A stretch of DNA of 63,904 nt, counting the filler, from Rhizaria sp. SCN 62-66 (Eukaryota), in assembly GCA_001724265.1 (NCBI GenBank). It is 3 parts of 3 records of this genome, joined end to end, with 100 filler letters (N's around TTAATTAATTAA, not from the genome) between each part and the next. Parts side by side here need not be neighbours in the genome. Positions count along the whole stretch, not along the records: positions 18,395 to 45,924 come from MEDY01000478.1; 2 more parts are not named here. One strand, given 5' to 3'. Below the pieces are notes generated by a model that was given only the letters and a program-made list of their open reading frames with translations, searched no databases and had not been told where the DNA came from. Within the stretch, counting starts at the first letter, position 1, and each line of letters starts with the position of its first letter. Below are positions 1 to 63,904 of the stretch, piece by piece. The position numbers were made by a program, and so were the translations under genes.

Positions 1-982
1 GTTGTGCACGAACTCAAACACAATTTTACGACATACCTATCAAGATTTCGTCAATAACAGCAAACGGCCCAATTCGCGACCCCCGTGTCACCGTGGTCAC
101 CGAGTTGTCACGCACGAGTCGGGATAAAACATGTCTCATATCTATGAATTAAATACATACCGAGGTCATAACAACAAATATGAATATGAATGATCAGACT
201 ATGTATTTTTCGTTGAAATTTGAGTTCAGAGGGCATTACAGTATGCCGCAATAAGCGCGCAGAATGAAAAGAAGAACGGGCGCATACAACCAACAACATC
301 AACGACTCAAAATACAAAGCCAAGAGTCTGCGTGAACAGATGTAGATAGATAAGCGTGCTTACTAGAATGCATACTCGTAAATAAAAGTTCCTCAAGCAA
401 CATCACAAATCACCAAACAAAGTTAGACACCGAGCTGGAATGTTCACTATTGGTCATAGTGGAGCCATGACAGTGAGAAGGTCTGTGACAGTATATTGTT
501 GATGTAGTGGCAACTGGAACTGACTGTACAGATTGATAGTGACCGCTGTAGTGGCCGTTGCTACGTAGACGGGTGTGACAATTCATATCACCACCCACTG
601 AGTAAAAAGACCTAGTTAAAACAAGTAATGTTAGTTCATACCTTAGAGCGCGTACGGGATTCAAGTACGCTAATCTCTGTTAAAAAGCACAGTATACAGC
701 AGATGCACAGCGCAACACTTTTTACTCTCGTGTTGCTCTTGCTATTGTAGTTGTAGTGGGTAGCAATGTCCACTCCATCCGAGTCCACAAAGAGCGCGGC
801 TGCGAGCATTACCAATGACTATGGGCGCACACAGCGTGCAGCTGCGAGCAGTAAGTCAAGCGCAGCAGCAGCGACATACCGGCGCACCGAGCGCTCACGC
901 ACGAGCCACCACTGCGCAGACACTGCGCATGCACACCACTCACTCACACGTGTGTGTGGTTGCGCGCTGCAGTCGCACGCGC

Positions 983-1411
983 TCAGGGTGCGGACCAGAG
1001 CGACTTGAGGGGGTGCGCCATGAGCGAGTCAACCATCATGACGCCCATGTGGAAGGCGAGCGCGAGGAAGATGAACCCGTAGCCGATGAGCTTGACGGTG
1101 TAGAAGCGCGTCTTGGCGTCGCGGAACTTGGTCTTGTGTGCGTCCTGAGGCGACACGGGATCGCCGTCTTGGAAGTGCTTAATGGCGTGCCAGCAGCCAA
1201 CCTGAAGCAGGATGATGCCAAACCAGAGGTAGCCGCCGAGCACGAGCCCCAGGGAGAGGCACAGCTGGGAGAGCCACTCGATCAGGATGGCCTGGTTGAG
1301 GCGGCGGCAGAAGTCGAGCGTGTTGTCGGGGATCGTCATCTCCGAGACGACGTACAGAGTCGCGCAAAAAACCCAGACAATGCCGGAAATCAGCATAAAC
1401 TGCACAAGCAT
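983..1411 (-). CDS. Cornichon-family-like membrane protein (ER cargo receptor), 142 aa
   Basis: Three hydrophobic segments. DFCRRLN..ILIEW and the C-terminal KL..Y...F pattern resemble cornichon/Erv14. Ends TGA. A possible acceptor (CAG 1425-1423) lies just upstream, so a 5' exon cannot be excluded. Confidence 0.65.
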   Translation of the reverse strand: MLVQFMLISGIVWVFCATLYVVSEMTIPDNTLDFCRRLNQAILIEWLSQLCLSLGLVLGGYLWFGIILLQVGCWHAIKHFQDGDPVSPQDAHKTKFRDAKTRFYTVKLIGYGFIFLALAFHMGVMMVDSLMAHPLKSLWSAP

Positions 1412-2552
1412 GGCAGAGAAACCTGCGATAGAGGAGATGGTAGGGCACCAGGGAGAGCAAAAAAGAACGAGTTAAAAGTTGAAGTGTGACAAAGCAGGTG
1501 AGCGAGGGTTGACTGGCGGAGTCGGGCAGGAGCGGGAAAGCGAAAAATAGAAGTCACGGTAACTTGCAATGCAAGCTCTGTGTAGTCGTCTGTTTCACTA
1601 GCCCACTCAGCTTCATCTTAAGTGACGGCAGCTTAGATCCCAGCAACTGACAATTCCAGATCCCACGCCGCTTCCATGATGAAGTTAAGGTCCTCCTGCT
1701 GCAGAATAAAGACCATGCTGACGGCTTTAACCATCATAGACACTAAATCCCCCCAAATTGCACTGTCTGACAGCAGAATACTAGCACACCAGAACGAAGG
1801 CGCTCATACGTAGTGCAAGTCGCCCTTTCGCGCGATGAGCCACATCGGTCGAGTCGCCTGGGGCCGATGGGATAAAATGCAGACGAAGATCGCAATGCGG
1901 AGTTGCGTAAAATTAAGAGAATATATTTCGCCACTATTGCACTTCTGATATCGAGTTCGCATTCAAACAAACGATGACTGCACGGCAGCGTCGTTCCTCT
2001 GCGTTGGACCAGCATGGGCTGCGTTGCCGACGAGTGGCGCCCCACACCCTCCACGGTCTCGCGGTCCGACCGTGGCTGCTTGCTAATGCAAGCAAGAAAA
2101 ACCAGAGTCGAGGACCAGCTCGGCCGTGCTGCAATTGACGATAACACCGTCTATACATCTTTATCAAGATTATCAATGCAATTTATCGGTTGAATATATG
2201 TTGATTTGTGTTATATTTTAATGATTCTTTGTATGGCAATGATTTGTTTGAGGAGATCTTGACTTTTCAGACTTCGTTCCTCCGCGCTTGTTCCCACTTG
2301 AAGAGTAGTTCTTCTTTCGATTCGATCAACACTGAGACCGTCATCTTTAAGTCTGAACTTTTATTGCTATAACTAGTAGCATTGATTTAATATTGAAGAA
2401 TCTCAGTTTCGTGTTTAAGTTCAACCTTTCAACGCAACAGTCATTTAGAACGCCTGCTCACTTCCCCCCATTATCTCGCTTCTCTGAACATTCTACTTTC
2501 ACGTTATGCTCTGCCTTCCAATGCTTTCCTTCGAGCTTAGCATTGCAGTCAG

Positions 2553-3410
2553 ATGATTAAGTCTAACCGCGCCGTGCCTGTCTGGTACAACTACATTTTC
2601 AACGTCGGTCTCGCCCTCTGGTCACTCGCCATGATCGGCATCGGCGGCTACCTCGTCAACAGCAATCACTCCACGCTCTCCATCGTCTTCCTCTCCATCA
2701 GCTGCTTCTACGCCGTCACCGCCTTCCTTGGCCTAGGCCTCCGCCACATGTTTGGCCGCGCTGGTTTCCCCATCTGGATCACCTGCCTCGGTCTCATGAC
2801 AATCTTCCAGGTCCGTCGGCACTCTCAGTGCAGAGTCACTGTTCTCCAAGAGATATTGCGACTTTTCATGCAATGACCTTCAGGCGTCTCAAGTGATGTT
2901 GGTTTAACCCATCTAAATACGTCCATCCCTTGAGTTCTATTGTGTCAGAGCCCACATTTCATTTCAGTAGCTCATTCATCATCTTTGTATATCTTTACTT
3001 TTCACTCTAATTCACAGGCCGTAATCATCGCGCTCTTCGCGGCGCGCCAGTACCAGTCGCACGCAAAGGTGAACCGCATGGACCGCCACGGCACCGATTC
3101 CCCGAAGCTGTCTACGTTCCTGCGCAACAACCACGAGGCGCTGCTGGGCGTGCTGGGCACTGGGCTGGGGCTCATGGTGCTTGACTTCATCGCCGCGGTC
3201 TGGATGAAGATGCCCAACGACGCGTACAACGCCAACAAGGCCGGCAACGTGCGCAACATCAACGTCATGCCCTCGCACTATAACGCCGGCGCTGGCGCGC
3301 ACAGCAATGAGCTGCCGGTGTACGCGGACAACGTGAACATCCGCGTCAACAAGGACGGCGCAGTCAACATGGCGTCGGCGCGCCGCGGACAGGACGAGAT
3401 CATGATCTAA
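2553..3410 (+). CDS. Four-TM membrane protein with tetraspanin-like topology (no CCG motif); exons 2553-2810, 3018-3410
   Basis: GC3-rich exons joined in phase 0 by an intron (GTCCGT 2811 ... CACAG 3017). Three N-terminal hydrophobic helices, a loop, a fourth helix and a tail. Ends TAA. Confidence 0.7.
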
Positions 3411-4616
3411 AACATCCGCAGTTCTCACTGTATTCAAGCCCAAGTATCCGTGGGTAGAAACACGAACAAGTCTAAGTGCCCTGTCTGTGTTATTACACTG
3501 TGCTTGTTCGTACTCATGTGAACGCGGTGTCTTGCGTGCAATCAGACTGGCTTGTTTGCGAATCGTTTGTTGAATGTTGCTCGTTCCCGTTTGTTTATAA
3601 AGATGAAAAGTAACGATTTTGACATGATGTTCAGGCGTGATTGTTTAGAATGTAAGGGGGACGCAATGTGCTTTAATTTACGACATAGCATGTCAATACA
3701 AACACGTGATTACTATACTGATTTAGCATGTGTCAACGACAAATGGCTTGAGTTATTCCTAGCCGCATGTGTGAGCCGCGAGTGCCTGACCACTTTCTGT
3801 ACAAAGTTTAACCTAACAGAGCTATTTTCCGTTCAATTTCTAACACAAAGAATGCACAGCGAGAGCGTGTACAGAGGAAGTTGTATTTTGTCTTTGTCTT
3901 TTGTCTTCGAATTTTTCGCTCAGGATGCAAATATAAATGCCGAAATATAACACATACAATGTATGCTGAAAGTAATTAGCAACACATAACTACAGAAGCA
4001 CTCGCAAACATCATCAAGGCATCAAGGCGTGGATTACCGCAACGGCATGTTTCGCATTCGTACATTGTTTGTGCTTTTGACTGCTTTTGTCATTGTTGCT
4101 GCAGCAATTGCTATTATTGGGGGCAAGAAAATAAGAGTGCTCTTAATGGTTAATACATTATGAAACAAGAGATACGTATTACGAAAGCTATAAACAGCAG
4201 ACAGGCGGTCAACCAGAAAAGAGTTGTAGATAAACAGAAACATACAGCGCTAAGAAACAGTCAAAAATAAGAAATATATCACTTGCACACACAAGCACGC
4301 AGTGACAACAGGTAGCTACTAACAGTGATAGCAAACAACTATTGCGAACAAAAAATATTCAAACCATAAGTGAGTAGAAGTTGTAAATGTGTTGCTCACA
4401 ATAGTTCCACAGCATCTTACTCTCTTCTTCGGGACTGACATCTTGCTTTTTCTCGTTTCGCATAAGGCCTGCTTCATTAATAGTATTGTTCGTGTTACTA
4501 TATGATGGTTTAGTTGTGTGAGTTTTCACTTATGGTTCAGTGCTACTTCAGTCCTCGTTCAGTCAAGGCTTAGTTCTGGTGCACTGTACGCGTTATTCAA
4601 GCGTCGTTGTGTTGGC

Positions 4617-7600
4617 TCAGTACTGGTACTTGCTGCCGGGGAGTCCCGCGGCGTCGGTGTTGCGCACGATGGCCTCCTTGACGCGCCGCTTGACGTCCTC
4701 CTCGCCCTGCGGGCTATCCATGTCACGCACGAACGACGCGCCGCGCAGCTTCACGGGGCCTACCGCCGCGCCGTTGCCGCTAGCGCCGCGCTCGCCGTCG
4801 CTGCCGTCGCACTCGGGGGAGTTGCTGGCGTCGTCGCCGTCGTTGTCGCTGCCGCTGCCGCAGCCGCGCGCGCGGGGCTGCTTGTCGCGCGACCGCGACG
4901 GCGTGCCGCTCACCGCAGCCCGACTGCCGCTGTTGGAGACGGCACTGGAGCACAGCGCGACCGAGGGCGGCGCGGGCAGCGTGATCACCTCGGGCGCGCC
5001 GGGCTTCACCGGCGACGCAGGAGTAGCGGCAGCAGCTGTGCCGTTGGAGCTAGAGTTGGAGCTGCTGGCGCTCTTGACCGGCGTCGCGCACACACCATTA
5101 CCGTTGCCGTTGCCGTTGCCGTTGGCTGCGGGCTGGCCGCGACTGGGGCTGGCAGCGCCGAGCACGGGCGAGTCGTGCGTGGACCCGTTGACCGAGACGG
5201 CGGCGAACTCGGCCGAGAAGTCCGCCACCCCGCCCAGCGCGGCGACCGCGGCGGCGGCCTCGGCCTCGGCCTGTCGGGCCACGGCGGCGACCTGCGCCTC
5301 GGTCTGCGCCTCCGAGAGGCCGGCCCGGGCGGCGGCGACGCGTGCGCGCACGACGGCCTCAGCGGCGCGCGCGGCCGCCAGCGCCTGCGCGGGGACGGCG
5401 GCGGGGACGGCGGCGCCCAGCAGCTCGGGGCAGCGCGCGGAGCCGTCGGCGAGCGCCTGCGTGGCTACCGCGAGGTCGTAGAAGGTCTCCCGCGGCAGCA
5501 CCGAGTCGTGCTTGTACGCCGCGTGCTTCGCCACGAACTGGCGCTGCCACGCGGCGCCCGTGAGGAGCTCGCCACGCGCGCGCGCCTCGACGAGCGCGAG
5601 GTAGCCGTCGACCACGGAGCGCGTCAGCGGGTCGCACTTGATCACGTCGAGGTAGTAGCGCACCAGCGGCGCGAGACCGGGGAAACAGGGCGGCTTGCCG
5701 CAGATGACCTCGGCCATGGTCATCTCGTCCAGGTAACCGCGCGACATCATCTCGCCGCACTCGGGCGTCCCTGCCGCGGCAAGCTCAGCGTCGGCACTCT
5801 TCGCGCTCGCACTAGCATTCGCAATCGACTCACTAGAGGTGGCGTCGCTGGCGCTGGCATCGGTGTTGCTGTCGGTGTCCTGCATGAACATCGAGAGCTT
5901 GGCCCAAGACGCAGCAACCAGAGCAGGGTTGCTGCTCTCCCACTCAGGCACAGAGCCAGAGCTGCCGCCGTTGCCGTTGCCATTACCGCCGCAGCCAGTC
6001 TTGCCGTTGCCGTTGCCGTTGCAGCCCGTGGTACGCGCGGCGGCGGCGGCGGCGGCGGCGGCAGGGCACGATCGGACAGAGCGCCGGAACCAGAACTTCT
6101 GGCCGCGAACGGCGTCGCGCTTGTGCGCGCGCCTGAAGTTGTCCTCGACCTTGGACATCGGCACGTAGAAGTTGAGGTCAAAGAAGGAGATGGCGCGCGT
6201 GAGCAGCGCGATGAAGACCGTGAAGGCCGCGTTCTCGTAGTCGGTGAGCTGGACCTCCATGGTGCGGAACTCGACACGCCAGCCGATGGGCGCGTTGGCC
6301 GGCGGCGGCTTGAAGCGGACAGAGCGCCAATTGGTGGACTGGATGCTCTCGAAGTGGTCCGTGCTCAGCGCGTCGTCCTGCAGGATCTTGCCCTGAAACA
6401 TCACCAGCGGGTCGCGCACGAACAGACTCGCCGTGTGCTTCGCGAGCAAGCAGTCGACCCCGGCCCGGCGCAGGCGCGCGTACGCCGCGGCGTCGAACTT
6501 GAACGGCAGGTCGTTGTACTCGTCGCGGTAGTGAGCGTCGCGCGCAATGTAGCAGTCGACGCTGCTGTAGCGCGACTTAGCGATTGGTCCGTAGGGGGGC
6601 GCCGCGCACACGCCCACCGTCGGGTGCTCGTCGGGCGGACACTTGGAGCACGGCCCGCTACTGGCGGTGCTGAGATTGCTGGGGCTCGTGGCGAGAGGCA
6701 TGTTGTGGGGGTCAGCGTTGTCGTGCTTGATGGCGTCGTTAATCGTGTCCTCGGTGTCGCTAGGCAGGTCCGTGCCGACGTAGTCAAGCTCCTGATCACT
6801 CTCTTCAAAGTCCTCATCCTCCTCGTCAATAGCGGCGGTGGCGGCGGCAGCGGCGGCGGCGACGGCCGTGAGGGGCGCGTTGGCCTCCAGGTCGGCGGCG
6901 CCGAGCACGGAGCCCAGACTGGGCATGCCGACGCCCTTGCTATCCGCGGCGTCGGCCCGCGGAGACAGCGGCGGCGCAGGTGTAACCCCTGCGGCAGCGG
7001 CGTCGGCGGCCGAGGCGAAGGGGGACAGGCCGCGCTCTTCGTCGGTGCGGTCGTCGACCGAGGCCGAGATGGTGTCCCAGCGCACGTCCGTGTCGACGAT
7101 GCGCCCGCGGTGGAACGGCGTGTTGGCCGTCAGCGCGAGGAAGACGGGAGCCAGCACGGCGAGCTGGTCGTACAGAGTGCGCGCCTCGTTCAGCGAGCGC
7201 GTCTGGAACGTGACCTGCAGGCAGCAGCACCCCATGCCGAAGCCCATGGCGTCCATGTGCACCTCATCGTCGCGCGCGCGGAGCTCGGGCCGCTCGTCGC
7301 AGGCAGGGACATTGCCCGCCGCGGTGGCGAGGTCCGTCGCTGAGTCGATGAACAGAGGGTGTTTGATGTTGACGCGGCGGCCGCGGCGGCGGCGGATGTT
7401 GCCGCTGAGCGTCGCGAAGCGCGGGTGCGGCGCCATGATGCAGTCGGGCACGTAGGACGACTTGAGCACCGGCCCGTTGACCGTCGTACAGAGACCACCC
7501 GCTCCAGTACCAGCGGTGCCGACAGCGGTGCCGGCAGTCGCGGGGGCTGGAGCGGGCTGCAGGAGGTTCGACGTGGCGAAGTCGGTGGTGCCGAGCAGGG

Positions 7601-8156
7601 GGAAGTTGGTGAGCGTGCAGAAGCGCTCGTTGTCGCTCAGCGCGGCCGAGATAAGCGCGCGGCGCAGACGCATGTTGAGCTCGACCAGGCGCAGGTCCGA
7701 AGTGAAGCCGCCGTAGGGGAAGCCCGGCGTGGCTTCAACCATGAAGTTGCCGTACTCGGGGTGAAACGTCACGTTCCACTTGCTGCCGGTCACCAGCTCA
7801 GGCGCGGGGCCGTTTACAGCGCCCGCAGTCGAGTCAGCGGACTGAGCCAGAGCTTGAGACTGGGCGTGGGCCTGCTGGGCGGCCTCGAGAGAAGCGGCGG
7901 CGGCAGCGCTGCGGGCGTCGTCGAGGTGTTGCAGCACCTCGTGCGCGCGAAGCGCGATGCGGGCCGTGCGCGCGGCGGGGTCGAGCGCGATGAGAACGCC
8001 CTCGATTTCGTCGCCCCAAAGGAACTTGTCCTGCTCACGGTCCTTAAAGCGGCGCCAGATGTTGATGAACTGCAGGATGCCGTGCTTCTTCACGTAAGCC
8101 TTGTAGCGGCGCATTTCCTCCCACGTCATCGGCTTGCCGACAATGAGGAGACCCAT
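4617..8156 (-). CDS. GCLC: Glutamate-cysteine ligase catalytic subunit (animal/fungal type), 1179 aa, intronless
   Basis: Motifs MGLL..G.P..W, WGDEIE, HPEYGNFMVEATPG, HPRFATL, MDAMGFGMGCCCLQVTFQ, KSRYSS, HFESIQSTNW, GWRVEFR.MEVQLTDYENAA. Ends TGA. Confidence 0.97.
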   Translation of the reverse strand: MGLLIVGKPMTWEEMRRYKAYVKKHGILQFINIWRRFKDREQDKFLWGDEIEGVLIALDPAARTARIALRAHEVLQHLDDARSAAAAASLEAAQQAHAQSQALAQSADSTAGAVNGPAPELVTGSKWNVTFHPEYGNFMVEATPGFPYGGFTSDLRLVELNMRLRRALISAALSDNERFCTLTNFPLLGTTDFATSNLLQPAPAPATAGTAVGTAGTGAGGLCTTVNGPVLKSSYVPDCIMAPHPRFATLSGNIRRRRGRRVNIKHPLFIDSATDLATAAGNVPACDERPELRARDDEVHMDAMGFGMGCCCLQVTFQTRSLNEARTLYDQLAVLAPVFLALTANTPFHRGRIVDTDVRWDTISASVDDRTDEERGLSPFASAADAAAAGVTPAPPLSPRADAADSKGVGMPSLGSVLGAADLEANAPLTAVAAAAAAATAAIDEEDEDFEESDQELDYVGTDLPSDTEDTINDAIKHDNADPHNMPLATSPSNLSTASSGPCSKCPPDEHPTVGVCAAPPYGPIAKSRYSSVDCYIARDAHYRDEYNDLPFKFDAAAYARLRRAGVDCLLAKHTASLFVRDPLVMFQGKILQDDALSTDHFESIQSTNWRSVRFKPPPANAPIGWRVEFRTMEVQLTDYENAAFTVFIALLTRAISFFDLNFYVPMSKVEDNFRRAHKRDAVRGQKFWFRRSVRSCPAAAAAAAAARTTGCNGNGNGKTGCGGNGNGNGGSSGSVPEWESSNPALVAASWAKLSMFMQDTDSNTDASASDATSSESIANASASAKSADAELAAAGTPECGEMMSRGYLDEMTMAEVICGKPPCFPGLAPLVRYYLDVIKCDPLTRSVVDGYLALVEARARGELLTGAAWQRQFVAKHAAYKHDSVLPRETFYDLAVATQALADGSARCPELLGAAVPAAVPAQALAAARAAEAVVRARVAAARAGLSEAQTEAQVAAVARQAEAEAAAAVAALGGVADFSAEFAAVSVNGSTHDSPVLGAASPSRGQPAANGNGNGNGNGVCATPVKSASSSNSSSNGTAAAATPASPVKPGAPEVITLPAPPSVALCSSAVSNSGSRAAVSGTPSRSRDKQPRARGCGSGSDNDGDDASNSPECDGSDGERGASGNGAAVGPVKLRGASFVRDMDSPQGEEDVKRRVKEAIVRNTDAAGLPGSKYQY

Positions 8157-9581
8157 GGTGCTGGTGAACGAAACGCGGTGTCACGAAACACGACACAGTT
8201 TGTTAGAAGTTAGGGGAAGCTGGGAGTTGCAACGTCCCGGGGGGTTGAGAGAGGGGCAAGACGAGGGCGCGAGAAGTGGCCACAACTGATTCTTACACAA
8301 CGGGAGGGGGAAGCCTCAGGGCGGGGGCGCGGAAACGGGAGAGGTCCGCGCGCGGGAAGAAGGTGGAAGGGCTGCGGCGAGGCGTTTTGCAGGGCGAGTA
8401 ATGTGGGTGAGATACGGAGAGATAGACCACGGGTTTAGGTAGTATTTCGCAAATAAATAGCGACAAAAGACAGTTTAGTAAGTAATACTGCGCGCTCAGT
8501 TCAGTTGGCGGAGACTGTGACGCAGTGGAGCGTGCACGCTGAGACGGGTTGGGAAGAGAAAAACCACTCGCACGACCGAGATTTGCGTCCTGCTCCTGAC
8601 CACTAATGCATCGTTTTCACAGCAAAGATGCTCAGTGCAAGCAATGCATACCAGCCATACACACCACAAGAGGGATTTTTACGTCATCACAATCCTCATT
8701 TGCTCGCATATTGCGGTCGAGCAGGTGAGCCGAGGACGGCGTGAGGGCCCAGCCCTCGGTCCCCGCACGGCCCCACTCTCGCCCTGCTCGCGCCCTCGCG
8801 TTGAGGGGCTGAACGCGAACTTCGGCAGCGATGTACGCTCGCGAACAAAACCAAAACGCACCGGGATTGAACCGTCGAGATGCATCGACGCTTCCGTTGC
8901 CAGGTATGCACGCCATATCCGCCCGCCTTGCCATGCGCGGGCGAGGAGGCCAATCGAGGGAATGCGTTCGAGAAGGAACAGACGTCACCACTCGGCCACC
9001 AGTCGATCGATTGATCAGCTGTCTCAATCCGCAACCTCGCAGTGCGGGATGCTGTCAGCAGTTTACAAAATAATCAAAATGACACTATATATTGCACTTG
9101 AATATATGACATAATAGGTCTTTGTGATGATTAGTTGAGATCTTATTGATACATATCACTGTCAAATATCGCGTGCAGTCCTCTAAAATGCAGGACATAT
9201 CCTGCGTTTTTGGTGAGATAAAAAAGAAATCACATAGTCCGGGGAAAAATAACTCACAGAATAAAAAGTGTCCGAACGTGATTCGTCTTGATTTGCATGC
9301 AAACGCGTCAATGCTCAAAATTCCAGTCAGTTGTCGCAAAGGACGACTCCCAGAGGCGAACTTTGATTCAATGTTTGCTTCGCTTTGCAATGCGGAGGCA
9401 GAGTTTTTCGATTTAGCGAGAGACGCCAGCAAGAGCCGCCAGGACTTTTTGTGTTGTGACATGGTTTCTCCGACAGTGTGTTTTTAATTAAGTGTCCCAT
9501 GTTGAACTGACAACCTCACACCTATTTTCTATTTTCAAACTTGTACATGTTACTATCCCACACCTTAGCGCCTTCCCCCGC

Positions 9582-10937
9582 ATGAGCGCGTCCGCGTCTT
9601 CGCTCCCCGCGGAGCCCCAACCGATCCTCACCGTCCAGAACGAGCTCCCCGCGTGCCAAATCCTATCCTGGCCCTCCGAGACCGTTCCCAGCTCCGCGTT
9701 CTACGCCGTCGAGCACTGGGCGCCCAAGGCCAAGCTGATTACCTCGCGCGCGGAGCAGTTCGGCGCGGCCCGTCTTCCCGGCCACGGCCCCGCCAAGTTC
9801 ATCTTCTTCGCTCGGGTCGCCTTCCCTGCGCGCGACGCCGACACCGTGCCCGTCCCGGAGATGGACCGCAACGCGAACAAGCGCCGCTTCGGGCCCTGCT
9901 TCTTCGTCCCGCCCGCGGACCTGCCCCGCGGCGTCGAGCGGCTAGAGGAGGTTCCCCACGAGCTCCTCACCCACCTCCTTGGCGATATCAAGTGGCCCAA
10001 GATCCTCGCGCGCCGCAACGTCGCCACGCCCGTTACGCTGCCCGATGGCGCCGCGGCCTCGATCCCCATCTTGCCCTCGTATCTCTACGACGAGCGCGTC
10101 AAATACGAGCGCTGGAAGGTGACAATCCTGCAGTGGTGGGAAAACATCCGCAAGTACCGCATTCACAAGGCGCGCCTGATGCGCTGGCAGGACATCTTCC
10201 AGACCTTCCGCGGCGACTTCCCTTCGTTTCCCATCGAGGCGGGCACCGTGCGCCGCTTCTCCGCGCTGATCCAGACTTACGAGCGCGAGCTCGCCGCGGG
10301 CAGGAAGATGGCGATCGCCAACGACCTCGCGCCAGAGGATCAGCACCACCGCGCCGCCGCCGCCTCCACCGCCGCCGCGGCCACCGCCAAGAAGCCCGCC
10401 GCGGCCGCCGCCGCTGCCAAGCCCGCCGCCGCCGCTGCTGCAGCTGCTACCGCTGCTGTTAAGAGGACCGCTGCCGCCGCTGCTGATTCAAGCTCTGACT
10501 CTAGCTCTAGCTCTAGCTCCAGCTCCAGTGACACTGACAGTGGTGACAGCGACGACGAGGAGGAGGAGATCAAGCCCAAGGCTAAGAGGGCTGCCCCCGC
10601 CGCTGCCGCTGCTGCTGCTGCTCCTGCTGCTAAGAGGGCCGCCCCTGCTGATGCGGTTGCGCCTGTGAAGGGAAAGAAGGCCGCCGTCGCCAATGATAGT
10701 GACAGCGACTCTGATAGCGAGTCCAGTGAGAGCGAGAGCGATAAGAAGAGCAAGAGCAAGAAAGCTGCTGCTGCTGCTGCTGCTGTTGCTGCTCCGGCCG
10801 CTAAGAAGAAGGCAGCGGCCAAGGCTGTCGCGTCTGACTCCGATGACTCTGAGTCCGAGTCCGAGAGTGAGACTGAGAAGAAGAGCAAGAGCAAGGGCAA
10901 GAGCTCGAAGGCCATTGCTGCCTCTCGCAAGAAGTGA
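9582..10937 (+). CDS. Orphan protein (451 aa): unrecognised N-terminal domain plus Nopp140/Srp40-like alternating S/D/E and K/A tracts
   Basis: GC3-rich ORF from ATG 9582. The C-half alternates SDSDSES and KKAAAA blocks, with an internal duplication of the SESES-KKSKSK block. Ends TGA. Confidence 0.8.
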   Translation: MSASASSLPAEPQPILTVQNELPACQILSWPSETVPSSAFYAVEHWAPKAKLITSRAEQFGAARLPGHGPAKFIFFARVAFPARDADTVPVPEMDRNANKRRFGPCFFVPPADLPRGVERLEEVPHELLTHLLGDIKWPKILARRNVATPVTLPDGAAASIPILPSYLYDERVKYERWKVTILQWWENIRKYRIHKARLMRWQDIFQTFRGDFPSFPIEAGTVRRFSALIQTYERELAAGRKMAIANDLAPEDQHHRAAAASTAAAATAKKPAAAAAAAKPAAAAAAAATAAVKRTAAAAADSSSDSSSSSSSSSSDTDSGDSDDEEEEIKPKAKRAAPAAAAAAAAPAAKRAAPADAVAPVKGKKAAVANDSDSDSDSESSESESDKKSKSKKAAAAAAAVAAPAAKKKAAAKAVASDSDDSESESESETEKKSKSKGKSSKAIAASRKK

Positions 10938-11214
10938 GCGAGTCGACCTCATGACTTCCGCAGACTGTATCGAGAAGAATTTTATCTAGGGCCGCAGGGC
11001 TGAACAAAGGGCCTTTGCCTGTTTTCATATTTACTACACGAATACATAACACATTTGAATCACTAAATAAACACACTTTATTGAAAATACTATACCTAAT
11101 CATAATATCGAGTCGTAAAACACACTCTCTACGTCACATAATCTCGGCCCGATAGGCTCACACTTGTGCACGAAACAACGAGGGTCTTTGAATATCACGA
11201 TTTCGTCTCATGTT

Positions 11215-12519
11215 TCATTGGACGATGGTGAGCGCGAGCCCGGTCTGCGCGATGACGTGCGGTACGCCCTCGAAGCGCCACACCACAGCCAGCGGGTAGG
11301 TGCCTTTGGGGCAGCCGTCGCAGCGCGCCGTCTCGGTCTGGAACACACTGCCACGCGCGTTGTAGGGCGCGAGCGGGAAGAACTCGCCGTGCGGCATGCC
11401 CGTCACGGTGAGCTCGTACGGCACCACGTCGGGCAGCGAGCGCACAGTAAGGTAGAATTTGAACACGGCCGAGGACGGCGCCGCGGGCGGGGACAGGTGC
11501 GTCGCCGTCAGCGGCGGCAGCCAGATGAAGCCCTCCTTGAGCACCGCGCTCACGGTCTTTTTGGCGGTCGTGGCGGTAAAGACGACATCGACGCGCGACA
11601 GCGGCGCGGGGCACGGGCCGTCGGTCACCATCGCCACACCGGTCGCGGCGTCCGCAGTGACCGTGGCGGCAGAGCTCTCGGTGTCAGAGGACGCGGCGGC
11701 GAAGGGCACGGAGACGCAGCCGAGGGGCAGCGAGCAGGTGATCTGCGCGGAGTCGTTGTCGACGAGCACGTCCACCTCGACTCCCGCGCAGGGCACGCCG
11801 CCCACGGTGACCGCGAGCACTGCGCCGGGGCCCGTGAGCTGCTCGGTGGCGAAGCCAAGCACGGTGAAGAGAACGTCCATGGAGCCGCTCTTGCTGATGA
11901 AGGCGTAAGGAGAAAGCAGCTTGCCAATGCTACCGCGGTACTCCGCCACAGAAGAGTCGACAGCGCGAGGACTGTTTGCGGTCATGCCGCTGTTGTCGAT
12001 GCGAGCAATGGAGTGGTAGTTGTCGTTGATGGTGAAGTTGAACTTGGAGACAGTGGTGAACTTGTAGCGCGGAGAGAAGATCTCAATCGGACCACTGCGC
12101 GGGTACACGTCGTTGTCATTGACAGTCGTCGTAGCAGCAGTGGCAGAGTGGCGACTGCAGTCATGCTCAGAAGCAGAGGAGGCTCTAGCAGCGGTAGCAG
12201 CGGTGCTGTTGAGGGGCAGGGAGAGGTAGCCCTGAATCCAGCCCTGGCCGCAGTCCGTGATCGTCATCGGCGCGCCCGCGGCGGTGATGCGGTAGCGGAA
12301 AAGCGAGTCGCGGGCGCAGTCGCGCTCGGGGATGATCGCGTACGAGTCGTCAATGACGATGAGCAGGGAGTTGGTCGGACCCGCCTTGAGCGCCAAAAGG
12401 TCCATCGACGACGGCTGCGCGTACAGCATCGTCGGGTTCAGTTGCGCAAGCGCGGAGCCTGCAAGCAGGCACAACGCCAGAGCCGTGAGGGTCACGACGG
12501 AGAGAGAACGCGGCAGCAT
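11215..12519 (-). CDS. Secreted protein with an IPT/TIG-like beta domain, 434 aa
   Basis: Signal peptide (MLPRSLSVVTLTALALCLLAGSALA) and the IPT-like motif VTVGGVPC...QITCSLP.G. No TM anchor seen. Ends TGA. Confidence 0.75.
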   Translation of the reverse strand: MLPRSLSVVTLTALALCLLAGSALAQLNPTMLYAQPSSMDLLALKAGPTNSLLIVIDDSYAIIPERDCARDSLFRYRITAAGAPMTITDCGQGWIQGYLSLPLNSTAATAARASSASEHDCSRHSATAATTTVNDNDVYPRSGPIEIFSPRYKFTTVSKFNFTINDNYHSIARIDNSGMTANSPRAVDSSVAEYRGSIGKLLSPYAFISKSGSMDVLFTVLGFATEQLTGPGAVLAVTVGGVPCAGVEVDVLVDNDSAQITCSLPLGCVSVPFAAASSDTESSAATVTADAATGVAMVTDGPCPAPLSRVDVVFTATTAKKTVSAVLKEGFIWLPPLTATHLSPPAAPSSAVFKFYLTVRSLPDVVPYELTVTGMPHGEFFPLAPYNARGSVFQTETARCDGCPKGTYPLAVVWRFEGVPHVIAQTGLALTIVQ

Positions 12520-12971
12520 CGGGCGGAGAGCGATTGGGCGTGCCCTAGGTTTCTAACCAAAGAGAAAGTAGCGAGTAAATCATGGTAAATGCAGTTTTGA
12601 CGAAATGTTGTTTTGTGAACATACAAATAAACACATAAAAAGTTAGAATTTCCCACTTTGATACAATTGAACGATCATTATGTTTCACACGGATAGCTTT
12701 CATTTACCATCAGTTGACGGACGTCGTCACCGAGAACCCCACAACCGCAAGCCGATGCTGTAAAGTCGCACAAGAGGAGACCTACTACTTTAATTTTGAG
12801 GCGCGTCGAGCTAAAATAAGAGTATCTATGTATATTACAGCAATTATCACATATGGCCCCCGCAACAACACAAAAATCTGAGAGTCAACGTGTATATCCC
12901 CCAATGTAACAAGCATATCCACTCGCAGTGCAGCGTAACATTGTTTGCACTTGCCACATACAGCGCCGCGC

Positions 12972-15091
12972 TCAAACCTTGGCCTGCAGCAGCGAGGCCT
13001 TGCCGGCGACGGTCTCAGGGACCTCCTCGTCGGCCTCCTCCCAGCCCAGCGCGCGCTCGACAGCCTTATTCCACTTGCGGATGTGCCGCGCGCGTACCGC
13101 CTCGGCCATGTTGGGCGAGTACACGATGCGGCCGCCTTCGCTCACGCCCGAGCTCGGGCCCTTGAGCGTCTTAGACGCGCCCGCGCCGGCAGTGGCGCGC
13201 GCGGCCGCCGCGGCGTCGGGCCACACGCCCGCGCCGATGCCGGCGGCTACCGCGGCGCCCAGGGCCGTGCGCTCGTCCATCCTAGGGAGAATTAACACAG
13301 TTGGCGACGAATGAATGATGAGCGATTATAGAAGTAAATCACAAAGAGCAAAACATATACATACAATTCAGTGCATAGTACCCCAATGAAGTCTTTGATA
13401 CGAAATAACAACAACGACAATAAGACACATTCAACGTGAAAAAGTTGCTTCCGCTTTGATTCGTTTGGACGTACTTAGCGTACTGCACGGGCGTGCCGAG
13501 AAGGTCTGCCTGGAACTGACACAGCAGCGCCGAGCGCGACATGCCGCCGTCAACGCGGAGCCCCGATACGGGCAGCTTTGACTCAGCCTCCATGACCGAC
13601 AACACGTCCTTGGTCTGGAACGCAGCCGCCTCGAGCGCCGCGCGGCACAGGTGGGCCTTTTTCGCGAACCGCGTGAGCCCGACGACGACGCCGCGCGCGT
13701 CGTCGCGCCAGTGCGGCGAGAGCAACCCCGAGAAGGCGGGCACGAAGTAGACGCCGCCGTTGTCGCTGACACCCTCGGCGAGCGCGTCGATCTCCTTAGC
13801 CGAGGCCACCAGCTCGAGCGACTGCTGCAGCCACGTTAGCGCAGCCCCCGCCACGGCGACGGAGCCCTCGAGCGCGTACTGGCACTGCGCGGCGGGCGCG
13901 AGCTTGAACGCGACCGTGGTAAGGAGCCCGCGCGTCGACGGCACGGGTACGGCGCCCGTGTTCATCAGCAGGAATGCGCCGGTGCCGTAGGTCGCCTTGG
14001 CGTCGCCGGGCGCGAGGCACATCTGGCCCAGCAGCGCGCCCTGCTGGTCGCCAATAAGCCCCGTAACGCGCGCGCCCGCCAGCGGCAGCCCGCGCGCGAC
14101 GGCGCCGAAGCCGTCCTTCTCGGCGTTACACAACACCTTGGGCAGCCAGGTCGTGCTCACGCCGAGCTCCGCGCAGATGTCACTGTCCCAGTCTAGCGAG
14201 GCGAGCGAGAGCAGCAGCGTGCGCGAGGCGTTGCTGACGTCCGTGGCGTGGATGCCGCCGTGTTGAGCGCCGCCCGTGAGGTTGTACAGCAGCCACGAGT
14301 CGACGGTGCCGACGCGCAGCGTGCCCTTGGCCGCGGCGGCGGCGACGGCGGGCGCGTGCCTCAGCAGCCACTGCAATTTAAGCGCGGAAAAGTACGTGCT
14401 GATCGACAGCCCCGTGCGCGCGCGGTAGCGGTCCGCGCCGGCGACGGGAAACGCGGCCGAGGCGGGACGCTGCTGCAGCTCGTGGCAGAGGTGGGAAGTG
14501 CGGAGGTCGGACCAGACGAGCGCGTTGTACAGGGGCTTGCCCGTGACCGAGTCCCAAGGCACAAGCGTCTCGCGCTGGTTCGTAATCCCAATGCACGCGA
14601 GGTCGTCGGTCTATTGACGCACGAATGAGGAACAAGAAGCAAGAACATAATTCACGTTAGGGGAGTTGTGAGTGGACGAGAACATTGCGAGAGAGCAGAA
14701 TAGAGTCCTCGAGGAGACAGCAGGAGCTCATTGCAATGCGGCATGGGCGATACATCATACGTACGTTGATTTTCTCCGCGACGGCGGCCATGCAGCCGAG
14801 GACGGAGTCGAGGATCTCGCGGGGGTCCTGTTCCTGCCACCCGGGCTGAGGGAAGTAGTTGGGCAGCGCCAGCTGGTGCGACGCCACGATCTCGCCGGCC
14901 TCCGAAAAAACGATGAAACGCGACGATGTCGTGCCCTGGTCAATCGCGCTGTGATGATACGGAAAAACAAGAGGACGAGGGAGAGAGTGAGAGACAGAGG
15001 CGGAGATACGGGGGCAAAGGGCGGCGTTGAGGACCGTCAGGGCGGAAAAAATATTTCGGAGGAGGTTTACGTACCCAATGAGCTTCGGCAT
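12972..15091 (-). CDS. GK: Glycerol kinase, 548 aa; exons 15091-15075, 14948-14765, 14610-13475, 13281-12972
   Basis: Spliced product has [76 protein letters not shown]. All three donors are GTACGT and phases are consistent. Ends TGA. Confidence 0.97.
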
Positions 15092-15672
15092 TGCAAGCGG
15101 TTCTGATGCAGTACAGGTTGTAAACGGAATGGTTCATGCAAAGTGGTTAACAAGTAGTTAGTACGATTTAGTGTGATCTATGGCGGGTGATTTGGGGGAG
15201 TTTGGGTCGAGTCGAAATGGGTCGAATGAATGTGCGCGTATAGAGCGAGAATGGACATCGATAGACTCATAAAAAGTAGAACAAGTACAAAAACCACAGT
15301 TAGGCTAGGCTGCATGTCTGTCAGACTAGTAACGGACGTACGCCGTTGCTTTGAGGCCCGATTTTGCAAGGTCACCCCTTGATCTCGGTCGGCGAGTGCC
15401 TCGACTGTGGCCCGTTGGGGGTTCTCCGGCTCAGAGGTTGTTTTCGCCGATATTGACAGACAACATGTGACTACTACTACTGAGAAAAATGGAAGAAAAA
15501 ATATATTAACGTGTTATGTGAGCAAATATGAAGTTGTGGAGTCATTGGAGTGGTTGCAAGTTTGTCATATTTGGACATGCACAAACAGTTTTTGGTTGAG
15601 CCGGTTCTGAAAAAAAACACCTGCTGGTTGGTGGCTTGCTTTGACCATGCGTACTTTCGTATATATCCTCCG

Positions 15673-17112
15673 GACGGCAACAAACATCACCGCCTCAACA
15701 CATGATTTTAAACTAAACCGTGCATTTTCTATATTTTCTCATTGCTATCTTGCGATTCTATCGGGGTTTTCACGTGATTTTCCACGTGTTCTTTGTAGGT
15801 TCCATGCTTGAAGAACTCCCTGTCGACGACTGTTTTTTCGTTGAGGACTTTGTGAATGAGGTGGTAGCCGCCAGCATCGTTCGCGTGACTGAGGACAGCA
15901 TTACCAACAAAGTGCTCAACAAGACCTACACGGTATGTTCCACAGGTGGTCGTGCTTTTTGCCTGGACTGCGGCTACGCGCTCTCAGCCCACCGCCGCAA
16001 GCCCGTCGCCCCCGTCGTCGCCGCCGCCCCCCGCACAGTGTAGTCTAAGGAGGACCTCATGGAGGCCTGCGAGGTCAATACCATGGATGACGCGGATGCG
16101 AGGGAGCTCATTAACAAGTATGGTGGACGTCATTTCAACCCCGACGTGTGTAGGCTCATCAACAATGCCTACAAGAGGCGCCCTGGCACCTCGACACGTT
16201 TCCATTTTACCGATATATCTGCCATTACGTTTAACGAACAATACTTTGATGAGAAAATGCATCCATATATCATGTCCGGGTTAACAATGTCACCGGACGC
16301 TCTTGCATCGTCAAGTTTGTCCCGGTTGACGCCACTGTGTCATCACACATGGAGCTCAAAGTCGCTGAGATGACGCCATCGTGCGCAGACCTCGTGCATT
16401 GCTCCGTCATCCGGGCCAAAGAGTCCATTACGAATAAGGTCGGCATTGTGATGGATTACTTCCCTATCACGGTTGAAAAGAGCACTCCGCACAGGCACGA
16501 CACGCTCACCCGCCGCATCAAGAGTATTGGCGTCGCCCTCGATTTCCTGCACGAGAACTCAATCGCCCACATGGACATCAAGCCGGCCAATATCTTCATC
16601 TCGCAGGAGGGCGAGTGGAAGCTGGGCGACTTTGGCTCTGCCTGCCCCTTTGACAAACCCATTCACTCCACAACAAACCGCTTCCACCTCACTACTACAG
16701 AGCTGGATGTGGCAACGGCACAGATCGACTGGGGCATGCTGCTGTGCACGCTCGCCTTTATCATGAGCCGCGCGGAGGGAGGGGGGTCACAATCGCCTGT
16801 TAAAGTCGCTCAGGACCCGAGCGTCGGCCTTTCTCGCGGACACATGGTCGCAAGCGCGCGGGAAGCGATCCTGGCCACAGCGACGGGCGAGCTCAAGACG
16901 CTTATTGAGGAGTGGAAGGGCAAGGCGGGTTCGAAGTAAGAAATCTCTTTAAAGATCATATTTTATAAATACTATACATGTATTTTGTTGTTACTTTCGT
17001 TCGAGTCGTCATCGACAAACCATCTTCATACAGCTTTCAGTAATACATTTGATCAATCTTAAAGCTAGCTGCATTCACATTGTCACATCACAAATGCCCA
17101 GCAAAAGCATTT
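15673..17112 (+). repeat. Dispersed ~1.45-kb duplication, homologous to 62218-63817 (reverse strand)
   Basis: Similarity covers the kinase ORF and both non-coding flanks (e.g. CAACACATGATTTTAAACTAAACCGTGCATT upstream, CATCTTCATACAGCTT...AAAGCTAGCTG downstream). Confidence 0.92.
15804..16939 (+). pseudogene. Zn-finger-like + divergent protein kinase, copy 1 (frameshifted)
   Basis: HMDIKPANIF and LGDFG motifs. Relative to the 62462-63697 paralog: TAG at 16041-16043 (GAG in paralog), a 1-nt deletion near 16283 and an in-frame deletion before MELKVA. Ends TAA. Confidence 0.85.
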
Positions 17113-18294
17113 GCAAAAGCAATCCATCCGTCCACACGCGTTCGCTCAGTCGGTTCCGAAAAATGTGGTGAGTGTCTTTGGTGCTCCTGTGTGTGCGGTG
17201 CGAATCAAGCCGCACGTGTGAAGAGTCCGCGAGTCAATTCGACACGACCATTTTTAGACCGATTCTGTCAACATATCGCGTTCTAGTATGCGTCATTGAT
17301 GAGTCTGATCTCCATTCTATATGTTACTAGTAAACATCTTCCTCGTTCGTTCGTCGCAATTTGCATCGGTGGCATCGTATTTTTTGCTATCAGCGGCACT
17401 CCTGTCGCTACGGAGCACTGTGACACAGTCTCATCAGAATACGAACGCTGCTCTTGAAGCCCGAGACGAGGCTGCCCGCCGTGATCGGCCGAGAAGTCTC
17501 AACAGCTTCTACGCAAAGAGCAAGCCGTAGAGTAGTGTGAACACAAATATTAATAATGTCAGTTAGTCCATGCGTTGTCCTCTGCAACTCCATTCTCTCA
17601 AACTCGAATGTTCATGACAATCCTTATAGTCGTCATAATATTTTTCACAATCCTAACTACTCATCATAATCAATCCATAAACACTTTTATCATATGCGCA
17701 AATCAGCAAATACTAGCAAATCTTACATTGTATAGTATTAATAAAACTATGAAGCGTTATATTTGTTCCGATGACAAATCATTACGTTGGTGCCCAATGA
17801 TCCACTTGCATGCCATCCAGATTTTAGGCACAAGTGCGCTTACAAGCACGCAAAAACCTGTTGTTGCCACGTTTTGCACATAGGATTTGACCTTCCGGCG
17901 CACTGTACATCAGTTATGATGATTATCTCACGCCGCTGGCGCCGACAGCGCCTGCACTTTCTGTGAACTGGCCACCACTTTCTCGGAGCGCTGGACGACC
18001 GGGTTAAACATACAAAACTTAAGGAAAATTATAAAGGTATTATATTTTCAAACACTGCTAAAATCCGAGAATGCAATTTTAGTGTCAATTGACGGAAAAA
18101 TCACAGATATTGGCGCCCTATTCAATCATGTTCATGAGGATTTCGGGTGCGAGCGCGTTTCGATTTGGACGCGGTCTCCTGGGTTGCAGACTGGGATTGA
18201 TATTTTGAGAACCCCAACGGAAGGGACGGGGCAGGTGGTGTCGAAGAGTGCGCAACTACAATGTGAGATTGCTAACCATTTGCGCACAAACACG

Positions 18295-18394
18295 NNNNNN
18301 NNNNNNNNNNNNNNNNNNNNNNNNNNNNNNNNNNNNNNTTAATTAATTAANNNNNNNNNNNNNNNNNNNNNNNNNNNNNNNNNNNNNNNNNNNN
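18295..18394. other. Artificial contig-joining spacer (44 N + TTAATTAATTAA + 44 N)
   Basis: Exactly 100 nt with a six-frame-stop palindrome. Identical to the spacer at 45925-46024. Confidence 0.97.
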
Positions 18395-19388
18395 GACGCG
18401 TCTGCGCGCAGCGTCGAGCCCGGCGGCCAGCGCGCGGTCGCGAGCCGCCAGCGCGAGCGCGGCGGCGGCGGCGGCGGCGGCGCGCGCGGCGGCGCGGGCC
18501 TGGGCGCCCGCGACAGCCGTGAGACGCGTGTGGCCGCGGAAGAGCGCGGCGATGTCGCTGACGCCCGCGCGCGCGAAGCGGCCCGCGTGGTGCTCGTGCG
18601 CGGCGAGGTAGAAGTGGTGCGGGACGGACCAGCGGTACACGGCCTGGGACTCGAGCCGCGCGCGGACCCCCGCGGCCGTGGCCGAAGCGTTAGTGACGGC
18701 CGCCGCCCAGGCCTCGAGCCCCGCCGCGCGCAGCCGCGCGTGTGCGGCGGTGGACAGCAGGGCCGGCACGGCGCGGCGGGTCTGCGCGGCGCGGTGCGTC
18801 AACAGCAGGTGCAGGCGCGCGATGTGGCGCGAGAGCAGGCGCGCGCGGCGGGCTAACAAGTCGAGCCGCACGCGCTTAAGGCACTAGTCCGCGCGCACGT
18901 AGCCCAGCAGCAGCCCGCGGCGCTGGAGGATGTGGCGCACGTCCGCCTCCGTGATCGGCACGAAGCCGCTGCTGTTGCCGCTGCTGTTGGCCGCGGTCGC
19001 AGTAGCGCTCGCAGGCGCAGTCGTGGTGTTCGCCTTGCTGTTGTTGTTGCTGTTGTTGCTGTTAGTATTGACACTAGCGAGAGTTTGCGCGTGAGCGGTC
19101 TGGTGGCGAGGAACGGGGGAAGCCAAGGCTGGAGACTGAGCATTGACAGCAGATGCAGAGAGTGCATGATTCGCGCCAGTGTTGGAAGCGCCATTGTTGC
19201 TGCTGTTGCTGTTGCCGTTGCCGTTGTTGTTCAGCGCGGCGGCGGCGGAGGGGGAGAATGCGCGCGGCGGCGACAACAGCGACGAAGACGGCAGCGGGGG
19301 AGGCGACACAGGTGCGGGGGACGCGGCCTGACTTCGAGACGTCTGGGTCTGGGTGCCAATCTTGCCGTTTTGCTGCAGCAGCTGATGT

Positions 19389-19423
<35 letters not shown>

Positions 19424-20779
19424 CTGCAATTGTTGATGGGTGGAGTGTGACCGTGGCCAGGAACGAGGGCTGGCGTTGTTCTGAATGAAAGCCGCGTTGT
19501 TCTGAACAAAGGCCGTGTGATTGTTCTGAATGAAGGTCGCATTGCTACTCTGCACAGTACTTAAAGTCTGAGTCTGCAGCTGCTGCTGCTTTGACTGTAA
19601 CTGCGACTGAGATTGCGGCTGCTGCTGCTGCTGCTGCTGTAGTTGCTGTTGCTGTTGCTGTTTCTGTTGTTGCTGCTGGGGGCACAGCAAAGCAAGTCCG
19701 GGGCTAAGCCCGGGGGCTGAGGAGGCTGGCACAGGCTTCTTAGCATTCGTGGTGGTGGCGAACGCACTCGTACTCGCATTGCTACTGCCCTTAGAGGTAT
19801 TAGTGCTGTTGTTGTTGTTGTTGTTATGTGAGGGCGACACAGGGAACAGGTTCCTCACGATAGCCCCGCTGGCACCGGCAGCAGCATTGCTCGCGCCAGA
19901 AGCGGCCTCGCTTGCGCTGTTATGCTGACTGTGACTGCTATTGCTCTCCTGCTCCTGCTTCTGCCGCGGCTGCCCATTGCTGCCGTTGCCGCTCCCATAG
20001 TACTGCTGCGGCGGCAGCGGCTGCGGCTGCGGCAGCGGGCGCGGGGACAGGAGCGGCGCGGCGGCGGCGGCGGCGGCGGCGGGCGTCGAGAGTCTGGGGT
20101 CACACAACGCGTCCAGGTCGAGCTCGGCCTCGGCGCCAGGCACCGTCCCCCACTGGCATCCCCAGCCGCCAGAGCCGGAGCCGGAGACTGTGAGAGCCCC
20201 CGCCTCGCCCATAGTAGCGGCGGCGGCAGTCGCAGGCGCAGCTGAGCCGGCGGCCGCAGCACTGGTACTGGTGAGACTGTGGTTGAGGCTGTTAGAGTTG
20301 TGGCTGCTATTCTGAGCGTGAGAGTGAGCGTTCTGAGTCGGTGAGTTCAAAGGCGTAACTCCCGTGCCCTGCTGCTGCTGCTGTTGTTGCTGGGTTGTCG
20401 CGCCCGCAGCGGCGGCCTCGGCCGGCAGGGGCGCCCAGAGCCGTCCCTCCGCCGCCGCGGCCTCGGCCTCCGTGAGCAGCGGTCGCGCGAGGTGGTAGAG
20501 ATCCAGCAGCGCGAGGCGCAGGGACCGGTCGAGTGCGCTGCGGCGCGCGGGCGGCACGGGCGCGCGCAACAGCGCGGCGGCGCCCGCGGGCGGCGGCGGC
20601 GGCATCGGGCGGGCGGGCGGGCACTCGGGCGCGGACAGCAACGCAGAGCTGAGAAGAGAAGGGAGCTGTTGTGCTGAGTCAAGGCGCGAGGCAGGAGAGA
20701 GGGGAGCCGGCGGTCCAGTGCGCGGCGCTATATCAGGTTGTTTGGGGGTAATACAGCTGTTGGGGGGAATATTGATGCC
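18395..20779 (-). CDS. Large orphan protein with Q/N/S/A low complexity, partial (5' exon unresolved, 3' end in gap); in-frame TAG at 18884-18886
   Basis: Frame is open from about 20779 to the gap except for one TAG (YVRAD*CLKRVRLDLL). About 163 GC3-rich codons follow it. Confidence 0.75.
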
Positions 20780-21525
20780 TTATAAAGCCTGTAAAGGTGC
20801 GCAAAGAGCGGGGAAGAGCGGAGGTGTGGAGCGTAAGAGGGATTGGGAACGCGGCAGGGAGGGGGCCGTGGGGCAGGTGGTGACGTCGACGGGGGCAATG
20901 CGAGTGCGCGAGCGGGTGAAATGCAAGTGATAAGCAAGGAGAGCGCGTGCGGGGGTAGAGCAAAAAGTGAGGTACGGAAATGAAAAGAATAATCCGGAAA
21001 GGGGAAAAGGCGGAAGAGCCAGGCGCGGAGAGAGTCGCGGCAGTAAGCAAGCAACTTAGAGAGGAGCAGCCGCTTAGAAGAACCACGCCATTCTCGACAG
21101 AATAGTCGTTAGATAAAAAGAAAACCTGGATTATTGTAGAATAACTCCCGTTGTCTCGATATATAGAGGAGATATCCTATTTGACGACGTCTCTAGCTGG
21201 AATGGCATTGCGAACGAATCGCGCCAGTCCATGCCGTCGCACAGAACCAAGGGCGACCGCGGGCGCGACTGGCTGTGGCGGGTCGATGTGAACCCCTTCT
21301 TAAAGTGTATGTAGCGCCACGGTTAGTCCGTTCACGTGGCATATCTCTGCGAAAAGTGATGTTTATTTTAGATTTCCTATATTTTCCTTAAATTGCACTA
21401 CTAAAACACTGATCCCTCACGTCTCCACGTCCCGTCCCCCACAGCTCCTCCCTCACTCAGTAACCGCCTCTCCCCCGGCCTTGCTCTCAGCAGCTCCCCG
21501 CCGTCCCCCGCAGCTCGCCCACTTG

Positions 21526-22107
21526 ATGTCCAATCCCGCGGACCCGTTTCAGTTGGCGCCTGTGCTCGCGCACGCCTCCGCGCTCCGCGGCGGCGAGCCC
21601 CTGCCGCTGCCCGACCGCGTTTTGCTCGCGACACAGCACGTCCGCTCGCTCGCGTATGACAGCTCCCCGCCCGACGCGCCCGGCGCACGCGACCGGCCGC
21701 CGCTGCCCGAGGCGCAGGCGCGCGAGGTCGAGCGGCTGGCGCGCCCGCGGCCCGGCGCCACGCGCGAGAAACGGCCCGTGGGCGCCGCGGCGGCCGTCGC
21801 GGACGAGGAGGCTCGCGCCAAGGCCACAGCGCGGTGGCAAAACACGCGGAACGAGGCCCCCGCGGCCAACGCCGCGTATCTCGACGCGCTGGCGAAGCCG
21901 ACGCGGCGGCGGGAGAAGTTCGTTGCGCCGGCGTTTGACCCCGAGCGGCACCAGCGGCGCACGGAGCCCGTGGGCAACGCGGCGGAGCTGGAGCGGCTGG
22001 CCCAGATGCCCAAGCGGAAACGCGGCGTCTACACCGGCAAGTTCGACGGCAAGGATCCGCACGATATCAAGAATAAGAGCAACAAGTCCGCCGGGGGCGC
22101 TGCGTGA
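21526..22107 (+). CDS. Small basic protein with three (R/A)LAxP-type repeats, THEG-repeat-like
   Basis: GC3-rich ORF with repeats VERLARPR, LDALAKPT, LERLAQMP. Ends TGA. Confidence 0.65.
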   Translation: MSNPADPFQLAPVLAHASALRGGEPLPLPDRVLLATQHVRSLAYDSSPPDAPGARDRPPLPEAQAREVERLARPRPGATREKRPVGAAAAVADEEARAKATARWQNTRNEAPAANAAYLDALAKPTRRREKFVAPAFDPERHQRRTEPVGNAAELERLAQMPKRKRGVYTGKFDGKDPHDIKNKSNKSAGGAA

Positions 22108-22677
22108 AGCGGCTTAATCAACAGTGCGCTTTTATTGTTTGTGCTGTCTCTCAGAAGAATGGCTGTGTTGTTCAGGTCGGTTTGTTTGTGTGAATGAGTG
22201 ATTGACTTAAAAAGAAGGGAGGGCCTTCGTGTGGTCCTTTTCAAGGTATATTCATGCGTTGCGCTGTAGAAATTAACTTGATTAAGTGTACTTGGTCCGT
22301 TTTAATAAAACATATCCAGATTTAAACTTGGAGTCGTTCGTTAAGCGCATCAACGCGCATCGCAAAGTGGAGCGATCACCACTCGTTTGGTAACCGTTGA
22401 GAGAGAGCTCCATCTCCATCTGTATGGACCGACCGATGGCATTTTGATCAAAGTCAAAACTTCAAAGCGCGATATCGACCTTAAATCATCGTTGATTCCG
22501 ATTGTCAGTGTATTAACTAAATATTAAACTTACATAATACTACTATTTTAAATTAAATTTCCAAAGAAGCGCGTCTACACGCCCCCCAAAGCCCTGGCGC
22601 CAACCCTTGCCACAGCCCACTTCCCCGAACCCTTACCCTGCCTTCGTGCCACCGCTGCGCCCGTCAACGCTTCCCCG

Positions 22678-24664
22678 ATGGCGACCCTGCCCCTCGCGGG
22701 CCCCGCCCCGCTGCCCAGCTCCTCCGCCGCCGCCGGGAGCAACATTACGGCGACGCCTTCAGTGCCCTCCGGCCTGAACCCCGCCTGGTACACGCTGTCC
22801 CGGCTGCGGCGCCGCAAGTTCGCCTCTGCCATCTCCCTGGCCTCGGCGCAGCTTGCGCACAACCCGCGCGACGAGCCCGTGTGGTTCCTCAAGGTCCGCG
22901 CCCTTACACGCTCGACCTTTATCGACGACACGGACCTGGAAGAGGAATCGATCGGTGACCTACTGCTCGACGACGCAGCCATCGCCACTGCGCCCAGGTA
23001 CTTTTATTACAACTAAGATATCTCCATCGTACTTTATCTCTACTCAGCAAGACCTGTAAATATAATTAAACTACGTTATTATATACTTGTATGTAAAATA
23101 TTTATTCATATAACTCTCATCTCATGCTGTGTATACTCTTTATCTCTCCCTCTTTCTGTTACGTTACCGTCTCAGGCCTGGCACGTCGATCCGGCGTCCC
23201 CTCACCTCAGCGCAGGCCGCCCGCGCGGGCACCAGCTCCGGCCTGCGCCCGTCCTCGCAGGCCGGCCGCCCCCTCAGCGGCTACGCGCGCCCGGGCTCCC
23301 AGGCCGCCCGCCCCGGCACCAGCACCAATAACCGGTTGGGCACCAGCGGCGGCGGCACGGCGGCCGCGTTCAAGGGCGCCCGTCCCGGCACCACGCGGCC
23401 GGTGTCCGTGGCGGGGCGGTACGTGCGGCTGGGCACGGCGTCGCTCATGGCTGCCACCAACGGCGCGGCGTTCATTGACGTCAACCGGCTCAACTTCGAG
23501 TCGTTCGCTCGCAAACCTGCTCTGAGCAAGGCCCTCATGGACTACTTGCTTTACCACGCCCACGCGCCGCGCCGCGCGCTGGACCTGGCGGCGCGCGCGA
23601 CCGAGGCGCGCGGGTTTGGCGACTGGTGGTGGAAGCAGCGGTTGGGCGTGAGCTACTACCAACTCGGGCTGCTGCGAGACGCCGACACGCAGCTGAAGTC
23701 CTCGGCCAAGCAGCAGCTCACTCCGGCCTCCGTGCTGGCGCTGGGCAAGCTGTACCTGCGGCTGGACCAGCCCGCCGCCGCGATGGCGCTGTACACGCAG
23801 GCGCTGCAGGGCTCGGCCACCGCGGACCCCGCCTTCGCGACCGGTTTGGCGCGCGTGCAGGAGCTGCTGGGCAATATGACTAAATCGGTGACCATGTACA
23901 AGCAGGTGCTCATGTCCGACCAGACCAACGCTGAGGCCATTGCGTGCGTGGCCGCGCACCTCTTCTACGCCGACCAGCCCGAACTCGCGCTGCGCTACTA
24001 CCGCCGCCTCATCCAGCTCGGCGTCAGCAGCGCAGAGACCTGGACCAACGTCGGGCTCTGCGCCTTTTTCGCGAACCAGTGGGACTTCGCGTTCGGCTGC
24101 TTCGACCGCGCGCTCGCGCTCGCCGAGGAGAGCAACGTTGCTGACGTGTGGTACAACGTCTCTGTTGTTGCCGTGCACTCCGGTGACCACGTACGTTTGC
24201 AGGGGCGAGACTTTGTTGTGTCTTCTGGCTTGACTTAAATAATGTCGAATTCTACATCTATCTGTTATTTATATATTGGTTTCTCACTTAAATATGTATT
24301 TCTCTTCTATATATATCCCTTTCTTTGATGTTCGATCTTGCTTTTGTTTTTTCAGAACCTTGCGGCGCAGGCGCTGCGCGTGTGCCTGTCGCACTCGCCG
24401 TCGCACCCGGAGGCGCTGACGAACCTGGCACTGCTGGACCTGCGCGCGGGCCACGTCGAGGCCGCGCGCGCCGGGCTGGAGGCCGCCTGCCGCACCGCGC
24501 CCCTGTCTTCGGAGCCCTGGTGGAATCTGGCTCTGTTGCGGTTCAAGACGGGCGAGCTTGAGGGTGCGGGGGCCGCGCTTGTGCGCGTGCTCGAGGCCGA
24601 GCCAGAGCACGCAGGCGCGCTTAAGCTCAAGAAAACCATCGGGAACATGTTCCTCGGCTTTTGA
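22678..24664 (+). CDS. BBS8: BBSome subunit BBS8/TTC8, 547 aa; exons 22678-22997, 23176-24190, 24356-24664
   Basis: APRPGTS, GRYVRLGTAS, DWWWK..LG..YYQLGL.RDA, EAIAC, QPELALRYYRRL, DVWYN and TPRs. Intron phases are consistent. Ends TGA. Confidence 0.96.
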
Positions 24665-24864
24665 AATGCTCAAGACGCAAGATAACAAAGCGACAATTTC
24701 GTTGAGTACGTGCTGTAACTGTTACAGATTCTTTCCTTTCGTTCTGTTTTAGGCCAGTTGAGTGAGTATAATGACTTTTAGATGTATGTTTGAAATAAAT
24801 AAATAGTTGATTTAGATATAAATTATAAAGCAGGAACTCGAATGTTTTGTTTCGACTCACAAGC

Positions 24865-27800
24865 TTAAAGGAACCACTTCATGAGCGGAAGCAGAAGCCT
24901 GGCCATGCGCCCAGCCTTCTTCTCCTCACTCCCCACTGCTTCCACACTATTATCGGCAGTTGCCGCTGCAGATGGCATGGGCCGCGGTGTGGAGTGCGCG
25001 AGAGAGAGCGCCAGGTCGGCCCCCATGCGCCGTGTGAGCGCGGGGGACGTGGTGAGAATCGTCAGTTGGCACTCACTGTCCCGCGACACGCTGCGCTCGC
25101 CTGTTGGAGTGAGATATACAGAGAGAAAACAACGTGGATTAGAGTTTAATAAAATATTATTTGTAGAAATGTTGATTTTTGTGCGCGAATATTGAAATTT
25201 ACATTCGATTTAAGGATGTTATGGCAGTGTAAGTAGCGATTTCAAGTTACGCTTTCAAGTTCGGCATTGGCACAGCCTTTGCGATTGCTATTGCGAGAAT
25301 GAGTTGAACGTACCGAAGTTGGAGCTGCCCACCATAGTCAGCAGCGGCATCGCCGGGTCCAGCGGGCACTGCTCATCATCAGCGTCCCCACGGTCACTTT
25401 GCTGTGCGTTGCTACTACTACTATGACTGTGGGAGGGGGAAGCAACGGGCTGTGCCCACAGTCCCTTGGCGTGGTACGTCCAGTGCGGGCGCGCGTACTC
25501 GAGAACCTGTGACTAACCGTGGGCAGCGCTGGACTAACTGTGGGCATTGGTGCGGCGCAGGAACCGATCGGCCAAGAGCCCGTAGGCGGGGGGGATGGCG
25601 GCCGTGACGCCCTTGGCGTCGGCCCAGCCGTTGGCCTAAAACAGAAATACAAAACACAATAATACGCAATGATATCACAATTATTTGAGATAAAAAATAT
25701 TTATATATCTGATAATTTAATATTTACAAGAGATTATAAAATATTAATAAAAAATACTTCGGTTTTGTTTGAGATATATCACGTTCTACGTAAACGTACC
25801 TGTTTGCTCGCGACGAGGACGCGCACCGCATTGGCAGCGCCGGCGACTGCAGCGGAGACCGCAGAAACGGGAGCAACAAGGCGCGCCACGAGGGCCTGGT
25901 AGGGCGGCGGCATGTTGAAGTACCCCGTCGCAATATGCACCGACACAGCCGCAGCAGGTGATGACGCACTCGCAGTCTCAGCACTTGCACTCGCATTCGT
26001 CAAGCTAGAGTTGGAGCTCGAGCCGAAGCTGTTGTTGTTCCCATGTGTAAGGTTGATGAGATCGTTCATAAGCGCAGTGAACAGCCGCTCATCCTGCCTC
26101 ACGCCGAGGCTGGCCAGCTGCAGCGAGGGGTAAATCACCGTGTCCGTCGCCGCAGCCGCCGTGGCATCAGTGACCGCGGGCGCAGCAATGGCCGTTGCAG
26201 CTGTCGCGGTAGCAGTGAACGGCGGCAGCGGCCCGAGGATGGCCTGCAGGGCGCGCGCAGTGGCTCCAGGGGCGGCGAAAGCAGCGGCGCGGGACTGCGT
26301 CGACAGCGACTGGGCCAAAGCGGGGGCCGCAGACAGCCAGGACCAGTCAGCGGCGACGGCAGATGCGTCGCTAATGTTGTTATTGTGAAAGGGACGACTG
26401 TGGGCGAGCCAAAAGGGGGGGATTTGCGTGTTCATCGAGCCAATGCTCTCCAGCCCACAGTCACTACCACCCTTAGATAAAGCACCCTTAGACTCTGTGA
26501 CCGCATTGCTATCACTCTGAGCACTCTTAATATCGTTGTTGTTTCTGTTGCTGTTGTCGTCGTTAAAGATGAGCGCTGCAGCCGGAGACGCGCTGAGACA
26601 TAGTGCTGTGGCAGCCAAAGCGTCGCAGAGCGGCTTATCTTTGATTAACAGGTAGCGGTCCTGACGCTGCTGGAAGTAGACGTCGCTCAGGTTCGCACCA
26701 CTCATGATCTAAAGCGAAGAGACAAACATGTTGGTTTAGCAACAGGAAGGAACATGAGACAATCAAGTGTGAGAGTTGAGAAGAACATCAGTCCTTATAC
26801 AAAACATACCATTTCAAATTTAAAATTTAAGAAAATACTTCAGTTATATGCATATATATGCGTGTTATAATTGTGAATTATAGCGGAAGACTTACGAGCG
26901 TGTCATCGACGATGTAGAGCTTCATGTGGTGGACAGTGAGGAGCTCGTTCCCGCGCCCGGGGAGGTGTTTCTGCAGCAGGGCCCAGAGACGGCCGCGCAG
27001 GCGCTCGGGCAGGGGCGTCGCAGCGGCAAAAATGTCATCATCACCATCCTCATTGATCGTAGCAGCAGCAACAACAGCAGCAGTCGAACTCGAGCTAGAG
27101 CTAGAGTTAGAGTTTGCGACAGTACGAGTGCTCTGCGAAGTGGTATCAGCAGTTAGAGAGTTATTACCGCTGTTGTCCGTGTTCCTGCGCGGTTCAGCGC
27201 GCGAGTGCCTCAGCGGCGGGGCGAAGAAGGCCGCCGACACGCGCCCCGGATGCCGCTGCGCCAGCTCCGCGCATAGCGACAGCGATGAGTGGCCCGTTTC
27301 CCGGTCCCGGCGGCGGCCGCGCGCGTGGTCGAACATAAGGTGCGCCGTCAGGGCCGGGGCCGCCGCCAGGGACGCGGACAGAGAAGCCAGCAGGGCCCGC
27401 TCGGTCGGGGACGAGCCCAGGTAGAGGGCGCTCAAGAGGACGCGGTGGCGCGCGTTGGCGAGCAAATCCTGCAAATTATGAAAAATAATGCAAACACAAA
27501 ATACAAGAAAAGTTGATTACAACACGTTAAAATACATCAATAAAATTATCACAAAGATTTAGCTAGATATATTTTGATATGAGCGAGATGTCTCAGCAAA
27601 AGCGCGTACGTTGAGGGTGTTATAGAAGTCCTGGGGCGTCTCGATGGCCGTAATGCAGTCGCTGGACACCGGAAACGGCCGCGCATACCGTGACAGCGTC
27701 TGCGCAAGCGTGGGCACAAAGGCTGCGGTGCACGCAGCGGCGGGGTCGCCGGGCGCTCTCGTTGCGGGCGCGCTCTGTGCAGCGGTGAGCGAGGGGGAGA

Positions 27801-28002
27801 CTCTCACAGCAGCCGCGGCGGCAGCTGGCGCGGGGGCGGACGTGGATAGCGCAGACCGCTGCTGCTGCACAAACGGCGCCGCAGCACCGTAATAAACAAG
27901 CGCTGCCGCTGCTGGGGAGCGCGCAGGAGAGAAGGGAAGGCGGGAGGCGGTGGAGAGCACCCCGCGCAGGAGCGGGGAGCGGACTGCCAAACGGCCCAGC
28001 AT
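24865..28002 (-). CDS. PGS1: Mitochondrial phosphatidylglycerophosphate synthase (PLD superfamily), 810 aa if two TAGs are read; exons 28002-27610, 27468-26896, 26708-25800, 25635-25314, 25100-24865
   Basis: Presequence-like N-terminus, P.DFY..L, LSALYLG, HMKLYIVDDTLIMSGANLS..YF..RQDRY, ATGYFN, ANGW..AKG....IP.AY, EY.R..WTYHAKGLW, GSSNFG.RS..RD.E. In-frame TAGs at 25536-25534 and 25515-25513. Ends TAA. Exon 4 is missing from the ORF track. Confidence 0.93.
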
Positions 28003-28390
28003 CTGTCCAGACTTAACACGCTGCAGCGCGCTGTAAAGTATGTTCTAAGGCTTAAAATTTTGAATACAAAAATTTAACTCATGTTAAAATAGCATACTTG
28101 CGCAACACTTCCGTTAACGGACTATAAAAAGAGATATACTTGATAAAAGTGAGATTTAAGTCACTGCTGTGTGCCCAATTACCCAACAAGACTCGTCCGG
28201 TTCGCAAAAAATTGAGGCGGAGTCAGCTCGAAGCCGAAGACAGCGCTTCGCAAATATGAAAAATGCATGTTTATCATCCGTTATAGCGTATATTATAAAG
28301 CTTTTTGAACATCCCGCTCCGCAAAGTATCTTTTCTATCAATAGTGTCTCACGTAAGAACCTCCATCTTCTGCGTTTGCGTATCTCCAGA

Positions 28391-31300
28391 ATGAGCAAGG
28401 CTCCGAGTCGCTTGGACGCCCTGCTCTCTGGCGCTCCGCTGGGCGCCGTCACGGGCGCGGCCGCCCTGGGCGCCGCCACCGCGCAGTCGACGCACATCAC
28501 GGCCATGCTGTCGGCGTCGATGCAGACCGTTTCCGCCGCGAACGCGCTCGCGGGGAGCAACCTCGCGTACCTCTCCACGGTCCCCTCGGTGGCGGCCAAG
28601 ACGCAGGCCGTGCAGCAGCAAATCCTGTCTCTGATGGCGCAGCTCATCGCCAAGGTCTCCCGCTCCGCGCGCGACGATCCCGCGCCCTTTCTTCGTCTTA
28701 ACACGGACTCGGCGCGCTTTTCTGCGCTCGTAGACGCTACTGACGACGGGCTCGAACACGTCTCCGCTGCGCTCGCCCGCGCCCTCAAGCCCGTCTCCAG
28801 CAGCAGCAACGCCTCTGCCGCGGCCGCGACCGCCGCCGCCGACCCCGCCGCCGCCGCGCAGGCCGCCGTGAAGCTGGGCGCGATCCGCTTCAACTCGTCC
28901 GCGCCCTCAGCCGCCGACGCCGCAGCCGCCAGCGCCAACGCCAGCGCGGGCGCGGTTGTGGGCAAGCCGCAGCTGTCGTTCCGCTTCCCCGTGGACAACT
29001 CGCCCGCGCCGTGGCTGCCGCGGCTGCGCGTGAAGCCCAACGCGCTGCAGCCGCTGGAGCCCGGCTTCGCGCTGCGGCCGGAGTCAGCGCTCGTCCCCGC
29101 GTCCTCTGTCTACATCAGCACTAGCAACAACGACGACAACGACGACGATGATGATGGAGACGAGGAGAGGAGCTACTACACCGAGGCGTCGACGCCGGCC
29201 GCCATGAGCGCCGCCGCCACCGCGGCCGCCGCAGTCACCGTCCTGCCCTCCGGGTCCGACTCTGACGACGTCGACGACACCGCCAGTCCTAACAACAACA
29301 GCAACAGCAGCAGCAGCAGCAGCTCTCGTGCCAGTGGCGCTAGAACTGGCTCTGGTTCCGGCTCTGCTAAGAGTTCACTTCCGATGACTGAGCTTAAGGC
29401 GCACATGAGCGGCCTCGGATACAAGTCCAAATCTCACACCTCGACGACAACTCCCAGCAGCAACTCTGGTAACAACAGCAACAGCAACAGTGCTGCCGCG
29501 ATCGCCAGCGCCCCGTCCGGCGCGGGCGGCTTAAATTCCTCCTCCGGCGGCCTGACTTCCTCGCTGCCGCACCCGTACGCGTACGAGCTGGCGCACGCCG
29601 CCGTCCCACGCCGCTGCTTGGGGCCGGTGCGGGAGCGTCTGTTCAAGCCGCTGGCCGAGACGCCCTGCTGGTGGGTCGACTCCCCCGCCGACGTGCCTGT
29701 GCTGGTGAGGAAGCTGCGCGCTGCGAAGGAGATCGCGATCGACTTGGAGCACCACTCGTTCCGCTCGTTCCAGGGCATCACGTGCCTGCTGCAGCTGTCG
29801 ACGCGCACGGAGGACTTCATCGTCGACACGATCGCGCTGCGGGACCACCTGGCGCCGCTCAACACGGTCTTCACGGACCCCACGGTGAGCAAGGTGCTCC
29901 ACGGCGGCCACATGGACGTGCAATGGCTGCAGCGCGACCTGGGCCTCTACTTGGTCAACCTGTTCGACACGGAGCAGGCGGCGCGGCTGCTCGACTTCCG
30001 CTCCTTCTCGCTCGCGCACCTGCTCAAGCACTATTGTGACACCACCACGGACAAGAAGTACCAGCTCGCCGACTGGCGGGTCCGCCCGCTCCCGGCCGAG
30101 ATGCTGCTGTACGCGCGCCAGGATACCCACTTCCTGCTGTACATCTACGACCGCATGCGGAACGCGCTGGCGGACAAGGCCGCCGCGGTGCTGCGGGCGC
30201 ATCCCTCGGCCGCGACCAACCGTGGCAGCGCGGGATACGTCTACGTGCGCCCCTCGGAGGCCGCCTGCAAGAAGGACAGCAGCAACAGCGCCAAGGACAA
30301 CAACGACAACGAGGAGGACGAGGACGAAGACTGGTTGTTTGACGACGAGACCACCAATCCTAACAGCAGCGGCAAAAGCAGTTTTGCCAAGACGAGCTTG
30401 CCCCGCGTGATCGACGCCTCGGCGCCCTCCGCGGTCGCGCTGGGCGTGCGCGCCTCGCCGCCGCGCTTCTTCCTCCACGCCGCGTGCCTGAACCGGTCCC
30501 GCGAGACGGCGGCGACGCTGTACGAGAAGGAGGCCGTGACGGCGGGCGCGGCGCTCGACTTCGCCGCGAAGTACCGGCTGACGCTGACGGACCGGCAGCT
30601 GCGCGTGCTGACCGCGCTGCTGCAGTGGCGCGACGGCGTGGCGCGCGCCGAGGACGAGAGCACGGGGTACATCATGCCGAACCAAGCCGTCATCGGGACC
30701 GTTGAGGCGCTGCCCGCGACCGCGGCGGAGCTGGCGCGCGCTTGCCAGGTCCTCACGCCCTCGCTGCGCACGCACGCCGCGGCCGTTGTCGCGCTCGTCG
30801 CCGCCGCGGGCGCCACGGGCGGCGGCAGCAGCGCGACCGCGGCGGCCGTGGCGGCGGCCATCGGGTCCGCCACCGCCAACAGCAACAGCAGCAGTAGCAG
30901 CAACGGAAACGGGAAGACTCCCGCGACCGCGACTGCGAACGGCGCGAGCGCGAACGCTGCCGCTGCCGTTGTTGCTGCTGCTGCTGGTGCTGCTGCTGCT
31001 GGTGCGAATGCTGTGGGGCCGCAGTCGCCGCCGCAGAAGCGGAGCGACCTGGCCAAGTCCACCCAGTGGATTGCTAACAGTACCGGCTCGAGCGGCGAGT
31101 CGTCCCAGTCGCAGTCAATCTCGCCCACTGCGAGCTCCGGCGCCGGCGCCAGTGCCGGTGCTACTGCCAGCGGCAAGAAGGCTACCGCTGCTGCGGCCGC
31201 GGCCGGCGGCAAGGGCGTGACCGTCAAGTCCGAGCCTGCAAGCAGTGACCGTGAGCAGTCGCAGTCTAACTCCGGTGCGAATGGTGAGGTTGAGGCTGAG

Positions 31301-33067
31301 GGCGCTGCTGGCGCGGCCTGGCGCAGTCAGTGGGAGGCCTCAGCCGCCGCCGCCGCCGCCGCCGCCTACGCAGCCGCCGGCGTGACCCGTTCTGGTCCCT
31401 TTGCACTCCTCGACGGAGCAGGTCTCCTCTCGTCCAACAGCAACTGCAACGGTGACAGCTCGAGTGCGAGTGCGAGTCAGAGGGCGGCGCGAGGCGGCGC
31501 GGCGGCGCTGTTCGGCGCTGACTCAGACAACGACGACGTCGACGATAATAACAATGCAATCAACACCGCTGTTGTTTCTAAGGGTGGCAGCAAGACTGGT
31601 AAGAACGGCAAGAAGGACAACGCTGCAGCAGCTGCGACCCCTGTCCGCCCCCGCTCTAACGCCAGTGCTGCGACCAGTGCGAGTGCAATGACGCCCGCAG
31701 CGGCTGCGGCCGCCGCTGTCCGCGCCAAGCTTGCGGCGACGCCCGCCCTCACGCCCCTCATGCTCGCGACCGCGGCGGCCAGCGCTGCTGCCAATACGCC
31801 GGCTCACACCGACCTGTCGTGGTCAGCCAACGGCGACACCGCCAACGCCACCGCGACTGCGACTGTGCCTGCTGCCGACAAGGCGAAGCTGACGAGTATG
31901 ATCGACTCGGTTTCTGGTGACCTCTCGTCCTTCACCTCGACCTCCGCCCCCGACTTTACCAGCGGCGGCGACGGCAGCGCGAGCAACACGGCAGCCCTCA
32001 CCGGCGGCCGCCACTCTGCTGCTGCTGCTGCCAACGCAAACAGCGGGCTGCCTCAGTCGCCGTTGTCGGCGCGCGGCGAGGCAGCCGGTCACGCGCGGCC
32101 CGCCCTCGGCCTCGGCGTGCCCCGCTCAGAGTCGACTGCGGCGGCGGCGGCCCAGGCCAAGGCTGCTGCGGCGGCGACGGCGGAGGCCGTGGCGGCGTCG
32201 GCGCGCGGACAGGTGCCGCTGTCAATGCGCGAGATCTACGTCCTGGCCAACGCCAACAAGACGAAGCTTAGCAAACAGGCCGCCGCCGCCGCCGCCGCCG
32301 CCAATGCCGCTGTGACTGGCCCTAGCGCCAACGCTGCGAGCGTTGATGGTGCGGCTGCGGGCAATAGCGAGGAGCGCGAGGCTAAGCGCGCGCGCAAGGC
32401 TGCCAAGAAGGCCGCCAAGAAAGCAGCCTCCGCCGCCGCTGCCGCTGCTAACGCCGGCAACAGCGACGACGAGGCTGCGAACGATGACGGCGACGACGAT
32501 GATGAAGCCTTCCTGGGCAAGGTTGGGTGGACAGCAGGCGCGAACGCTGCGGCGAGCAACGCCGCCACCGCCGCTGCCGCCGCGAACCTCGCGAGCGCTA
32601 AAGCTGCGACTGGGGGCAAGAGCGAAGGTGGGAAGCGTAAGAAGCAGCCCTTCACCCCCATCAGTAACAACAACGATGACACTGCTGCTGCTGCCAACGA
32701 TGACGACCACGACAGCTCAAGCTCGAGCGCTGGCTCTGGCTCTGGCTCTAAGAGTGCGACCCCGACGGCCGCTGCCAACTCTAGCATCGTCAGCTTCGAC
32801 TTCGCCGCGATGACCGCGACGAACGCCTTCTCCTCGGCCAACGTCAGCGGCGCGATGCTCGCCGCCGCAGCAAACTACAGCTCCGGCGGACGCTACTACG
32901 ACGGCAACGCGCGCGGCGGTCGCGGCGGACGCGGTGGCGGCCGCGGCGGTGGTCGTGGCGGTGGCGGCCGCGGCGGCAGTCGCGGAGGCAGTAGCCGCGG
33001 CGGCGGTGGCGGCGGCGGGCGCGGCGGCAGTCGTGGCGGCGGCGGTGGCGGCGGTCGCGGCCGGTAA
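28391..33067 (+). CDS. RRP6: Exosome 3'-5' exonuclease Rrp6/EXOSC10, 1558 aa, with C-terminal RGG tail
   Basis: KPQL.F...VDN, PHPY.YEL, IAIDLEHHSFRSFQGITCLLQLSTR, WLQRD, NLFDT, YQLADWR.RPL, YARQDTHFLLYIYD and the HRDC motif WRD.VAR.EDES.GY. Ends TAA. Confidence 0.96.
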   Translation: MSKAPSRLDALLSGAPLGAVTGAAALGAATAQSTHITAMLSASMQTVSAANALAGSNLAYLSTVPSVAAKTQAVQQQILSLMAQLIAKVSRSARDDPAPFLRLNTDSARFSALVDATDDGLEHVSAALARALKPVSSSSNASAAAATAAADPAAAAQAAVKLGAIRFNSSAPSAADAAAASANASAGAVVGKPQLSFRFPVDNSPAPWLPRLRVKPNALQPLEPGFALRPESALVPASSVYISTSNNDDNDDDDDGDEERSYYTEASTPAAMSAAATAAAAVTVLPSGSDSDDVDDTASPNNNSNSSSSSSSRASGARTGSGSGSAKSSLPMTELKAHMSGLGYKSKSHTSTTTPSSNSGNNSNSNSAAAIASAPSGAGGLNSSSGGLTSSLPHPYAYELAHAAVPRRCLGPVRERLFKPLAETPCWWVDSPADVPVLVRKLRAAKEIAIDLEHHSFRSFQGITCLLQLSTRTEDFIVDTIALRDHLAPLNTVFTDPTVSKVLHGGHMDVQWLQRDLGLYLVNLFDTEQAARLLDFRSFSLAHLLKHYCDTTTDKKYQLADWRVRPLPAEMLLYARQDTHFLLYIYDRMRNALADKAAAVLRAHPSAATNRGSAGYVYVRPSEAACKKDSSNSAKDNNDNEEDEDEDWLFDDETTNPNSSGKSSFAKTSLPRVIDASAPSAVALGVRASPPRFFLHAACLNRSRETAATLYEKEAVTAGAALDFAAKYRLTLTDRQLRVLTALLQWRDGVARAEDESTGYIMPNQAVIGTVEALPATAAELARACQVLTPSLRTHAAAVVALVAAAGATGGGSSATAAAVAAAIGSATANSNSSSSSNGNGKTPATATANGASANAAAAVVAAAAGAAAAGANAVGPQSPPQKRSDLAKSTQWIANSTGSSGESSQSQSISPTASSGAGASAGATASGKKATAAAAAAGGKGVTVKSEPASSDREQSQSNSGANGEVEAEGAAGAAWRSQWEASAAAAAAAAYAAAGVTRSGPFALLDGAGLLSSNSNCNGDSSSASASQRAARGGAAALFGADSDNDDVDDNNNAINTAVVSKGGSKTGKNGKKDNAAAAATPVRPRSNASAATSASAMTPAAAAAAAVRAKLAATPALTPLMLATAAASAAANTPAHTDLSWSANGDTANATATATVPAADKAKLTSMIDSVSGDLSSFTSTSAPDFTSGGDGSASNTAALTGGRHSAAAAANANSGLPQSPLSARGEAAGHARPALGLGVPRSESTAAAAAQAKAAAAATAEAVAASARGQVPLSMREIYVLANANKTKLSKQAAAAAAAANAAVTGPSANAASVDGAAAGNSEEREAKRARKAAKKAAKKAASAAAAAANAGNSDDEAANDDGDDDDEAFLGKVGWTAGANAAASNAATAAAAANLASAKAATGGKSEGGKRKKQPFTPISNNNDDTAAAANDDDHDSSSSSAGSGSGSKSATPTAAANSSIVSFDFAAMTATNAFSSANVSGAMLAAAANYSSGGRYYDGNARGGRGGRGGGRGGGRGGGGRGGSRGGSSRGGGGGGGRGGSRGGGGGGGRGR

Positions 33068-34332
33068 GCATCGGCTTGAATCGCAACGATAACGATTGCA
33101 ACAAAACATAAACAAAACACAGTGATAACGCTTGGAGGGTGACTATTAGGCGTGTTAACACTACACTATGAGTGTTTTTCGCGACAAAATGAAGTATCAG
33201 TTCAGGATAAAAACAAATACATGTACATTAAAGAAACTAGCTGCTTTTGTGGATTATTTTACAACTGAATTGAAATGCCTTGTTAAACTGAACAAAATCT
33301 CGTGTATGTATGCATACGCACTAACACGAGCGTTAACACTGATGCTGCAACAAATCTTGCATCATCAAAGCTGGTTGAATCACGCATTCCTATGAGCTAT
33401 ATGCATTGTAAGGTCAGCACTATGATGCGTACAACAGTCTTTGCTGTTCAGTTAAATAGCTTTCAGTGTCTTCTGATGTAAACTTATTGAAAGAAAGAAA
33501 CCCTCGCACTCAAACGGAGTGTTACGGGGACGGGCTGGTTGGCATTGTGTATTGCGCGTGCTTGGGCGTGCTTGTACGACGACGACTATTACATTACAGA
33601 GCGAGAAAGAGTGGTGTAACAGTATACGGGTGTGGGTATGTAACTGCGTTCGCGTTGCGGTAGCGTTACGACGCGAATGAATAAACTGTTACACTGCTTA
33701 TGCTGATGCTTGCTGGTGACATATTGACACTGAACACTTGACACTGACACGAAGAGAGGTAAGAAGCGAACGCTGCTGCTGGCTGATTGACAGCGAAGAG
33801 AAAAATACAAAGCTGCGGCAGCGGCGGCAAACTTAACCCTTAAAGACCACACGCGCGCTCAACCCGGACCTCTTGTAGTAAAGTAAGTACGTACTCAGAT
33901 TGGAAAAGAAGAACGGGGGTCAGGAAAGCGCGGGGAAATATGATGGCGAAAATCAAATAAATATTAGAGGCACCACAAGAAGGGGCATCCGTGTTGTCAT
34001 TACTGCGACTGGAACTTTGCTACTGTTGCTGTTGTTGTTGTTGTCGGAATTATTATGAGTAGTAGTTGTTGTTGGTGTTGTTGTGTTGCGCTTTGTACTG
34101 ACGCGCACACAGACTGGATATATCGCATGCAAAACACGCCTGATCTTGTTCGTGAACAATCACACACGCACACGGTGAGGCAAAGTTATCACAAAAATGT
34201 TGTGACTGACAGTTTCCGTCGATTAGAGAGAAAGCCTTGCGTGTTATGGTCGCGCGAGTGAGATGTGAGAGCAAGAGAGCGCGATTACAGAGCGAAGAAG
34301 CAAAGCTTGCGAAGCGAGCAGGCACAGCGCAC

Positions 34333-34854
34333 TTACTCGCTTTTCTTGCTACCAGAGAGGTGAGTGATGGCCTTGGCGATGGACCAAACGCAGGCGCCGA
34401 CTGCCGCGCCCTGGAAGGCGATACGGGCGAACATGTACTTGTTGGCCTTGGTCGAGTCGCGGGTGACGAACGACTGCTTCATGCCGCCCATGAGGGCGAC
34501 GACGGTGAGGCCGGCGAAGATGGGCACGGCGGGGTCCTCCTTGGCCTTGGCCTTGGCGGTCTCCCAGAACGAGGGGCGGCGCTGGTACGAGTCCCTGTGG
34601 TGTCAAAAACGCAAGGTGCACAGCGCGGAGAGATGGCGAGGGGGAAGGCGGCGATGGGGAAGCGGGACAGAAGGAGGAAAGTGAGCTGAGTAGGGGCGGG
34701 GATTGGGAAGCGAAGCGTGGTGCGGGATTTACGAGTCGGAATAGAGGCATATTCGGTGCGGGAAGAAGAAAACGCACCACTCACGGTCGTCCCAGAACTC
34801 GAAGCCGCCCTTGTCGGCGGGCTTGTTGGCGGAGTTGGCGGAATCAGAGGACAT
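34333..34854 (-). CDS. HIG1-domain (Rcf1/HIGD-like) mitochondrial protein; exons 34854-34778, 34594-34333
   Basis: K.KEDPAVPI...LT..AL..G and N..M.ARI.FQG match the HIG1 pattern. Donor GTGCGT. Ends TAA. Confidence 0.85.
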
Positions 34855-35253
34855 AAACTCGAAACTATGCAAAAACAAGACGTTCGGGAGGGTGTTTGAG
34901 GGTGAGACTGCAGTCGTGAATCTCGGGGATACCGCATGCATAACGCACACAAATTCATGCACAGAAAAAGGAACAGATATCAAAATCAAGTAATCTACGC
35001 AATCAACAATAGTATACCTTTCAATGCACGCTGCAACATGTGCAACTCATTAAGTTGCAAGTTCCCCCTGTCGTCACGTGGTGGACGGAAATGCAATTCG
35101 GTTTGTCGGGCCAACAGCCAGTCAGAAAACAAGAACTGGTTGCTCACGGTCACTTTCGACAAAAGCGAAGGGACTGATGTGTGGGTGGCTTAGAAGGGTG
35201 TCATTTGGGCATTTGCTTATCGTGCGTTGGTAGTCATACCTGGTTTGTACGAA

Positions 35254-36206
35254 ATGTCTCTTGTGCATAAGCATGAATATATTGTCGAGTTTGACGAAGA
35301 GGCCTCCCAGGACCTCTTTCCAAAGCATGGTACGACCCGCTCTACTCTGCTCTCTTGCTCCTTACCCTCCATCTTGCGCTTGTCTAGCTCTCGCTGTCAT
35401 TGCTTCTAGCGCATTTCTTACGTTCCTCCATCTATTTCCGCTCTTGTTCTACCCTATAGACCGTCTCCGTGGCGGTGGCGTCGGCGCCTTTGTCCTCCCC
35501 TGGGTCTTTGTTCGTACGTAACCCTCGGCTTTCCATATCCCGTCATTTCACCTTCGTTTCATTACCACACAGTGGCATATGCGCTCCTGACAGACCTCCA
35601 ACTAGCACCACAACTCAGAAAACTCCCTTAAATATACCTGCATATTACTTTCACCCTCACATCCCTTCCATTATCTTCACTCTATCCCTTCTTAATCCCT
35701 CGTTTTACTTTACTCTCTGCTGCTTTTTGTCTTCTTCTGCTCCTCTTGCTCTTGCTCCGTCCCATCACTGATAATCAACCACAGTGATCCCGCTGCTGGT
35801 CATCGGCTTCGGCGGCTACACCTTGCTCGCGGGCATCCGCCACAGCAGCGAGGTCTGCGACGAGCCCCTCGCCGAGCTGCTCATCGCGATGGGCGCCTTC
35901 CTCATCGCGCCCTTCATGATGGGGTGCCTTTTTGTGCCCGCCTTCCTCTCTGGCACCGGCAGCGACACTGAGGACCTGCTCATCCGCGGCGGCATGACCG
36001 TGATCGCGCTCGACATGCTCGGCTTCCTCATCTCGCTCATCATCGCCACCTCGACCTTCTCCTCCGCCAATGCGTGCCACGCGCCCCTGGTCAAAGAGGC
36101 GCAGCCGCTGCTCATCGGCGCCTGGGTCGCTGCTGGGTGCGCGCTCGTGTTTGCCGCCGTGCTCGTTTCGCGCAGGAACTCCGAGGGCAGCATCTCGCAC
36201 AAGTGA
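35254..36206 (+). CDS. Small multi-TM protein with paired loop cysteines; exons 35254-35329, 35460-35513, 35785-36206
   Basis: Donors GTACGA and GTACGT, both phase 1, give a continuous frame. CDEPL...L and ACHAPL motifs lie between hydrophobic helices. Ends TGA. Confidence 0.7.
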
Positions 36207-37287
36207 AGTGAGCTGAAGTCAAGTGGGAGTGTGAATTGTTCCCTGTGGGAAGCAGATGAGGCGGTTTGTCTCGTGAGAAGATGGGGGTTGATTACAAGTT
36301 AGTATAGTAAGAATGGTCTTGACATGTGTTGTTTTTAGATCTGATTTACAGTTGACTGAATACATAGTTTCTTGATGCAAAAAGGAGGTTCTTGGTGCGC
36401 ACGTCAACCACTACTGCAAGCAAACGTGTGGCGCGAGAGGCGGCTCTAAGCCTCTGAGTCCAGCATGGTCGCGATGTTCAGGAGCACGGAGCAAAAAGAA
36501 AATATTAGTATGCAAGACCACTATGAGCTCGAGGCGCTGGGCTGCGGGGCGGGCAAAAAAAATGAACATGCTTGCAACACGACGCATTTCCCGCGTAGTC
36601 ACCTACCGCAGTACTTAGCGCGCCCAACGGTGTTTAACTTCAGAGAGCGGACGGGATCTGGTGTTTTTATAGCTATCTATAGCAGTAGAAATCTGAGGCT
36701 GCTTGTTACTTTGTTTTTGTCCGATCCATTTCTCGGTCGTCTAAACAATTCAATGCACACAAGAAAATACACTCAAAGATCCTGACCTGAGCCTGACTTG
36801 GCAAACAACAAGGATGCATGTATTGCTATTATTAATAATACTAGTATCAGGATTGGGATTTACTCATGTCAGGCGGGGCGATGGTTGTTATCTTCAGTTT
36901 CGATGCCTCATGTTAATACATTATTTTTTTCTTCCTCAACTGGTAACTAAGCGATGAAGTCCGGGCGCGTGACAGCATTGAGTATTGGCAGACATATTCG
37001 TGGAATTCGAGTGTTATTGGGGTATCTCAATTACCGGTGTAGTACTCTACTCATATCACATTTTAACTCCCTTCGATACTCAATCCATGTGCTTATCTCA
37101 CCTTCTCTTTCACATGCAAAGATCTCTTTCTCAACCGCACTCATTACCCCGCCCCGAGGCAGAGTTACACATAGACACGTCGTCGCCTCTTTAGCGCTCT
37201 ACCAGCAGCCGCACAGTTTGCGGTTAACATCTCTACACCCGCGTTTGCGTGAGTCCTGACAGCCTTTTCGTCGCCAGCGATCGCGAG

Positions 37288-40200
37288 ATGTCATCGTCAT
37301 CGTCATCGTCGACGTCAACTGCTCCCAGCGCTCCCAGCGCTCCCAGCGCTCCCAGCGCTCCCGGGGGCAGCCGTGGCTTCCCCCCCCGCTCAGCCAGCTT
37401 CTCCGCACCCAGCACGGAGCCCACTGCGGTCGGCCCTACGCTGGGCTCGCAGCTACTAACTCCCTCAGCGCTGCGCAGCTTCGCGTTCCCCGCCTCAGCC
37501 CGTATCATCCTGCTGTCCGAGCTCTGCGAGCGCTACACATACTACGGCTATCGCGCCGTGCTGTCCCTGTACCTCGTCGACCAGGTCAAGGTCTCGGACG
37601 AACACGCCGTGCTTATTTACTCCATCTTCGGCTTCATCGCCTACTTCCTGCCTCTCTTCGGCGGCCACATCAGCGACACCTACTGGGGCCGCTATGCCTC
37701 GATCGTCGCCTTCAGCTTCGTCTACTTCCTCGGCACCTCGGGCCTCAGCCTCGCGGCCTCGCACGAGCTCAATCCAGACCAGCTCTTGTGGCCCGCGCTG
37801 ACGGCGCTGGCTCTGATCTCGCTCGGCACGGCGGGCATCAAGCCCTGTGTGTCGCCCTTCGGCGCGGACCAAGTCGAGGCCGCCGTGCGGGTGCGCGCCA
37901 AGGAGCTCTGGCTGCAGTACTGCGCGAACGTAACGACAAGCGCCATCAACAGCAGCGGTACTGACGGCAACTATAATAGTAGCGCGCAGTTTGACGCAGC
38001 TGTTAACATCAACAATGTCGCGAGCAATGCTTCTGCTTCTGTTCCTTCGTCCGCAGCAGCAGCAGCAGCAGCGGCAGCGGCAGCGGCAACATCGACGACT
38101 GCGTTGCCGCACGCGCCCCTGCCGCTGCTGTCGCCGCCTCCTTTCCCGCCGCGCATGCCTTCTCTGACCAGCCTCGTTGCCACCAAGCCTCCCACCCCGG
38201 CTTCCCCGGCCGCCGCCGAGGCCGCCGCCGCCGAGGCCGCCGCCGCCGCCGCCGCCGCCTCTGCCCAGGCCCTCACCAAGTCAGAGGCTGTGCTGGCCGA
38301 CCTGCTTGCCTCCGCATCCCAGGCGGCCGCGTCAGCGACGGAAAGCTTCTTCTACTCGTTTTACTTCGCCATCAACGTCAGCAGCACCGTGTCGATGCTC
38401 GTGACGCCGTGGCTGCGGTCCCACGTGTCGTACATGGTGGCTTTCGCGGTGCCCTCGGTGCTGCTACTGCTGTCGGTCGTCATCCTCGTCATCGGCGAGC
38501 GCGCGCGCCTGTTCGCGCACACGCCCCCCATCAAGTCCGCGCACGGCGCCGCCGCCGCCAACGCCGGCGCAAACAACCGCGGTTATAATAGCAACAATAG
38601 TAAGTGGGCGCACACGGGCGGCGTGCGCTATGAGGGCGCGTACAACAACGCCAACAACACGTACGTGACCAACGGCGCCGAGGGCGGTGTGGGCGACACT
38701 GTGCGCACCGCGGCCGGCGTGCTCGCGGCGGGGTACTTAGAGCAGGTCAAGAGTCTAAGTAGCGCCGGCAACGGCAGCGGCAGTGACGCCGCCAATGCCA
38801 GTGCTGCTGCTGCTAGCGCGAGCGCGAGTAGTGTTGCTCTTGCTGCTGTGGGCACCAGTCACCACACCATGGTTCTCGACGAGCTCTCGGCCGTGGCGCA
38901 CGAGTTCGACCCGCGCACCTACGGCCCGCGCTGCGCGGCCGACGCCGACGCCGCGGCCGTGGCCGCCGCTGGCGCGCGCAGCGGTGCCGTTAGCAGCGTC
39001 GTCGAGTCGAACCTCTCGCGCGTCGTCAAGGTCGTCGCCGCCGCGGTCCGCAACAAGAGCCGCGGGAGCGGGGGCCGCGGGAGCAATGGGAACACGCGGG
39101 GCCGGCGCAGTGCTGGGGGCTTTGGCGGCGGTCGCGGCGTCGACTATAATGCGACCGCGAGCGGCTACAACGGCGGCGATGACGGCGATCATGATAACGA
39201 CGGTTACTACGACGAGGAGGACGGCGGCAGCGTCAACGCCGACAACGCCAGCGCGGACTTAGTTCAGTTTCACGCCGACAACACCGACAACAACAACATC
39301 AACAACGCGAGCAATGTGCGCAGCTCTAGCAACGCTCACGCCCGCAGCGTGTTTAGCGGCGCCCGCAACGGGAACATGAGCGGTCGTGTGCGCGCGGCTG
39401 ACAACGCCGTGGACGGCGTGGACGGCGAGGACGGCTCCGCGGGCGACGGCGAGGGCTGCGACGACGCTGATGGGATTGAGATGGCGCCGCTGCCGCTGCC
39501 ACTGCTTAAGGTGCTTAAGGACGCGCCGAGATCGCACGCCAACAGCAAGTCCTCCATAGACTCAGACAACAGCAGCAATCACAACAACAACAGCAACGGC
39601 GACAACGCTAGCGCTGACGCTGACGCTGTGGCGGCGGCCGCGAGCGCAGCCGCGGCCCGCACATGCTGCATCCCCGTGCCGCTGCCGCCGGCGCTGGCTA
39701 GCGCGCTCAAGCCGCCGCCCGCGGCGCTGCTGCCGGCCGCCGACTGCAACTGCGAGTGCGCGCACGTCAAGGTAAGCCGCCTGCTCGCGGCGATCGCCCG
39801 CGGCCGCGCGCGCGCGCAGGCGCTGCTGGCCGCCGCGCTCGCCGCGCCCGCGGCGGCCGGGACCGCGGCCGCGGCCGGCGTCACTCCCAGTCCCGACACC
39901 GAACACACAGACAACGACAGCAACATCGCGAACGCCAACGTTGCCGCTGCGTCCACGGCGACCGACGCCGCCGCGGCCGCCGCCGTGGCCGCCGCGGCGG
40001 ACGCTGCCGCGGGCTGCGACCCCCTGGCCGTGACCGCGTCCGCTGTCGCGTGGCTCGCGCTGTGGCGCTGGCGTCGGCGCACGGCCCCGGCCTGGCAGCG
40101 CCGCGCCGCGCGCGTTGCCACCGCGCTCTCGAAGGCCATCGAGACGCGGAGCCCCGTGGTGCTGACGCTAGCGCCCGCGTCCGCTGCGGCGGCGCCCGTG

Positions 40201-42665
40201 TCGCCGTTCGCGCCCGTCGCGGGCAGCGATGACACTGAACACAAGTCGCAGCCGGAGCAGTCTCAGCCGCTGTCGCAGCCGCTGTCGCAGTCGTTGCTGC
40301 AGGAGAGGCAAAAGCAGGGCCTGCTGGGGGCGTGTTTCTGTCTGTGCACGTGCCGCTGCGACGCCAGCACCGTGCGCGCCGTCTTCGCGGGCGCGGAGGC
40401 CGCCGAGCGGCTCCAGCGCGGCGTCGCTGCGCAGGTACGTCTAAAGATAAATTGACGCCGATAATCTCGGATATTTAATGATTATTTATGTAAAATTCGT
40501 TTTAAATATTATTTCCTTTAGTTTGATTCTCAATACTTCTAATCTCGCCGATATATCTCCTCATTTGTTCCCCTTTCCTTTTCAGGCGCGCACTCTGGTC
40601 ATCTCTCGCGGCCGTGTGCGCGCTCTCTGGGTCACCGCCCGCAAGCTCGGCCTTGTCACCATCTCCAACCACAGTAGCCTTAACAGCTACAGCAACAGCA
40701 GCGCCCGCGTCCGCCGCAGCGGGCTGGGCGCTGAGTTCTCGAGCGTTTATAACAGCACGAACGGCGAGGAGGCCTGCGACGCGAGCTGCTTCGTCGACGG
40801 CTTCGACGGGGACGCGCTGTTCGACGTGGTTGCCGCCGAGGCCGCCGACTGCAACCTGAGCAACATCAGCTTCGCCAACAGCGCCGTCAACGACTGCACC
40901 GCGCCCTATGCTTACGGCGTCACTGCGACCACGGTCAGCAGCGGCAGCAGCGGCAGCAGCAATCAGCTGCGCGCGGCAGCGACGGCGGCGACGGCAAGCA
41001 CGGTCATGGCGGCGTCGGTGTGCGCGGGCGACGTGTTCGACCTTGCGTACATTAGTCAAGCCGCCGGCGACGGGGACTTTTTCGGAACCGACTCGCAGAG
41101 CGGCGGGCTCTGGGGCGCGGCCGAGGCCAAGGAGGCCGCTGCCGTCGCGCGCGGGGCCGTCGCCGCAGTCGCGTTTGCGGCCGCGGGCGGGCGCTCGCTG
41201 TCGATGCTTTCTCCCACTTCCTCATCGTCGTCGTCGCTGCCGACCGGCGACGTCGACGCAGACATCGCCGCCGCTAGCGTCAACGTCGCCGGCGTCGGCG
41301 CCGGCGGGATGTCGGTCACGGTCACGGACCGCGAGGCCGGGCTTACGCTCGACAGCGACGGGCTCAGCAGCGGCAGCAGCGCCGCCGCAGACGCCGGCTC
41401 CGTCGCTCTGGACGGCTTCCTGCCCTGGCTCGAGCGCGCCTCGCCGCCATACGCAAAGCGTGGTACGTCGCATGATCAATTTACGCGGTGTATATCGCCG
41501 ATATTTGTGAAATTTATGCTAGATTGTTATATTTGAACGATTTTTAAGTATTAAATCTATTTTCTTTTAAGTATACTCATTTAAATGATATGTTGCCTAT
41601 TTTTTTTGTTATCGTGAAGACCTGACGTCGGTGCGCCGGCTGCTGGCCGTGATTCCGATCTTCTCGGCGCTGCCGCTGTTCTGGTGCCTGATGAACCAGC
41701 AGGGCTCGACGTGGATCCTGCAGGCGGACGCCATGGACAACCACGTGTCAATCCCGCTGCCTTGGGGCTCGCGCTTCAGCTTCGACATCGAGCCTGAGCA
41801 AATGAGCATTCTGAACCCCATCTTCCTGTTCGCGCTGCTGCCATTCCTGGAGTGGCTCTTCCGCCGCAACGCGCGCATCTCGCTCTCGAACAACAACAGT
41901 GCAAGCGCTGACGCTCACAGCGGCCGCGGTCGAGGCAACATCCGTAGCAACACTGCCGTCGCGGGCTCTGCGAGCACGATTGCGGCCGCGCACAACTCCG
42001 GCATGGACGCCAACTCGAGTGCTGCTGCTGCTAACGTCGACGGAGGCGACGGCGACGGCGTGCAGAGCAGCTCACACAGACTGCTGTTGGCTTCTGCCCT
42101 TGACAGCAGCAACAGCAACTCCCCTCGGTACAACAACAACGAGGACGACGACAACGACGACGACGACGGCGTCGACAGCAACAACAGCTACGGCCGCCGC
42201 AGCGCCGCCGCCGCAGGCCCCGGCCGCTGCGCCCGGTGCTGCTCGCGGCTCTCCCCGCGCCCGCTGACCAAGATGGCACTGGGCATGGTCTTCGCGGGCG
42301 TAGCCTACGCGTTCGCGTCCCTGGCCGAGCGCAGCATGGCACTCGCGGCACCGCAGCGGGTCTCCATCCTGTGGCAGGTGCCGCAGTACTTCTGCGTCAC
42401 CGTTGCCGAGGTCCTCATTTCCGTCACGTGCATGAACTTTGCGTACGTCGTGGCGCCGAAGCAGATGAAGGCGCTGGTCTCTGCGCTGCTCATGGCCTCG
42501 AGCGCCATCGGCGATCTGGCCACGGCGGCCTTCTACTCACTCTTCACGGCCATGGGGGTTGACCGCGACGTCATGTTTGCGCTCTTCGCCGCGTGCATGG
42601 TCGTCAACCTGCTCTACTTCAGGTTTTTGATGGCCAAGTTCGAGTTCTTGAACGATATGAAGTAA
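37288..42665 (+). CDS. Proton-dependent oligopeptide transporter (POT/PTR, SLC15-like), ~1689 aa; exons 37288-40434, 40586-41462, 41620-42665
   Basis: ELCERYTYYG (ExxERFxYYG), GGHISDTYWGRY, GTAGIKPCVSPFGADQ, FYFAIN, FW.L.NQQGSTW.LQA..MD, LNP.F, SILWQVPQY, AP..MK. Ends TAA. The last acceptor (AAG 41617-41619) is less certain. Confidence 0.93.
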
Positions 42666-43592
42666 GCGTCCGCGTTGTCGTGTTCGTGTTTGTGTTTTTC
42701 TTTGATATCTTTCTTTCTCTACGATCAATGGATATTTTATGTACTTCATGTATATGTATTACTATTTTTCATTGATTTTTTTGCTTCATGACACGGCGCA
42801 ATTCGTACTTGGACAGTGGGGTGCCGCTGTTCATGTCCAGTTGATGCGAGTGTAAGAGTATTATGTGTTTCTCTAGTTTCATTTTACTTCGCTTTTTGAT
42901 TAGATTATGATTGCTATCATGATCATATTTATTATATTTTTTTGTTTTCCAATACGTTCTCCATATATCAGTTTCTGTGACTTTATAGTTCCTGTACATT
43001 GTACCTAAGTCTTGTTACTGCGAAGAATGCGTTGACAACAAGGTACGAGCTACATTTGATGGATAACATTCAGATGTAATTTTGGAGACAAATACATGGA
43101 GATGACTTTAATAATGCTTTTTTTTTGGCTGGGATTTCTCTTATAATCTCTTCGACTCTTGGGGACTCTGCTTAGTGTGATGTCGCGGCGCTGCAAGCGA
43201 TGCTCCGTGTGATGAGCTGTGCGCGCAGTCGCTGCAGACTGTGCGAGCACGTTGCTTAGTCCATGAAACGCTATGCTGAACTGTATCGATGAAGTGACAC
43301 TGCAGTACTTGCGAGCGAGTCGAGTGGTCGTAGTAATATTAGTGGTGAGCTGTAAGTTTATGCTTTTAGGGAGTGGGAATGTTGAGTTATGCTTTCAAAT
43401 TCTGCTTGTAGGCAATATAGATTCAGAAATAGTCAAATAAATACGTTTAACATTTAATTTTTTATTAATAATTACATTTTGACGGCATTTCCACCGTAGT
43501 TGATGTATTGTATTTTTCGTGCATTTTTTTTTCTTTCAAAAAATGACCAGTTGCCATGACAGGGCGGTCGCGAATTGGGCCGATTGCCTCTC

Positions 43593-44899
43593 TCACCCTA
43601 CACGATTGTTGTCGCCAATATGTGCAAGGTCATCAAGCGCCTCAGTACCAGCCCAATTCCAATTCCGGGTGAACCAATCAATATCAGCGGCAAGATTTGT
43701 CGCGCTATTGCGTTGCACACAGAACTGCATACGCAAGTACAAGTCGCCACCTTGGCCCGCACTGAGTGCGCACGTAACCTTGATGAATGAGTTACTGAAT
43801 GTATCATTTGCGCTAGAGTTAGGCACAAGTGTCACCACAAGGTTTGTGCACTCGTAGGTCAACAGCTCAGGGTTGCTAAACAGGTTTTGATCCGGGTTCG
43901 TGTACTGCACGCGGGTGTTGTACGGTGCGACAACGTTGCCGCCGGCGCGCAGTGTGAACTGCGCGGTTTGGCTACCCTTGGCGCTGTCAGCCACAACCTC
44001 GCGTGTGTCAGAGTTATACACAACGTAGCCGTACAAGCTGGGGACATTCACAGTTGGATCGAACGTGTTAATGCACTTAGATTGAGACCCATACAGCACG
44101 GCACAGTCAACGCAGTAGCGACCGCCAAAGAATGCAGGGCGCACTCGTTGATGTCCTGGCCCGAAGGCTCTGCAGGCAGCCACGACCCTGTTTTAGCACA
44201 GCGGCGCTCAAAAGATGACGAGTCGTCAGTGAAGGTGAGGCCGGACTGGCATTTGTAGACAGCGCGTGATTGGTAGCGTGTGGGGCCAGAAACGAAGAGA
44301 GGATCGTAGTTGTACGTCACAGGCATGCCATACTTGATCCGACCAGCCAGCCCAAGCTGACCGCAGTTCATCGCGCTGCACCCGGGTGCAACGGTGGGAA
44401 TCCAGCCGTCAGCAAGAGTGCCGCAACGGCGTGTCGAAGCGATGGCTGCATCCGTGAACGCGTCACGAGTTTCGTAGCCCGGGCTGGCACGAGTATGTTG
44501 CAACAGTACCGTAAGAACGTGGAATACCGCCGTTTTGCCTGTGTTAAGCGCGTCGCGGTAGGTGATGTTGACGCCGTGAGCGGGAACAAACAAGTTCTCG
44601 CATTGGTTGACCTGGCACTGGGGCGCGGACAAGGGGAACCAACCGCGCGGAGTACACTCGCGACGAGCGGCTGTGACACGTCCGTTCGATTGGGTGATTT
44701 CAACAACATAACCGGCCCCATCTGTGACGTCGTATCCCGTGTAGCGCAGATTGTAGCCTATGTTGCAGCGGTTCTCAACCCAAGATGTGTTCAAATACGG
44801 ACCGTGATTGCCGTTGTTAGCGACTGCGATTGTTGCGCCATTGATGTTCGTAGGGACTCCACAGTTGTAAGGCGAGCACGTCCGTGGTGAGGAAGCAAA
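43593..44899 (-). pseudogene. Fragment of an extracellular sushi/CCP + Ca-binding EGF + IPT-like protein
   Basis: Repeated C..P / Y.C..GY / RRC...G.W.P.C units and QDINEC...CINT. Frameshifts near 44530, 44480 and 44140. No start codon or signal peptide. Confidence 0.8.
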
Positions 44900-45440
44900 C
44901 TAATAGTTCTCGAACTCACCTTTGAATTCACTACCGTTGTCGCATGGTATAACAGCATGCTTTCGTGGTAGTCGTTTCAAGATACTACGTATAATCGCAT
45001 CCCTAACATTTTCGGTGCTCTTGCTCTCCGTCCCGGTGCAAATCTCACACTCTGCGTGTTTGGTGTGCTGATCGATACACGTCAGAATGTATTACGGCTT
45101 TTTTGTTCGGATAATCAATTCATGTTTCCATTGTTTTGGTGTAATGGTAAGGTCAATCTCCACGATATGAAAGGGACTCATTGAGATATCCTTCTTGATT
45201 GCCGACTGACGACTGCGATGCGGCCGTTTTGTTTGTACGTAAAAATAACATCATCTTTTGCATAGTTAGCGCGAACATCATTCAAACTTATGTTCTCATA
45301 GATCTTACGTAGTACGTGTGTATATGTCCCTCTCATTGTGATTGCTGTCTCCTCTTTGAAACGTTCAATGATGTTATCAATCTGATCCATTGGTGCTACT
45401 GCCTTCCCTGTATTTCGTCGAATTACGTGCCCTTTGAGGA
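44900..45440 (-). mobile_element. Degenerate retroviral-type (rve, DDE) integrase fragment
   Basis: Translates as KAVAPMDQIDNIIERF...TYTHVLRKIYENISLNDV / SPFHIVEIDL...*YILTCIDQHTKHA...IPCDNGSEFKGEF. Frameshift near 45235, TAA at 45094-45092, truncated before the catalytic Glu. AT-rich relative to host genes. Confidence 0.85.
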
Positions 45441-45475
45441 TTGCATACCTCTTTGATTGTCTTGCCGTTAGTCCA

Positions 45476-45924
45476 TTATTAGCGCTACATCTTTGCCGTC
45501 CTCGACTTCTTCGCAGGCTGCGACACCTGCTTCGTGGCGGTATTGAGGATTTCGAGCGCCGTGCTGGCCGTGTGCCCCGTCGCGGGACGGACCTGCGCGA
45601 GGTACGCGAGAAGCGAACCGTAGTGGGGATCCTGCTCGTCGGTCCACCTGCAGGTGACCATGAACTCGTGCAGCATCACCAAGTCCATGCACGTCGACGC
45701 AGTCATGTTGATCTCCGGGAAGCCCGCCTCCACCAGTACGCTTCGGCACCCGAGGTTGGCGGGCACCGCCTCTTTCACGGGGCGCACAAACTCGAGGTCA
45801 ATGACGAGGTAGCCCTCGTTGGCGCGGATGACGTTGGACGGGTGCAGGTCAATATACACGAAGCCAATCGCGTGCAGCCCCACGAAGAACGAGAGGATGG
45901 CCTCCAGCACGGGCACCGGGTCGG
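45476..45924 (-). CDS. C-terminal part of a divergent kinase-like protein (5' end in gap)
   Basis: LHAIGFVYIDLHPSNVI....YLVIDLEF. Ends ATG TAG CGC TAA TAA. Confidence 0.7.
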
Positions 45925-46024
45925 NNNNNNNNNNNNNNNNNNNNNNNNNNNNNNNNNNNNNNNNNNNNTTAATTAATTAANNNNNNNNNNNNNNNNNNNN
46001 NNNNNNNNNNNNNNNNNNNNNNNN
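45925..46024. other. Artificial contig-joining spacer (44 N + TTAATTAATTAA + 44 N)
   Basis: Same structure as 18295-18394. Confidence 0.97.
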
Positions 46025-49000
46025 CCGCCGCCGCCGCCGCCGCCGCGGCTGCGGGATCTGCCGTCGCGCCCCCGGGCCCCGCCGCGTCCGCCGCGGCGGC
46101 TGCGGCGGCGGCTGCGGCGGCTGCGGTCGCCGAGGCCACAACGTCGTCGCGCAGCTGCAGCAGCGCGCGCTGCAGCCAGCAGTAATCGCGCAGCTTCAGC
46201 GCCAGATGGTCCTTGCGCGCAGTGTGCGCGAGTTTGCGCAGCGAGGAGAGATCGGCGTCGGCCGAGGCGAAGGACGGGGCAAAGGTGGAGAGCTGCGCGG
46301 CGAGCGTGCCGGCGCGGTGCGCGTCGAGCAGCGCGAGCGACTCAAGCAGCCGCATGCGCAGCTGGTCCTTGGTCAGGTCGAAGTTGGCGTAGGCCTCGGC
46401 CAGCCGCGTCTCGGGCACCGACGCCGCGACCTCGGCCAGCGCATTGGCGACCACTGACCGCGAGTACGCGCCCGTCTCGTGCACGTACGTGCCGTCCATT
46501 CGCGCCTCCACAGCCGACGGCGCGCGGCCCCTCGTACCCGCGACCGAGTTGGACCCACCGCCGCCGCCGCCGCCGCCGCCGCTGCTGGAGTCGCCGTGGT
46601 TGCCGCCGTTGTTGGTGGGGCCGAGCGTGAGGGAGCCGCGGCGGGCGCGCGCGCGGCGTTCAGCCTGCGTCTGCGCCGCAAACGTCGCCTTGAGATAGTG
46701 CGGCTGCTCGCCCCCCGCCGCCAAACTATGGGCGGCGCTGGGGTTCGAGCCAAGCGCCTCGTCGCGCGCGCGGCGCTGCGCGCGGCGTAAGGCGGCCAGG
46801 TCGCCGGCGAGCTGCGCGCCGAACGCTGTCATAGCGCTCGTCGAGCACACCTGGTGTAGCACCTGCCCGCGCGCGCTCTTGTGGGCCGCCGCAGAGCCGC
46901 TGCCGCGGCGAGGGCTGCCGTGCGAGTCGGGCTGCGCGCCGTCGTCGTCGCCGTCGTTGTTCCCGGCCGCGGACCTGTGGTGCGCGTCGCCGTTGAGCAC
47001 GTCTGCGCTGTTGGCGAGGTAGCCCAGCTCGTACATGGCCTCGAGCTGCGCCGCCTTGAGCAGCACCAGCCCGATCAGGCGGCCGAACCGCTCCGTGGGC
47101 GCCTGCAGGCACTGGCGCCGGTAGCGCAGCGACTGCGCGGCGGCGGCGGGCAGCTTGAGCCCCGCGACGCCCGTCGCGCCCGCCGCCGTGTCCCCCAACG
47201 CAGTCGGGTCGAGCACGGCCGCATGAGAGCCAGAACCAGAGCTGGAGGAGCTAGTGGTTGCGCCTGCGGCAGCCTGAGCGTCGGCGTCGGCCTCAGCGGC
47301 GTTGTAAGCGTACGCGTAGGCGTCAAGGTCCGCGTCCGAGGATAGCGCGTCGTAGTCGGAAGTTAGGCTGCTGCCAGAAGTCAAGCCGCCGTTGGGCGTG
47401 GAGAGGTACAGGATAGGCTCCAGAGGCCGACCCGCAGCGGCGGCCACGGCGGCGGCGCTGGCTCCGGCGCTGGCCCCGGCGCGCCTGCTCTGGCCGCCAT
47501 AGCCGGGCTTGCTGATGTGGCTCGCGATCCCAGCCGCCCGCCCACTCTGCTGTTGCTGGTGTTGTTGCTGATGTTGCTGCGCAAGCGAGGCCCGGTGCTG
47601 CTGCTGCAGAGCCGCGTCCTCGCGGGCCGCAGCGGCGGGGTCCAAAAGGTCGCGAATCATAGCCTCGGTCGCCACGGGGTCGAGGCGGCCGCCGGGGCCG
47701 ACCAGTCCGTGCGCAACCAAACCGCCAGCGCCAGCGCCAGCGCCAGTACCAGCGCCAGAGCCGTTGGTGCCAGCGCGGGCCGACTTGGCGCCCTTGCCCC
47801 CAGCTCTGGCGCCGCCGCCGCCCAGCGAGCGGGGGTAGTCGTGGTTGCCGTCGCCGTCGTCGTCGTCGTCGTCGCCGTCGCCGTTGCCGGTGGTATCGTG
47901 CGTGCTGTACACGTCGACGTCGTTGGCGTTGTGATTAGAGTCAGCGTTCGCATTGCCGGAGCTGTTGTGCCTGTTGCTGTGTGCGTCAGGCGGCATCAGC
48001 AGCTGTTGCGCGAGCGGCCGCCCGGCCCTGGTGGCGTTGACGCGCTTTGCTGACTCAGCGAGCCGGGACGCGAGCGCCGCGGAGGAGACGGTGTCGCCGC
48101 GGCGGCTCAGGTGGCATAGCCGCAGCAGCGCCACCGTCGCCGCCGCCGCGCCCCCCGCGGCCCCCGCCCCGCCACTATGGCCGCCGCCGCCCGAGGCCGA
48201 GTCGTCGGGCGGGCCCGTCTCAAGCAGCCGCTGGGAGCCCCCGCCAGCGCCGGTGGAGCCTGTGCGCCGGCCTTTCCGGCCGCCGCCGCCGTTACCGCTA
48301 CTGCCACCGCTGCCGCCGCCGGTGCGGCCGGCCGCCGCCGCCGCCGCCGCCGAGGCCGCCGCGGCGTCGGCCGCGTAGCGCGCCGGCACCGTCGACGTGT
48401 AGCGCGTCGCGGCCGTGGCGGCAAAGGCCGAGGAGGCGGCGACGGAAAGCGCCACCGCCGCAGCCGAGGAGGCTGAAAGCGCGGACGCTGCGGCCGCGGC
48501 GGCTGCGGAGGCGGCCGCGCCCCCCGGGCCAGCGCCGCCGCCCGCGACGCCGGCGGTCGAGTTACTGTGCGCGTTGGCGTTGGCGCTGGCGTTGGCGTTG
48601 ATGCTGGCGTGCGCGAGCGCGGGTGGCGCGGGGTTGTAGATGGGGTAAGGGCGCGGTAGGTGCTCCCCAGACAGCACCGCCGCCTCGGCCGCGGCAGTGT
48701 CGTGGCGGAACGCGGCCTGAATGCGCGCAATCGGGCACTGCAGCGCGAGGTTCGGCGGCCCCAGCGGCTGGTACGGCGAGCCCAGTGCGCCGGCCGAGGC
48801 GCGGCCCGCGCGCGCGGCCTCGGCGGGGGGGAAGAAGTTCCACTCGCGCGCCGAGATGTGTTCCTTCGTGGTGAGGCCTCGCGAGAGCACGTCGCCCGGG
48901 TAGTGCGCCGCAGGCGCGGTGCCAGCGGCGATGACCGCGGCGGCGACAGCCGAGGCCTGCGCGGCGGCGGCGCGCGCGTAGTAGGGGTGCGACGCGGCCG

Positions 49001-49334
49001 ACGCGGGGTCGGAGGAGCCGAACGATAGCGCGGCGACGGTGCCCGTATTGTAGGACGAAGGCGAGCGCAGCGCGGAGGACGAATCTGAGGACGCACCGGA
49101 GGACAAAGAGCCGCCGCCGCCGCCGCCGGAGGACGAGGACGAAGAGGAAGTGGCGGAGCCAGAGGACGAGGCAGAGGACGAGGAAGACGCAGAGGCGCCG
49201 CCAGTCAGCGTCGACGGGGAGGAAAGGATGGCGAAGCCGGGGGAAACGCTCGACTGGTTCGACGAGGACGAAGATGTGTACATGAACGCTGAGGATGCGC
49301 CCGCAGGCGCGCGCGGGGGAAGACTCGGCTGCAT
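46025..49334 (-). CDS. Large orphan low-complexity protein, partial (3' end in gap)
   Basis: About 1100 open GC3-rich codons from ATG 49334, with islands of complex helical sequence (RLIGLVLLKAAQLEAMYELGYL, PHYLKATF, KLRDYCWLQRAL). Confidence 0.8.
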
Positions 49335-49842
49335 GCGGCGAGCGGACAGTCCCTGAGGCGGCGAGACAAGGGTGGTAGAGAGAGAAACGACTGTCGAGAG
49401 AGAGTTGCTGCTGCAGGGAAAGATAGACGAGATGATTGGCGGAGTTTAGGAAGTGAGCAAATAATAAATGCGGCGATTGCACGATATAATGTCTGGTAAT
49501 ACCAACCACGGACGTTTGGAGATCATTCGAACTGCGTTTCAACACACCAACTGTTAACCAACCACCCGTTTTTTAGGAACTGGCCACGAGGCTGACGGCG
49601 ACCGACTGTAGCAAGCGAGGCTGCGAGGGTTTGGGCTGATCTTGCAGAGGGTAGAAGCAGTCTGGGGATGGTTGTATTGTGTTGCGGATACGTGTAATAG
49701 AATGAAAAATACGTGCTTTATGCGATTTTTATTTTGTATTTTCTTGAACCCCTGTCTATGTTGCGCTGAGCGCTCACCTCGACTTGCCTCTTGCACTGTC
49801 TCGCCCCCACCACTTTCGCTGTCTTCGCTGCAGAGTTTAACA

Positions 49843-50064
49843 ATGTTCCGCGGCTCTTCCCCCGCCCTGAACAACGGGCTCCCTCCTTCTAAGTCGATGA
49901 TCGGCCGCAACAAGCTCGAGGCGATCCGCAACCACGACATGTTTCACAACAAGGCCCAGCTCGGCAAGTGGGCGTCGTGGCGCTTCGCCGCCGCCGGCTT
50001 CGCGACCTACTTCGCCGTCAAGACCGTCGTCAACATTGTCTCGCCCCCCGACAACCACCACTAA
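49843..50064 (+). CDS. Small single-TM protein, complex I B12/NDUFB3-like, 73 aa
   Basis: GC3-rich. EAIRNHDMF, then a G/A/F-rich helix and a His-ending tail, resembling plant/fungal B12 subunits. Ends TAA. Confidence 0.5.
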   Translation: MFRGSSPALNNGLPPSKSMIGRNKLEAIRNHDMFHNKAQLGKWASWRFAAAGFATYFAVKTVVNIVSPPDNHH

Positions 50065-51233
50065 GTGCACCATACGCCCTGACACACGCTATTCGCACGG
50101 GTGCTGTTGACTACATCTCGACTTATTGCTTTGTTTTCCGCTTCCCAACCTATTTTCGTTTTTTACTGCGTCGTTGATGCTGCCTGACTGCTGCCCGCTG
50201 CCGCCACCGTTGTCGCCACAGTCGCTGCTGCTCACGCTGGCGCTAACAGCACCACACCACGAGCAACATCCGCATCAGAGCCCCACTCGCTCTGACTCGC
50301 GCGCTGCATGCGCAGGCTCGGACTCGTTGCCAGCCTCCTGCAGGCGTCGTGAGACGGTGGCTTATTTTAGTATACAAGCACTCCCTTTGCTCCTCCCGCT
50401 TGGTACCGACTATCGAGATGTATATCCACTTAGATCGTGCGGTGCGCAGCGCGGTGAGCAGAGGGGCGCTTGCGGGATGTCTCTAGAAGACTACTTATTG
50501 ATATTTATACCCATCTAACATCTAAACGCTCGCTGCTCGCTGCTGCGACACTTTGCAAAGACAGCTTTATCTCTGTACTGTGACAAACGCGCGCAGCAAG
50601 CGTCGACTCCCGTACCAACCAAAACTAAAACATGATAAAAATACACACAAACACTTATTATTCCTGACAAGACGTGACATAATGTTGAATCTTTGTGGTT
50701 TGTATTGGCATAATTGATCGAGCGTGCGGATTCGTTTTGTGAGCACGACAGAGGGTCGTAAAGAAAGAGAGACTACGTAAACTTGGTGGGGGTTTCGCCG
50801 GTAAGCGGCGGGTTTGTGACAGCAGGGGAACAGACAGGTCAGAGCAGCGACAGAGACAGCACGTACACTTCACAGCAGACAGCAGCGATTACAACAAGAC
50901 AGCAGCAGAGGTGGCAGCGAGTTGCAGCAAGCGCCGTCGCAGTCCAGCTGAATGAGCGTGCGCGCACGTGCGCATCGCTGGAGCTGGCCGTCAAAAGCAG
51001 CAGCATCGGCGCGAGTGTAGATCTTCAGCACAGGCAGGATCACCGGCACAAGCAACGTGGAACGGACAGCAAAGCCTCGCGCAGCAGCGCAGCAGCGCAG
51101 CAGCGCAGCTTGCACGTCCACACGTCACGCCTTAGTCAAGCCATGCGCTACGCAATGTACAACAGTTTGCAGCGTAAGAGGTCCCTGTTGTGGAGCTGTG
51201 CATTGTCGGAGAGCTTCGCAGCGGCGAGCGTGC

Positions 51234-51737
51234 TTAGTACTGCATGGGGGGCTGCTGGGTGGGGAGGAGGCCGAAGCGCTTCTTCGTGGTCACGCGCTGG
51301 CGGGAGAACTTGTCGTCGGGCGAGAAACGGGCTGCAAAACACGAGCAAAGTAGAGCGAAAGCGAGAGCGAGACAGCGAAAGATGAGAGTGAGCGGAAGCG
51401 CAAGGGAGGCGAGGAGCGGCGAGGCTCGAGAAAGAACGAGAGCAAAGCAGGGGGATACGCGGGGAGTTAAGGGGCGCGGGACGTACCAGGATGAGCAGAG
51501 GTGGTGGGGACGTTCTTGCCGTCAACAACAACCCACTTCTTGAGGGTGTAGGTGCCATCGGCAGTCTTCCTGCAGGGGCGCAAAGCGGAGCAAGCAGAGG
51601 CGAGAGCACACAGAGACGCGGTGAGGTGCGATCGGCAAAGTGATATGCGGGACAGGCGGCGACCGTCAGCAGAAAAATGAAAGAACAAACAAATATCTTC
51701 AGCAAAAAGGAAAACGTATGACGTACATAAGGTGCAT
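51234..51737 (-). CDS. NOP10: H/ACA snoRNP protein Nop10; exons 51737-51727, 51569-51487, 51331-51234
   Basis: Spliced product [63 protein letters not shown]. Both donors are GTACGT. Ends TAA. Confidence 0.96.
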
Positions 51738-52605
51738 GTTGCTAAGAGTTGTTCACCAAATTGGGACAATTCACTATCCGTTCAGTCCACTTCTCGTCGC
51801 TCTCGGCCGACTCGCTCTGCCGAGCTTGGTCAGTCCCGGTCAGGAAAGTTAGGTCGGACTGGCGAGCGTCCGAGACTGACCAACCGAGCGAGAGCAGCAA
51901 ACTGGCTCCTCACTGGGCGCCTGCTATTCAGCCAGCCTCTTTCTCAGCGTCTGAGTGGCGCGATGCGATTGTTCTTTGCGGTCAAGTTTTGGTTTGTGGA
52001 TTGGTGCTGGTGTTTTCTGTTTGTTTTTTGTATTGTTTTGCGGCAACCTGCGTTTTGTGGTGGACGTGGGCCTTGATAGGATCCTACTCGAGGGAAGAGA
52101 GGCTGAGCGTGTGCCAACGCGATTTCTTCAAGACTCCCGTCGCAGCAGATCGATCCTGCTCATATTGTCGCCCAAACTCGCGCATATCACCACAAAGAAT
52201 GCACCTTGGACGCTTGTTTTGCGTTTACAGCGCTCTCGCCCACGCCTCCCCTTGCTAAACTCTTGCTGCTCCTCTCTCCATTTACTCGTTTCTCACACTC
52301 TCTTGCTTCCACGCTCACACACGCTCTTTGTCTGATCTCCTTCTCTCACCGACCACCCCCTCACTTGGCCCCGCAGCCTCCAGTCTCCTCCCTTTCCCGG
52401 AGCCTGCCTCCCCCCGCTTTCCCCCACCCTCAAGCCAGCTGCTCGCTCGCCGCCGCCGCCGCGCGCCCCCCTTGCTCTCCGCCCCCACACCCGCCAAGCA
52501 GCCTTTGCACCGCACCGCTTCGCACCGCGTCGGCTTCCCCTCGCTTGTTTCTCCTTACAGCAGCACACCGCGCGCTTTCACACGCACCCACGCACACACA
52601 CGCAC

Positions 52606-53349
52606 ATGTCTGACCCTTCCGCGGACCCCAAGGCGTTCGACAACGCAGCCGAAGCCGCGCACGACCACGACGGCGACCACGACGACAATGCCGGCAACGC
52701 CAACAACAACAGCAACGCCGCCGCGGCCGCCGCGGGCGGGCCTCTGGCGGGAGCGCCGAACCTTGCGCAGCTGACGAAGAAGAAGGTTGCCGTCAAGGTC
52801 GGCATGGTTGGCGACTCGCAGATCGGCAAGACGTCGCTCATGGTCAAGTACGTCGAGGGCAGCTTCAACGAGGACTACGTGCAGACGCTGGGCGTGAACT
52901 TCATGCAGAAGACGATCCAGCTCACCAGCACGGACATCACGTTCACGATCTGGGACCTGGGCGGCCAGAAAGAGTACCTGCACATGCTGCCCCTGGTGTG
53001 CAACGATGCCGTCGCCCTACTCTTCATGTTCGACCTCTCACGCAAGAGCACGCTGACGAGCATCAAGAACTGGTACAAGCAGGCGCGCATGCTCAACAAG
53101 ACGGCCCCGCCGTTCCTGATCGGCACCAAGTTCGACCAGTTCTCACAGATGAAGCCTGAGGAGCAGGAGGAGATCACGACGCAGGCGCGCCGCTTCGCCA
53201 AAGCCATGAAGGCGCCCCTCATCTTCTGCTCGGCGTCACACTCGATTAACGTGCACAAGATCTTCAAGATTGTGCTCGCCAAGGCCTTCGACCTCAAGTG
53301 CAACGTCGACAAGATCGAGCGCGTCGGCGAGCCCATCATCGAGTACTAA
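52606..53349 (+). CDS. SPG1: Spg1/Tem1 small GTPase (SIN/MEN pathway), 247 aa
   Basis: VGDSQIGKTSLMVKYVEG.F.EDY.QTLGVNFM, WDLGGQ, LPLVCNDA, MFDLSRKSTL, GTKFD, SINV.KIFKIVL.KAFDL, GEPI. Ends TAA. Confidence 0.96.
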   Translation: MSDPSADPKAFDNAAEAAHDHDGDHDDNAGNANNNSNAAAAAAGGPLAGAPNLAQLTKKKVAVKVGMVGDSQIGKTSLMVKYVEGSFNEDYVQTLGVNFMQKTIQLTSTDITFTIWDLGGQKEYLHMLPLVCNDAVALLFMFDLSRKSTLTSIKNWYKQARMLNKTAPPFLIGTKFDQFSQMKPEEQEEITTQARRFAKAMKAPLIFCSASHSINVHKIFKIVLAKAFDLKCNVDKIERVGEPIIEY

Positions 53350-54365
53350 GCACCAACAATACTAATGCAGACAGCAAAGACACACCTTGCAGTTTTTCTT
53401 ATCGGTATCGTCCGTTCTGTTTTCAACCTTTTAGTTTTTGATCTTTTTGTTCTTTTAACAGTAGCAACAGTTCACAGAGACTGTCATAGTAACGATAACA
53501 TGCAACCCAGAACAAACGATACTCAGGCAAGCGAGTCAGCGAGCGAGCCAGGGCTTCTGTCTGACTAGCTTCGGGAGCCGCGGCAGCTTTGGAAGCCGCT
53601 GCAGCTTCATTTGACTCGTCTCGTGTCGGTCGGTTGGCTGGGCTCTGCTTCGCTTCGGCAGGCGCGTGATTGTTTGTCTCATCAATAGTTTTTTTTAGTC
53701 GAGTATGACAACTTTCTTTTCTCCTCAACAAGATACGCATATATATCACCACAATACACAGAATATCCAGATAAACCTCGCGTTACGATGCACAACAAGC
53801 GAGTTTTTTACTATGCGGCAGCTTTTTCGTCACTGCATCCCAGCCCGTCGTCGAGCACTGGGTCACTGGCAGGGAGGCGAGGGCGGCGTCAGTTGACTAT
53901 TATTTAAGAGAAGTTTATGACCAATCTGCTCATTAGAATTCTATTTATCTGAACCTATCATGTTAAATACGTGTGATTATAAGCTATGGTTTAACTTACA
54001 ATTCTCAAGTGGCTGATGCTCCGTCCCAAGCTATTCTTTTTTCATTCCCATTGTGACCTCATCGCCCCAATCGTCTGGCTCCTCTTATCAACCCTTTGCA
54101 GACCCGCGTCTCTCCGTCAGCAGACGCACGACCCCAACGGCAGATCTTGCGCGTCTGTCTCACACTTTTTCCAACTTAGGTTGGACGCATAACCCCTTGG
54201 GCGCGCTACCCCACCTGAGTCCAGTAACCGCCCTGAGCTTCCCCTCCTTCCCCGCCCGCCCGTCGCGCCGCTCCCCGCGCCCGCGCTGGTCCCCCTTCCC
54301 CCACTTTTCTCCGCCGCGCCCCACGCGTCTTCCCGCGCCCGCGCTTACCCAGCCCCGCGCGCCGC

Positions 54366-57233
54366 ATGTCTTCCGCCGCCCCCACCGCCCCCGCAGGCGG
54401 TTTCAGCGGTTTCGAGGACCGGTACGAGCTGGAGGACGTGCTCGGCGAGGGCAACTTCGGCGTCGTGTACCGCGCCCGGCACCGCGCCTCGGGTGCCTCC
54501 GTTGCCGTCAAGCGCCTCAAGCAGCCTTACCCGCGCTGGGGGCCGGTGCTTGCGCTGCGCGAAGTCGCCGCGCTGCGCGTGCTCTCGCCGCACCCGCACA
54601 TCGTTTCCCTGTGCGACCTAAGCAAAGACGGCGACGTGGCGTCCTTGGTGTTTGAGTATCTCCCGCAGAACCTGTTCGAGGTGCTCAAGAATCTCTCGGC
54701 CGCGCGCCCCGCCGCCGTGGCGCGCGCCTGGCCCGAGGCCCGCGTGCGCCACTTAGCTCTGCAGTTGACGCATGCGCTGGCGCACACGCACGGTCGCGGC
54801 TACGTGCACCGCGATATCAAGCCGGAGAACGTGCTGCTGGACGAGGACGCCGGGGACGTCTGCAAGCTCGCCGACTTCGGTCTTGCACGCCCTTATAACG
54901 CCAACAGCCAGCAGCAGCAGCAAAGTCTCCCTCCTCAGAGCACCAGCTACGGCGCCGGCTACAATCAGTCTTCTCTCGCGAATGCGAGTGCAGCTGCAAG
55001 TGCAGCGGCCCGTCCGATGACGACGTACGTGAGCACGCGCTGGTACCGCGCCCCCGAGCTGCTGCTGTCGAGCCCGCTGTACGGCCCGTCGGCGGACGTG
55101 TGGGCGCTCGCGTGCGTCATCGCCGAGCTGGCCACAGGCCGGCCGCTCTTCGCGGGCGTCTCGGACCAGGACCAGCTCTACAAGGTCGCCTCCGTGCTCG
55201 GCTCCCCCGCGCCCGCGGACTGGTCTCAGGCGCGCGCGCTGTCTGCCGCCTCGGCCGCCTCGGCCGCGGGGGTCTCTCTGCCCGAACACTGCGTGGCCGT
55301 GCCGCTGGCGTCGCTGCTGCCGGCTTCGTCGCAGTCACCTCAGCTCGTCGACTGGCTCGCGCGCTGCCTGGCGTGGGACCCAGCGAAGCGGGCCAGCGCC
55401 GCGCAGCTGCTGCAGCACCCTTGGCTCCTCCAGGCACGGCTCCCGCAGACGCAGCAGCTGCAACAGACGCTGGCGCCTGACTGGGGTAAGATCATGGCCG
55501 AGGCCTCCGCTGACAATGGCAACCTCAGCAGTCCCAAGAACAGTGTCGCCGCCGGCGGTGGGTTCGGCCCGCACCCGTCTCCGCCGCAGGCGCAGGCGCA
55601 GGCGCAGCAGCAGGGGCCGTCGCCGTCGACCGCGATGCGTCGGCTCGTGCAGCTCGGCAGCAGCCCCCCTAGTAACAACAACATTAACACTATTAACATT
55701 AACAATATTAACAATAACAACAACTGCGCGAATACGACGGCGGCTATGATTGGCGTGTCTCCCGCGTCCGTCGCCGTCGCCGCTGCGGCCGCGGCGTTGC
55801 ACCAGGGCAGCGTCGGCGGCGGCAGAGTCGCGGGGGGCCTCTTCGACATCGCGGACGAGGACGACGACGAAGCCTTCCTTGACTCGATTGGCATGGCCCC
55901 GCGCGCCAACGCCGCCAATGCCACCAACAGCGGCGCGCAGCATGGCACTGCCGCGGCGGCCGCGGTCGCCGCGCTGGCTAGTCTCTCTACTTCCGGCGCC
56001 GGCATCAGCGGCAGCGGCAGAGGCGGCGGCGGCAACAGCGTAACCTCGCTTTTCGCGGGCACGGCCACATCGGCCGACGGGTTCCTGCTGCCCGCGCAGG
56101 GCCTGCCCCTGAACTCCGGCGGCTCTCTCTCTGCTTACTCTGCCAACGCGCACGCGAACGCCCACGGTGGCGCCGTCGGCGCCAGCGGTGCCGCGGGCCG
56201 CGCCCTGCGGCCGGGACCCATCGACACGGGCGCCGCGTCCGTCACCGCCAACACCGGCATCACGGGCGTCTCGAGCGCGCCGCCCAGCGCGGGGGCGTAC
56301 GGCGGCGCGGGCGCCGCGGGGGGGGCATTGTTCCTGCCCACGCCGCCGCCGGGCACCGCGAGCAACACGGCCTCCAACACGGGCACAGCCAACACGCCCA
56401 CGCCCACGCCCTACGGCGCGGCTCATTATAGCAACGCTAACACGCTGTACCCGGCGCACGGCCACAGCCACAGCGCGGGCGCCAGCGGGGGCCGGACCAC
56501 GCCCAGAGGCTCGCCGCTGCCGCTGTCGCATGCGGCGCACGTGTTTCCGTCCGTGACTGACGCCAACAGCGTCACCGCACACGGCGCGCTCAACGCGACT
56601 GCGCCGGTGGCCCCGACCCCGACTGCGACCGCAACTGCGACTGCTTCAGGCCCGTACCCGTCCCCCGGCACGTCGGCGTGCTCTACCCCGCGCCAGTCCT
56701 TCGCGCTCCCGCCAGCATTGGCGACGCTGCCCACGGTCCCGCTGCCGGCCCACATGTCGGCCGTGATGGGCGCGACGGAGGTCCACCCGGCCATCTTCCG
56801 CCCGCGCGGCGCCTCGCTCACCAGCAGCAGCGGCAGCGGCGCCGGCGCCGGCGCCGGCGCTGGCGGGCCCGGGGGCCTGCCGCACACCTGTGGCAGCGGC
56901 GGCAACTCAGTCGCGAACACGGGCGGTCACAACACACCGCGCGACCGCGACGCCGCCGCCGCGGCCAGCCTCAGCGCCAACACTGGCGTCAGCCTGTCGG
57001 CGCGCGAGCGGCTCTCGCCGCTGATGGTGCCCGCGCCGCCGCAGGGCCCTGCGCCGCCGCCGGGCAGCACGCCGTCGTCCGCGCGCACGCACAGGCTCTC
57101 GGCCTCGTCCTCCTCGCTCTCGCTTGCGCTCGCAGCCGCCAGCGCCGCCAACGGCGGGCTGTCTGCCGCCGCCGCCGGGGCTCCGGTCGCCGGCTCGGCG
57201 AGTTACGCGGGCCCCGTCGCCGTCAGCCTCGGC

Positions 57234-57264
<31 letters not shown>

Positions 57265-59261
57265 GCGGCAGTAGTGCGCCGCCGCCCGTCTCGCCGTTTG
57301 CGTCCATGCGCTCTCTCGCGCTCGGCTCCCCGGCCAATGGCGCCGGGGTGAGCAGCGCAACGGCGATGGGCAGCAGTCTCATCGGCGGCGCGGGCGGGGG
57401 GATGTCGTCAAGCAACCCGTTCTACAACAGCTCGGCGGCCGCCGCGGCCGCCGCGGGGGCGGGGGGCTCGCGCGGGCATTCGAGAAACAACAGCGGCAAT
57501 GGGGCCGGGTTCCTGCACAACATGAGCGCAATTGGCCACAGCAGCGCGCCGGGCGCGTTCGGCGCCCCCGGGTCGCTGAGCGCCACCAGCAGCGCCACGG
57601 GCACGCCGTCGCCGTCGCTGCACGCGCGCGCACACGTGTCGCCCCGCGACCACTACTTCGGTGCGAGCGGCGGCGGCAATGGCGGGCTCAGCGACCGCGA
57701 CCGGGACCGGGACCGCGACCGGGATGTCGACGGCAGCACGGCGGCCACTACTGCACTCGGAGGCGGCTCCAGCAACAGCAACGCGCTGGGCAGCCTCAAC
57801 GCCGCCCACTTCGCGGGCGCGGGCAGCCGCGGCAGCCTAGCCAGCACCCACAGCGCGCACAGCAGCAGCGGCGGCAGCAGCAACGGCAGCAGCGTCGGCA
57901 GCGGCGCTGAGGGCGTCAGCGCGTCGCTGTTCGTGTACGCGCACGGCAGCAGCGGCGGCATCGCCAACTCCAGCAGCGTCAACAGCAGCGCGGCGGGGAT
58001 CTCGCCCAACGGGCTTAGCGCCGGCAGCGCCGGTGGCGGCGTAAGGGGCCGTTTGACTAGCCCCAGCGACGCCTCGCTTGCCTTCGCCAACGCCTTCGGC
58101 GCCGCCCCGGCCGCTGCGCCCGCATCAGCCTCTGCCGCAGCTGCAGCCGGTTACCCACCGTCTGCCGGCGGCGGCGCGGCCGACGGAGACTACAGTGGCG
58201 TCATGCGCACGTCATCGCTCCCGCTCACGCTGCAAGGCGGCCTCGGCCTCGGCCACAGCCACGGCGCGGCCGGACTGGGCGCCGGGCTCGGCGCAGGCGT
58301 GCTGGCGTCGGCGGTGCCCGCGCCTTCTCCGAGCCCGACCCCGCCGTACAACAGCGCGCAGCAGCAGCATCAGCAGCAACAGCAGGGGCAGGGCGCGGTG
58401 CCTGAGTGGCTGCGCAACAGCAGCGGGCCCAGCGCTAGCCCCGTCAGCGGCGGCAGCGGCGGCGGCGGCGGCACTGGCGGCTCCCCCTTGAGTGGCCCGC
58501 TGGCCTCGAGCCCTGGTGCGCTCGCTGCCGCCGGCGTCGCCCCGGGCCTCAGCCACAGCTACAGCCAGGGCCTCGGATCCGGGCTCGGCCACGGACACGG
58601 CGTCGGGCCCCTCAGTCCGGGCTCGTTTGCCGCGCTCAGCGAAGACAACCGGCGCGGGTCGATCAGCTCGCTTAAGAAGCAGCAGCAGATGCGTGGCATC
58701 TACACCGGTGCCGCGGGCCCCAGTCCTTCCAACAACAATAACAACAGCAACAATATGTACTACAACAACATCACTAATAACAACAACGCCAGCAACAGTA
58801 CTAGTAACAACTTTGCAGGGGGCGGTTATCTCAACAACGCGAGCGGCAGCTACAGCAGCGGCGGCAACAGCCTCAACATGGGAGCCAGCGCGCCGCCGCT
58901 GCCCGCGATGAGCCGTTCCGGCAGCACCGCGAGCAGCCAGGGCCTCAGTGCCACCGTTGGCGGCGGCGCTGGGGACGACGCGCTCTCGGCGCTGCTGTCC
59001 GCGGCCTCCTCGCCGGGCGCGCCCAACGGCCTCGGGCTTGGAGCGCAGCCGCCGCGCGAGACGCCGCTGACGGGCCGCCGCAGCGCCACAGCGACCGCGG
59101 CCGCGCTTGCCAGCGCCGAGGGCGGCGGCGGCGGCGCGAGAACCGGCGGCCTGGGCGGCGGCGGCGTCTCGACTGGTTCTGGCGCTGGCGCCGGGACCGG
59201 GAGCGCGGCTGCGGGCCGTCGGTCGGCGCTGGGCGCGGCGGGCGGGCGCGCGCTTGTGTAA
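54366..59261 (+). CDS. RCK-family (MAK/ICK/Ime2-like) Ser/Thr kinase with ~1270-aa low-complexity tail, 1631 aa
   Basis: LGEGNFG.V, VAVKRLK, LREV..L, HRDIKPEN, DFGLAR, TTYVSTRWYRAPE.LL, RPLF.G.S..DQL, WDP.KR. Ends TAA. Confidence 0.92.
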
Positions 59262-60204
59262 GAAAATCTATGAGAAGAGTTCTCGCTCCACCGTCAACAC
59301 GCGCCGCACGTCTGCGTAAGTACGAACAAGAGCCTCAATTACAATAGCAGCTACACACGAGCTTTGCTTGTGCTGATAAGCTTTAGTTTAAAAGAAGATC
59401 ATGTCGACATAGAATCACTTGGTTCGAGGAAATGATCTTCACAACATGAACCCACGTTTCATCGCGTCGTCATAAGATTAGTTGGCCAAGGCTCGGCCAA
59501 CATTCACACAAAAGACGTCGCACTACACCACCAACAGGGTCTCAGTGTCTGCCTCATACGGCTTTGTTTCGTTTTTGGGTACTTTTATTTTGTCACTGTC
59601 CTTGCTGTTACTGTCTCCTCACTGTTTTTGATTTGTCTTTGTATTTGTCCCACTATTACTCTTACTTCACTGTATCTGTATGACTGCATTAGATATAGTA
59701 TTGGCTAGTGAGTTTAAACCCAAAACACCGGTACTTGATTTAAATTAGTGCTGGTTTCTATGTTTAGACGTTTCAGTGCTATATCGAAGCTGTGCATCAT
59801 TCATATTTGCTACTGTGGTGTGTTTACACCTTAGTTGTATCATCATGATCATCGTGATATACTCATGCGTTTCATTCATCAGTTGTTTTTTAATTTTTGT
59901 AGCTAATAGTCGTCTCCGTGCTTTATCTGTTTAATGTGTCAGCGCTCACGTAGTACTTTTTGTATCAAAAACAAATTGTATATTCGTCGTCACTCAGATC
60001 CCGATCGTAGTCTCATCGTTCGTGACGCAACAAGACTATAACCACAGCGCTCTAGATGTTGTACTGTAACGCTATTTGCGTAATTTTGCTTGATGAGGCA
60101 TTTGTTTATTGTCATTTGCGAATATTCGTGTTTCGCTCGTCCTCGTTATCACCGAGTTTCATTTGTTTATTGTTTATTGTTTCTTGTTTCTTATTTACCC
60201 CTTT

Positions 60205-60246
60205 TGTTACTCTGTTTAGCATCTGTTACTCTGTTTAGCATCTGTT
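60205..60246 (+). repeat. Tandem duplication of a 19-nt unit (TGTTACTCTGTTTAGCATC x2 + TGTT)
   Basis: Read directly in the sequence. Confidence 0.9.
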
Positions 60247-62217
60247 TGTCTGTCCACTTATCCCCATCCTCATTGACTAGCCGCACCATAACTCATAACT
60301 CTGCCTCATCACCTGCGAATCCGAACTATATGTGTTCATCTTTGTTTTGACTGTGCACAATATATTATCGTAACCAATGTTCAAATACACTCGTGTCCAA
60401 TCTTCACAAGTTTTCTCATACGGTGACGATGTTCTGCGAAGTCAAGTGATGACACTCACCTGGTGAATGTCAACGAGGTCTGCCAGGTCCTATTTTGGCA
60501 ACTTAAAGGGTGATCGCAGAAACCGCGGTATATACACTTTTTTGTGAATTAAACCTCGTTTTTTGACTGTGGTCGCTTTTGGAAAATTGAATTTCTGTGT
60601 TTAAATTTCGATTCTGCAACTACCTTGACCATGACCAATCGTCTTGAAGTCAGTTTCTGAAAACGTAACTTTTGAGTCTAAGTCGGGGTACTTAAAATTA
60701 GGATATATTTGTGAAATTAGTAAATATACAAAAATAAGCAAGTTAATTTATTATCGAAAGTGTCACCACGTTAAGAAAAGCAAGATTTATTCAGTTAAAG
60801 TTTGATTATAAAGAGGTATATTCCGTCATAGTTCGGTAGCCGATTTCGCACGAGTGACCTACCAAGCGTCTGGTGATCTTCTGATCAGGGGATTTCTCAG
60901 AGTGACGTAAATCACCACTGGAAGGTAGGAATCATAATTGTATTCCAATAAAGGTGCGAATCGTGAGAACCGACTGTCATCACGAGTCTGTGGATAGAAT
61001 TCAGTGAAGTGAACTCACCCCTTGCCAGCCAAGTCTGAGTGTGACCCTCATGATGAATCGAGGTCCGAATGGTTGTACTAAGCAATATATCCCACGTATT
61101 ACTTATAATCATATTATTAAACAACCCCAAACTTATTTTTCACTCTATTGTGAGATATTGACCATAAGGATGAGCTGATGTGGGTAGGGTGTAACACGGC
61201 CGGCCAGGCTAAAGGGCCCATAGCGGAGCGGAGGTATGATAGAAGACGCAGAAAACAAGCGTTGCGCACACGGTGCGTGTTGGCATTTTCAATGGTGTTA
61301 TGTATTTGATTTAGAAGTGCGATGATGATGAGCCCGCCGCCAGTGAAGCCCCAGTGACTGCCACAGTCAAATGGCGCGAAATGACATCATCACAACATAC
61401 ATGTGCTAATACTACGCAAGGTAGTACAATTCAATGTTTAAACAACATCAATAACGAGTATATAATAGACATTACTCGTTGCCACTATATTATCGATCAG
61501 TAATCATTTCCGAGGAGCCAACATATGTCACAAAACTAACGATAATCTGAGCTTTACTGACCGTACTTCCTTGTCTGAGACTAGTTGATCGATCATCTTA
61601 CTTTATGCAGCCAGCAGCTCCAACCCAAAGTCGATATAACAACATATTATTCATCATTAATATTAAATACATACACAATGTTTTCCTCATGTCATCTATA
61701 GTCTGTGATGTCAGTAAAAACCATCTGAACGCCGGTGTAACAGACCGCAGTTGACGGGACGTCGATGCCTTGGGCGCTGATATTGCGGGGGAAATCAATA
61801 ATACTAACACCTGGAGGCTTATTGGCCAAAAATATCAATGTTTCATTGTCGAAGTAGTGATTCACGAGGCCGTTGGCATTGCTCTGGGTGGTGACGCCAG
61901 CCCCTGGCCAAACCTGTTACTGGGGCCGACCGACGGCTCGGGCCTGGTGAAGACAGCGCCGAGCTCTTGAAGACCAAAAACACCGCACGTTGTAGTCAAC
62001 ACGCACTAAACTTGCGTCACCACCGCAATATCACGCGTTGCCGCGCCGTCCTTGATGTTGTGGACGCGGTGGCTGCGAGGCTTTATGAGGCTGCGAAACG
62101 CAGTATGCTCAATCCGGGACGATAGAGCAGGTATACTCGCCAGGTGATCAAGAAATCGTAAATAATCAATTACGAATTACGGTCTCGGTTTGTGCTCAAA
62201 AGCAGAATTTTGTGATG

Positions 62218-63817
62218 AAATGCTTTTGCCGAGCATTTGTGATGTGATAATGTGAATACAGCTAGCTTTCATAATGATCAAACGTATTCGAAGCTGTATG
62301 AAGATGATTTGTCGAAGACGACTATAACGAAACCTTACACACTTACATTTGAACTTATGATAAACACCTAACGTAGCACAAGCTAAAAACAACAACATAC
62401 TACTGTAACAACAAAAACAACAAAAACAACATAATATATATAAATAAAAATAAGATCTCTCTTATTTCGAACCCGCCTTGCCCCTCCACTCCTCAATAAG
62501 CGTCTTGAGCTCGCCCGTCGCTGTAGCCAGGATCTCTTCCCGCGCGCTTGCAATCATATGTCCGCGATACATGCCAAGGTTCGCACCATGAGCGAGAATA
62601 ACAGGTGAGTGTGTCCCGTCTTCCCCGCGGCTCATGATGAAGGCGAGCGTGCACAGCAGCATGCCCCAGTCGATCTGTGCCGTTGCCACATCCAGCTCTG
62701 TCGTAGTGAGGTGGAAGCCGTTTGTCGTGGAGTGAATGGGTTTGTCAAATGGGCAGGCAGAGTCAAAGTCGCCCAGCTTCCACGCGCCATCCTGCGAGAT
62801 GAAGATATTGGCGGGCTTGATGTCCATGTGGGCGATTGAGTTCTCGTGCAGGAAATCGAGGGCGACGCCAATACTCTTGATGCGGCGGGCGAGCGTGTCG
62901 TGCTTGCGCGGAGCGCCCTTTTCAGCCGTGAGAGGGAAGTAATCCATCACAATGCCGTTCTTAGTCGCAGTGAACAGGACTTGGTTGTTGCCTGAGCTGA
63001 TAGTGGACTCTTTAGCCCGGAAGACGGAGCAATGCACAAGGTCTGTGCATGATGGCGTCATCTAAGCGACTTTGAGCTCCATTCGTGCTCGAAAGAGTCT
63101 GAGCTGGTGCTCGTTGCCGGGTTGCGGGTGCGGGGGGGTAGTCGTGCCGGAGGACACAGCGTCGACCGGGACGAACTTAACGATGCAAGGGCGTCCGGTG
63201 GCATTGTCAAACCCGGACATGATACATGGATGCTTTTGCTCGTCAAAAAATCCGCTCAGCGTAATGGCAGACATATCGGTAAAATGGAAGCGTGTCGAGG
63301 TGCCAGCGCGCATCATCATGGCGGCGTAGGCATTGCTGATCCTCCGACACACGTCGGAGTTGAAATGACTTCGACCAAACTTGTCAAGAAGCTCATCCGC
63401 ATCCGCGTTAGACATCTTATTGACCTTGCAGGCCTCCATGATGTCCTCCTTCGACTCCACTGTGCGGGGGGCGGCGACGGGGGCGACGACGAGGGCGACG
63501 GGCCTGCGGCGGTGGGCTGAGAGCGCGTAGCTGCACTCTGTGCAAAAAGTACGACCACCAGTGGAACATGCCGTGTAGGGCCTGTTGAGCATTTTGTTGG
63601 TAACGCTGTCATCAGTCACGCGAACGAGGCTGGCGGCGGCCACATCCAAGAAGTCCTCAACGAAGAAGCAGTTGTCGACAGGGCGTTCTTCAAGCATGGA
63701 ACCTACAAAAAACACGTGAAAAATCCGACAGAATCGCGAGATAGTTATGAGAAAATATGAGGAATGCACGGTTTAGTTTAAAATCATGTGTTGATGCGGT
63801 GATGTTGTGTTACCGTC
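62218..63817 (-). repeat. Second copy of the dispersed kinase-bearing duplication (partner 15673-17112)
   Basis: Coding and flanking similarity to copy 1. Confidence 0.92.
62462..63697 (-). CDS. Zn-finger-like + divergent protein kinase, copy 2; 411 aa if the single TAG at 63064-63062 is read (possible upstream mini-exon 63829-63814)
   Basis: ORFs 63062-63769 and 62462-63061 are in one frame, separated only by TAG (GAG in copy 1). Motifs C-x7-C-x2-C-x6-H, CIVKFV, HMDIKPANIF, LGDFD. Ends TAA. Confidence 0.75.
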
Positions 63818-63904
63818 GACATTCTGCATAAAATTCCAGTCGACAGCTTTTGCCGGTCGCGATTTAAAGGTGGCGTTTCTTGTGTATACACACTTCGTTT
63901 TCCT

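Follow-up and report, generated by a model that had tools for sequence, protein, structure and literature searches.

The question raised by this locus is whether the TAG at 18884-18886 of the window (the whole stretch of DNA analysed here, 63,904 nucleotides, from a eukaryotic assembly of 34.9 Mb in 714 contigs) ends a protein or lies within one. An earlier note had claimed that this single in-frame TAG splits one continuous coding region and is an independent instance of UAG as a sense codon. In this study, the TAG appears to be one instance of a genome-wide recoding of UAG, with UAA and UGA remaining as stops. The features around it are as follows.

18884-18886, minus strand: TAG in the open frame, taken as a sense codon (probably Glu), in ...GYVRAD[E]CLKRVRLDLL... 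(from the frame, the contigs and the genome-wide code).
18395-18883, minus strand: 163 coding codons behind the TAG, stopped by the contig end (GC3 0.94, two homologous fragments).
18590-18637, minus strand: conserved motif YRWSVPHHFYLAAHEH, assigned to no family (YRWSxPHHFFLAAHEH in the proteins P0121 and P0122).
18887-20649, minus strand: coding stretch ahead of the TAG, mostly Q/N/A-rich low complexity (frame analysis).
18295-18394, no strand: artificial linker N44-TTAATTAATTAA-N44 joining separate contigs, outside the gene.

The minus-strand frame is open from 20779 to the TAG at 18886-18884 and goes on with TGC CTT AAG CGC GTG for 163 further open codons to 18395, with a GC3 of 0.94, so that the continuous frame, the single TAG (TAG TGC CTT AAG CGC) and the roughly 163 GC3-rich codons of the earlier note all stand. 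Its statement that these codons run up to the gap holds for their extent to 18395, but the gap is the artificial linker; the same linker lies at 45925-46024, and the flanking contigs are not real neighbours. Contig C478 covers 18395-45924, and the 3' end of the gene is missing because the contig begins at 18395. The first in-frame ATG of the stretch ahead of the TAG is at 20605 (minus strand), and a pyrimidine-rich CAG just above 20649 may be a candidate 3' splice site for an unmapped upstream exon. The first 90 bases past the TAG have 70% GC, compared with 36-51% behind the gene-like ends found in 8 of the 16 window ORFs examined, in agreement with the claim that true 3' UTRs turn AT-richer; these ends are TGA (n=4) and TAA (n=4), with TAG at none of them.

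A search of 1.84 billion proteins with the peptide of the site returned three matches, two real downstream fragments and one repeat artefact. The fragments P0121 (E 1.7e-7) and P0122 (E 1.1e-6) carry YRWSxPHHFFLAAHEH and match sequence downstream of the TAG without covering it. No Pfam family was found for the peptide around the TAG, and longer proteins, searched by alignment, yielded no homolog spanning it. The profile search of the joined peptide that the earlier note had proposed therefore yielded conserved downstream sequence but neither a family nor a residue aligned to the TAG, and with no covering homolog found, the site by itself gives no residue. A single-sequence fold, with a pLDDT of 57 too weak to rely on, places the TAG residue within one long helix.

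DNA support for the TAG was checked in independent contigs. The contigs of run X1 (18495-19369; X1 may be the source of the assembly) and of run X4 (18821-19369, another study) bridge the TAG with 0 differing letters, and that of run X3 (18865-19369) is identical too and ends 19 bases beyond it; the three runs belong to three studies, with the same base at the TAG across differing studies and years. The chance of a sequencing or assembly error is practically negligible: the site stands 490 bases from a contig end in a metagenome assembly, but the contigs from three runs and three studies are identical, two of them fully bridging, and the 32:2:2 preference for TAG over TAA and TGA counted below is not one that errors would produce.

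For this one TAG it is very improbable, whatever holds for the rest of the genome, that it marks a genuine stop, that it is a nonsense allele of one strain or that a short intron ends in it. In favour of such readings, GT..TAG intervals of 15, 57 and 78 bases lie in frame near the site, many TAGs flagged in Pfam matches of this genome proved to be intron ends, and among the data searched no RNA piece or homolog crosses the TAG (among the pieces listed from RNA run X7 none lies over it, and X7, which holds a small share of words, is no evidence for expression or habitat). The absence of intron-like sequence claimed earlier thus needs qualification, since such intervals formally exist, but at 73-74% GC they are unlike three genuine introns of the same genome (134-293 bases, 37-52% GC). 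Both flanks are also coding-like and GC-rich, the same base occurs in samples from different studies and years, and the downstream peptide is conserved. On the sequence evidence, the TAG is real and inside coding sequence, because the contigs agree, the downstream peptide is conserved and the GT..TAG intervals do not resemble introns.

Whether the site is part of a wider pattern was addressed with a stop-codon census of about 0.93 Mb of loci from the same genome plus the window, overlaps counted, which amounts to less than 3% of the genome. Most of the loci read were blind 10-kb stretches, and about 15 short loci were chosen for a TAG that a search had pointed out. With a codon model trained on long open frames, the first stop behind a run of 100 or more coding-like codons was examined; reading goes on past 19 of 23 TAG, 0 of 69 TAA and 0 of 64 TGA, and only one of the 19 (L114) had been chosen for its TAG. 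Among the remaining four TAGs, one lies behind a splice-donor-like motif, one is directly followed by TAA and two are undecided, and in this sample of less than 3% of the genome at most one of the 23 is a candidate gene-ending TAG, with TAA immediately after it. A looser screen for stops with 60 coding codons on either side gave 32 TAG, 2 TAA and 2 TGA, the TAA and TGA cases being borderline. UAG is rare: under conservative screens, 41 sites (43 minus two doubtful ones, the set used in the context tests) stand against about 7,000 GAG and GAA codons, or about 0.5% of Glu codons. The earlier reading of UAG as sense is thus supported at the site by open, GC3-rich and conserved sequence and by independent DNA, and far more strongly genome-wide; that UAG is a sense codon in this genome we regard as nearly certain.

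In-frame TAGs also occur within conserved coding sequence, namely in that of eRF1, FAP21, Cdc25, UBE2J, Med21, MORN and a USP5-like protein and four kinase domains. Among 137 kinase matches a lone TAG was found in nine, five of them exonic, three intron ends and one probably an intron end. No exonic TAG was found among 52 kinesin, 43 DEAD, 36 Ras, 20 ABC, 12 dynein, 21 SNF2 and 147 WD40 matches. Many of the TAGs noted inside Pfam matches were rejected as intron ends and left uncounted (L110, L111, L118, probably L117, L137, L138, L221 and dynein pieces).

Some further TAGs were observed in the course of this work. On the minus strand at window 25513-25536, a short coding-like exon contains a pair of in-frame TAGs with a spacing of seven codons (NAHS*SSAAHG*SQVLEY), which are candidate sense UAGs. 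A Cdc25-like gene on the minus strand of L159 (G000:C32:10001-11800) has four in-frame TAGs, the densest cluster encountered, in a stretch of about 1.2 kb. In L213 (G000:C681) a TAG-bearing ubiquitin domain is fused inside a longer ORF, the tail of which presumably resembles the intramolecular chaperone domain of viral fibres. At window 44048-45091 (minus strand) a frame links weak matches to integrase (rve) and Sushi across a TAG; this may be a decayed element beside a host exon and not one protein.

The residue encoded by UAG was approached through homologs that cover a TAG. At the FAP21/EFHB site (8 matches) the aligned residue is Glu in five of the five alignments listed, within the motif NYG[ND]E; at the Cdc25 site it is Glu in all five listed, all of them human CDC25B/C, and at the UBE2J site the five listed have D, S, D, S and E (3/5 acidic). 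A small kinase-like family, with copies in the window at 15717-16939 (plus strand) and 62462-63772 (minus strand) and also in L220 (C98), shows two reciprocal exchanges of TAG and GAG in a paralog alignment:

16041-16043, plus strand: TAG in kinase-like paralog A, GAG in paralog B.
63062-63064, minus strand: TAG in kinase-like paralog B (436-codon frame), GAG in paralog A.

Copy A is frameshifted near 16285, and two more paralogs have R at one of the swapped sites. One C98 copy carries a further in-frame TAG. Summed over nine sites, Pfam bit scores were 749.1 for E, 748.3 for K, 747.9 for Q, 740.2 for S, 733.1 for L, 733.1 for Y and 726.4 for W, which places L, Y, W and S 9-23 bits under E and leaves E, K and Q within 1.2 bits of each other. 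Leucine, as in the rhizarian exLh, was rejected on these sums (L 16 bits below E over the nine sites) and on a pattern search that gave no long-arm CUA tRNA. Other sites are less clear: E scores below K, L and Q at the MORN site, the CaMK-like site is uninformative (Y or A in five PDB alignments listed; E 6, A 5 and D 4 of 22 paralogs), as is the USP5-like TAG, which falls within an alignment gap region, and no PDB match was found for the Med21 site.

A pattern search for tRNAs with a CUA anticodon gave seven candidates, one of which is a tRNA:

C84:76008-76080 (L130 1489-1561), minus strand: tRNA(CUA) gene, single-copy.

The gene is followed by a T run, and its neighbours are ordinary intron-bearing host genes. 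Further pattern searches found, among the forms that their patterns cover, no long-arm or intron-bearing CUA tRNA, and no UUA tRNA among intron-free short-arm tRNAs, in an assembly that may be incomplete. With 47/73 identical positions the tRNA(CUA) is closest to the genome's own Glu(CUC) among 24 other isoacceptor types; identity to its own Lys tRNAs is 39/73 and 34/73, and to its own Gln tRNAs, the least similar in the Glu/Gln/Lys comparison, 33/73 and 29/73. A TCCCA/TGGGA acceptor stem is common to tRNA(CUA) and both own Glu tRNAs, and the T stem equals that of Glu(CUC). The best BLAST matches, weak ones in phages and E. coli, are annotated as tRNA-Glu, and many bacterial tRNA-Glu genes have exactly the same D arm. 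Identities of up to 55/73 with bacterial tRNAs are partly circular because the search pattern was built from the D arm of tRNA(CUA) and admitted only CTC, TTC, CTA and TTA anticodons. By its D arm, the gene might be a tRNA-Glu(CUA) of foreign or organellar origin; acceptor and T stems match the host's tRNA-Glu. The ARAGORN label 'Pyl' follows the anticodon alone, and the cloverleaf is an ordinary Glu-type one. A code in which both UAR codons mean Glu, or one of the PL0344 type, was rejected, with UAA not read on (0/69) and no UUA tRNA by pattern.

The reading of UAG as glutamine throughout the genome, the meaning it has in Iotanema spirale and two phyllopharyngean ciliates, or as a mixture of Glu and Gln, is improbable. 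Glutamine-rich contexts surround 8 of 41 TAGs (20%), compared with 3.5% of GAGs and 31% of CAGs, and the residues beside TAG fit those of CAG better than those of GAG by about 8 log units. In a ubiquitin fusion the TAG stands opposite a CAG of the genome's ubiquitin, the MORN site prefers Q over E, and among known changes UAG=Gln is the commonest (PMC11687900). On the other hand, the body of the sole CUA tRNA found is that of a Glu tRNA, with Gln tRNAs the least similar, while the conserved sites have E in the five FAP21 alignments listed, E in Cdc25, E or D in eRF1 and two exchanges with GAG; no column of conserved Q was found at a TAG among the aligned sites (one paralog pair has CAG/TAG), and the contexts reach the CAG level part-way (p 0.07 for TAG vs CAG). 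We infer that the conserved sites reveal the meaning of the codon, Glu, and that unconstrained Q-rich tracts reveal the commonest mutation, CAG to TAG. A Glu meaning combined with CAG to TAG mutation in Q-rich tracts would therefore give intermediate context statistics, as seen. Taken together, homologs, paralogs and tRNA make glutamate the likely meaning of UAG, for which the earlier note had given no residue; that it stands for some other residue or is not sense at all is quite improbable.

Further evidence comes from the release factor. A search of the genome for eRF1 gave three matches, including one eRF1 gene and one Pelota. The eRF1 gene (L032, G000:C63) has an in-frame TAG at locus 1594-1596 on the minus strand, in the N domain and in a region with a GC3 of 0.97, and the TAG is also present in an identical JGI contig. 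It aligns to human E107, in a column where 108 of 116 homologs have E and the other 8 have D. Against Glu, the closest relative, P0004 (84%), has V at 107, which makes the column a relaxed one in this clade. As eRF1 is an essential protein and one cut at residue 107 could not work, this TAG is the strongest single case. The substitutions T32S, M34V, G57S and T58K, each present in 0 of the 116 homologs, fall in the GTS and (TAS)NIKS regions, which are stop-recognition motifs; P0004 has M34V and T58K, without T32S or G57S. Thr32 bonds the G of UAG and is replaced in Iotanema (T32G), as stated in PMC5304391 and repeated in PMC9161772. Here T32S keeps the hydroxyl, and its effect may be mild. A metagenome scan with eRF1 gave 32 loci, one identical (1626/1626, possibly from the same source) and 31 distant (44-69%), with no eRF1 DNA of a close relative among the 32. 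Two unrelated metagenomic eRF1 sequences (L192 and L193) have an in-frame TAA and probably belong to UAR-recoding ciliates. A recoded UAG thus occurs inside eRF1 itself, while other highly conserved families surveyed had none.

A further alternative, which we consider unlikely, is that UAG is a weak stop partly suppressed by tRNA-Glu(CUA), an ambiguous intermediate in which genes with TAG, eRF1 among them, give full-length and truncated products. The single tRNA gene, the small share of UAG among Glu codons (about 0.5%) and the lack of exonic TAG in the kinesin, DEAD, Ras, ABC, dynein, SNF2 and WD40 matches would fit such a state, as would the depletion of G behind TAG relative to GAG (6/41, p 0.001), true stops being followed mostly by G or A. 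However, at most one of 23 TAGs could end a gene, with TAA directly after it, the pattern at +4 is no different from that after CAG, and rarity is expected of any recent clean capture. This explanation moreover fits Glu as the residue and is hence only partly a rival.

We propose, as the probable reading, a variant nuclear code in which UAG encodes glutamate and UAA and UGA are stops, and in which the TAG at 18884-18886 would be an ordinary Glu codon of one long protein. GluRS would charge the tRNA(CUA), the altered eRF1 would bind UAG poorly so that the tRNA wins, and the CUA anticodon would be unable to pair with UAA, so that UAA stays a stop. UAG, a rare codon, would arise from GAG by a synonymous change at conserved sites, and in Q-rich low-complexity regions from CAG by a C-to-T mutation with a tolerated Q-to-E change. 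A more specific and doubtful version is that the code change is at an early stage in a GC-rich nucleus, with tRNA-Glu(CUA) competing with an eRF1 partly blind to UAG and the UAG of eRF1 itself acting as a feedback loop that sets the level of the release factor. The in-frame UAG in eRF1 would then be a putative device of autoregulation, to be likened to the internal stop of bacterial RF2. Autoregulation of plant eRF1 has been reported (PMC5397192).

If true, this would be a nuclear code not found in the literature searched, with UAG for Glu and two stops, UAA and UGA, in a non-model protist with both tRNA and eRF1 genes known. The four named substitutions, together with the relative P0004, which has some of them but not all, would make it possible to test directly how eRF1 tells UAG from UAA, and a natural eRF1 blind to UAG and competent for UAA and UGA would be of direct use for amber suppression. 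The code would have arisen in a GC-rich genome, contrary to the route by AT pressure proposed for Blastocrithidia. Standard annotation will split a share of the genes of this organism, eRF1 among them.

As to the organism, the runs with at least half of the words come from bioreactor and wastewater metagenomes or carry no label, and flagellar genes (dyneins, FAP21) are present. The best named unfused match of DDX47 is Bigelowiella. In a DDX47 tree of 53 rows chosen from about 120, built by a quick method, the own sequence groups in a clade with seven environmental proteins, which a branch with SH-aLRT 92 puts on the side of the chlorarachniophytes, and no named sister was found among the 53 rows. 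The ubiquitin genes (L211-L216) are divergent and begin with MSMQIF, which we take to recall the rhizarian junction insertion; among them are several monomers that end in a short HPQ tail and two genes truncated by contig ends, and no polyubiquitin junction was found in these loci. The SSU rDNA on C706 (L035, G000:C706:4459-8903) is very divergent, has four group I introns and to our eye looks heterolobosean; it may be mis-binned, from an organism other than that of the nuclear contigs. An ORF with a His-Cys pattern lies in the first of these introns and is presumably like homing endonucleases. Dactylomonas venusta (Heterolobosea) reportedly reads nuclear UAG as Gln, as Panek et al. are said to have described in 2025; it is a case of UAG recoded in a non-ciliate protist, but with Gln where Glu is the likely residue here, and is relevant if the C706 rDNA is the organism's own and heterolobosean.

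Codes in which UAG alone is reassigned are known from nuclei. UAG means Leu in the rhizarian exLh and Gln in Iotanema spirale (PMC5304391), Leu in phyllopharyngean MAGs, Gln in Hartmannula and Trochilia and Ser in Scotinosphaera, as cited in PMC11687900. The present code is like these in having UAG as sense, UAA and UGA as stops and a tRNA with a CUA anticodon, and like that of Iotanema in a changed Thr32 of eRF1 (T32G there, T32S here); it differs in its residue, which seems to be Glu, in the great rarity of UAG, in the GC-richness of the genome and in that tRNA gene and eRF1 are both known. The literature searched, which covers few subscription journals, yielded no description of a code with UAG=Glu in which UAA and UGA both remain stops. 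In the sources cited, UAG=Glu is known only where UAA is also recoded, and the known UAG-only codes are Leu, Gln and Ser. Oligohymenophorea sp. PL0344 reads UAA as Lys and UAG as Glu, with UGA as the only stop, and has ten CUA tRNA genes that are 69-93% like tRNA-Glu (PMC10553269). The genome studied here probably shares with it UAG=Glu by a tRNA-Glu-like tRNA(CUA), but UAA is a stop and there is one CUA tRNA gene, 64% like the own tRNA-Glu(CUC). In peritrich ciliates and Blastocrithidia both UAR codons, UAA included, mean Glu, and Blastocrithidia has a tRNA-Glu(CUA) and a code change ascribed to AT-biased pressure (PMC11687900, PMC12153298). UAG=Glu is probably shared with these lineages, while here UAA is not recoded and no UUA tRNA was found by the pattern search; and in contrast to the AT pressure of Blastocrithidia, the GC3 of coding sequence here is about 0.7-0.9.

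What the first reader, a model, noticed from the sequence alone, without database searches (positions are those of the whole stretch)
25513..25536. Two in-frame TAG codons inside an otherwise intact PGS1: UAG read as sense
Seen: exon 4 reads ANGWADAKGVTAAIPPAYGLLADRFLRRTNAHS*SSAAHG*SQVLEYARPHWTYHAKGLW. The conserved blocks on both sides are in the same frame, and the second catalytic motif, the GSSNFG motif and exon 5 are intact. The obvious GTTAGT...CACAG candidate intron is 32 nt and would shift the frame. I found no GT-AG pair that removes both TAGs in frame without deleting conserved residues. Known: PGS1 needs both PLD catalytic half-sites. Nuclear codes reassigning UAG alone are rare but described (Gln in Iotanema spirale, Leu in an uncultured rhizarian, variants in some ciliates). 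Inference: UAG is decoded as an amino acid. AHSQS/AHGQSQ fits the Ser/Gln tracts of this genome, but Leu or Glu also fit. Caveat: the two TAGs arise from a short duplication (GCCCACRGTTAGTC), so they are not independent.
Basis: partly seen in the sequence, partly recalled or inferred. Interest (0 to 1): 0.92.

Follow-up and report, generated by a model that had tools for sequence, protein, structure and literature searches.

The report
In-frame TAG codons inside PGS1 gene
An otherwise intact mitochondrial lipid-synthesis gene of an uncultured wastewater eukaryote carries two TAG 'stop' codons in its middle, and neighbouring genes show the same oddity, so this organism probably reads TAG as an amino acid, though 64 kb cannot prove it.

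Summary
Two in-frame TAGs lie at 25536-25534 and 25515-25513 (minus strand) in exon 4 of a five-exon, 810-codon PGS1 gene. They are its only internal stops. DNA contigs of two further studies carry both TAGs unchanged, so they are not an assembly error.

No GT-AG pair removes them in frame. The window's real introns are 141-213 nt and AT-rich. Homologues need the 14-24 residue linker in which the TAGs lie.

The window gives independent support:
- A second gene has an in-frame TAG (18886), with equal coding signal on both sides.
- Two kinase paralogues each carry a TAG where the other has GAG.
- None of about 22 apparent terminators is TAG. The single TAG at a gene end is followed by CGC TAA TAA.

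Weaknesses:
- Sense TAG would be rare.
- The kinase copies look degenerate (a frameshift, DFG>DFD, dN/dS 0.78).
- The window holds no tRNA gene, and the RNA contigs were uninformative.

Best reading is UAG decoded as sense, with UAA and UGA as stops (about 0.55). The amino acid is unknown, with Glu weakly favoured. The main rival is a set of nonsense alleles or pseudogenes (about 0.2).

The parts
24865..28002 (-). PGS1-like gene: 5 exons (27610-28002, 26896-27468, 25800-26708, 25314-25635, 24868-25100) and TAA at 24865-24867. It has an N-terminal Arg-rich presequence and both H-x-K catalytic halves.
   Evidence: introns 141-213 nt, GTACGT/GTAAGT donors. (810 codons, full-length alignment with 13 homologues, 65 of 72 conserved columns agree).
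25314..25635 (-). Exon 4, which carries both TAGs and the second catalytic motif (WTYHAKGLW ... GSSNF).
25534..25536 (-). In-frame TAG 1 (codon 659), context AGT TAG TCC.
   Evidence: Unchanged in X3 and X4 DNA contigs.
25513..25515 (-). In-frame TAG 2 (codon 666), context GGT TAG TCA.
25511..25552 (-). Two 21-nt (7-codon) tandem units, T N A H S TAG S and S A A H G TAG S. They are 16 of 21 identical in codon register, with a 14-nt core matching 13 of 14.
   Evidence: The register count was done by hand.
18884..18886 (-). In-frame TAG in an unrelated gene (g8, 18395-20779, cut by the contig end). Coding signal continues in the same frame for 163 codons after it.
   Evidence: 0.37 bits/codon on both sides, the only positive frame of six.. 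X4 record 9 covers 18821-19369 with 0 differences.
16041..16043 (+). In-frame TAG in kinase paralogue A, where paralogue B has GAG. Copy A also has a 1-nt frameshift and in-frame deletions.
   Evidence: The same sequence is found in metagenome contig L001.
63062..63064 (-). In-frame TAG in kinase paralogue B (just after the alpha-C Glu region), where paralogue A has GAG. Copy B has DFD in place of DFG.
   Evidence: the Pkinase hit lies at residues 247-346, downstream of the TAG.
45485..45487 (-). The only TAG that closes a coding stretch. It is followed by CGC TAA TAA, so it could be a terminator or a sense codon two codons before the real stop.

Best explanation
This organism decodes UAG as an amino acid and keeps UAA and UGA as terminators. 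It is an uncultured, GC-rich, intron-bearing eukaryote from wastewater and bioreactor metagenomes.

On this reading, PGS1 is made full length, with one residue inserted at each of codons 659 and 666 in a variable surface linker before the second catalytic half-site.

Shown here:
- The TAGs are real DNA.
- PGS1 is otherwise intact and conserved.
- The segment cannot be spliced out in frame.
- At least one more gene is open and coding-like across a TAG.

Inferred:
- A cognate tRNA with anticodon CUA exists, with or without a weakened eRF1 response to UAG.
- The change is genome-wide.
- The inserted residue may be Glu, because both paralogue comparisons pair TAG with GAG.
For: 1. PGS1 is 810 codons with only two internal stops, both TAG. 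It aligns end to end with 13 homologues, and 65 of 72 highly conserved columns agree, including both H-x-K motifs.
2. Homologues have 14-24 residues between RF[LF] and hxhxEY, and the window has 20. Removing the TAG segment would leave too few.
3. Real introns here are 141-213 nt, 21-36% GC, with GTACGT/GTAAGT donors. No GT-AG pair around the TAGs has a length divisible by 3.
4. The TAGs are identical in contigs from two other studies.
5. The two repeat units have diverged at 5 of 21 positions, yet both keep TAG while the rest of the gene stayed intact.
6. The g8 TAG at 18886 has coding score 0.37 bits/codon both upstream and downstream in one frame, the only positive frame of six, with no TAA or TGA for 163 codons.
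7. In an unbiased scan of 24 stops that close coding-like stretches (13 TAA, 8 TGA, 3 TAG), only TAGs (16041, 18886) are followed by continuing coding signal.
8. About 22 apparent terminators are TAA or TGA. The only terminal TAG is followed by CGC TAA TAA. P(<=1 TAG of 23) is 0.12 to 0.003 for a TAG share of 0.15 to 0.30.
9. The kinase paralogues show TAG/GAG reciprocally. If nonsense mutations were random, both arising as GAG>TAG has P 0.013-0.028.
10. A HIG1-domain gene and the PGS1 presequence suggest respiring mitochondria, where PGS1 should matter. That link is established knowledge, not tested here.
Against: - Sense TAG would be very rare: 5 codons in 4 events among roughly 13,000 coding codons (my rough sum of ORF lengths, not computed). 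In the rhizarian exLh there are 384 in 71 genes (PMC5304391, passage read).
- Kinase copy A has a 1-nt frameshift and in-frame deletions. Copy B has DFD for DFG. dN/dS between them is 0.78. Their TAGs may be plain nonsense mutations.
- g8 has no detectable homologue or Pfam family, so its function cannot be vouched for.
- The PGS1 TAGs lie in a non-conserved linker and are one event.
- There is no tRNA gene in the window, and no eRF1.
- Stop usage rests on about 22 genes whose ends I judged by eye. A few may be intronic.
- TAA-G may simply be this genome's preferred terminator.
Confidence: 0.55

Rival explanations
1. The code is standard, and the TAGs are true premature stops. PGS1 is a recently inactivated allele or a redundant copy, and g8 and the two kinases are also broken genes.
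For: - Kinase copy A has a frameshift plus a TAG. Copy B has DFG>DFD. dN/dS is 0.78.
- In GC3-rich genes most one-step nonsense mutations give TAG; the share was 45-48% even in the kinase.
- In-frame TAGs are rare.
- No second line of evidence (tRNA, RNA, peptides) exists.
Against: - PGS1 has no frameshift and no other stop in 810 codons. It agrees at 65 of 72 conserved columns and keeps canonical splice sites at all four introns.
- The repeat units diverged at 5 of 21 positions after the duplication while the gene stayed intact.
- Four of about 23 genes would have to be broken, all by TAG and none by TAA or TGA.
- The one coding variant seen in PGS1 (25582 G>A in an X8 contig) is synonymous, tac>tat (codon worked out by hand).
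Confidence: 0.2
2. The code is standard, with programmed or leaky readthrough of UAG at particular sites. Full-length PGS1 is made at a reduced level by near-cognate decoding.
For: - Four of five in-frame TAGs are followed by T (3 of 4 independent events, P 0.012; T is 15% at codon position 1). All 22 apparent TAA/TGA terminators are followed by a purine. This fits a weak-termination context.
- The rarity of TAG also fits.
Against: - Two stops seven codons apart would compound the loss of a housekeeping enzyme.
- The contexts UAG-UCC-AGC and UAG-UCA-CAG do not match the readthrough motifs I recall (CARYYA after UAG, CUAG after UGA; recalled, not tested).
- The local fold is no more stable than shuffles (z +0.83).
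- Four unrelated genes in 64 kb is too many for a gene-specific device.
Confidence: 0.12
3. The TAGs are removed or changed at the RNA level, either by an unconventional small intron or excision, or by A-to-I editing of UAG to UGG.
For: - GTTAGT resembles a donor site.
- A 10-nt inverted repeat (UGCCCACAGU at 25546-25537, ACUGUGGGCA at 25465-25456) could pair next to TAG 1.
- UAG>UGG editing of premature stops is known in some fungi (recalled, not checked).
Against: - No in-frame GT-AG exists. A 39-nt GC-AG removal would leave a 7-residue linker where homologues have 14-24.
- The window's introns are 141-213 nt and AT-rich.
- The fold is not unusual.
- Editing does not explain the TAG/GAG paralogue pairs.
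Confidence: 0.06
4. The TAGs are an assembly or sequencing artefact.
For: The window is a metagenome assembly made of three contigs joined by N linkers.
Against: Contigs of X3 and X4, from other studies and years, are identical across both TAGs. Kinase copy A, TAG included, is identical in a JGI contig.
Confidence: 0.01

Closest known systems
UAG-only nuclear reassignments with UAA kept as stop: rhizarian exLh (UAG=Leu) and Iotanema spirale (UAG=Gln) (PMC5304391, passages read)
   Same: In-frame stops are exclusively UAG, UAA (and here UGA) still terminate, and the organism is a non-ciliate eukaryote. A tRNA with anticodon CUA is the predicted mechanism.
   Different: exLh has 384 in-frame UAGs in 71 genes, whereas here there are about 5 in about 23 genes. 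The amino-acid hint here is Glu, not Leu or Gln. Nothing is known about this organism's lineage.
Phyllopharyngean ciliates with UAG=Leu or Gln and UAA as the preferred stop (PMC11687900, abstract read)
   Same: UAG alone is reassigned. The case was found by mining metagenome-derived eukaryote assemblies. UAA is the main terminator.
   Different: Those are ciliates with widespread sense UAG and identified suppressor tRNAs. This genome is about 60% GC with 140-210 nt AT-rich introns, and no tRNA was available.
Oligohymenophorea sp. PL0344 (UAA=Lys, UAG=Glu, UGA stop) (PMC10553269, passages read)
   Same: This is the only described code in which UAG means Glu independently of UAA. The tRNA-Sup(CUA) genes derive from tRNA-Glu.
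   Different: There UAA is also reassigned and 95.9% of genes contain both codons. Here UAA appears to be the commonest terminator.
PGS1 (CDP-diacylglycerol--glycerol-3-phosphate 3-phosphatidyltransferase, PLD superfamily)
   Same: Full-length collinearity, both H-x-K half-sites and the GSSNFG.RS motif.
   Different: It has long low-complexity inserts, ANGW instead of ANGF (shared with hits P0001 and P0011), and the two TAGs.

Membership tests
PGS1 (PLD-superfamily phosphatidylglycerophosphate synthase) | Two H-x-K catalytic half-sites in one chain, collinear with known members | tested here: met
   HHMKLYIVDD..SGANLS and YHAKGLW..GSSNFGERS align with 13 homologues, and 65 of 72 highly conserved columns agree; 233 hits at E<=1e-3 for exon 4.
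PGS1 (PLD-superfamily phosphatidylglycerophosphate synthase) | Pfam PLD-type domain hit | tested here: inconclusive
   exons 2-5 were scanned singly and gave no PLD family at E<=0.01. The spliced protein could not be handed to the tool.
Nuclear code with UAG reassigned to sense (UAA/UGA stops) | In-frame UAG inside genes that are coding or homologous on both sides | tested here: met
   PGS1, g8, kinase copies A and B.
Nuclear code with UAG reassigned to sense (UAA/UGA stops) | UAG falls at conserved positions and points to one amino acid | tested here: inconclusive
   The PGS1 sites lie in a variable linker. Two of two paralogue comparisons give GAG, but both copies may be degenerate.
Nuclear code with UAG reassigned to sense (UAA/UGA stops) | UAG not used as terminator while UAA/UGA are | tested here: met
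   about 22 TAA/TGA ends and 1 ambiguous TAG (followed by CGC TAA TAA). The sample is small, P 0.12-0.003 depending on the assumed TAG share.
Nuclear code with UAG reassigned to sense (UAA/UGA stops) | Cognate tRNA with anticodon CUA | not testable with these tools
   no tRNA gene of any kind in the window. No whole genome is held.
Nuclear code with UAG reassigned to sense (UAA/UGA stops) | eRF1 domain 1 altered | not testable with these tools
   eRF1 is not in the window.
Programmed stop-codon readthrough | Stimulatory 3' context or downstream structure | tested here: not met
   Contexts are UAG-UCC-AGC and UAG-UCA-CAG. Fold z-score is +0.83. The reference motifs are recalled.
Spliceosomal intron | GT-AG (or GC-AG) bounds, length keeping the frame, composition like the genome's introns | tested here: not met
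   Candidate spans of 22, 26, 28 and 32 nt. Real introns are 141-213 nt with 21-36% GC.
Pseudogene | Frameshifts, several kinds of stop, loss of conserved residues | tested here: not met
   PGS1 shows none. Kinase copy A does have a frameshift.

The most novel reading that the evidence does not exclude
An uncultured, GC-rich, non-ciliate eukaryote of wastewater reactors uses a nuclear code not yet described: UAG = glutamate, with UAA and UGA both kept as terminators. The change is at an early stage, in which sense UAG is still rare and is preferentially followed by U. That would make it a snapshot of a stop codon being captured.
Probability: 0.2. Interest if true: 0.88.

Novelty: new member of a known kind. 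Interest (0 to 1): 0.7.

Why it matters
Reassignment of UAG alone in a nuclear genome is known from only a handful of lineages, mostly ciliates. A further case in a GC-rich, intron-rich protist would add an independent origin. It would also warn that standard-code gene calling truncates proteins in this organism's assemblies.

If sense UAG really is as rare as it looks here, the organism would show an early stage of codon capture. That stage has been hard to observe, and here it could be tested directly with the existing public read sets.

Tried and rejected
- **Whole genome:** none is held, so no Codetta-like survey, tRNA-CUA search or eRF1 check was possible.
- **RNA evidence:** Read laying on 18395-33400 with X8, X9, X4 and X3 showed no spliced joint at any PGS1 intron. 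By my reading of table 3, one low-depth X8 contig (about 25521-25709) runs unspliced from exon 4 into intron 3. The RNA runs therefore say nothing about splicing, editing or expression. X9 looked like DNA.
- **Close relatives of PGS1:** the best of 1.84 billion representatives is 51% identical. Nothing was found in the near-length search or in genome contigs.
- **More contigs of the organism through the kinase family:** Metagenome contigs gave 56 loci, and only L001 is close. L001 is identical to copy A. Genome contigs gave nothing.
- **g8 C-terminal region:** no homologue and no Pfam family.
- **Taxonomy from glycerol kinase hits:** the nearest named hits are about 53-55% identical and mix bacteria, chytrids and algae. 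The PGS1 cluster look-up was also uninformative. The lineage is left open.
- **Earlier scan notes:** none found.
- **TAG at 44902:** it lies in an rve-integrase fragment next to Sushi-like sequence. I treated this as decayed mobile DNA and did not count it.
- **TAGs at 2538, 12555 and 14613:** these are in a UTR or at intron acceptors and were not counted.
- **Local RNA structure:** not unusual.
- **Tandem Repeats Finder:** found nothing. The repeat was shown instead.
- **Literature:** two searches listed no paper on a GC-rich wastewater eukaryote with reassigned UAG. Supplements were not consulted.

Full report
**What the window is.**
The 63,904 bases are three contigs joined by N linkers: 1-18294, 18395-45924 and 46025-63904. 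No whole genome is held. Public runs that hold the PGS1 stretch are bioreactor, wastewater, activated-sludge and fuel-cell metagenomes from nine studies. Exons are GC-rich (GC3 about 0.85) and introns are AT-rich. I could not determine the lineage.

**The observation.**
My gene model has five exons (27610-28002, 26896-27468, 25800-26708, 25314-25635, 24868-25100) and then TAA. It gives 810 codons, and the only internal stops are codons 659 and 666, both TAG. My first attempt started one base off and was wrong.

The N-terminus is an Arg-rich presequence. Exon 4 alone finds 233 PGS1-like proteins at E<=1e-3, the best at 51% identity. The spliced protein aligns end to end with 13 of them. It agrees at 65 of 72 columns that are nearly invariant among the homologues, including both H-x-K half-sites and GSSNFG.RS.

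The two TAGs sit in two 21-nt units. The 14-nt core matches twice in the window and in none of 100 shuffles; the repeat finder gives 15 nt at 93% identity with spacing 21. They are therefore one event.

**The TAGs are real.**
DNA contigs of X3 (25433-26125, no differences) and X4 (25460-26238, one difference in the intron) carry both TAGs. These runs come from studies other than the probable source.

**They cannot be spliced out.**
- GT..AG spans around the TAGs are 22, 26, 28 and 32 nt (counted), so none keeps the frame.
- The window's convincing introns are 141-213 nt and 21-36% GC, with GTACGT or GTAAGT donors.
- A 39-nt GC-AG removal would keep the frame, but it would leave 7 residues between RFL and EY. 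The 25 aligned homologues have 14-24 there and the window has 20.
- The local RNA fold is no better than shuffles, with z +0.83.

**Other TAGs in the window.**
I trained a codon model on homology-supported exons (3,359 codons). With it I scanned every stop that closes 50 stop-free codons of coding-like sequence in the best of six frames. The scan returned 24 stops: 13 TAA, 8 TGA and 3 TAG.
- Only two stops are followed by 50 further stop-free codons with positive coding score, and both are TAG (16041 and 18886).
- The third TAG (45487) is followed by CGC TAA TAA.

*g8 (18395-20779, minus strand).* At 18886 the coding score is 0.37 bits/codon on both sides in one frame, the only positive frame of six. 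No TAA or TGA follows for 163 codons, up to the contig end. An X4 contig confirms the DNA. g8 has no homologue or Pfam family.

*Kinase paralogues (15717-16936 plus strand; 62465-63772 minus strand).* Copy A has TAG where copy B has GAG, and copy B has TAG where copy A has GAG. If these were random nonsense mutations, GAG>TAG is 11-17% of the possible paths, so both arising that way has P 0.013-0.028.

These copies are poor witnesses, however:
- Copy A has a 1-nt frameshift and in-frame deletions.
- Copy B has DFD for DFG.
- dN/dS between them is 0.78 overall, 1.19 in the N-terminal part and 0.58 in the kinase core.
- A JGI contig (L001) is identical to copy A, so these features are not assembly errors.

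**Terminators.**
Four TAA rows lie in introns or AT-rich leaders by my reading: 24236 and 26880 fall inside introns listed, while 2370 and 14659 are less certain. That leaves 17 TAA/TGA ends.

One search adds five ends that the scan missed, all TAA: PGS1, the gene ending at 33064, the gene ending at 59258, and both kinases. The total is 22, and all 22 are followed by a purine.

I left out two doubtful ORF ends (TGA at 43593-43595 and TAA at 49554-49556). A few included ends (1635, 23014, 34731) were not verified.

With at most 1 TAG among 23 ends, P is 0.12 to 0.003 for an assumed TAG share of 0.15 to 0.30. This is suggestive only.

The in-frame TAGs are followed by T (both in PGS1, g8, kinase A) or by A (kinase B). 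T is 15% at codon position 1, so 3 of 4 independent events has P 0.012. I cannot explain this preference. It fits a weak-termination context.

**Weighing the explanations.**
One hypothesis explains all of the following:
- an intact, conserved, presequence-bearing PGS1 with two old TAGs;
- a second gene that is open across a TAG;
- reciprocal TAG/GAG in the paralogues;
- the absence of clear TAG terminators.

That hypothesis is that UAG is decoded as sense while UAA and UGA terminate.

The organism also has a HIG1-domain gene. That fits respiring mitochondria, where the cardiolipin pathway matters; this link is established knowledge and was not tested here.

Points against:
- Sense TAG would be far rarer than in known cases. 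The rhizarian exLh has 384 in 71 genes (PMC5304391, passages read).
- Two of the four supporting genes look degenerate.
- There is no tRNA gene, no eRF1, and no usable RNA. One search shows only low-depth, unspliced or DNA-like contigs.

I put sense decoding at about 0.55, nonsense alleles or pseudogenes at 0.2, site-specific readthrough at 0.12, RNA-level removal or editing at 0.06, and artefact at 0.01.

**Comparison with what is known.**
- UAG-only reassignment with UAA kept as a stop is described for the rhizarian exLh (Leu) and Iotanema spirale (Gln) (PMC5304391).
- It is also described for phyllopharyngean ciliates (Leu, Gln) (PMC11687900, abstract read).
- UAG=Glu independent of UAA is described only in Oligohymenophorea sp. 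PL0344, where UAA=Lys (PMC10553269, passages read).
- UAG=Glu with both UAA and UGA as stops was not among the papers listed by my two searches. That is a limited check.

If the reading holds, this is a new member of a known kind. If Glu holds as well, it is a new variant.

Noticed in passing
18295-18394 and 45925-46024: Two N44 + TTAATTAATTAA + N44 linkers. The window is three separate contigs joined artificially, so ORFs that touch these places are cut.
   Followed up: yes
36572-36684 (-): A 5S rRNA gene (Rfam RF00001, 56.4 bits, E 3.9e-09), standing alone between protein-coding genes.
   Followed up: no
15717-16936 (+) and 62465-63772 (-): Two paralogous genes on different contigs, each with an N-terminal domain and a protein kinase domain. 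They are 84% identical in DNA, with dN/dS 0.78. Copy A has a 1-nt frameshift and 60-nt and 33-nt in-frame deletions. Copy B has DFD for DFG.
   Followed up: partly
All apparent terminators (e.g. 4617-4619, 24865-24867, 33065-33067, 53347-53349): All 22 apparent TAA/TGA terminators are followed by a purine, mostly TAA-G or TGA-G. In-frame TAGs are mostly followed by T.
   Followed up: partly
25456-25465 and 25537-25546: A perfect 10-nt inverted repeat. The segment just 5' of TAG 1 (TGCCCACAGT on the mRNA strand) is the reverse complement of the codons for G-L-W-A in the catalytic motif. The TAG-bearing insert may have arisen by a template switch. The fold is not unusually stable.
   Followed up: partly
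44051-45091 (-): An rve integrase-core fragment (E 1.9e-05, below Pfam's cut-off) runs across a TAG at 44902 into Sushi-like Cys-rich repeats. It is probably decayed mobile DNA next to, or fused with, a surface-protein gene.
   Followed up: partly
18395-20779 (-): A protein with long poly-Q, poly-N and Ser/Ala tracts and an Arg/Leu/Ala-rich C-terminal region. It has no homologue or Pfam family.
   Followed up: partly
34336-34602 (-): A small HIG1-domain (hypoxia-induced protein / Rcf1-like) gene, which hints at a respiring mitochondrion.
   Followed up: no
25582 and 25694: Variants seen in activated-sludge runs: 25582 G>A (synonymous Tyr codon in PGS1 exon 4, X8 only) and 25694 A>C (intron, X8 and X4). 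Over 15 kb only four variant positions were listed, so the populations in different studies are nearly identical.
   Followed up: no
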